Shown here in pieces: positions 1 through 23,153 of a stretch of 23,153 nt of DNA. This stretch comes from an uncultured Actinomycetes bacterium (GTDB lineage: Bacteria > Actinomycetota > Acidimicrobiia > Spongiisociales > DATADW01). The position numbers and the translations under genes are program-made. The notes under the pieces were generated by a model that had not been told where the DNA came from, did not search any database, and saw nothing but the letters and a program-made list of their open reading frames with translations. The stretch covers positions 246,928-270,080 of the forward strand of contig CAWGRK010000010.1 of NCBI GenBank assembly GCA_963824995.1, given 5' to 3'. The stretch's first letter is position 1. Each line of letters starts with the position of its first letter.

Positions 1-1339
1 CTCGTCCCGGGAATAGGACACGGTCGTCTGAGTCCGCCGGCTCGGACACGGCCAATTCCTCCCAGTGGATTGGGTCTCCGCCGGACCAGAGGGGAGATTG
101 GCGACGCACCACACCCGAGACCGCCGAAGCGACGCGGTCGCGGCGCGATCCGAAAATCACCTCCACCCCGAGATTGGCCGGGGCGTACCAGGCCCACTTG
201 GCCGAGTCGGTCATCACCACCCTCGCCTCGGGGTCGAGGATCGGGGTGATATAGGTGCAAGTGTCGCTGACCATCCGAACCCCGGCCGCCTCGAGGACCT
301 CGACATCTGAGCGGGCGGCAGCGACATCTCCGCGACCGGCGTTCACGTAGGTGTCGATCCGCACCTCGCGGCCATCGAGCAGCCGAGCCAGTTCGGCGAG
401 TTCTGTCCTGGAAGCATGGGGAGTGCCAATGCACACTGCGTCGAGCCGGTCCCCGGTCGCCGTGGAAAGCTCGGCTGCCGCGGCCGAGAGAAACCCAGGA
501 TCGACGAGCACCTCGAACTCGGCGGCCTCCCGGCCGCCAAGGGCGTCTTCGAGTGTCGCCGCCTCCGGCGTCACGCCGACGGCGTGGAACATCGCCACCG
601 ACCCGGCAGACGCCGCAGCGGCGCCGACCGCCTTCAACCGGTCCTCATCGGTATCGGGAGGCAAACCGACGAGCACCGGGACCACCGACCCCGCCAGCCG
701 ACCGAGAACGTGGCCAACCACCGGATAGAGGGCGTCATCCTCGAGCCAATCGTCCGGGACGCCGTCGAGGCGGACGACGAGACGGGCCCGCCGCCCGGCG
801 TCGAGGTGGAGCCCAGCGGCGGGCGCCCGACCAGTCACAGCGGCGGAAATGTCGATGAAGTCGCCGTAGCGGCCGGTACGCGCCCCGAGGACGCTGTTGG
901 CGAAGACGATGGCGTTCGACTCTGCCCAGGCAACTTGGTCCCCGAACGACGGACGCTCCATCAGTTGGTACGGGGAGCACGTCCAGGTGGGGCGACATCC
1001 CATCTCGACGTAAGCGTCCATGAGCCGGCGGGCTTGCACGGCCAATTCGGGATCCCCGCGAAAGCGCTCGGGATGGAGCAGGTCGAGCGTGGACACGTTG
1101 AGCGTGGTGGGCACAGCCGCCTTCGTCCCTGCCTCGGCCAAGAGAAGGGCGAAATCGAGACTCGCCTGACCGTGGTAGAGGCAACCGTCCACGTGGGCCC
1201 CGGCGATGTCGAGCAGACGATCCGCACCTAGGGCTTTCGCCGCCCCCACCACCACCTCCATGGCGATCCGCGGACCCTCACCACGGTCACCATCGAGCAT
1301 TCCGATGTCGTCGTCTTCGAGATGAAGTTCGGGTCGCAC
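1..1339 (-). CDS. Aconitase X (AcnX, DUF521) catalytic subunit, cis-3-hydroxy-L-proline dehydratase-like; open at left edge
   Basis: Not in the ORF track (no stop before the edge). Manual translation from GTG 1339: VRPELHLEDDDIGMLDGDRGEG...AHVDGCLYHGQASLDF...VPTTLNV...PTWTCSPY...AWAESNAIVFANSVLGART...CIGTPH...SDTCTY...VMTDSAKWAWYAPANLG, typical AcnX motifs. Confidence 0.88.
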   Translation of the reverse strand, partial: MRPELHLEDDDIGMLDGDRGEGPRIAMEVVVGAAKALGADRLLDIAGAHVDGCLYHGQASLDFALLLAEAGTKAAVPTTLNVSTLDLLHPERFRGDPELAVQARRLMDAYVEMGCRPTWTCSPYQLMERPSFGDQVAWAESNAIVFANSVLGARTGRYGDFIDISAAVTGRAPAAGLHLDAGRRARLVVRLDGVPDDWLEDDALYPVVGHVLGRLAGSVVPVLVGLPPDTDEDRLKAVGAAAASAGSVAMFHAVGVTPEAATLEDALGGREAAEFEVLVDPGFLSAAAAELSTATGDRLDAVCIGTPHASRTELAELARLLDGREVRIDTYVNAGRGDVAAARSDVEVLEAAGVRMVSDTCTYITPILDPEARVVMTDSAKWAWYAPANLGVEVIFGSRRDRVASAVSGVVRRQSPLWSGGDPIHWEELAVSEPADSDDRVLFPGR

Positions 1340-1428
1340 GCCCGGATTCTGGTCGGGCGGACCTGCCACCTGAGGTGGTGGCTCGGACAAATTTCCGGCC
1401 TCCCGGTCCGCAATCCCCCAATTTTCGG

Positions 1429-1434
1429 TATTCT
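1429..1434 (+). promoter_or_regulatory. Putative -10 element (TATTCT) for the riboswitch/cDPG transcript
   Basis: TANNNT hexamer about 6 nt upstream of the 5' end of the riboswitch. Confidence 0.5.
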
Positions 1435-1440
1435 GCCAGC

Positions 1441-1566
1441 CACGCCGAGCCCGGCTGTCTGCGGCCGGGGCGGGGGACCCAATCCATGGGGCGAATCCCG
1501 GTACGCCGGGTAGGGCGCCTTCCGGCCCGAGCCCGTCAGCTAACCCCGTAGGCAGCAGGAAGGAGG
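1441..1566 (+). ncRNA. c-di-AMP riboswitch (ydaO/yuaA class)
   Basis: Conserved blocks in the expected order: GCCGA (1444), hairpin, GGGGGACCCA (1472-1481), TGGGGCGAATC (1487-1497), GTAGGGC (1510-1516), CCTTCC (1518-1523), GCCCGAGCCCGTCAGCTAACCCCGTAGGC (1525-1553). GGAAGG (1558-1563) is complementary to CCTTCC (pseudoknot overlapping an SD-like GGAGG). Confidence 0.9.
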
Positions 1567-1629
1567 CCAGCTTGCTGGCTCTCCGCGGATCGCCGGTCTG
1601 GGACCGGCCGACATGAGGGGGCGGAGAAC

Positions 1630-2574
1630 ATGCCGCACCGGAGAGCCGACATAAACCGGCAGATGCGCCGAAGGGTCTTGGTCGCCGATCGCGAGGGGGC
1701 CAACCTGCCCTACTCGAAGGGGCTGATGGCCGCCTCGATCATGGCAACGGGCATCCCGCCGGGCCGGGCCTATGACCTTGCCGAACTCATCGAGCACGAT
1801 CTGCTCTCCTTGCGACAGGACACCGTCGATGCAGACACGCTCTCCGGCATCGCCGCAGATGTCCTGCTCCGGCACGCCGGCGATCACATAGCGCGCGGAT
1901 ATCTCGCCTGGAGGGCGGCTAAGCGCTCCCCGCGCCCAATCGTCGTCCTCATCGGCGGCGCCACCGGTGTGGGCAAGTCGACTGTCGCCACCAAGCTCGC
2001 AGCGCGGCTGGGCATCACGAGAGTGATCCCGACCGACACGGTGCGCGAGGTGATGCGCACCTTCATGCCGCCAATACAAGCGCCAGAGTTGCACTCGTCT
2101 TCCTTCGAGGTGGGCGGGGGGGCCGACGAGCTGATCCATGGGTTCCTCCGCCAGAGCCGATCGGTCGCAACCGGGATCGACGGGCTGCTGGGGAGGATGA
2201 TCGCTGAACACAAGGACTCGATCGTCGAAGGGATCCATCTCGTGCCGGGGATGCTCGACGAGGAGATGCTCCATCGTTTCCGCCTCGAGGCCGCCGTGGT
2301 CAAGGTGCTGCTCACCCTCCCCGATGCCTCGGTCCACCGGGCCCACTTCATCGGTCGCCTGGAGAGCGAGCATGGCCGGCGCCCGGAGCGTTACCTGCGC
2401 AACCTCAGCGACATCAGGAAGATCCAGACCCACCTCGAGGACCTCGCCGGGCCGCATGGGTTCTCACTGGTGGATGCCACCGACCTAGACGGAGCGATCC
2501 AGCAGGTACTCGATCTGGTCGTGGCTGAGGTGACCAGCGTCACTGGGGAGAGCCAGGTGGTCGTCGCCGGGTGA
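1630..2574 (+). CDS. 2-phosphoglycerate kinase (ATP-cone + P-loop kinase)
   Basis: N-terminal ATP-cone-like LPYSKGLMAASI; P-loop LIGGATGVGKST; ARLGITRVIPTDTVREVMR, PELHSSSF and IVEGIHLVPG match the archaeal-type 2PGK family. Stop overlaps the cDPGS start (GTGA). Confidence 0.88.
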   Translation: MPHRRADINRQMRRRVLVADREGANLPYSKGLMAASIMATGIPPGRAYDLAELIEHDLLSLRQDTVDADTLSGIAADVLLRHAGDHIARGYLAWRAAKRSPRPIVVLIGGATGVGKSTVATKLAARLGITRVIPTDTVREVMRTFMPPIQAPELHSSSFEVGGGADELIHGFLRQSRSVATGIDGLLGRMIAEHKDSIVEGIHLVPGMLDEEMLHRFRLEAAVVKVLLTLPDASVHRAHFIGRLESEHGRRPERYLRNLSDIRKIQTHLEDLAGPHGFSLVDATDLDGAIQQVLDLVVAEVTSVTGESQVVVAG

Positions 2575-3878
2575 CGCCCGCTCGGGCCCTGGTCCTCATC
2601 GACGGCGAGCACCACCCATCTGTGGTCCTGGATGGGCTGGCTGAGTTGCAGCGGCGCGGTCTGGTGCCGGTGGCGGCATTGTTCCTGGGTGGATCTGAGA
2701 AGACGGCCGGTCTGCCCGAATTGCCCATCCCGGTCCATTCCGGCGACCCGAGTGCGGCGCTCCATGACCTGATGGCGCGCTATCTGCCAGATGTCGTCTT
2801 TGACCTAAGCGACGAACCCGTGCTCGACCACCGGGCGCGATTCGCCCTGATTGGGGTGGCTCTCGCCTCGGGCGTCGCCTACGCGGGTGGAGGGTTCCGG
2901 TTCGAACCGCCCGATCTGCCCAGACTGACGACCAGGCCTTCGGTGGCGGTGGTCGGAACCGGCAAGCGGACCGGAAAGACGGCGGTGTCCATCGCGCTGG
3001 CGCGCCACTGGTCGGCATCCGGGAGAAAACCCGTTGTGGTGACGATGGGGCGAGGAGGCCCCGCAGAGCCCATCGTGCTCGACCCCGCAAACCTCGGCGA
3101 CGCGACTAGTGCGCTGCGCACGTTGGCGAGCCGCGGGCTCCATGCCGCGTCGGACTACGTCGAGGACGCCATCTTCGCCGGCGTCCCCACGGTGGGGACG
3201 AGGCGGATAGGTGCCGGTCCGGCCGGCGTCACCGTCGCCGACACGTTCGCCGCTGGGGTCGCCGCTGCGGATTTGCTGGATCCCGGGCTTCTCATCTTCG
3301 AGGGGAGTGGGACCGCCCTCCCCCCGGCTCGCTGGGATGCGAACGTACTGGTGATGCGGTCCCAGCTCGATCCCGAGTACATCACCGGGTACCTAGGCCC
3401 TTTCCGGCTGGCACTGGCCGACGCCGTCGTTGTCGTGGCCGATGGCGGCTCGGCGGCAGCAGTGGTCCGCCAGATGGCACCCGAGGTGGCGCTCTTCACC
3501 TGTCGCTACCGGGTCGAGCCGACCGTGCCGGTCCAAGGGCGCCGGGTCATGGTCGCCACCACCGCCCCCGAGCCTGCCGGCGACGAGTTGGCCGCCCAGT
3601 TCCGCAACCTCGGCGCGACCTCTGTCGTCGTGGTCCACACCCTCTCGAGGCGCGACCGCCTCCTCGCCGATCTGGAGGGCGCTCCTCCGTGCGACCTCGT
3701 CGTCACCGAGGTGAAGGCCGCGGCTGCCGACGTGGTGTTCCCATGGGCGGACCGGGCCGGAATCCAGGTCGGGCTGCTCCACAACCTGGTCGAGATCGAC
3801 GGGGGTTTGGGGCCACTGGCCGGCCTATTGGAAGAGCGTCTGGCGGCGCCCCGCGAGACTCAACCGAGCACGCGGTAG
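2571..3878 (+). CDS. cpgS: Cyclic 2,3-diphosphoglycerate synthetase (cDPGS)
   Basis: Motifs LIDGEHHP, LGGSEK, DLSDEPVLD, GTGKRTGKTAVS, MGRGGPAEP, HAASDYVED, EGSG, YLGPFRL and TEVKAAAADV. About 435 aa, directly downstream of 2PGK. Confidence 0.88.
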   Translation: MTPARALVLIDGEHHPSVVLDGLAELQRRGLVPVAALFLGGSEKTAGLPELPIPVHSGDPSAALHDLMARYLPDVVFDLSDEPVLDHRARFALIGVALASGVAYAGGGFRFEPPDLPRLTTRPSVAVVGTGKRTGKTAVSIALARHWSASGRKPVVVTMGRGGPAEPIVLDPANLGDATSALRTLASRGLHAASDYVEDAIFAGVPTVGTRRIGAGPAGVTVADTFAAGVAAADLLDPGLLIFEGSGTALPPARWDANVLVMRSQLDPEYITGYLGPFRLALADAVVVVADGGSAAAVVRQMAPEVALFTCRYRVEPTVPVQGRRVMVATTAPEPAGDELAAQFRNLGATSVVVVHTLSRRDRLLADLEGAPPCDLVVTEVKAAAADVVFPWADRAGIQVGLLHNLVEIDGGLGPLAGLLEERLAAPRETQPSTR

Positions 3879-4165
3879 ATCTTGCGTATCGGCTCCCTAC
3901 GGAGCATTCCCCGCACGCGTTCCTGACTATCGACGAGTTCCGGCGAGTCGAGGGCGGCCTCCATCGCCTCCAGCGTCGTCCAACGGGTGACCACGCCGCC
4001 CTCGACGAGTCCGCTCACCCCGGCCTCCTCTGCGATCACCAGATCGATCCCCAGGCAGTCAGGGTGGTCGCGGAAGGCGGGAACGACATCGGCCTCGAAC
4101 AGCGAGATGACCTCCTCGACATCGTCGGGGGAGACCGCGGAGAGGAAGAAGCGGATGTAGCTCAC
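3860..4165 (-). CDS. Antibiotic biosynthesis monooxygenase (ABM)/dimeric alpha-beta barrel family protein
   Basis: About 101 aa with ABM-like pattern (FEADVVPAFRDHPDCLG...VVTRWTTLEAMEAA). GTG 4165 overlaps the stop of the phosphoesterase. Confidence 0.6.
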   Translation of the reverse strand: MSYIRFFLSAVSPDDVEEVISLFEADVVPAFRDHPDCLGIDLVIAEEAGVSGLVEGGVVTRWTTLEAMEAALDSPELVDSQERVRGMLRREPIRKIYRVLG

Positions 4166-4986
4166 CAGCCCCAACTCGACTTGGAGAACATGCCGGCCAA
4201 TTCGGGATTGCGGTCGAGCGCTCGGGTATTCCGGTCGTATCTGGCGGCCAGCTTCTCGCCGCTCCCCGGGTACATCAGGGTCACCGAGATCGCCTCGGAA
4301 TCGACGGTGACCACGTTGTACGACGGTCTCGTGTAGCCGCGGAGGCGGAAGGAGGAAACTGTCCCGCTGTTGACCACCATGATCCCGTCCACCACCCAGA
4401 TGTGGGGCACGTGCTTATGGCCACACAGGACCAGATCGACCCCGCTCTCCTCGAGCACCGCCAGAACGTCGCCCGCGTCCCACACGGTGTTGCGCTCTCG
4501 TCCGGTTCCCGGGACAGGCACGAGGTGGTGGTGGAGGGCGAATATCCGCAGGTCCGACGGAGTGGTGAACTGCTCCCGGATCCACGGGTAGCGGACCCTC
4601 CCCACCTCCCCCTCGGCGAGGTCGGGCTTGGAGCTGTCCACGGCAACCAGGGTGACCCGCTCAGGCTCGACACCCCTGGCCAGGTCCACCACCACATCGT
4701 TTCCGGCGTCACCCTTCCCGAAATGGTCCTCAAAGTGGACATAGCCGACGTTCTTGGCGTCGTGGTTGCCCGGGATGATCACGGTGAGCAGTTCGTCGAC
4801 CAAAGGTCGCAGCGCATCGCGGGCCATCTGGAACTCGTTGGCGTACCCCTCCTGGGTGAGATCGCCGGCTACCACCACCATGTCTGGCTGAAGGGAGAGA
4901 ATCTCCTCGACGGCATGACTGAGCAGGTCAGGGTCGAAATACTGGGAGCCGCAGTGGATGTCCGACAGCTGGGCGATGGTGAGCAC
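4162..4986 (-). CDS. Calcineurin-like metallophosphoesterase (CpdA/Icc-like)
   Basis: All five metal-binding motifs: SDIH, GDLT, PGNHD, LHHH, CGHKH. Confidence 0.88.
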   Translation of the reverse strand: MLTIAQLSDIHCGSQYFDPDLLSHAVEEILSLQPDMVVVAGDLTQEGYANEFQMARDALRPLVDELLTVIIPGNHDAKNVGYVHFEDHFGKGDAGNDVVVDLARGVEPERVTLVAVDSSKPDLAEGEVGRVRYPWIREQFTTPSDLRIFALHHHLVPVPGTGRERNTVWDAGDVLAVLEESGVDLVLCGHKHVPHIWVVDGIMVVNSGTVSSFRLRGYTRPSYNVVTVDSEAISVTLMYPGSGEKLAARYDRNTRALDRNPELAGMFSKSSWGW

Positions 4987-5070
4987 GTCGGTGGCCGATC
5001 CTAACCCCGGTCGCTGGGCGAGAAGTGGTACCCGCCCCGGCGGGCGTTGACCGACTTCCGATACTCGGTT

Positions 5071-6631
5071 CTATTCGACGTTGACCACGACGGAGTGGTA
5101 GCCGGTCGCTCCGTCGGGGGCAGGGGGAGCGACCTCGTCGGTCTGGGTTTCGCCTGTTCCGTCGGTGGCACGGACCATGATCGAGTGGGTTCCCGAGGTC
5201 GCTTCCCACGGCATCCGCCATTGTCGCCATGTCGTGTCGGCCAGTTCTGCGGCGAGTTCGGCGGGCTGCCATCGACCGCCATCCACCCGCACCTCGACAC
5301 CGCTGATCCCGCGGGTCGGCGCCCATGCGACGCCGGCTATCGCCTGCTGGCCGGGACGGATGGTGGAACCGTCCACTGGAACGTCGATCACGCGACTGCG
5401 TCTTGATCGGTGCCTCCTTGGACCATCCCCGCGGCACCCAGTAGGCGTCGAAGCCGTCCCAGGTGGCGAGTTCGACCTCGGTGAGCCACTTGGTGGCGGA
5501 TACGTATCCGTAGAGACCGGCGACTATCAGCCGAGCCGGGAACCCGTGCTCGAAGGGCAGCGGCTCGCCATTCATACCCACCGCGACCATGGTGTCTCGC
5601 CCGTCGAGCGCCACCTCGGTGGGGAAGCCAACGGTGAAGCCGTCGGCGGAGCGACCCACGATCTGGGTCGCTCCCGGCTGCACGCCCGCTCGCTCGAGCA
5701 GGACCGGCAGCGGGACTCCCAGCCACTTCGCAGTGCCTATCAGGTCGCCCCCGACCTCGTTGCTCACACAGGCGATGGTGATGTGACGCTCCACCATGGG
5801 CATGTCGATCAGTTCCAAGAAGTCGACCTCGAAGGGGCGATTCACCATCCCGGTGAATCCGAGTCGCCAGGTGGTCAGATCCACCCTCGGCACGGTGAGC
5901 GCGGTGTCGATCCGATAGAACTCGGCATTGGGTGTGACCAGGGGGGAGAGGCCCTGGATCTGGAACGATGCCCGGCCCGGAGGCGCGGCGACCGTCTCGG
6001 CCGCAGCCGGCAGCACCACATCCTCCCGCCCAGCCAGCATGCGTCGCGCCTGGTCGGCGAGAAAACGCCCGCCGGCGGCGGCCAGCGCCGCCAAAGCAAC
6101 CACCGACCCGGCGGCGGCGATGAATGCCCGCCTCCCCCGGTCAGTTCCCCGGTCGGCCGGGGGGGCGCTCAGCCGCAACAGAGCGGCAAGAACCGCAATG
6201 CCCACCAAGGCGGCCGCCGCCGCGGTGAGCCAGACGCCAACCGCCGGGACATCGGGGATTCGCAGGGCCGACATCGCCCCGGCCACCCCGAACACACCGA
6301 ACGCGATGATCCCCCAACCCATCCACCGGGCAGCCAGCAGACCGACCACCGCACCGATCCCGGCGATGACCAACACCGAACCCACCAGGAGTGCCGTCTT
6401 GTCGTTGGTGCCGAAGATAGAGATGGCGGCATCCTTCACCCCGGGCGGCACCGAGTCGATGACAAAGGTCCCTACTGCGTCGAGCAGCGAAGGAACCTCG
6501 GACAGCAGTCCGGCCACCAACTCTGCGGCGCCCAGGGCCGCCAGGCTTGCGACCGCACCGGACACCGCCTGACGCCCACGGCTCGCGGCCGGCGTGGGAG
6601 GGGAGGCGACCGGTGCTTCGGTTACGGCCAT
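5071..6631 (-). CDS. Molybdopterin-dependent oxidoreductase (sulfite oxidase family) with N-terminal TM helices; frameshift at ~5389
   Basis: FYRIDTAL, TIACVSNEVGG, MNGEPLPFEHGFPARLIVAGLYGYVSATKW, YWVPRGW; RRAFI Tat-like motif. The C-terminal domain (IDVP...AGVAWAPTRGISGVEV...WRQW...VRATDGTG) continues in another frame (5071..5391) after one extra base in KTQSR/IDVP. Confidence 0.85.
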
Positions 6632-6703
6632 CACTGGAAATCTACGGCTGCATCGGGCCCTATCGTGACCGCCCAGACCCGAGTTTCGCCACGTTTCACA
6701 CTC

Positions 6704-7453
6704 TCAGCATCGACCCAGGAACACCTCGGCACCCTCCGGCCACTCACCCGAGTCAGGGACATCCACGGCCGCCGCCTCGAAACCGACCTCATCGAGCAAC
6801 CGCAACCAGGTCGCCCGGGGGAAGACCCCGAGGAAGTGGCGGTCCTGTTCTATTCGGACGCTGCCGTCACCGGCCCTGAGGAGGATGGCGAAGTCCACCA
6901 CATACTGCTGGTCGCGCGGGTCGGGGTCCCAGGTCCACTCCAGATATCTCAGCGCCTTTCCCTCTCCGTCGCGCCCACCGTGGTCTGTCGATGGCCGGAG
7001 GCTCTCTCTGGTCCAGTCGGGCACGAACAGCGCCACGCCCCCGGGGGCACAGTGGGCGCGGGCGGTCTCCATCGTGGCCCGAAGATCCTCCTCGGTGGTG
7101 AGGTACATGACGGCATCGTGGACGAACACGGCGTCGAATGTCCGACCGAGCCTCACCGTCCTCATGTCGCCGACAGCGTGCTCGCACTCGGGATTGAGCG
7201 CCCGACTCACCTCGATCATCGAGGGAGACAGGTCCACCAGCGTCATGTCGAAGTGCCGACACAGGTGGTAGGCGTTGTTGCCTCCACCGCTCCCCAGTTC
7301 GAGCACGTCGCGTCCGCGCCTGGACCCGTCGGCGAGCAAAGTGGCGTAGAAGGTCGCCTCTTCGAGGTAGTCGTCGGGGTGACTGAATAGCGGCCACCAT
7401 TCGGCGAGCCTCTCGTAGAGAGCGGGGAGGGGTTGGACCGGACCATCGACCAT
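6704..7453 (-). CDS. Class I SAM-dependent methyltransferase
   Basis: VLELGSGGG motif I, VDLSPSM, GDMRTVRLGRTFDAVFVHDAVMY. Start set at ATG 7453 (TACGAT -10 six nt upstream); ATG 7477 is an alternative. Confidence 0.85.
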   Translation of the reverse strand: MVDGPVQPLPALYERLAEWWPLFSHPDDYLEEATFYATLLADGSRRGRDVLELGSGGGNNAYHLCRHFDMTLVDLSPSMIEVSRALNPECEHAVGDMRTVRLGRTFDAVFVHDAVMYLTTEEDLRATMETARAHCAPGGVALFVPDWTRESLRPSTDHGGRDGEGKALRYLEWTWDPDPRDQQYVVDFAILLRAGDGSVRIEQDRHFLGVFPRATWLRLLDEVGFEAAAVDVPDSGEWPEGAEVFLGRC

Positions 7454-7497
7454 GGCGGAATCGTACGGGCCGGTCATAGGATTCCGCCATGGCGGAA
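7450..7497. promoter_or_regulatory. Symmetric divergent leaderless promoter region with 13-bp inverted repeat
   Basis: CCATGGCGGAATC (7450-7462) and GATTCCGCCATGG (7480-7492). Each strand reads TANNAT-TCCGCC-ATG. There is also a 16-bp palindrome at 7482-7497. Confidence 0.6.
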
Positions 7498-8169
7498 GTC
7501 GACGCTGGCGCGGTCGTGATCGGCGCCGATGGCAAGGCGCGCTGTTGGTGGGGAGCGAGCCCGCCGGAGTATCTCGCCTACCACGACGAGGAGTGGGGCC
7601 GCCCGGTCGGTGACGACCGTCTTCTCTTCGAGAAGTTGTGCCTCGAGGGGTTCCAAGCAGGTCTGTCATGGCTCACCATCCTGCGCAAGAGGCCTGCGTT
7701 TCGATCCGCCTTCGACGGGTTCGACATTGCAACTGTGGCGCGCTTCGGCGAGGCCGACGTATCCCGCCTGCTCGACGATCCGGGCATCGTCCGTCATCGT
7801 GGCAAGATCGTTGCAGCGATAGGCAATGCCGGCTTGGCGCTGCGTCTGATCGAGGAGCACGGCTCGCTCGCCTCATTCGCATGGGATTACGCCCCCGAAG
7901 TGCCCGAGAAGGCACCGACGCTGCGCTCGATCTCGCCCGAGTCGAGCGCCATGAGCCGGGATCTGAAGCGACGAGGCTGGTCCTTTGTCGGGCCGACGAC
8001 GGTGTACGCCTTCATGCAGGCAATGGGCATGGTCAACGATCACGTGGTTGGTTGTTGGGCACGGGACGAGGTCGGGGCGGCTCGGGCCGAGTTCCTGTCA
8101 TCCTTTTCTGGAACGGACCAGCCCGACACCGTGTTGACCGAACAGGTATCACCGAGAGGAGCGCCATGA
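7489..8169 (+). CDS. tag: DNA-3-methyladenine glycosylase I
   Basis: RCWW...[60 protein letters not shown]. Confidence 0.93.
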
Positions 8170-8573
8170 CCGACACCGAACGGACCGAACTACCCACCAC
8201 CGAGGATGAGTGGCGGAGCAGGCTGACACCCGAACAGTTCGAGGTCTTGCGGCGAGAGGGGACCGAGAGAGCTTTCACCGGCATCTACTGGAACGAGAAA
8301 GAGCCGGGTACCTATCGCTGCGCCGGGTGCGGCACTCCCCTCTTCTCGTCGGACACCAAATACGACTCAGGGACCGGATGGCCCAGCTTCTGGGAACCGG
8401 TTTCACCAACCGCCATCGAGACCCGCGACGACTTCAGCACCGGGACGACGCGTACCGAGGTGCGCTGCGCCACCTGCCACGGCCACCTCGGGCACGTCTT
8501 CCCCGATGGCCCCCAACCCTCCGGCCTGCGCTACTGCATGAACTCTGCAGCAATGGACTTGGAGCGCAGCTAG
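8166..8573 (+). CDS. msrB: Peptide-methionine (R)-S-oxide reductase
   Basis: [47 protein letters not shown] 8166 overlaps the tag stop (ATGA). Confidence 0.95.
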
Positions 8574-8585
8574 ACGGACCGAGTC

Positions 8586-8705
8586 GGTCCTCCCGCAGGG
8601 GGGACCCGCTGCGGAGCAGCGGGTAGGGGGGCTGCCGCACTCCCAACCATGCGGAGCCACCCCCTCCGCTCGCTGCGCCGCGTGAGTCCCCGTCACCGGG
8701 GGAGG
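8586..8705. repeat. Inverted pair of REP-like multi-hairpin elements; may also act as terminator/stabiliser after msrB
   Basis: Hairpins GGTCCTCCC-GCA-GGGGGGACC (8586-8606) and ACCCGCTGC-GGA-GCAGCGGGT (8604-8624), then AGGGGG. A degenerate inverted copy lies at 8660-8705. Confidence 0.55.
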
Positions 8706-8734
8706 CTGCCTCGTTGCTCCGATAGCCTCGGCCG

Positions 8735-9496
8735 ATGGCACGCGCAATTGCCGTCGCCAACCAGAAGGGCGGGGTGGCCAAGACCACCACGGTGCACTCG
8801 CTGGGCGCTGCTCTGGCGGAGCGCGGGCGGCGGGTTTTGTTGGTGGATCTCGACCCCCAGGCGGGGCTCACCTACTCCGCTGGGATCGATGCCGACCAGT
8901 TGCAACGATCCCTCTTCGATGTGCTCATGGGTCACAGCGAAGCCGGCGCCGTGCTCTGGGAGGCTTCGGGGTGCGACATCCTCCCCGCCGCGATCGACCT
9001 CGCCGGCGTGGAGGTACATCTGGTGACCCGTACCGGTCGGGAGCACACGCTGGCGCGATCGCTGGCGCCCATCCTCGACGGTTACGACGTGGTGATCATC
9101 GATTGCCCGCCATCGCTCGGTCTGCTCACGGTCAACGGACTGACCGCAGCCACCGAGGTCCTGATACCGCTGCAGCCGGAGACACTCAGCCACCGGGCGG
9201 TCGGCCAGCTGCTCGATACGGTGGAAGAGGTCCGCACCTTCACAAATCCTGGGCTGACCGTCCTGGGGGTGGTGGCCACGATGTATGACGGCCGCACCAG
9301 ATTGGCCCGCCAGATCCTCGGACAGGTTGGTGACACCTATCGGGTCACCCTGCTCGAGCCTCCTATCCCTCGCTCCATCCGGGTGGCCGAGTCCCCGGGG
9401 CGGGGACTTTCGGTCCTGGAACACGCCCCGCGATCGTCGGCTGCCGATGCCTACCGACAGATTGCGGCGGTCCTCGACCCAGAAGAGGACGGTTGA
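8735..9496 (+). CDS. ParA/Soj family ATPase (orphan)
   Basis: ANQKGGVAKTTT deviant Walker A, DLDPQ, IDCPPSLGLLTVNGL, TMYDGRT, IPRSIRVAESP. TAGCCT -10 six nt before the ATG. Confidence 0.92.
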   Translation: MARAIAVANQKGGVAKTTTVHSLGAALAERGRRVLLVDLDPQAGLTYSAGIDADQLQRSLFDVLMGHSEAGAVLWEASGCDILPAAIDLAGVEVHLVTRTGREHTLARSLAPILDGYDVVIIDCPPSLGLLTVNGLTAATEVLIPLQPETLSHRAVGQLLDTVEEVRTFTNPGLTVLGVVATMYDGRTRLARQILGQVGDTYRVTLLEPPIPRSIRVAESPGRGLSVLEHAPRSSAADAYRQIAAVLDPEEDG

Positions 9497-10081
9497 GCAC
9501 AGGCTGCCAGGGGCGCGGCTTCGATCAGCCGCATCAGCGGCTGGCGCTCGACATCGTCGAGCACGAGCGCCGCCGCTTCGGTGGCCACGTCGACCACCAG
9601 AGTCGGCCCGTCTGTCTCCTCGATCACCCCGCCTACGCGCTCCAAGACGGAGAGCATCCGATGGTTGTCGGTGAGGAGGTGCGCCTTGAGCAGGTCGATC
9701 CCGTTGCGATGGGCCGCCAGGGCGGTCGCCGATACCAGGAAGCCGCCGACACCGCCGCCCTTGAAACTCGTCGATCACGGTGACCGCCAGTTCGGCGATG
9801 GAGGGCGTTTGCTTCAGGCGGACGTACCTGGCGGTGGCCACCGGCCGCTCCTCGGGGAGCGGACCGAGAACTCCCCAGGCGAAATGGTCGATTTGGTCGA
9901 TCCGGGTGAAGTAGTCGAGTTGGCGTTCGGTAATACGCGAGGTCGGCGTCATGAACCGCCGATAGCGGGATTCATCGGACAGCGAATCGAATCCTGCCGC
10001 CACCAACCCCCTGTCGGACGATCGCAGCGGGCGGACCGATAGACCGGTGCCATCGCGCAGTATGTGAATGTGCCTGTTCAT
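9451..10081 (-). CDS. GNAT family N-acetyltransferase; frameshift at ~9755
   Basis: LRDGTGLSVRPL, LSDESRYRRF, VATARYVR, AELAVTVIDEFQG. The acetyl-CoA motif QG(R)GVG is broken by one extra base, after which the frame gives GVGGFLV...AHLLTDNHRMLSVLERVG. Confidence 0.8.
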
Positions 10082-10086
10082 AGTCT

Positions 10087-10102
10087 GCTTGCATTTGCAA
10101 GC
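10087..10102. promoter_or_regulatory. Palindromic operator candidate GCTTGCA-TT-TGCAAGC
   Basis: 7-bp perfect inverted repeat, AT-rich for this genome, 5 nt upstream of the GNAT start in a divergent intergenic region. Confidence 0.5.
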
Positions 10103-10155
10103 GTAGTGCGTGCTGCGAGTTATCGCCATCTCCATAGCTAGCCTTTCGCGACCCC

Positions 10156-11727
10156 ATGCGACCGATACAACGATCGATGCTGGTCTGCGCCCTGGCTGTC
10201 CTGTCGCTGGGACTGGTCGGTTGCCTCCCCGACGCCTTGACTCCGCTGCCAGGCGACAGCGTGGATGAGGGTGGCGTGGACGGAGGCGGTATCGCGCCGA
10301 GTGGATCCACCGTGCCCGAAACTCCATTGCTCCAAGTCAAGGTGATCGATGACCGGGGCGACCCCGTTGCCAAGGCGCGGGTGCGGTTCGATGGATCAAC
10401 GGCAATGGTCACCGCCGACGATGGTCTGGTCTCGGTCCCTTGGCTCGGCGAACCCGTCGAGGTCATTGCTGCGGCGCGAGGGTTCACCCCGGCGACCCTG
10501 GTCGTCGAGCAGAGACGGCAGGAGCCTCTCGAAATGCCGATCGACCCGGTCGTGCTGCGAGGCCGGGTGACCACCGAGGCCGGGGCGGCGTTGGGCGGCG
10601 CCACCGTCAACTTGGGTGGTCGATCGGTCGTCACTACGCCTGACGGCCGGTTCTCGCTGCGCCGAGTAGTCCCCGGACGGGTCGTCGTCGCAAAGCCCGG
10701 CTGGGAGCAGGCCTCCGTCGAGTGGGCCGGAAGGGCCGGCCAGATCGAACTGAGTCTCGAGCCCTTCATGGCGCGAGGCCTCCACATCGGTGGTTGGGTC
10801 GTGGCGCAGGACCGCTGGGAGTCGCTACTCGACCTGGCCGACCGGACCGAGATCAACACCATGGTGGTGGACGTCAAGGACGAATCGGGGATGGTCTTCC
10901 ACATGAGCGACGTTCCGGTGGCGCGGCGGATAGGCGCCCGGCGCACCGACTACGACGCCGCCGAACTCGCCAAGGCGATGGATCAGCGTGACATCTACCT
11001 CGTCGGCCGCGTGGTGGCATTTCAGGACCCGGTTGCCGCCCAGGCCATCCCGGCCATGGCGGTTATGGACCGAGCCACCGGTGAGCCGTTCACCAAGAAC
11101 GGGCAGTGGTTTCTCGACCCCACCGACGGCGCCGCCCAGAAGTACGCCACCGACATCGCGGTGGAGGCTTGCCGCGCCGGGTTCGATGAGATCCAGTTCG
11201 ACTACGTCAGGTTCCCTGACGGGTATCCCGACTCGGCCCGTTTCGACGGGCCGACTGGTGAGGAAGGACGCGTCAATACCATCACGGGGTTCCTCGAGAA
11301 GGCACGCGAGCGACTCCACGCCGAGGGCTGCGCCGTGGGCGCCGACATCTTCGGGTTCATCGTCTCGATACCAGACGACGGTGGGATCGGTCAGCGACTC
11401 GAGGAGTTGACCAAGGCGGTGGACGTCCTCTCTCCGATGGTCTACCCGAGCCACTACGGGACCGGTTGGTTCGGGCACGAATGCCCCAACGACTACCCCG
11501 GGTCGGTGATGGCGGGCGCGCTCGATGATGCCTCGGACCGCCCACTCGGCGCTGCCCAGATCCGTCCCTGGATCCAGGACTTCGACTGGACGCCATGCGG
11601 CACCACCGAGTACGAGGTCGACGAACTGCGCGCCCAGATCGATGCCGCCGCCGCACGGGACATGGGGTACATGGTCTGGAACGCCGCCAGCCTGTTCACC
11701 GAGGGCGCATTTCAACCCGAGGGCTAG
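10156..11727 (+). CDS. Putative glycoside hydrolase (DUF4015-like) lipoprotein with N-terminal carboxypeptidase-regulatory-like domains
   Basis: Signal peptide with lipobox LVGC. C-terminal NTMVVDVKDESG, RVVAFQDP, GFDEIQFDYVRFPD, ADIFG, IGQ, SPMVYPSHY, RPWIQDF, WNA. Confidence 0.8.
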   Translation: MRPIQRSMLVCALAVLSLGLVGCLPDALTPLPGDSVDEGGVDGGGIAPSGSTVPETPLLQVKVIDDRGDPVAKARVRFDGSTAMVTADDGLVSVPWLGEPVEVIAAARGFTPATLVVEQRRQEPLEMPIDPVVLRGRVTTEAGAALGGATVNLGGRSVVTTPDGRFSLRRVVPGRVVVAKPGWEQASVEWAGRAGQIELSLEPFMARGLHIGGWVVAQDRWESLLDLADRTEINTMVVDVKDESGMVFHMSDVPVARRIGARRTDYDAAELAKAMDQRDIYLVGRVVAFQDPVAAQAIPAMAVMDRATGEPFTKNGQWFLDPTDGAAQKYATDIAVEACRAGFDEIQFDYVRFPDGYPDSARFDGPTGEEGRVNTITGFLEKARERLHAEGCAVGADIFGFIVSIPDDGGIGQRLEELTKAVDVLSPMVYPSHYGTGWFGHECPNDYPGSVMAGALDDASDRPLGAAQIRPWIQDFDWTPCGTTEYEVDELRAQIDAAAARDMGYMVWNAASLFTEGAFQPEG

Positions 11728-11848
11728 GTCCGACGAACCGTCGTGTGGGTTGCTTCTCGCTACCGGCAGCGTTCAGGCGTCTAGCGTCAGTCCGAATGCC
11801 GCCGACCCACCATGACCTTGCGATCGCCGCTACCGCGGTGCCGAGGCT

Positions 11849-12487
11849 ATGACCGAACCGCCGGTCCCCGCCGTAGTCGTCGATCACCGCCTACCGCCAT
11901 CCGTGCTGCGTCTTGTCGCCGGCGTCGTCGCCCTCGGCCTCGAGCGCCTCACCGTCTACGCCTCGGCATTGGAGGCGCGCCTCGCCATGGTCCCAGGCGA
12001 CCCGGGTAGTGAAGAGACCCGCCGTGCCACGGCTCTGGCCGTGGGGGCGATTCTGTCGTTGCCCGACTACGCCAGGGCAGCACTGACCACCACCGACCGG
12101 GCGCGCCGGTCGGTTGGTCGATTCACCGGGCCGGTGACCTCCTTGGTCTCGGCGGTCTGGCCGGGTTCGGCGGTTGCCGACCGGGTAGATCGAATCCGGC
12201 TCTCACTCCAGGAGGAAATCGAGCGGATCGTGACTCTGGGCAAGCTCGAGGCCCCACGCACCGAGGCCATGGCCATCCGAGCCGTCGAAGAGACCGTCGC
12301 GGGGTTCATGGGTCGCCTCGCCAAGAGCGAGGCGTTGCGTGATCTGGTCACCGACGCCAGCGCCGGGCTGACCCAGAGCGCGGTGGCCGAGGTGAGGGAT
12401 GCCGCTGCCGACATCGATGACCACGCAGAGGCGTTCGTCCGACGGCTGCTGGGACGGTCCAGACGCCCATCACCGGCGGCGGAATGA
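11849..12487 (+). CDS. Hypothetical protein (helical), coupled to RDD protein
   Basis: 212-aa ORF with plausible composition; stop overlaps the next ATG (ATGA). Confidence 0.6.
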   Translation: MTEPPVPAVVVDHRLPPSVLRLVAGVVALGLERLTVYASALEARLAMVPGDPGSEETRRATALAVGAILSLPDYARAALTTTDRARRSVGRFTGPVTSLVSAVWPGSAVADRVDRIRLSLQEEIERIVTLGKLEAPRTEAMAIRAVEETVAGFMGRLAKSEALRDLVTDASAGLTQSAVAEVRDAAADIDDHAEAFVRRLLGRSRRPSPAAE

Positions 12488-12960
12488 ACGATCCGATCGA
12501 GCAGCGCAGCGGGATGACCGCAGGGTTCATGAGCCGCGCTCTTGCCATCGTCATCGACACGGTTTTGCTCACCGTGATCATCGCCGGAGGCGGGTGGGTG
12601 CTCCGGAGCTTCTTCGACTTGATCCTCGGGGCGCGGCCTTTCGAGCTGAGCCCGACGGTCCTCTTCTTCGTGGCTCCTGTGATCGCCGTTCTCTACTTCG
12701 CCCTGTCCACCGACCTCACCGGCCGCACTCCGGGAAAGTGGCTCATGGGTCTGCGGGTAGTGAGGACCGGCGGTGGCGACATCAACCTGGGCAGGGCGGT
12801 GCTCCGCTCCATCGGTTACATGGTGTCGCTGATTCCTCTGGGCGCCGGTTTCCTATGGGTCCTGGTGGACGACGAGCGCAGGGGCTGGCACGACCACCTC
12901 GCCGGGACCAAGGTGCAACATCAGCCGGGGAAGGTGCTCACCCACCATCCTGAGCCCTGA
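12484..12960 (+). CDS. RDD family membrane protein
   Basis: AGFMSRALAIVID, GRTPGKWLMGLRVV, RRGWHDHLAGTKV. Confidence 0.9.
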   Translation: MNDPIEQRSGMTAGFMSRALAIVIDTVLLTVIIAGGGWVLRSFFDLILGARPFELSPTVLFFVAPVIAVLYFALSTDLTGRTPGKWLMGLRVVRTGGGDINLGRAVLRSIGYMVSLIPLGAGFLWVLVDDERRGWHDHLAGTKVQHQPGKVLTHHPEP

Positions 12961-13086
12961 GGGCAGTGTCACCACTGACACCTCTGCGTAGCCGAGATCC
13001 TGGCCCGCCTCGAGCCCGCTCCTTTGTGACGCCCGACCGACGCCCTCACCTGTCGGGGGGGATGCCACGTCGTTAGGGTCAACTCG

Positions 13087-14486
13087 GTGGCCGCCAGTTT
13101 CGATCTGATAGTCATCGGCTCGGGCCCGGCTGGCGAGGCGGCCGCCGAACTGGCCGCCACTTTTGGCCGCACGGTCGCCGTGGTGGAGCGTTCGGCGCCG
13201 GGAGGGACCGTGACAACCACCGGAGGAGCTCCCACCAAGACTCTGCGGGAAGCGGCTCTCTACTTGACCGGGTTCCGCGACCGAGACGTGTACCAGGTCT
13301 CGCTGGAGACACCGCCGCAGGTCGCAATAGAGCGCATCGCAAAGAGAACCGAGGAGGTGTGCTCTCTCCTCCAAAAGGTCACCGCGCGGTCGATCAGCGA
13401 CTGTGGAGTCGTGTGGATTCGTGGATCCGGACGACTCACCGACGATGGAAAGGTCGAGGTCGACGGCGCCGACGGGCCGACTCTGGTCGAAGCCCCGGCG
13501 GTGGTGATCGCCACCGGCTCGGGGCCGCATCATCCCGATGGGATTCCCTTCGACGACCCCGGGGTATGCGACTCCGACGAGGTGCTCCGATTGCACCGCG
13601 TGCCCGACCGGTTGCTCGTGGTGGGCGCCGGGCCGGTTGGCATCGAGTTCGCCACGGCCTTCGCCGCCCTCGGCGTCGAGGTGATCATCTCCGATCTCCT
13701 CGAGCGGATCCTGCCCGCCATGGATGACGAGATCGTGGCGGCGATGAAAGCCGAACTCGAAAAGATGGGGATCGGGACGAGGCTCGGGGTGCGGACTGAC
13801 CGGGTGGAACGCGTTGGCGACCATCTCGTCGCCACGCTTGCCGACGGATCGACCATCGTCGCCGACGTGGTCCTCTTCGCGGCAGGACGTGACCCCAACA
13901 CAACGGGTCTGGGACTCGAGGTTGCGGGTGTGGGAACCGACTCGCGGGGCGGATCCTGGTCGACGATCGGTTCCGCACCACCGTCCCCGGCATCTACGCG
14001 GTGGGCGACGTCCTGGGGGCAACGGTGGCGTCGGTGGCCGCCGAGCAGGGACGGGTGGCCGTCGCTCACGCCCTGGGTCTCGACTTCATCGAGACGGTCA
14101 ATCCGCTGTGGGTCTCGGCGGTGTACGGGACACCCGAGGTGGCCGGGGCGGGTCTGACCGAGCAGGAGTGTCGCCAACGCGGCGTCGTCTACGAGGTTGG
14201 CCGTGCCGACCTCGCCGAGCTTCCCAGGGGCGCTATCGCCGGCAGGGGCGGTCTGCTCAAGCTGATAGTGCGCCGCTGGGACCGCCGCCTGATCGGCGTC
14301 CACTGCATCGGCGACATAGCCTCGGAGATCGTCGCCGCCGGTTCCATGGTCCTCGCCTTGCGCGGGACGGTGGAGATGTTCACCACACTCACCCTCCCCA
14401 CCCCGACCTACGCGTCGGCGTTCAAGGTGGCAGCATTCGATGCGATGCGCCGACTCATGTCGGGGCACTGGCCGGGTCACGGATAG
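13087..14486 (+). CDS. FAD-dependent pyridine nucleotide-disulfide oxidoreductase, soluble transhydrogenase (SthA)-like; frameshift at ~13950
   Basis: IGSGPAGE, PTKTLREAALYL, IATGS, VVGAGPVGIEFA, FAAGRDPNT. After a one-base loss (DSRG/RILVDDRFRTTVPGIYAVGDV) it continues in ORF 14001..14486 (VYGTPEVA, LIGVHCIG, PTYASAFKVAA). Confidence 0.8.
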
Positions 14487-14490
14487 CCTC

Positions 14491-15465
14491 GTGCGGGCGC
14501 TCGTCTGCCACCAGTTGACCGGACCGGGAGACCTCGTGTACGAGGACGACTTCCCTCCACCCAGCACCGCCCCGGGCGCCGTCCGCATCGAGGTCAGTCG
14601 TGCCGGGGTCAACTTTCCCGACCTGCTGATGACCTTCGGGCGGTACCAGTTCCGCCCCGAACTTCCTTTCGCACCCGGGCTGGAGGTGGCCGGGACCGTG
14701 ACCGATGCTGCCGGGGCTGTAGGTGGGTTCTCACCGGGTGATCGGGTCATGGCGGTGGTCGGGCATGGCGGCTGGGCAACGGAGGTGGTTGCACCGGCGG
14801 CGATGACCTTCCCTGCGCCCCAAGAACTGACAGACAACGAGGTCGCCGCCTTCCCTCTCGCCTACGGCACCGCGATCCATGCGCTCATTGACCGGGGGGC
14901 GCTCCAGGCTGGCGAGCGACTGCTGGTCACGGGTGCCTCGGGCGGTGTCGGCATGGCGGCGATCCAGGTGGGCCGCCAACTCGGAGCGCGGGTCGTGGCG
15001 GTGGTGAGCAGCGAGGAGAAGGCAACGCTGGCCACCGCCCTCGGTGCCGACGAGGTCATCGTGGCCGACGGTGAGCTGCGCCCTCGACTGCGAGAGGCGA
15101 GCCCCGATGGCTTCGACGTGGTGTTCGACCCAGTGGGCGGCGACCAGTTCGAGGTACTGGCCCGTTCGCTGGCGTGGCGAGGGAGGCTGTTGGTGGTCGG
15201 GTTCGCCTCTGGGTCCATCCCGGCGATTCCTGCCAACATCGCCCTGCTCAAAGGGGCGTCGGTTGTGGGCGTTTTCTGGGGTGCTTTCACCGCCCGCCAG
15301 CCCGACCACAACCGGGCGCTCTTCGACCGCCTCTTCGAATGGGTGCGTGCCAACGAGTTGCGCCCCCACGTCTCGATGGTCGTTCCTCTGGAGAGTGGGG
15401 CCGATGCCCTAATCGCCATGGCGGAGCGGCGCCTCTTGGGCAAGGCGGTACTCCAGCTTCGCTGA
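14491..15465 (+). CDS. NADPH:quinone oxidoreductase (zeta-crystallin/MDR family)
   Basis: GVNFPDLL, PFAPGLEVAG, LVTGASGGVG, DVVFDPVGG, VGFASGSIP, LLKGASVVGVFWG. Confidence 0.92.
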   Translation: MRALVCHQLTGPGDLVYEDDFPPPSTAPGAVRIEVSRAGVNFPDLLMTFGRYQFRPELPFAPGLEVAGTVTDAAGAVGGFSPGDRVMAVVGHGGWATEVVAPAAMTFPAPQELTDNEVAAFPLAYGTAIHALIDRGALQAGERLLVTGASGGVGMAAIQVGRQLGARVVAVVSSEEKATLATALGADEVIVADGELRPRLREASPDGFDVVFDPVGGDQFEVLARSLAWRGRLLVVGFASGSIPAIPANIALLKGASVVGVFWGAFTARQPDHNRALFDRLFEWVRANELRPHVSMVVPLESGADALIAMAERRLLGKAVLQLR

Positions 15466-15467
15466 GA

Positions 15468-16049
15468 TCACCGACGGGGCGGGTCGAGCGGAACGCCGGC
15501 GGCTTCAGCGACCACCCGGAAGGAACGCGCCAGCGTTCCCGCCGACTCGTGGGCGTTGAGACCGCTCGGGTTGCCCAGCACGTACAGACCGGTCCCGCCG
15601 AGCGACTCGGGCTGGCGCCCTGGCACCGCCTTCGGACGGGAGAAACCGATTCGGTAGGCGGTGACGCCGAGCACCGCGGCGACCTTGGGACGCCACATCT
15701 CTACCAGCGCGGTCAGCGATGCCGCCCCTTCCTGTAGCTCGGCAGACGACAGCTCGTCGGCCCGCACCGTTGCTCGGTTGACCAGATTGGTGACCCCAAC
15801 CCCCCGATCCAACAGGTGCTGACGGGCAGCCTCGTCGAGCCCGGCGGCCGGATCAAGCAGCCGATCGGTGATCCCCGCCATGTACAGCGCCGGGTAGAAG
15901 CGGTTCCCTGGCCGGGCGAAATGGGTGTTGGTGGCGGCGGTCCACAAACCAGGGTTGATCCCGATGAACAGCAGTTTCACACCGGGTCCGATGAGATCGT
16001 CCACCGGCTGATCGCGGAAGGCCTCGAGTTCCAGCTTGGTGAAACCCAC
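15468..16049 (-). CDS. mug: G/U mismatch-specific DNA glycosylase
   Basis: LFIGINPG, HFARPGNRFYPAL, GVTNLVNRAT..ADEL, NPSGLNAH. GTG 16049 chosen because TATGGT lies six nt upstream. Confidence 0.9.
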   Translation of the reverse strand: MGFTKLELEAFRDQPVDDLIGPGVKLLFIGINPGLWTAATNTHFARPGNRFYPALYMAGITDRLLDPAAGLDEAARQHLLDRGVGVTNLVNRATVRADELSSAELQEGAASLTALVEMWRPKVAAVLGVTAYRIGFSRPKAVPGRQPESLGGTGLYVLGNPSGLNAHESAGTLARSFRVVAEAAGVPLDPPRR

Positions 16050-16117
16050 TGGCGCACCATAGGAGGAACCTGCAACCGGACGACGTGGACCGGTGTTCTT
16101 CATGCAGGATGGTGATC

Positions 16118-16696
16118 ATGACGGCTGTGGTGGATGCAGAAACGCGGGACTCCGAGATCGTGCACCTCTTGGCGGCGGGCGTCGACGATGCCTTCCCCGC
16201 CATGGTGCGCGCTTTCGAGGACGGGCTGTTCTCCGGACTCCTCCGGATGGTCGGCAACAGGGGCGACGCCGAGGATCTCGCCCAGGAGACCTTTGCCAGG
16301 GCATACCGCTCTCTGCGCGACTTCCCACCCGACCGGATCCTCGCCCTCCGGCTTCGCGGGTGGTTGTGGACCATCGCGCTCAATCTCACCCGCAACCGGG
16401 CGAGAACCACCAGCCGCAAACCCCCGCCGCTGGAACTGACAACACCCCGTGAACCTGTCATGCCCGGCCCCGGCCCCGAGGAGTCGGCACTGATCGCCGA
16501 AGCGGAGAGCGAGTGGCACCGCAGGCTGGCGGCGATCCGATCGGTGCAGCGCATCGCTGTCGTGCTGCGCCACATCGTTGGGCTCAGCTACGAGGAGATC
16601 GCCGAGGCCACAGGCCGGCCGTCGGGGACGGTCAAGGCAGATGTGCACCGCGGGTTGGCGACGCTGCGAGCCCTGCTCGACGAGGAGGAACGATGA
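16118..16696 (+). CDS. ECF RNA polymerase sigma-70 factor
   Basis: Region 2 DAEDLAQETF...WLWTIALNLTRN; region 4 VVLRHIVGLSYEEIAEATGRPSGTVKADVHRG. Confidence 0.92.
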   Translation: MTAVVDAETRDSEIVHLLAAGVDDAFPAMVRAFEDGLFSGLLRMVGNRGDAEDLAQETFARAYRSLRDFPPDRILALRLRGWLWTIALNLTRNRARTTSRKPPPLELTTPREPVMPGPGPEESALIAEAESEWHRRLAAIRSVQRIAVVLRHIVGLSYEEIAEATGRPSGTVKADVHRGLATLRALLDEEER

Positions 16697-17469
16697 TGGA
16701 TGTGATCGAGGGTTTGGAAGGGCTGCGCACAACCGCACCGCCTTCGCTTCTGACGAGAGTTCTTGCGGCGACAGGTCTGGCCGACGGATACGTCCGGGTT
16801 CCAGGCCCCATGGGAGACCTCTTCGTGGCCTTCAGCCCCGACGGTGTCTCCTGGATCGCCCCCGCCGTAGATGAGGCCGAGTTCGAGGCAGCGTTCCGTC
16901 TCCACGTGGGTCGTGAGATCGTGTCGGTTCCCACCTTTCCTCCGAAGTGGCAGCGCGCTCTCGACCGGGCGCTCGACACGGGGCGACTCGGGTCGCTCCC
17001 GGTGGATCTCCGGAGCGTGTCCCCGTTCCAGGCCGAGGTGCTGCGTGCCATCACCGCCATCCCACCGGGCGAGGTCCGCCCATACGCCTGGGTGGCCCGT
17101 CAGGTGGGGCGTCCTGGGGCTGTCCGAGCGGTGGGAACAGCAATGGCGAGGAACCCGGTTCCGGTCGTGGTCCCATGCCACCGCGTCATCCGCTCCGACG
17201 GGACGGTTGGCAATTACGCCTACGGCCCCGAGATGAAGCGTGCCCTGCTAGCCGCCGAGGGTCTCGACGTCGCCGAGATGGAAGCCGAAGCCATCGCCGG
17301 CCACCGTCTCACCGGGAGCGACACCACCCACATCTACTGCTACCCGAGCTGCCACCACGCCCGCCGCGTCACCGACAAGCACCGCGTCTGGTTCCACGAC
17401 GCCTCCCAAGCCACCGCGGCGGGGTATCGGCCGTGCAAACGCTGCACGCCACTCGAAGCGGCTGCCTGA
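16693..17469 (+). CDS. Methylated-DNA-protein-cysteine methyltransferase (Ogt) with C-terminal Ada-type Zn-binding domain
   Basis: IPPGEVRPYAWVA, AVRAVGTAMARNP, active site PCHRV; C-terminal TTHIYCYPSC...GYRPCKRC. ATGA overlap with the sigma gene and RBS GAGGAGG. Confidence 0.9.
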   Translation: MMDVIEGLEGLRTTAPPSLLTRVLAATGLADGYVRVPGPMGDLFVAFSPDGVSWIAPAVDEAEFEAAFRLHVGREIVSVPTFPPKWQRALDRALDTGRLGSLPVDLRSVSPFQAEVLRAITAIPPGEVRPYAWVARQVGRPGAVRAVGTAMARNPVPVVVPCHRVIRSDGTVGNYAYGPEMKRALLAAEGLDVAEMEAEAIAGHRLTGSDTTHIYCYPSCHHARRVTDKHRVWFHDASQATAAGYRPCKRCTPLEAAA

Positions 17470-17480
17470 ACGGTACTGGG

Positions 17481-17514
17481 CTCCCCTCCTGAAGGGAGGG
17501 GTTGGGGGAGGGTG
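17481..17514. repeat. Short palindromic repeat CTCCCCTCC-TGAAG-GGAGGGGTTGGGGGAGGG
   Basis: Hairpin CCCCTCC/GGAGGGG followed by a G-rich tail, just beyond the 3' end of the DUF559 gene. Confidence 0.6.
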
Positions 17515-17547
17515 ATCGGCAACGGGCGAGATCCCCCCCCTCGACGC

Positions 17548-17918
17548 TCAATGGCCGATCTTCTCATTACGCGCTCCGCGCCGCTGCTGAGGGCGCTGCA
17601 TCACAGCTTCCGAAATCACTGCGACCACCCCGTCCAAGTTCTCCAGCACGTCGGTGTTGTAGAACCTGAGCACTCGCATTCCCTTCGACCGAAGGTAACG
17701 ATCTCTTGCTCGTCAGCCGCGGGTCGTCGTGCGTCTGGCCATCGACATCGACGACGATCTCGACCGAGAGAGCCACGAAGTCGATGATGTACGGACCGAT
17801 CGGCTCCTGGCGCCGGAATCGAACACCGATTTGCCCGCGGCGCAAACGCCTCCAAAGCAGCAGCTCGGCGTGGGTCGGCTCTCGCCTCATCTGGCGGGCA
17901 CGATGGAGAGTCGGCCAT
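17548..17918 (-). pseudogene. DUF559 (Vsr-like) endonuclease, frameshifted
   Basis: RARQMRREPTHAELLLWRRLR...FRRQEPIGPYIIDF...VDVDGQTH, then a shift at ~17715 to ARDRYLRSKGMRVLRFYNTDVLENLDGV. The RBS-preceded ATG 17918 is also out of frame. Confidence 0.8.
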
Positions 17919-17949
17919 CCTTCCCCTCGGGTGGCTTTAGGATCCGGAA

Positions 17950-17980
17950 ATATTACAATGGTGCACTCAAGTTATAGTGT
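17950..17980 (+). promoter_or_regulatory. dnaK promoter region with HAIR half-site
   Basis: AT-rich stretch with TACAAT (17954-17959), TATAGT (17973-17978) and ACTCAAG (17965-17971), the right half of the HspR HAIR consensus CTTGAGT-N7-ACTCAAG. Confidence 0.6.
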
Positions 17981-18015
17981 ACGAAGCCACTGAACATCGT
18001 CAGGAGTAGACAGAT

Positions 18016-19848
18016 ATGGCCAAGGCCGTCGGCATCGATCTCGGGACCACGAACAGCGTCATCGCCGTCTTGGAGGGCGGCGAGCCCACGATCATTCCCA
18101 ATGCGGAAGGTTCACGGGTCACACCATCGGTAGTCGCCTTCAAGGACGGAGAGGTTCTCGTGGGCGAGGTGGCCAAGCGCCAGGCGATCACCAACCCGGA
18201 CCGGACCATCCGTTCGGTGAAGCGTCACATGGGAACGAACTGGAACGCCGAGGCGGACGGGAAGAAGTACACCGCCCAGGAGATTTCCGCTCGCGTCCTG
18301 CAGAAGTTGAAGAGGGACGCCGAGTCGTACCTCGGTGACACGGTGGCGGAGGCCGTCATCACCGTCCCGGCGTACTTCAACGATGCGCAGCGGCAGGCGA
18401 CCAAGGAAGCCGGTCAGATCGCCGGCCTCAACGTGCTCCGCATCATCAACGAGCCGACAGCCGCCTCGCTCGCCTATGGCTTGGACAAGGAGACCTCGGA
18501 CCACACCATTCTCGTTTTCGACCTGGGGGGAGGGACCTTCGATGTTTCGCTGCTCGAGATCGGCGAAGGCGTCTTCGAGGTCAAGGCGACCTCAGGTGAC
18601 ACCCATCTCGGGGGAGATGACTGGGACGAGAAAGTCATGGAGTGGCTGGTGACCGGGTTCAAGAACGAAAGCGGGGTGGACCTCGGCAAGGACAAGATGG
18701 CACTGCAGCGGCTCAAGGAGGCTGCGGAGAAGGCCAAGATCGAATTGTCGTCGGTCCCCGAGACCGAGATCAACCTCCCCTTCATCACCGCCACGGCTGA
18801 GGGCCCGCTCCATCTGCAGCGCAAGCTGACCCGTTCGGAGTTCCAGAAGCTGACCGAGGACCTGCTCGACCGGACCAAGTCACCGTTCAACCAGGTGATC
18901 AAGGATGCCGGAGTAGATGTCGCCGACATTGACCACATCGTCCTGGTCGGCGGCTCGACCCGGATGCCCGCCGTTCAGGACCTGGTGCGCGAGCTCACCG
19001 GCAAGGATCCCCACAAGGGTGTCAATCCCGACGAGGTGGTCGCCGCAGGTGCCGCTATCCAGGCGGGCGTGCTCAAGGGCGATGTCAAGGACATCCTCCT
19101 CCTCGATGTGACCCCCCTGACCCTCGGGATCGAGACCAAGGGTGGGGTAATGACCAAGATGATCGAGCGCAACACGACCATCCCCACCCGGCGGTCGGAG
19201 GTGTTCACCACTGCCGAGAGCAACCAACCCGAGGTCGAAATCCACGTCTTGCAGGGTGAGCGTGCGATGTCCGCTGACAACAAGAGCCTCGGCAAGTTCC
19301 GGCTGACCGGCATCCCGCCGGCGCCGATGGGGATTCCCCAGATCGAGGTGACCTTCGACATCGACGCCAATGGCATCGTCTCGGTCAACGCCAAGGATCT
19401 CGGTACCGGCAAGGAGCAGGCGATGACCATCACCGGTGGGACGGCCTTGGCCGGCGACGAGATCGACCGGATGGTCAAGGACGCCGAGCAGTACGCCGAG
19501 GAAGACCGGCAACGTCGCGAGGCTGCGGAGACACGCAACCAGGGCGACCAGTTGGTGCACCAGACCGACAAGCTGCTCACCGAGCAGGCGGAGCAACTGA
19601 GCGACGACGAGCGCAGCGCGATCGAGTCTGCCCTCAAGGATCTCCGCACCACCCTGGAGGACCAGTCGGTGGCCGCCGACGAGATCCGCTCCAAGATGGA
19701 AGCGGTGATAACGGCTTCGCAGGCACTGGCCCAGCGGATCTATCAGCAGGCAGCGGAGCAACAGGCAGGCGAGGAATCGTCGGGCGTCGAGGACGAGGAC
19801 ATCGTCGAGGCCGAGATCGTCGATGAGGGCGAAGAGGAGCAGGCTTGA
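18016..19848 (+). CDS. dnaK: Chaperone DnaK (Hsp70)
   Basis: [48 protein letters not shown]. Confidence 0.99.
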
Positions 19849-20471
19849 CGGCGGACGGCGGACGGCGGACGACCGTGAACGAGGAGGCAAGTGCGCCGGA
19901 GGTGGAGATCATCGAAGGCGAGGTCGTCACGGGCGAGATCGTCCCTGAACCGGAGCCACTCGACCCGCACGTCCTCGGTCTCGAGTTCCCTGAGGATCCC
20001 GAGGAGGCACGTCAAGTCCTGTTGAGTGCCTTGGCCGAGAGTCGCGACGAGGCCGGGCGTTATCTCGATGACCTTCGCCGGGTCGCCGCCGACTTCGACA
20101 ACTTCAGGAAGCGTGCCCTGCGCGACCAGGGCGCCATTGTCGAGCGCGCCTCGGAGCGGGTGGTCCAGTCGTTGCTCCCGGTTCTCGACAGTCTCGACGC
20201 CGCAATGGCGATCGAGCCGGAGACCGAGACTGAGCGCAAGCTTCTCGACGGCGTCAAGGGCACCTTCAACTTGCTCCTCGATACGCTCGGGAAAGAGGGT
20301 CTCGTACCCATCGAGGCGCTGGGCATGGACTTCGACCCGACCGTCCACGAGGCTGTGGCGGCGCCCGGCGGTGGAGAGAGCGACCTCGTGGTCACCCAGG
20401 AACTGCGGCGCGGCTACACGCTGGGTAGCCGGGTGCTGAGGCCCTCCCTCGTTGTCGTAGACCACGGATGA
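19845..20471 (+). CDS. grpE: Nucleotide exchange factor GrpE (start TTG 19845 or GTG 19875)
   Basis: [46 protein letters not shown]. Confidence 0.96.
19847..19874. repeat. Tandem heptamer repeat (GACGGCG)3-GACGACC
   Basis: Read directly at the dnaK/grpE junction. Confidence 0.85.
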
Positions 20472-20502
20472 GGCCATGGCGGGGGCATAGGAGGCCTAAC
20501 TC

Positions 20503-21612
20503 TTGAACCGAGACTGGGTCGACAAGGACTTCTACAAGGTGCTGGGCGTCGGCCGCGACGCAGACCAGGACCAAATCAAGCGCGCCTACCGCAAGCTCGC
20601 CCAGAAGCATCACCCAGACGCCAACCAGGGTGACGAGAAGGCCGAGGACAAGTTCAAGGACGTCTCCGAGGCCTACGCCACCCTCTCCGATCCCGAGCAG
20701 CGCAAGGAGTACGACGAAGTCCGCACCATGGTGGACAGCGGCGGGTTCCGTGGGTTCGGTGGATCGGGGGCGTATTCCGGTGGCCAGAGGGTGCGCGTCG
20801 AGGATCTGTCCGACCTCTTCGGTGGGATCGGTGACATCTTCGGAGGGTCAAGGGGGCGTGCCACCACACCGCAGCGTGGTCCGGACGCCGGCACCGACCT
20901 ACACCTCACCTTCGACGAGGCGGTGCGCGGGGTTGATACCGCGGTAACGGTGCGTGGCGAGGCCACGTGCAGCAGATGTCACGGCTCGGGCGCCGAGCCG
21001 GGGACACCGGTGACTGTGTGCCCGACCTGTCGCGGTTCGGGCACAGTCGCCCAGAACCAAGGGGTGTTTTCCTTCGCCTCTCCCTGCCCGCAATGCCGTG
21101 GCTCGGGGATGTTGATCGAGCAGGCCTGTGCCCAGTGCCGCGGCAGCGGGACAGAGGTGCGCTCGAGGACCGTCAAGGTTCGGGTGCCGCCGGGTGTCAA
21201 GCCTGGAGGGACGATCAGGCTCAAAGGCAAGGGCTCACCGGGTCGTAACGGCGGCCCCTCTGGAGACCTCCTCATCAAGACCCACGTGGCACATCACCCG
21301 GTGTTTGGTCGTCGTGGCGACGACCTGACCGTCAAGGTGCCAATCACCTACTCGGAGGCTGTGCTCGGCGCCAAGGTCGAGGTCCCAACCCTCAACGGCT
21401 CGGTCACCCTCAAGGTGCCTCCGGGCACACCAGGCGGCAAGACGTTCCGGATCAGAGGAAAAGGAATCGATCGGGCAAGGGGCAAACCGGGCGACCTTCT
21501 GGCCACGGTCGACGTCGTCATCCCGCAGAAGGTCAACCGTGATGCCAAGAAATTGCTCGAGGAGTTACGCGCCTTCGAGCCGGAGAACCCACGAGCCAAC
21601 CTGAGGGTCTGA
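20503..21612 (+). CDS. dnaJ: Chaperone DnaJ
   Basis: J-domain with HPD, G/F region, four CxxCxGxG repeats; TTG start with GGAGG. Confidence 0.97.
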   Translation: MNRDWVDKDFYKVLGVGRDADQDQIKRAYRKLAQKHHPDANQGDEKAEDKFKDVSEAYATLSDPEQRKEYDEVRTMVDSGGFRGFGGSGAYSGGQRVRVEDLSDLFGGIGDIFGGSRGRATTPQRGPDAGTDLHLTFDEAVRGVDTAVTVRGEATCSRCHGSGAEPGTPVTVCPTCRGSGTVAQNQGVFSFASPCPQCRGSGMLIEQACAQCRGSGTEVRSRTVKVRVPPGVKPGGTIRLKGKGSPGRNGGPSGDLLIKTHVAHHPVFGRRGDDLTVKVPITYSEAVLGAKVEVPTLNGSVTLKVPPGTPGGKTFRIRGKGIDRARGKPGDLLATVDVVIPQKVNRDAKKLLEELRAFEPENPRANLRV

Positions 21613-21613
21613 C

Positions 21614-22015
21614 ATGGCAGACGATGTGCAGAGGAGCGAAGCCGTCTTCGTCATCTCGGTGGCCGCCGAGCTCACCGGAGTCCATCCCCAGACGCTGAGG
21701 ATCTATGAGCGTCGCGGGCTGATCGAGCCCTTCCGCACCCCCGGGGGTACCCGGCGCTACTCCCGGGCCGACCTGGACCGGCTCGAGCTCATCCAGGCGC
21801 TCACCGAGGCCGGACTCAACCTGGAGGGAGTAAAGCGGGTGATGAAGCTGGAGGAGGAGATCGAGGAGATGCGTCGCGACGTGGCCGAGATGCAAAGGCG
21901 CGTCGAGGAGATGGCCGCAGAGGCGGAGCGGAGAGTGCGCGAGGTCCACCGCAGCTACCGTCGCGAGATCGTGCTTCACAGCAGGATTCAATCCCAGGCC
22001 CGGCAGGACGACTGA
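21614..22015 (+). CDS. hspR: Heat-shock repressor HspR (MerR family)
   Basis: FVISVAAELTGVHPQTLRIYERRGL...RTPGGTRRYS, GLNLEGVKR; canonical position after dnaJ. Confidence 0.94.
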   Translation: MADDVQRSEAVFVISVAAELTGVHPQTLRIYERRGLIEPFRTPGGTRRYSRADLDRLELIQALTEAGLNLEGVKRVMKLEEEIEEMRRDVAEMQRRVEEMAAEAERRVREVHRSYRREIVLHSRIQSQARQDD

Positions 22016-22023
22016 GAGGCGTC

Positions 22024-22296
22024 ATGGCGGGATACGAGGGTCCGATCCGGGTGCTCGACCCCAACGGGGTGTTGCTCGACGTCGGGACGGGGAGCCTCTC
22101 CCCCGTCGATGAGCGACCCGGGCACTGGGAGGGGACGGTCGAGGTGAGCAGCGGGTCCAACATCGTCGGAAAAGCCCTTCAGGTCTTGATCGACATCGGA
22201 ACTGCCCGCAGTGCCGCCGTGCTCCAGGTGGACAACGAGATCTCCGCGGCCAACGCCATCGTCAGTTTCGTCGGAGCCGGCCGGGCCCCCTTCTGA
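22024..22296 (+). CDS. Small hypothetical protein, possibly DUF4873-like
   Basis: 90 aa, beta-rich; YEGP...SPVDE..GHWEGTV...G.GRAPF resembles my recollection of DUF4873. RBS GAGG; starts 8 nt after hspR. Confidence 0.5.
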   Translation: MAGYEGPIRVLDPNGVLLDVGTGSLSPVDERPGHWEGTVEVSSGSNIVGKALQVLIDIGTARSAAVLQVDNEISAANAIVSFVGAGRAPF

Positions 22297-22309
22297 TCGC
22301 GGAATTGGT

Positions 22310-22336
22310 TGTCCATCCGGCACGGTCCGGTTCGTC
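22310..22336 (+). promoter_or_regulatory. Putative ECF42-dependent promoter
   Basis: TGTCCA-N17-CGTC, close to the reported ECF42 consensus (-35 TGTCGA, -10 CG(A/T)C), upstream of the DGPF gene. Confidence 0.55.
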
Positions 22337-22392
22337 GTCTTTCAAAGAGTGCCGGTGGCGAGATCCGGCCCGCGAGCTCCGGGAGGAGTGAC

Positions 22393-22740
22393 ATGAAGTA
22401 CCTGGCCCTGATCGCAGGCGAGGAGTCTCAGGAAGAGGTTCCCCCAGAGGTGTGGCAGCAGGTGATGGACGCCTACAACGCCTTCGGAGAGGCAGGGGGC
22501 GCGGCGGGCGTCCTCGCTGGCGGCGAAGCTCTCGAGCCGAGCAGCACCGCCACCACCGTCCGGGTGCGAGACGGCGAAACGCTGCTGACCGACGGCCCCT
22601 TTGCCGAGACCAAGGAGGTCATCGGCGGCTACTACATCCTCGATTGCCCCGACCTCGACACCGCCGTCCACTGGGCGGCACAGATCCCAGGAGCCAAGAC
22701 GGGCTCCATCGAGGTGCGGCCGATCATGGAGATCAGCTGA
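22393..22740 (+). CDS. YciI/DGPF family protein
   Basis: GEALEPSSTATTVR, TDGPFAETKEVIGGYY, IEVRPI; RBS GGAGGAG. Confidence 0.92.
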   Translation: MKYLALIAGEESQEEVPPEVWQQVMDAYNAFGEAGGAAGVLAGGEALEPSSTATTVRVRDGETLLTDGPFAETKEVIGGYYILDCPDLDTAVHWAAQIPGAKTGSIEVRPIMEIS

Positions 22741-22744
22741 GCCG

Positions 22745-23153
22745 ATGAGCCGGGTGGCGGACGAGCCACCGGCCGACGACCCGCGCCGAGCGGTGGCCGT
22801 CGCCTTTCGGGAGCATTCCGGGAAGGTGGTGGCCACCCTCGCCCGGGTCTTCCGCAGCATCGACCTGGCGGAGGAGGCCGCCCAGGAGGCCTTCGAAACG
22901 GCGATTCGGGTCTGGCCGGAGCGAGGCATACCGGAGAACCCGGCGGCATGGATAACCACCACGGCTCGCAACAAGGCTCTCGACCGGGTCAGGCGCGAGA
23001 CGAAGCGGCCCGATCTGGAGGCATCGGCGCAGGGGTCCGCCCTGGTGATCGATGACGATCCGAGTCCAGAGGAGATACCGGACGACAGGCTCCGCCTCGT
23101 CTTCACCTGCTGCCATCCCGCCCTGAACGCCGAGGCGCGGGTGGCGCTCACAC
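22745..23153 (+). CDS. ECF42-type RNA polymerase sigma factor (partial, runs off right edge)
   Basis: Manual translation: VVATLARVFRSIDLAEEAAQEAF...WPERGIPENPAAWITTTARNKALDRVRR...IPDDRLRLVFTCCHPALNAEARVAL; follows a DGPF gene. Confidence 0.9.
   Translation, partial: MSRVADEPPADDPRRAVAVAFREHSGKVVATLARVFRSIDLAEEAAQEAFETAIRVWPERGIPENPAAWITTTARNKALDRVRRETKRPDLEASAQGSALVIDDDPSPEEIPDDRLRLVFTCCHPALNAEARVALT

What the first reader, a model, noticed from the sequence alone, without database searches (positions are those of the whole stretch)
1441..3878. c-di-AMP riboswitch controlling a bacterial cyclic 2,3-diphosphoglycerate (cDPG) synthesis operon
Seen: a well-formed ydaO-class riboswitch ends about 63 nt before the coupled 2PGK-cDPGS genes, on the same strand, with a -10 box just upstream. 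Established: c-di-AMP riboswitches regulate K+ transport, osmoprotectant and cell-wall genes, and cDPG is an anionic solute and K+ counter-ion of methanogenic archaea. Inference: this bacterium makes cDPG as an osmolyte or K+ counter-ion and gates its synthesis with c-di-AMP, probably OFF when c-di-AMP is high. I know of no description of this link.
Basis: partly seen in the sequence, partly recalled or inferred. Interest (0 to 1): 0.92.

Follow-up and report, generated by a model that had tools for sequence, protein, structure and literature searches.

The report
c-di-AMP riboswitch before bacterial cDPG genes
A standard c-di-AMP-sensing RNA switch sits in front of two genes for making cyclic 2,3-diphosphoglycerate, a solute so far studied only in heat-loving methanogens, which suggests that this small group of soil Actinomycetota ties its synthesis to potassium and osmotic balance.

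Summary
Rfam RF00379 (c-di-AMP riboswitch) matches window 1433-1569 (+) at 76.8 bits (gathering score 38, E 1.6e-16, full model). A 2-phosphoglycerate kinase homologue (1630-2574) starts 60 nt downstream and overlaps by 4 nt a cDPG synthetase homologue (2571-3878). That homologue matches the solved M. fervidus enzyme at E 2e-65, and 10 of 10 mappable active-site residues are identical.

The link is real but narrow. Of the 80 closest bacterial cDPGS loci, only 2 carry the riboswitch. They are the window's nearest relatives and form one clade with it. Only these three have 2PGK placed in front of cDPGS. In the three genomes the aptamer (91-92% identity) and the spacer (93-95%) are far better conserved than third codon positions (49-74%).

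The spacer fits a translational OFF switch: GGAG / CUCC / Shine-Dalgarno strand exchange coupled to the aptamer pseudoknot. The same scheme was proposed for the Corynebacterium nlpC riboswitch.

Ligand binding, the cDPG product and an osmolyte or K+ counter-ion role are untested. I found no paper linking the two. It is a new regulon member of a known riboswitch class.

The parts
1429..1434 (+). -10-like hexamer TATTCT (TANNNT); candidate promoter element that would place the transcription start just before helix P1
   Evidence: Read from the sequence. Kept as TAATCT in L001 and TATTCT in L002. Not detected by the sigma-70 consensus scan, so the evidence is weak.
1433..1569 (+). c-di-AMP riboswitch aptamer (Rfam RF00379, ydaO/kimA class), full length
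   Evidence: 76.8 bits against a gathering score of 38, E 1.6e-16. RNAalifold on the three orthologous leaders reproduces the aptamer helices, with 1 compensatory and 3 one-sided changes in P2. Nucleotide identity between orthologues is 91-92%.
1518..1523 (+). CCUUCC in a hairpin loop of the aptamer: 5' partner of the class's pseudoknot
   Evidence: Perfectly complementary to GGAAGG at 1558-1563. The crystallised ydaO RNA has the equivalent loop-to-3'-tail pseudoknot (PMC5393176 passages). Invariant in the 3 orthologues, so there is no covariation.
1558..1563 (+). GGAAGG 3' tail: 3' partner of the pseudoknot; overlaps by 2 nt the GGAG at 1562-1565 that forms the base of hairpin A
1562..1584 (+). 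Hairpin A: GGAG (1562-1565) plus GCCAG paired with CUGGC plus CUCC (1581-1584). GGAG acts as the anti-anti-SD and CUCC as the anti-SD.
   Evidence: Present in the MFE and RNAalifold structures. The loop varies (U, A, C), and one C-to-U change in L002 lies beside it, at the top of the stem. CUCC pairs upstream with probability 0.92-0.98 when the tail is free.
1592..1608 (+). Hairpin B: 7 bp, 3-nt loop, no U-tract. Either a spacer element or a non-canonical terminator.
   Evidence: No intrinsic-terminator-like site on the + strand.
1616..1627 (+). Shine-Dalgarno region AGGGGGCGGAGA before ATG 1630; target of the anti-SD CUCC when the pseudoknot tail is sequestered
   Evidence: With 1558-1563 blocked, CUCC re-pairs with G1617-G1620 (probability 0.77-0.82). 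The mean unpaired probability of this 12-nt stretch falls from 0.48-0.50 to 0.31-0.37 in all three orthologues.
1630..2574 (+). 2-phosphoglycerate kinase homologue (314 aa; ATP-cone-like N-terminus plus P-loop kinase)
   Evidence: NCBIfam NF008994 E 2.3e-75 and NF003259 E 4.2e-69, both below equivalog cut-offs. Pfam gives only weak P-loop and ATP-cone hits. No solved homologue. A homologue lies beside cDPGS in 76 of 80 related loci.
2571..3878 (+). cyclic 2,3-diphosphoglycerate synthetase homologue (435 aa); GTG start overlaps the 2PGK stop by 4 nt
   Evidence: PDB 8ORK/8ORU E 2e-65 and 9SXB E 1e-62. Active-site residues are conserved. More than 4900 database homologues, the named ones among the 120 listed being from Acidimicrobiia, Acidimicrobiales or Actinomycetota.
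3860..4174 (-). Small ABM-domain ORF (104 aa), convergent with cDPGS; conserved companion, not under the riboswitch
   Evidence: Pfam ABM E 1.7e-5. tblastn finds it in all 7 other loci that have the convergent arrangement, at 55-96% aa identity.
4162..4986 (-). Calcineurin-type metallophosphoesterase (274 aa), convergent; recurrent neighbour of cDPGS and candidate cDPG or 2,3-DPG hydrolase (speculative)
   Evidence: Pfam Metallophos E 1.1e-19. Nearest solved chains are deposited as 'Phosphohydrolase' (2ZO9, 2DXL) and Rv0805, E 2e-9 to 3e-8. The same family lies next to cDPGS in 31 of 80 loci plus the window.

Best explanation
A functional c-di-AMP riboswitch lies in the 5' leader of a two-gene mRNA (2PGK-cDPGS). 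The two enzymes convert 2-phosphoglycerate through 2,3-DPG to cyclic 2,3-diphosphoglycerate.

Proposed mechanism, as an OFF switch acting mainly on translation:
- Low c-di-AMP: the aptamer's 3' tail is free. GGAG (1562-1565) pairs with CUCC (1581-1584) in hairpin A, which leaves the Shine-Dalgarno region (1616-1627) more accessible, so 2PGK is translated and the overlapping cDPGS is translated with it.
- c-di-AMP bound: the tail GGAAGG (1558-1563) is drawn into the aptamer pseudoknot with loop CCUUCC (1518-1523). The base of hairpin A opens, and the released CUCC pairs with the G-run of the SD, so translation falls.

Physiological reading: cDPG, a trivalent anion, is made when c-di-AMP is low, the state in which K+ and osmolyte uptake are de-repressed in other Gram-positives. 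It would then serve as K+ counter-ion or compatible solute.

Shown: the aptamer, the genes, their coupling, conservation of the leader, restriction to one clade. Inferred: ligand binding, OFF polarity, translational mechanism, cDPG as the product, osmotic role.
For: - Aptamer: 76.8 bits, twice the gathering score, full model.
- Orthologous aptamers score 84.0 and 82.9 bits at the same position before 2PGK in L001 and L002.
- Aptamer identity is 91-92% and spacer identity 93-95%. The adjacent intergenic DNA is 76-81% identical and third codon positions 49-74%, so both the aptamer and the expression platform are under selection.
- RNAalifold recovers the aptamer helices, hairpin A and hairpin B.
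- Blocking the pseudoknot tail moves CUCC from the upstream GGAG (0.92-0.98) to the SD (0.77-0.82) in all three orthologues.
- The same GGAG/CTCC/RBS-GGAG scheme, with reporter evidence for translational OFF control and no canonical terminator, is described for the actinobacterial C. glutamicum nlpC riboswitch (PMC9960051, passages).
- No intrinsic terminator was found in the leader.
- cDPGS: E 2e-65 to the solved enzyme. M. fervidus residues E45, K46, K145, R146, K149, T150, D208, T353, E404 and K406 correspond to E43, K44, K132, R133, K136, T137, D195, T331, E380 and K382. All are identical and invariant in 33 bacterial homologues.
- 2PGK and cDPGS homologues are neighbours in 76 of 80 related loci.
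- Archaeal cDPG metabolism is tied to K+: the review PMC1224877 describes a K+-activated synthetase, a K+-inhibited hydrolase and a contribution to osmotic balance (one passage).
- ydaO-class targets are K+ transporters, amino acid transporters, cell-wall and osmotic-shock genes (PMC7266159, passages).
Against: - Only 3 near-identical leaders exist, so covariation is minimal: 1 compensatory pair of 55, and none in the platform or the pseudoknot.
- The modelled effect on the SD is modest. Unpaired probability falls from about 0.49 to about 0.34 and the energy gap is 2-4 kcal/mol. The SD is partly paired with codons 2-3 in both states. ViennaRNA cannot model the pseudoknot, so it was imitated with a constraint.
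- 78 of the 80 closest bacterial cDPGS loci lack the riboswitch. That includes the sister group, even at E <= 1. c-di-AMP control is therefore not intrinsic to the pathway.
- In most lineages the genes sit among housekeeping genes. This fits a metabolic or storage role as well as an osmotic one.
- The 2PGK homologue scores below both NCBIfam equivalog cut-offs.
- No sigma-70 consensus promoter was found, and the transcription start is unknown.
- No diadenylate cyclase is in the window, and the genome could not be searched.
Confidence: 0.62

Rival explanations
1. The same riboswitch and the same genes, but control is by premature transcription termination. This could be Rho-dependent, or use a non-canonical terminator such as hairpin B (1592-1608), rather than SD sequestration.
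For: The prototype B. subtilis ydaO/kimA switch terminates transcription. For the S. coelicolor rpfA switch, which lacks a canonical terminator, terminated transcripts were reported in vitro (as summarised in PMC9960051, passages). Hairpin B is stable and invariant. The 60-nt spacer is 93-95% conserved, which is more than SD masking alone would need.
Against: There is no U-tract after either hairpin, and the terminator scan found nothing on the + strand. Hairpins A (upper part) and B form in both modelled states, so there is no obvious terminator/antiterminator alternative. The closest studied actinobacterial example acts on translation.
Confidence: 0.22
2. The riboswitch works, but the product is not an osmolyte or K+ counter-ion. 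Either the pathway makes cDPG or 2,3-DPG as a phosphate, carbon or energy store, or the bacterial enzymes have a different substrate. The c-di-AMP link would then reflect a lineage-specific metabolic adjustment.
For: In 63 of 81 loci a rho gene lies in the locus, downstream of the pair, and the typical locus runs hom-thrC...rho among housekeeping genes, with no riboswitch. Review PMC1224877 (one passage) records a carbon, phosphate or energy storage role proposed in methanogens. A phosphodiesterase-family gene is a frequent neighbour (31 of 80 loci), which would fit turnover of a store. The 2PGK homologue is below the equivalog cut-offs, and its family also contains mevalonate-3-phosphate 5-kinase.
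Against: The substrate-contacting residues of cDPGS are all conserved. Known ydaO-class regulons centre on K+, osmotic and cell-wall functions. The same review says high cDPG levels contribute to osmotic balance and that both enzymes respond to K+.
Confidence: 0.25
3. The element is an ON switch: c-di-AMP binding increases expression.
For: The polarity is inferred only from folding three nearly identical sequences with an imitation of the pseudoknot. If cDPG balances K+ already accumulated, induction at high K+ and high c-di-AMP could also be argued.
Against: In the passages read, c-di-AMP riboswitches are described as OFF switches (PMC9960051). In the model, tail sequestration lowers SD accessibility in all three orthologues.
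Confidence: 0.07
4. The aptamer is a decaying relic or a chance match and has no regulatory role.
For: It is found in only 3 related genomes. G+C is high (0.74), with a composition bias term of 8.5 bits.
Against: E 1.6e-16, full-length match. The leader is better conserved than neutral sites in the flanking genes. One compensatory change lies in P2.
Confidence: 0.03

Closest known systems
c-di-AMP riboswitch class (Rfam RF00379; prototype B. subtilis ydaO/kimA leader)
   Same: Full-length match at twice the gathering score. Same helices. Loop-to-3'-tail pseudoknot complementarity is present. It lies in a 5' leader on the sense strand. OFF polarity is expected.
   Different: The prototype uses an intrinsic terminator (PMC9960051 passages), and none is present here. 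The controlled genes are biosynthetic enzymes for an anionic solute, not transporters or cell-wall enzymes.
Corynebacterium glutamicum nlpC c-di-AMP riboswitch (PMC9960051)
   Same: Actinobacterial, with no canonical terminator. The proposed mechanism matches: CTCC pairs with a GGAG about 20 nt upstream when ligand is absent, and with the RBS GGAG when ligand is bound. Here GGAG 1562-1565, CUCC 1581-1584 and the SD 1616-1627 have the same layout.
   Different: The target there is a cell-wall peptidase operon. The paper, citing Nelson et al. 2013, states that almost all ydaO-preceded genes in Actinobacteria are cell-wall related. In C. glutamicum the regulation was shown with reporters. Here nothing has been tested experimentally.
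Archaeal cDPG pathway: 2PGK plus cDPGS of Methanothermus fervidus (PDB 8ORK/8ORU; PMC10690619, PMC12136491)
   Same: Both enzymes have full-length homologues here. 10 of 10 mappable ligand, Mg and catalytic residues of cDPGS are identical.
   Different: The host is a bacterium (Actinomycetota MAG lineage). The papers read describe cDPG as found exclusively, or only, in hyperthermophilic methanogens. The genes here form a riboswitch-controlled operon. Product and physiology in bacteria are untested.
Typical actinobacterial cDPGS-2PGK locus (73 of the 80 related loci)
   Same: The same two gene families are adjacent on one strand. A metallophosphoesterase neighbour is frequent.
   Different: The order is cDPGS then 2PGK, usually between thrC (or the phosphoesterase) and tal/rho, with no RF00379 match. 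The window clade has 2PGK first, a different chromosomal neighbourhood (AcnX upstream) and the riboswitch.

Membership tests
c-di-AMP riboswitch (Rfam RF00379) | Covariance-model score at or above the curated gathering score over the full model | tested here: met
   76.8 bits against 38, model positions 1-134 of 134, E 1.6e-16. Orthologues score 84.0 and 82.9 bits.
c-di-AMP riboswitch (Rfam RF00379) | Characteristic multi-helix secondary structure supported by the sequences themselves | tested here: met
   RNAalifold on the three leaders, run independently of the Rfam model, recovers P1, P2, the long-range GCGGGG/CCCCGU helix and the internal hairpins. There is 1 compensatory and 3 one-sided changes, all in P2, and the other pairs are invariant.
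c-di-AMP riboswitch (Rfam RF00379) | Pseudoknot between a hairpin loop and the 3' tail | tested here: inconclusive
   CCUUCC 1518-1523 and GGAAGG 1558-1563 are perfectly complementary, at the positions where the consensus and the crystallised RNA have complementary loop and tail. There is no variation among the 3 orthologues, so no covariation test is possible.
c-di-AMP riboswitch (Rfam RF00379) | Selective high-affinity binding of c-di-AMP | not testable with these tools
   Needs in-line probing or ITC.
c-di-AMP riboswitch (Rfam RF00379) | Location in the 5' leader of the regulated mRNA, with an expression platform | tested here: inconclusive
   Sense strand, 60 nt before the start codon, with a conserved spacer (93-95%) and a plausible SD-sequestering platform. 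The transcription start is unknown, and no consensus promoter was found.
[quoted passage not shown] | Full-length homology to the biochemically and structurally characterised enzyme | tested here: met
   E 2.2e-65 to 8ORK, with query residues 5-415 of 435 aligned to chain residues 6-440 of 460. The local Pfam and NCBIfam copies have no matching model. The protein database labels the family PF27272.
[quoted passage not shown] | Residues that bind 2,3-DPG, Mg2+ and ATP in the M. fervidus structure | tested here: met
   E45, K46, K145, R146, K149, T150, D208, T353, E404 and K406 (PMC10690619 section 8) align with identical residues E43, K44, K132, R133, K136, T137, D195, T331, E380 and K382. All are invariant in 33 bacterial homologues. 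E305 aligns with D291. P335 could not be mapped unambiguously.
[quoted passage not shown] | Catalytic formation of cDPG from 2,3-DPG and ATP | not testable with these tools
   Needs an enzyme assay or 31P-NMR.
2-phosphoglycerate kinase (2PGK) | Match to the curated family models at their cut-offs | tested here: not met
   NF008994 scores 254 bits against a cut-off of 603, and NF003259 scores 233 bits against 343. The E-values are 2e-75 and 4e-69, and NF003259 is covered over positions 5-296 of 306. It is a clear full-length homologue but not an equivalog by NCBI's threshold. No solved structure is available for comparison.
2-phosphoglycerate kinase (2PGK) | Conserved genomic coupling with cDPGS, as supporting evidence for a shared pathway | tested here: met
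   A homologue lies on the same strand near cDPGS in 76 of 80 loci: 73 downstream and 3 upstream. L008, L040, L073 and L076 have none within the stretch held. In the window the two ORFs overlap by 4 nt.

The most novel reading that the evidence does not exclude
cDPG is described in the papers I read as exclusive to hyperthermophilic methanogens. The boldest reading not excluded is that it is a widespread solute of mesophilic Actinomycetota. In one Acidimicrobiia-related lineage it would have been rewired into the c-di-AMP osmoregulon. The operon was rearranged so that 2PGK comes first and a riboswitch was recruited, so that the anionic partner of K+ is synthesised only when c-di-AMP is low. 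The convergent phosphodiesterase and ABM pair would form the missing cDPG-degrading branch. That would be a case of a c-di-AMP riboswitch gating synthesis, not transport, of an osmolyte or counter-ion. It would also be the first physiological handle on bacterial cDPG.
Probability: 0.3. Interest if true: 0.75.

Novelty: new member of a known kind. Interest (0 to 1): 0.58.

Why it matters
c-di-AMP is the central regulator of K+ and osmolyte homeostasis in Gram-positive bacteria. Its known riboswitch targets are mostly transporters and, in Actinobacteria, cell-wall enzymes (passages in PMC7266159 and PMC9960051). A riboswitch in front of a solute-synthesis operon would extend that regulon.

It also gives a specific, testable hypothesis for a gene pair with no described function in bacteria. 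At least 579 stretches in a collection holding one genome per species encode a cDPGS relative. The cDPG papers I read still describe the compound as confined to hyperthermophilic methanogens.

The system is small enough, at about 200 nt of leader plus two genes, to test directly in Corynebacterium or E. coli. cDPG is also of biotechnological interest as an extremolyte (PMC12136491), so mesophilic bacterial enzymes could be useful.

The limitation is that the regulatory link is confined to one narrow clade of uncultured organisms.

Tried and rejected
- **Leader peptide.** A 14-codon uORF starting at TTG 1572 behind the SD-like AGGAGG looked possible. It is rejected because the start codon is TAG in L001 and TCG in L002. 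The AGGAGG is better explained as pseudoknot tail plus anti-anti-SD.
- **General association of RF00379 with bacterial cDPGS.** Rejected: 2 of 80 loci at gathering threshold, and 0 further hits at E <= 1 in the 8 loci L003-L009 and L075. Caveats: L016, L040 and L069 hold only 68-213 nt before cDPGS. L075's upstream 2PGK and L064's upstream phosphoesterase run to the locus edge. Only the best 80 of at least 579 matching stretches were retrievable.
- **Riboswitch serving the divergent AcnX gene (2-1390, - strand).** Rejected on strand grounds.
- **Canonical promoter or terminator.** None found.
- **Antisense ORF 1540-2457 and ORF 3689-4336.** No family hits, so treated as high-G+C artefacts.
- **Diadenylate cyclase in the window.** None among 49 ORFs scanned with Pfam.
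- **Original gene tables.** Nelson et al. 2013 (PMC3830699) and Block et al. 2010 (PMC2916388) are not held. Neither their gene tables nor their supplements could be checked for 2PGK or cDPGS.
- **Careful tree.** The careful maximum-likelihood tree did not finish in the time allowed, so the quick IQ-TREE result is used.


Full report
**1. The observation**

A covariance-model scan of the whole 23,153-nt window against Rfam 15 gave one match at gathering threshold. It is RF00379, the c-di-AMP riboswitch aptamer, at 1433-1569 on the + strand. The score is 76.8 bits against a gathering score of 38, with E 1.6e-16, and it covers model positions 1-134 of 134 without truncation. With permissive filters and E <= 0.1 it is still the only RNA family match in the window.

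The next ORF on the same strand starts at ATG 1630, 60 nt after the model's end. The '-10 box' is TATTCT at 1429-1434. It fits only the loose TANNNT pattern and is kept in the two orthologous leaders. The consensus sigma-70 scan found no promoter-like site in 1250-4300. The promoter is therefore plausible but unproven.

**2. The genes**

ORF 1630-2574 (314 aa) matches the NCBIfam 2-phosphoglycerate kinase models NF008994 (E 2.3e-75) and NF003259 (E 4.2e-69, profile positions 5-296 of 306). Both scores are below the equivalog cut-offs. Pfam sees only weak P-loop kinase and ATP-cone signals, and no solved structure matches.

Its stop overlaps by 4 nt the GTG start of ORF 2571-3878 (435 aa). That ORF has no hit in the local Pfam or NCBIfam copies. 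It matches the solved Methanothermus fervidus cDPG synthetase (8ORK, 8ORU) at E 2e-65 over residues 5-415, and a third cDPGS entry, 9SXB, at E 1e-62.

Section 8 of PMC10690619, read in full, names the residues that hold 2,3-DPG, Mg2+ and ATP. In the alignment:
- E45, K46, K145, R146, K149, T150, D208, T353, E404 and K406 correspond to identical residues E43, K44, K132, R133, K136, T137, D195, T331, E380 and K382.
- All ten are invariant in an alignment of 33 bacterial homologues.
- E305 aligns with D291.
- P335 could not be mapped.

The pair is therefore a bona fide homologue of the archaeal two-step cDPG pathway, with the cDPGS active site intact. Nothing else on the + strand follows. The next genes, an ABM-domain ORF at 3860-4174 and a metallophosphoesterase at 4162-4986, are convergent.

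**3. Relatives elsewhere**

The protein database holds more than 4,900 cDPGS homologues at E <= 0.001 among the 8,000 candidates scored. Among the 120 listed, the few that carry an organism name are from Acidimicrobiia, Acidimicrobiales or Actinomycetota MAGs. Only four clusters besides the window's own exceed 75% identity, and the next is at 59%.

The best 80 were kept. All are MAGs and nearly all are labelled Actinomycetota. I ran Rfam at gathering threshold over all 80 loci in five calls. RF00379 is present in 2 of 80:
- L001, at 2860-2998, 84.0 bits.
- L002, at 2862-2999, 82.9 bits.

These are the two closest relatives (cDPGS 79-84% identical, 2PGK 90-92% identical). A permissive scan at E <= 1 of the next-closest loci, L003-L009 and L075, gave no c-di-AMP match.

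Some negatives are uninformative. L016, L040 and L069 hold only 68-213 nt before cDPGS. In L075 the upstream 2PGK, and in L064 the upstream phosphoesterase, run to the locus edge.

**4. Gene order and context**

tblastn finds a 2PGK homologue in 76 of 80 loci, with none in L008, L040, L073 or L076. In 73 loci it lies downstream of cDPGS on the same strand. In 3 loci (L001, L002, L075) it lies upstream, as in the window.

I clustered all ORFs of at least 110 aa from the 80 loci plus the window and ran Pfam on representatives. The typical locus is hom > thrC > (metallophosphoesterase >) cDPGS > 2PGK > (transaldolase >) rho. Counts out of 81 are rho 63, PALP/thrC 36, homoserine dehydrogenase 29 and transaldolase 39. 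In most Actinomycetota, then, the pair is embedded among housekeeping genes.

The window, L001 and L002 share a different neighbourhood: AcnX upstream on the other strand, and ABM plus phosphoesterase convergent downstream.

A quick IQ-TREE of the 81 cDPGS sequences places the three riboswitch-bearing sequences in one clade (SH-aLRT 100). That clade sits inside a 10-sequence group (SH-aLRT 100) with L003-L009. The careful search did not finish, and the root is midpoint only. Five of that group (L003, L005, L006, L007, L009) share the 'cDPGS > ABM < phosphoesterase <' arrangement, but with 2PGK further downstream and no riboswitch.

The simplest history is a single event in the window's lineage. 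2PGK moved in front of cDPGS and the riboswitch was recruited. The order of those two steps cannot be resolved.

**5. Is the leader functional?**

Nucleotide identity among the window, L001 and L002:

| Region | Identity |
|---|---|
| Aptamer 1433-1569 | 91-92% |
| Spacer 1570-1629 | 93-95% |
| Intergenic DNA just upstream, 1391-1432 | 76-81% |
| 2PGK CDS | 83-89% |
| cDPGS CDS | 74-82% |
| 2PGK third codon positions | 61-74% |
| cDPGS third codon positions | 49-62% |

Both the aptamer and the expression platform evolve much more slowly than neutral sites. This argues against a relic. RNAalifold on the three leaders recovers the aptamer helices plus two downstream hairpins. Of 55 predicted pairs, one shows a compensatory change and three show one-sided changes, all in P2, and the rest are invariant. 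Covariation evidence is therefore thin.

**6. Mechanism**

The aptamer's hairpin loop CCUUCC (1518-1523) is complementary to GGAAGG (1558-1563) in the 3' tail. These are the positions where the Rfam consensus and the crystallised ydaO RNA have their loop-tail pseudoknot (PMC5393176 passages).

The tail overlaps GGAG 1562-1565, which pairs with CUCC 1581-1584 at the base of hairpin A (1562-1584). A further hairpin lies at 1592-1608. The Shine-Dalgarno region AGGGGGCGGAGA lies at 1616-1627. I found no U-tract terminator.

Folding the platform gave the following:

| Measure | Tail free | Tail 1558-1563 blocked (imitating the pseudoknot) |
|---|---|---|
| CUCC paired upstream with GGAG | 0.92-0.98 | 0.04-0.05 |
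| CUCC paired downstream (SD G-run G1617-G1620 in the MFE fold) | 0.01-0.07 | 0.77-0.82 |
| Mean unpaired probability of the 12 nt before AUG | 0.48-0.50 | 0.31-0.37 |

The result holds in all three orthologues. This is an OFF switch by SD sequestration.

The same logic was proposed for the C. glutamicum nlpC c-di-AMP riboswitch: CTCC pairs with a GGAG about 20 nt upstream without ligand, and with the RBS GGAG when ligand is bound. There, reporters indicated translational repression at high c-di-AMP and no canonical terminator (PMC9960051 passages).

The weaknesses are these. The pseudoknot was imitated, not modelled. The energy gap is 2-4 kcal/mol. The SD is partly paired with codons 2-3 in both states. 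There is no covariation in the platform. Transcription attenuation, by Rho or at hairpin B, remains a serious rival.

**7. Physiology (inference)**

In the passages I read, ydaO-class riboswitches are associated with K+ transporters, amino acid transporters, cell-wall remodelling and osmotic-shock genes (PMC7266159). They are described as OFF switches. In Actinobacteria almost all targets are said to be cell-wall related (PMC9960051, citing Nelson et al. 2013).

For the archaeal pathway, the review PMC1224877 (one passage) reports a K+-activated cDPGS, a hydrolase inhibited by K+ and phosphate, a contribution to osmotic balance, and a proposed carbon, phosphate or energy storage role.

Taken together, cDPG synthesis would be switched on at low c-di-AMP, alongside K+ uptake. 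That would supply the anionic partner of K+. This is coherent but untested. A storage role is not excluded, particularly given the housekeeping context and the missing riboswitch in 78 of 80 related loci.

**8. Known or new**

Full-text searches gave these results:
- '2-phosphoglycerate kinase' with 'c-di-AMP': 0 papers.
- 'cDPG' with 'c-di-AMP': 0 papers.
- 'ydaO' with 'phosphoglycerate kinase': 0 papers.
- 'diphosphoglycerate' with 'c-di-AMP': 2 papers, both reviews on metabolite synthesis judging by title and abstract start.
- 'cDPGS': 9 papers.
- '3-diphosphoglycerate synthetase': 14 papers.
- '2-phosphoglycerate kinase': 43 papers.

Judged from the search listings only, none of the papers in the last three sets describes an actinobacterial pathway. 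The abstract of PMC10690619 states that cDPG occurs exclusively in hyperthermophilic methanogens. [quoted passage not shown]

The limits of this claim are as follows. The library lacks most subscription papers. Nelson et al. 2013 and Block et al. 2010 were not held, so their gene tables and supplements were not seen. Database annotators already name the bacterial proteins as cDPG synthetase.

The riboswitch itself is an ordinary member of a known class with a known type of platform. The regulated pathway is what appears to be new, and the finding brings into focus the unstudied bacterial distribution of that pathway.

**9. Verdict**

- Observation: confirmed.
- Interpretation: partly supported. 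It is correct in anatomy and plausible in mechanism and polarity, but confined to one small clade and physiologically untested.
- Interest: 0.58. It is a clean, directly testable link between the main osmoregulatory messenger of Gram-positives and a solute thought to be archaeal. The score is tempered by the narrow distribution (three uncultured genomes) and the lack of any experimental handle so far.

Noticed in passing
window 4162-4986 (-); L038-L080 upstream of cDPGS; L003, L005, L006, L007, L009 downstream: A calcineurin-type metallophosphoesterase is a recurrent neighbour of cDPGS, in 31 of 80 loci plus the window. In 24 loci it lies co-directionally just upstream (MPE > cDPGS > 2PGK). 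In 7 loci plus the window it is convergent, 273-366 nt after cDPGS. Its nearest solved chains are deposited as 'Phosphohydrolase' (2ZO9, 2DXL) and Rv0805. It is a candidate for the unidentified cDPG or 2,3-DPG hydrolase. This is speculative.
   Followed up: partly
window 3860-4174 (-): A small ABM-domain ORF (104 aa, Pfam E 1.7e-5) fills the gap between cDPGS and the phosphoesterase, overlapping the ends of both. It is conserved in all 7 other loci with the convergent arrangement (55-96% aa identity). This explains the 86-89% nucleotide identity of the 'intergenic' stretch 3879-4161. Its function in this context is unknown.
   Followed up: partly
L010-L080 in general: In most Actinomycetota the cDPGS-2PGK pair sits between the threonine genes (hom, thrC) and transaldolase/rho/rpmE. 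rho is present in 63 of 81 loci. That is a core chromosomal position, which suggests long vertical inheritance and not recent transfer from archaea. At least 579 stretches in the one-genome-per-species collection encode a relative, at odds with 'exclusive to hyperthermophilic methanogens'.
   Followed up: partly
L019, L028, L038, L067, L052: A few loci are labelled Burkholderiales, Acidobacteria, Eubacteriales or Slackia. Their cDPGS sequences nest among Actinomycetota sequences in the quick tree. This may reflect mis-binned contigs, mislabelled MAGs or transfer. It was not examined.
   Followed up: no
L002 about 4001-4342 and 5540-5607: In L002 the cDPGS and ABM matches are split between reading frames. 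The cDPGS ORF begins only at 4303, and ABM gives two HSPs one base apart. These are apparent frameshifts, possibly assembly indels and not true pseudogenes.
   Followed up: no
window 18880-19890 (-): There is a Pfam NAD-GH (PF10712) hit at E 4.8e-70 on the strand opposite dnaK (18016-19848, Hsp70 E 8.5e-250). From recall, this family is known to derive from antisense translations of dnaK. I treat it as an artefact, not a gene.
   Followed up: no
window 18016-22015 (+): A heat-shock operon: dnaK, grpE, dnaJ and a MerR/HspR-like regulator. Elsewhere in the window are stress and repair genes: MsrB 7638-8573, a 3-methyladenine glycosylase 7489-8169, a UDG-family gene 15468-16103 (-), an ECF-type sigma factor 16085-16696, and an Ada/Ogt fusion 16513-17469. 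No connection with the finding was established.
   Followed up: no
L004 3886-3957 (-); L005 780-853 (-): tRNA genes lie close upstream of cDPGS in two Acidimicrobiia loci. In L004 the tRNA ends 44 nt before the cDPGS match. Possibly a rearrangement or integration hotspot. Not examined.
   Followed up: no
window 1619-1639 (+): In every fold, GGGCGG of the SD region pairs with CCGCACC of codons 2-3, leaving the AUG in the loop. This standing hairpin may set a low basal translation rate independent of the riboswitch.
   Followed up: no

Follow-up and report, generated by a model that had tools for sequence, protein, structure and literature searches.

Genes at the Locus

The window, that is, the whole 23,153-nucleotide stretch of actinomycete DNA analyzed here, carries on its forward strand a c-di-AMP (ydaO) riboswitch aptamer (1433–1569) followed by genes for a 2-phosphoglycerate kinase (2PGK; 1630–2574, 314 aa) and a synthetase of cyclic 2,3-diphosphoglycerate (cDPG), cDPGS (2571–3878, 435 aa), the 2PGK stop and the cDPGS start being joined by a GTGA overlap. 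Convergent on cDPGS, the reverse strand encodes a small ABM-domain protein (3860–4174, 104 aa; Pfam ABM, E = 1.7e-05) and a calcineurin-like metallophosphoesterase (4162–4986, 274 aa; Pfam PF00149, E = 1e-19), whose opposite orientation places it outside riboswitch control. In order-level loci the ABM-domain protein stays next to the phosphoesterase, whether or not the riboswitch is present.

The kinase combines an ATP-cone, for which the match is weak, with a P-loop kinase domain (GGATGVGKST), and by this domain content and its occurrence with cDPGS it passes as a 2PGK. Its best two families are NCBIfam PRK12337 (E = 2e-75) and PRK04220 (E = 4e-69), and it misses the equivalog cut-offs of both (254 versus 603 bits and 233 versus 343 bits, respectively); a search for PDB relatives found none. 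A mevalonate-kinase reading, raised by a divergent aconitase X gene beside the cluster, was rejected, as the mevalonate-3-phosphate 5-kinase family scores far lower (E = 2e-21) and the window's genus is the only one in which aconitase X was found next to the cluster.

The synthetase matches the Methanothermus fervidus structures (PDB 8ORK and 8ORU) over residues 5–415 (E = 2e-65). Residues E43, K44, K132, R133, K136, T137, D195, E380, and K382 correspond to M. fervidus E45, K46, K145, R146, K149, T150, D208, E404, and K406, and none of the nine varies among the 10 homologs in the alignment. PMC10690619 lists K145, R146, K149, T150, D208, E45, E404, and K406 as catalytic or metal-binding. Judged by its residues, the window's cDPGS looks intact and would be expected to produce cDPG; the gene is frameshifted in three of five same-genus assemblies.

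A c-di-AMP Riboswitch Precedes 2PGK

An Rfam scan of the window returned a single family, RF00379, whose match spans model positions 1–134 and scores 76.8 bits (E = 1.6e-16) against a gathering score of 38, and this is also the only RF00379 match in the 2.9-Mb genome (85% complete). An earlier note, made from the letters alone, had proposed a well-formed ydaO-class riboswitch about 63 nt ahead of 2PGK, and the covariance model bears out both the class and the placement, the ATG at 1630 lying 60 nt past the end of the match and 63 nt past 1566. Every pair is standard in helices P1 (1444–1446/1551–1553), P2 (1450–1454/1465–1469), P3 (1470–1475/1544–1549), P4 (1489–1491/1532–1534), P5 (1497–1501/1506–1510), and P6 (1513–1516/1525–1528), and the P6 loop (1518–1523) forms a pseudoknot with 1558–1563 through six of six Watson–Crick pairs. 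Across 26 related aptamers, 97.6% of cells are paired, compared with 28–56% in slid controls, and compensatory double changes occur at 9 of 26 helix pairs, a count to which no probability is attached since the sequences are related. The pseudoknot, whose tail aligns poorly, is excluded from this count, and for five aptamer rows it was taken from the alignment; a compensatory change occurs at its terminal pair in locus L193. By eye, segments 1470–1481, 1488–1497, 1510–1515, and 1526–1545 are identical to the crystallized aptamer printed in PMC5393176. In identity the element is a true c-di-AMP riboswitch, for which ligand binding is predicted.

A −10-like hexamer (TATTCT, 1429–1434) lies 15 nt before P1 and would place the transcription start near 1440. 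The −10 box that had been read upstream of the riboswitch holds up as a TAnnnT hexamer at a constant spot, 13–15 nt ahead of P1 in all 13 riboswitch–2PGK loci, but not as a called promoter, since a strict sigma-70 scan of 900–4500 returned none. No intrinsic terminator was seen on the forward strand over the same interval. Seven RNA runs contained 5–17% of sampled words, and the four that were examined proved to be assembled contigs, carrying no start, strand, or level.

The Pairing Recurs Within Part of One Order

At 13 loci 2PGK has the riboswitch immediately 5′ of it, namely in the window, five same-genus genomes, and L008, L009, G010, G021, G225, L100, and L101, and identity between the linked kinases falls as low as 51–59%. 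Among 151 genomes of the order, all nine that have both features place the riboswitch on 2PGK. Of the 19 remaining RF00379 matches, 18 precede a CPA2-type antiporter (CPA2-USP; 17 genomes), one full-length example of which consists of a Na_H_Exchanger and two Usp domains. No alignment column in the aptamer core tells the 11 2PGK-linked aptamers from the 15 antiporter-linked ones, and at the antiporter loci the pseudoknot strand lies 8–16 nt from the start codon.

The idea that the riboswitch controls a cDPG operon is upheld insofar as the pairing recurs, but what stays constant as the target is 2PGK itself: cDPGS follows directly in 10 of the 13 loci and is found somewhere in the genome in 12. 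In the unpublished genomes G010 and G021 a 2PGK paralog standing alone follows the riboswitch, with cDPGS elsewhere beside another 2PGK, and in G225 (94% complete) the queries used found the riboswitch–2PGK pair and neither cDPGS nor a close phosphoesterase. A survey upstream of bacterial cDPGS genes, suggested in the same note, found recurrence inside the order, but most loci examined lack the element. Of the 24 genomes in the order that have 2PGK, 15 lack it, as do all 16 more distant cDPGS loci and 78 of 80 metagenome 2PGK loci, the flanks of which are often short, and cDPGS is present in 200 of 351 phylum genomes. The riboswitch–2PGK link is confined to part of one order. The 2PGK tree, used to ask whether the linked kinases have one origin, needs two changes, and 13% of bootstrap trees permit one.

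A Predicted Translational OFF Switch

Folding predicts an expression platform built around hairpin H1 (1562–1570 with 1575–1584), in which the final two bases of the pseudoknot strand are tied up and an anti-ribosome-site strand (1580–1586) is hidden. A second hairpin, H2 (1592–1608), brings that strand next to 1621–1627, and most other loci have a hairpin of differing sequence at this position. The 2PGK translation start region (1615–1632) comprises a purine-rich ribosome site at about 1615–1621, the anti-site target at 1621–1627, and the ATG at 1630–1632. Stretches of 44 nt, folded locally, have the end of the pseudoknot strand paired in H1 at all 13 loci, and at L193 the loop, the pseudoknot strand, and the H1 partner have all changed in concert. 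A putative leader peptide, a 14-codon TTG frame from 1572, was discarded after its start codon was found to be lost in five of five same-genus loci.

The direction of the switch was modeled by comparing how much energy it takes to open the ribosome site when the pseudoknot strand is free and when it is blocked. With leaders cut at the ATG, opening costs 2.9–6.6 kcal/mol more with the strand blocked in all 13 cases. Shuffled spacers likewise shift positive (means 0.4–3.4), and the leader was matched by at most 4 of 60 shuffles in only seven of the 13. When the leaders are extended by 15 or 25 coding nucleotides, the seven loci outside the genus keep the predicted switch (1.2–6.1 kcal/mol at +15 nt), whereas it disappears in all six same-genus loci, including the window (−0.2 to +0.3 kcal/mol), because 1577–1585 can pair with 1639–1647 in either state. 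A first two-state folding model also saw no switch in the window's genus, and the whole-leader minimum-energy fold has no extra stability over shuffles (z = 0.14). Since no terminator is seen and the conserved H1 competes with the pseudoknot and hides the anti-ribosome-site strand, a translational OFF response at high c-di-AMP, judged by folding and by the analogies discussed below, is the likeliest mode, although the models that include coding sequence lose the switch in the window's genus.

c-di-AMP Supply and Osmotic Genes of the Host

The presence of a diadenylate cyclase had been named as a check, and the genome does encode DisA, which scores 382.7 bits against an NCBIfam cut-off of 201 and has the DGA and RHR motifs. 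It is the one DAC-domain gene found and lies directly after an ORF that resembles RadA in its N-terminal cysteine motif; a DAC domain occurs in 58 of 61 relatives and so does not discriminate among them. The genome also holds trehalose-synthesis, betaine-type uptake, and Kdp genes, each without a riboswitch. A TrkH-type K+ transporter was not found in this 85% complete assembly, and for the antiporter only a distant relative (27%) turned up.

Proposed Function and Alternatives

Ligand binding, the direction and translational mode of the switch, and the production and role of cDPG are what we infer in the following model, which we favor with some reserve: the c-di-AMP riboswitch in the 2PGK leader turns translation OFF, and cDPG is part of the ion and osmotic balance of the cell. 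At low levels of c-di-AMP, made by DisA, H1 would form, taking part of the pseudoknot strand and hiding the pyrimidine-rich strand, and 2PGK would be translated, with cDPGS following through the GTGA overlap. The two enzymes would convert 2-phosphoglycerate to 2,3-diphosphoglycerate (2,3-DPG) and then to cDPG. At high c-di-AMP the aptamer would close its pseudoknot, H1 would lose its base, and the freed strand would cover the 2PGK start region and stop translation. In the simplest form of the ion and osmotic role, cDPG would serve as an anionic compatible solute with K+ as its partner ion. An osmolyte or K+ counter-ion role fits the regulon, since a cation/proton antiporter is what this aptamer leads elsewhere, and the K+ activation of the two cDPG enzymes of methanogens (PMC10690619) speaks for it as well. 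Counting against the model are the loss of the predicted switch in the window's genus once coding sequence is added, the positive shifts of shuffled spacers, the many 2PGK and cDPGS loci that lack the riboswitch, the G225 locus, the sub-threshold 2PGK scores, the frameshifted same-genus cDPGS genes, the description of cDPG as exclusive to methanogens, and the trehalose, betaine-type uptake, and Kdp genes that have no riboswitch.

That antiporter association, in 17 genomes of the order, points to an ion-balance signal, and it weighs against the view that the same OFF switch serves another purpose, with DisA beside radA lowering c-di-AMP on damaged or branched DNA and cDPG protecting against stress or storing phosphate, carbon, and energy. 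DisA is inhibited by branched DNA, and its gene here directly follows the RadA-like ORF. Two sources describe cDPG as shielding DNA from hydroxyl radicals and scavenging superoxide and as a proposed phosphate and energy store (PMC10690619; PMC1224877). We nonetheless consider this purpose unlikely. Another possibility is that c-di-AMP binding turns the switch ON, or that control is transcriptional, whether Rho-dependent or kinetic, and that cDPG rises with high K+ as a counter-anion. The failure of equilibrium folding with coding sequence to give an OFF shift in the genus could be read this way, a counter-ion role suits synthesis at high K+, and in vitro termination has been noted for a terminator-less Streptomyces riboswitch (PMC9960051); the K+ activation of the methanogen enzymes would suit this reading too (PMC10690619). 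Yet none of the leaders shows a clear ON shift, the minimum over 39 locus-by-length tests being −0.2 kcal/mol, the H1 wiring is that of the repressing Corynebacterium glutamicum case (PMC9960051), and the literature searched describes the class as OFF switches (PMC9960051 and PMC9337991 among others), so that we regard ON or transcriptional control as quite improbable.

If the riboswitch instead tuned 2,3-DPG or another product of the kinase lineage, cDPG synthesis would be incidental. The stand-alone pairs of G010 and G021, the G225 locus without cDPGS, and the sub-threshold 2PGK scores would accord with this, but 2PGK and cDPGS mark the identical 16 of 61 relatives, cDPGS is next after 2PGK at most linked loci, and the hint of mevalonate or hydroxyproline metabolism from aconitase X is restricted to one genus, which leaves an incidental role for cDPG very doubtful. 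We give hardly any credence to the idea that rearrangement captured the element as a relic, or that it is a variant sensing some other ligand. The window has a G at position 1449, after P1, where the consensus has A, and the resulting GAG in place of GAA in this first loop occurs in 7 of 11 2PGK-linked aptamers versus 3 of 15 antiporter-linked ones; the score of the window's copy also falls below those of same-genus copies (82.9–85.1 bits). Its core columns are, however, common to both target groups, its helices covary, its four core segments equal those of the crystallized aptamer, and 2PGKs as divergent as those described above have retained a separate expression platform.

Relation to Known Systems

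The element agrees with the RF00379 class (ydaO/yuaA, kimA) in its full-length match, helices and pseudoknot, 5′ leader position, and the presence of DisA in the genome, and differs in lacking an intrinsic terminator and in its target. In the literature searched, c-di-AMP riboswitches have as their targets genes for transport of K+ and amino acids, for osmoprotectants, and for the cell wall, in Actinobacteria almost only the last. The class is known, and the 2PGK/cDPG target is new; the claim that the link to cDPG had no prior account is consistent with the literature searched. The closest parallel in mechanism is the C. glutamicum nlpC riboswitch, also actinobacterial and terminator-less, in which a CTCC strand is proposed to alternate between a GGAG upstream of it and the ribosome site, as in the H1 arrangement here; its target is a cell-wall peptidase, and translation repression was measured there by reporters, whereas here it is predicted (PMC9960051). 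In Dehalobacter, a c-di-AMP switch on lysine 2,3-aminomutase likewise shuts down production of an osmolyte precursor also found in archaea, but for another solute, through a terminator, and in tandem with a Na+ riboswitch (PMC9337991). The M. fervidus pathway shares both enzymes and the catalytic and metal-binding residues of the synthetase; it is archaeal and described as temperature-induced (PMC10690619), whereas here the host is bacterial, control would be by riboswitch, and the product is predicted from genes.

The purpose of cDPG is debated between heat protection, osmotic balance, and storage of phosphate and energy, and PMC10690619 calls the compound exclusive to methanogenic archaea of hot environments. 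We found no report of cDPG measured in a native bacterium in the literature searched. A riboswitch reveals the signal to which a pathway is tied, and here a K+/osmotic signal heads the first committed step of cDPG synthesis, while in sister lineages the same switch heads a cation/proton antiporter. This suggests that these bacteria make cDPG as part of their salt and potassium balance, and the link offers a direct way to test what cDPG is for.

The metallophosphoesterase is a concrete candidate for a cDPG hydrolase on the basis of co-occurrence and neighborhood. Such a hydrolase activity has been described in Methanothermobacter, in a passage that names no gene. A broader proposal, which we put forward tentatively and with more doubt than conviction, is that cDPG serves ordinary soil-type Actinomycetota as a regulated osmolyte or counter-anion to K+, rather than methanogens as a heat protectant, its synthesis being tied through the riboswitch to the c-di-AMP ion-balance signal, with the phosphoesterase as the long-unassigned hydrolase that empties the pool. 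The phosphoesterase accompanies cDPGS in 16 of 16 relatives and in 197 of the 200 cDPGS-bearing phylum genomes. Its PDB relatives are distant phosphodiesterases only, and further relatives occur in Methanobacterium and Methanobrevibacter.

Riboswitch and cDPG synthesis genes

A genuine c-di-AMP riboswitch leads the gene for the initial step in cDPG synthesis and is kept across one lineage; we consider it reasonably probable that it turns translation OFF and serves ion or osmotic balance. A covariance-model search bears out the ydaO-class riboswitch that the earlier note placed before the cDPG genes: window 1433-1569 (+) matches the whole RF00379 model (76.8 bits, E 1.6e-16; gathering score 38 bits), the sole Rfam match within the window and the single RF00379 match in its genome (85% complete). 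The first gene 3' of the riboswitch begins at 1630 and encodes a 2-phosphoglycerate kinase (2PGK; 1630-2574, +), with two models of that enzyme as top matches (E 2e-75 and 4e-69, both under cut-off). It shares a GTGA overlap with the cyclic 2,3-diphosphoglycerate synthetase gene (cDPGS; 2571-3878, +), whose product matches M. fervidus cDPG synthetase structures (E 2e-65). Nine cDPGS positions (E43, K44, K132, R133, K136, T137, D195, E380, and K382) align with catalytic or metal-binding residues named in the accessible text of PMC10690619, and are invariant in 10/10 aligned homologs. The nearest five relatives by cDPGS (78-84% identity) are two Acidimicrobiia and three Actinomycetes bacteria. 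The diadenylate cyclase looked for in the genome was found as DisA, and a DHH-domain gene is also present.

Every helix of the window's aptamer, and a 6-bp pseudoknot (1518-1523 with 1558-1563), is made of standard pairs. Across 26 aligned aptamers (11 2PGK-linked and 15 linked to an antiporter family described below), 97.6% of cells are paired versus 28-56% in slid controls, and 9 of 26 base pairs show double changes. The two groups (n = 11 versus 15) cannot be told apart by any core column, G at 1449 (consensus A) occurs in 7/11 2PGK-linked and 3/15 antiporter-linked aptamers, and four core segments, compared by eye, are the same as in the crystallised aptamer shown in PMC5393176. Judged from these sequences, a changed ligand appears unlikely. 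As for the -10 box proposed earlier, a TAnnnT hexamer lies 13-15 nt 5' of helix P1 in 13/13 riboswitch-2PGK loci.

Several neighboring features were recorded. An aconitase X gene (window 1-1339, -; L002:10552-12267 in a compared locus) is divergent from the riboswitch, and its frame extends ~125 residues beyond the Pfam domain, which suggests a fused small subunit; an FAD-oxidoreductase-like gene lies nearby. The window's cDPGS frame is open, and the cDPGS frameshifts in three of five same-genus assemblies (L003, L006, and L007; neighboring genes too in two) are probably assembly errors. The dnaK-, grpE-, dnaJ-, and hspR-like genes at 18016-22015 (+), named by reading translations, look like an ordinary heat-shock operon.

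Conservation of the riboswitch-2PGK pairing

The riboswitch lies immediately upstream of 2PGK at 13 loci (Rfam 75-91 bits): the window, five same-genus genomes, L008, L009, G010, G021, G225, and metagenome contigs L100 and L101. At loci beyond the genus, 2PGK identity is 51-59%, and upstream neighbors differ wherever examined. Among 151 genomes of the order Spongiisociales, 27 carry the riboswitch (28 matches), 24 carry 2PGK, and nine carry both, and in 9/9 of the latter the riboswitch sits on 2PGK. Because the genomes are related and a single genus contributes six of the 13 loci, these counts are not independent. Unpublished genomes G010 and G021 supply two of the 13 loci, two of the nine order-level cases, and the observation of a stand-alone paralog; without them the pairing rests on 11 loci. 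cDPGS directly follows 2PGK at 10/13 loci; in G010 and G021 it is located elsewhere, beside a second 2PGK, and a search of G225 (94% complete) found none. At L225:1614-3202 (G225) the stop of the riboswitch-led 2PGK overlaps an unrelated ORF, again in a GTGA pattern, and this is perhaps a broken operon. L008:2975-3000 holds an additional 24-nt hairpin between P1 and the pseudoknot strand, both of which stay intact.

Of the other 19 riboswitch matches in the order, 18 (17 genomes; L047, L051, L056, L180-L192, L195, and L196) precede one membrane-protein family, as judged by N-terminal sequence; the single full-length member that was scanned proved to be an antiporter of CPA2 type carrying two Usp domains. 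No 2PGK was found in these 17 genomes. At L194:1007-2110 (G274) the riboswitch-led gene is neither 2PGK nor antiporter and gives a weak CBS match, truncated by the contig end.

Surveys beyond these loci gave no riboswitch match in 16 more distant cDPGS loci (L010-L025, flanks up to 4 kb; RF00379) or, with our own profile, in 28 phylum-level cDPGS loci (1.5-kb flanks). Nor did they give one in 15 order-level 2PGK loci (RF00379 scan at E 0.1) or, by our own profile, in 78/80 metagenome 2PGK loci, many with short flanks. Six distant cDPGS genomes hold 6-9 riboswitch copies each, and no cDPG gene lies within 1.5 kb of any of the 29 copies retrieved (L015 and part of these copies come from unpublished G068). 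cDPGS itself is present in 200 of 351 evenly drawn Actinomycetota genomes, counts that take in 13 unpublished genomes. The gene set is thus old and widespread, whereas its riboswitch link was added specifically in one lineage. In a 60-row 2PGK tree the riboswitch label requires two changes, and a single origin of the riboswitch-linked kinases may be compatible with it.

At riboswitch-free loci of the order (L243-L253), 2PGK is mostly divergent from a phosphoesterase gene (gap <100 bp), and cDPGS is convergent, beyond an ABM gene. A 3.3-kb contig labelled Zavarzinia (Pseudomonadota; L024) has cDPGS-2PGK with a kinase that groups with Actinomycetota, reflecting either transfer or mis-binning.

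Predicted expression platform

No terminator-like site was found downstream of the riboswitch. In 18/18 antiporter leaders, 8-16 nt separate the pseudoknot strand from the start codon, a position in which the strand would also serve as the ribosome site. Leaders of 2PGK exceed these in length by 52-72 nt; they contain hairpin H1 (window 1562-1584), usually a second hairpin, and then the ribosome site. H1 pairs with the end of the pseudoknot strand at 13/13 2PGK-linked loci, its 3' arm is complementary to the start region too (window 1580-1586 with 1621-1627), and at locus L193 the loop, pseudoknot strand, and H1 partner show a concerted change.

The earlier note expected the switch to be OFF at high c-di-AMP. 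In folding calculations, blocking the pseudoknot strand makes opening of the ribosome site cost 2.9-6.6 kcal/mol more in 13/13 leaders cut at the ATG. However, shuffled spacers shift upward as well (means 0.4-3.4 kcal/mol), with seven of 13 leaders matched by at most 4 of 60 shuffles. Adding 15-25 nt of coding sequence brings the shift down to ~0 in all six loci of the window's genus (window included), since pairing of 1577-1585 with 1639-1647 is open to both states; at the other seven loci the shift persists at 1.2-6.1 kcal/mol. This 9-bp complement joins the anti-ribosome-site strand to 2PGK codons 4-6 (L008 has the same); such a helix may either hold the switch OFF or weaken its response. 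The strand swap proposed for the C. glutamicum nlpC riboswitch is the same as that of H1, although translational repression was measured there and is predicted here (PMC9960051, accessible text). Weighing the folding shifts and this precedent against the shuffles and the coding-sequence loss, translational OFF is the best reading, and in the window's genus it would need co-transcriptional timing. A block on 2PGK translation would be passed to cDPGS via their overlap.

Probable purpose and novelty of the proposed control

According to the accessible texts, c-di-AMP riboswitches are tied to K+ transport, osmoprotectants, and the cell wall (PMC7288161; PMC7266159), and one shuts off an osmolyte-precursor gene (PMC9337991). 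The available parts of two further papers describe cDPG as so far exclusive to hyperthermophilic methanogens, with both synthesis enzymes activated by K+ (PMC10690619), and give it a role in osmotic balance, with a hydrolase inhibited by K+ (PMC1224877). The main rival, that cDPG control serves DNA stress or storage, draws on storage and DNA-protecting roles also proposed in PMC10690619. With the sister riboswitches placed before a cation/proton antiporter gene, the likeliest purpose is ion or osmotic balance. The genome also encodes Kdp, a betaine-type binding protein, and trehalose-phosphate synthase, none bearing the riboswitch; kdpA is split into two pieces in the assembly (G000:C12:8512-10181, -, in the window's genome).

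Neither the riboswitch class nor the control of osmolyte synthesis by c-di-AMP is new in itself. In the searched literature, which covered few subscription papers, nothing was found tying a c-di-AMP riboswitch to phosphoglycerate kinase, tying any riboswitch to 2-phosphoglycerate kinase, or placing a c-di-AMP riboswitch in Acidimicrobiia; nor did we find work treating cDPG together with c-di-AMP, or native bacterial cDPG, the accessible text of a 2025 preprint on cDPG synthesis included. As far as searched, the 2PGK/cDPG target is new, in agreement with the earlier note, which knew of no description of the link.

A candidate cDPG hydrolase

A metallophosphoesterase gene (PF00149 by Pfam match; 4162-4986, -) is convergent on cDPGS. 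It is present in 16/16 cDPGS-positive genomes among 61 relatives and in 1/45 cDPGS-negative ones, a 57%-complete genome with the gene at a contig end. In the phylum sample (n = 351), 197 genomes have both genes, three cDPGS only, seven the phosphoesterase only (four being weak matches with E no better than 1e-14), and 144 neither, from two lists matched by eye. It lies upstream of cDPGS at 22 of 38 metagenome loci having at least 1 kb upstream, and five of ten distant phosphoesterase clusters are archaeal by name, including Methanobacterium and Methanobrevibacter. This distribution makes it a candidate for the cDPG hydrolase, which the accessible part of PMC1224877 mentions without a gene name. 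Directly downstream of the phosphoesterase, a small ABM-domain gene (3860-4174, -) stays beside it in order-level cDPG loci, riboswitch present or absent.
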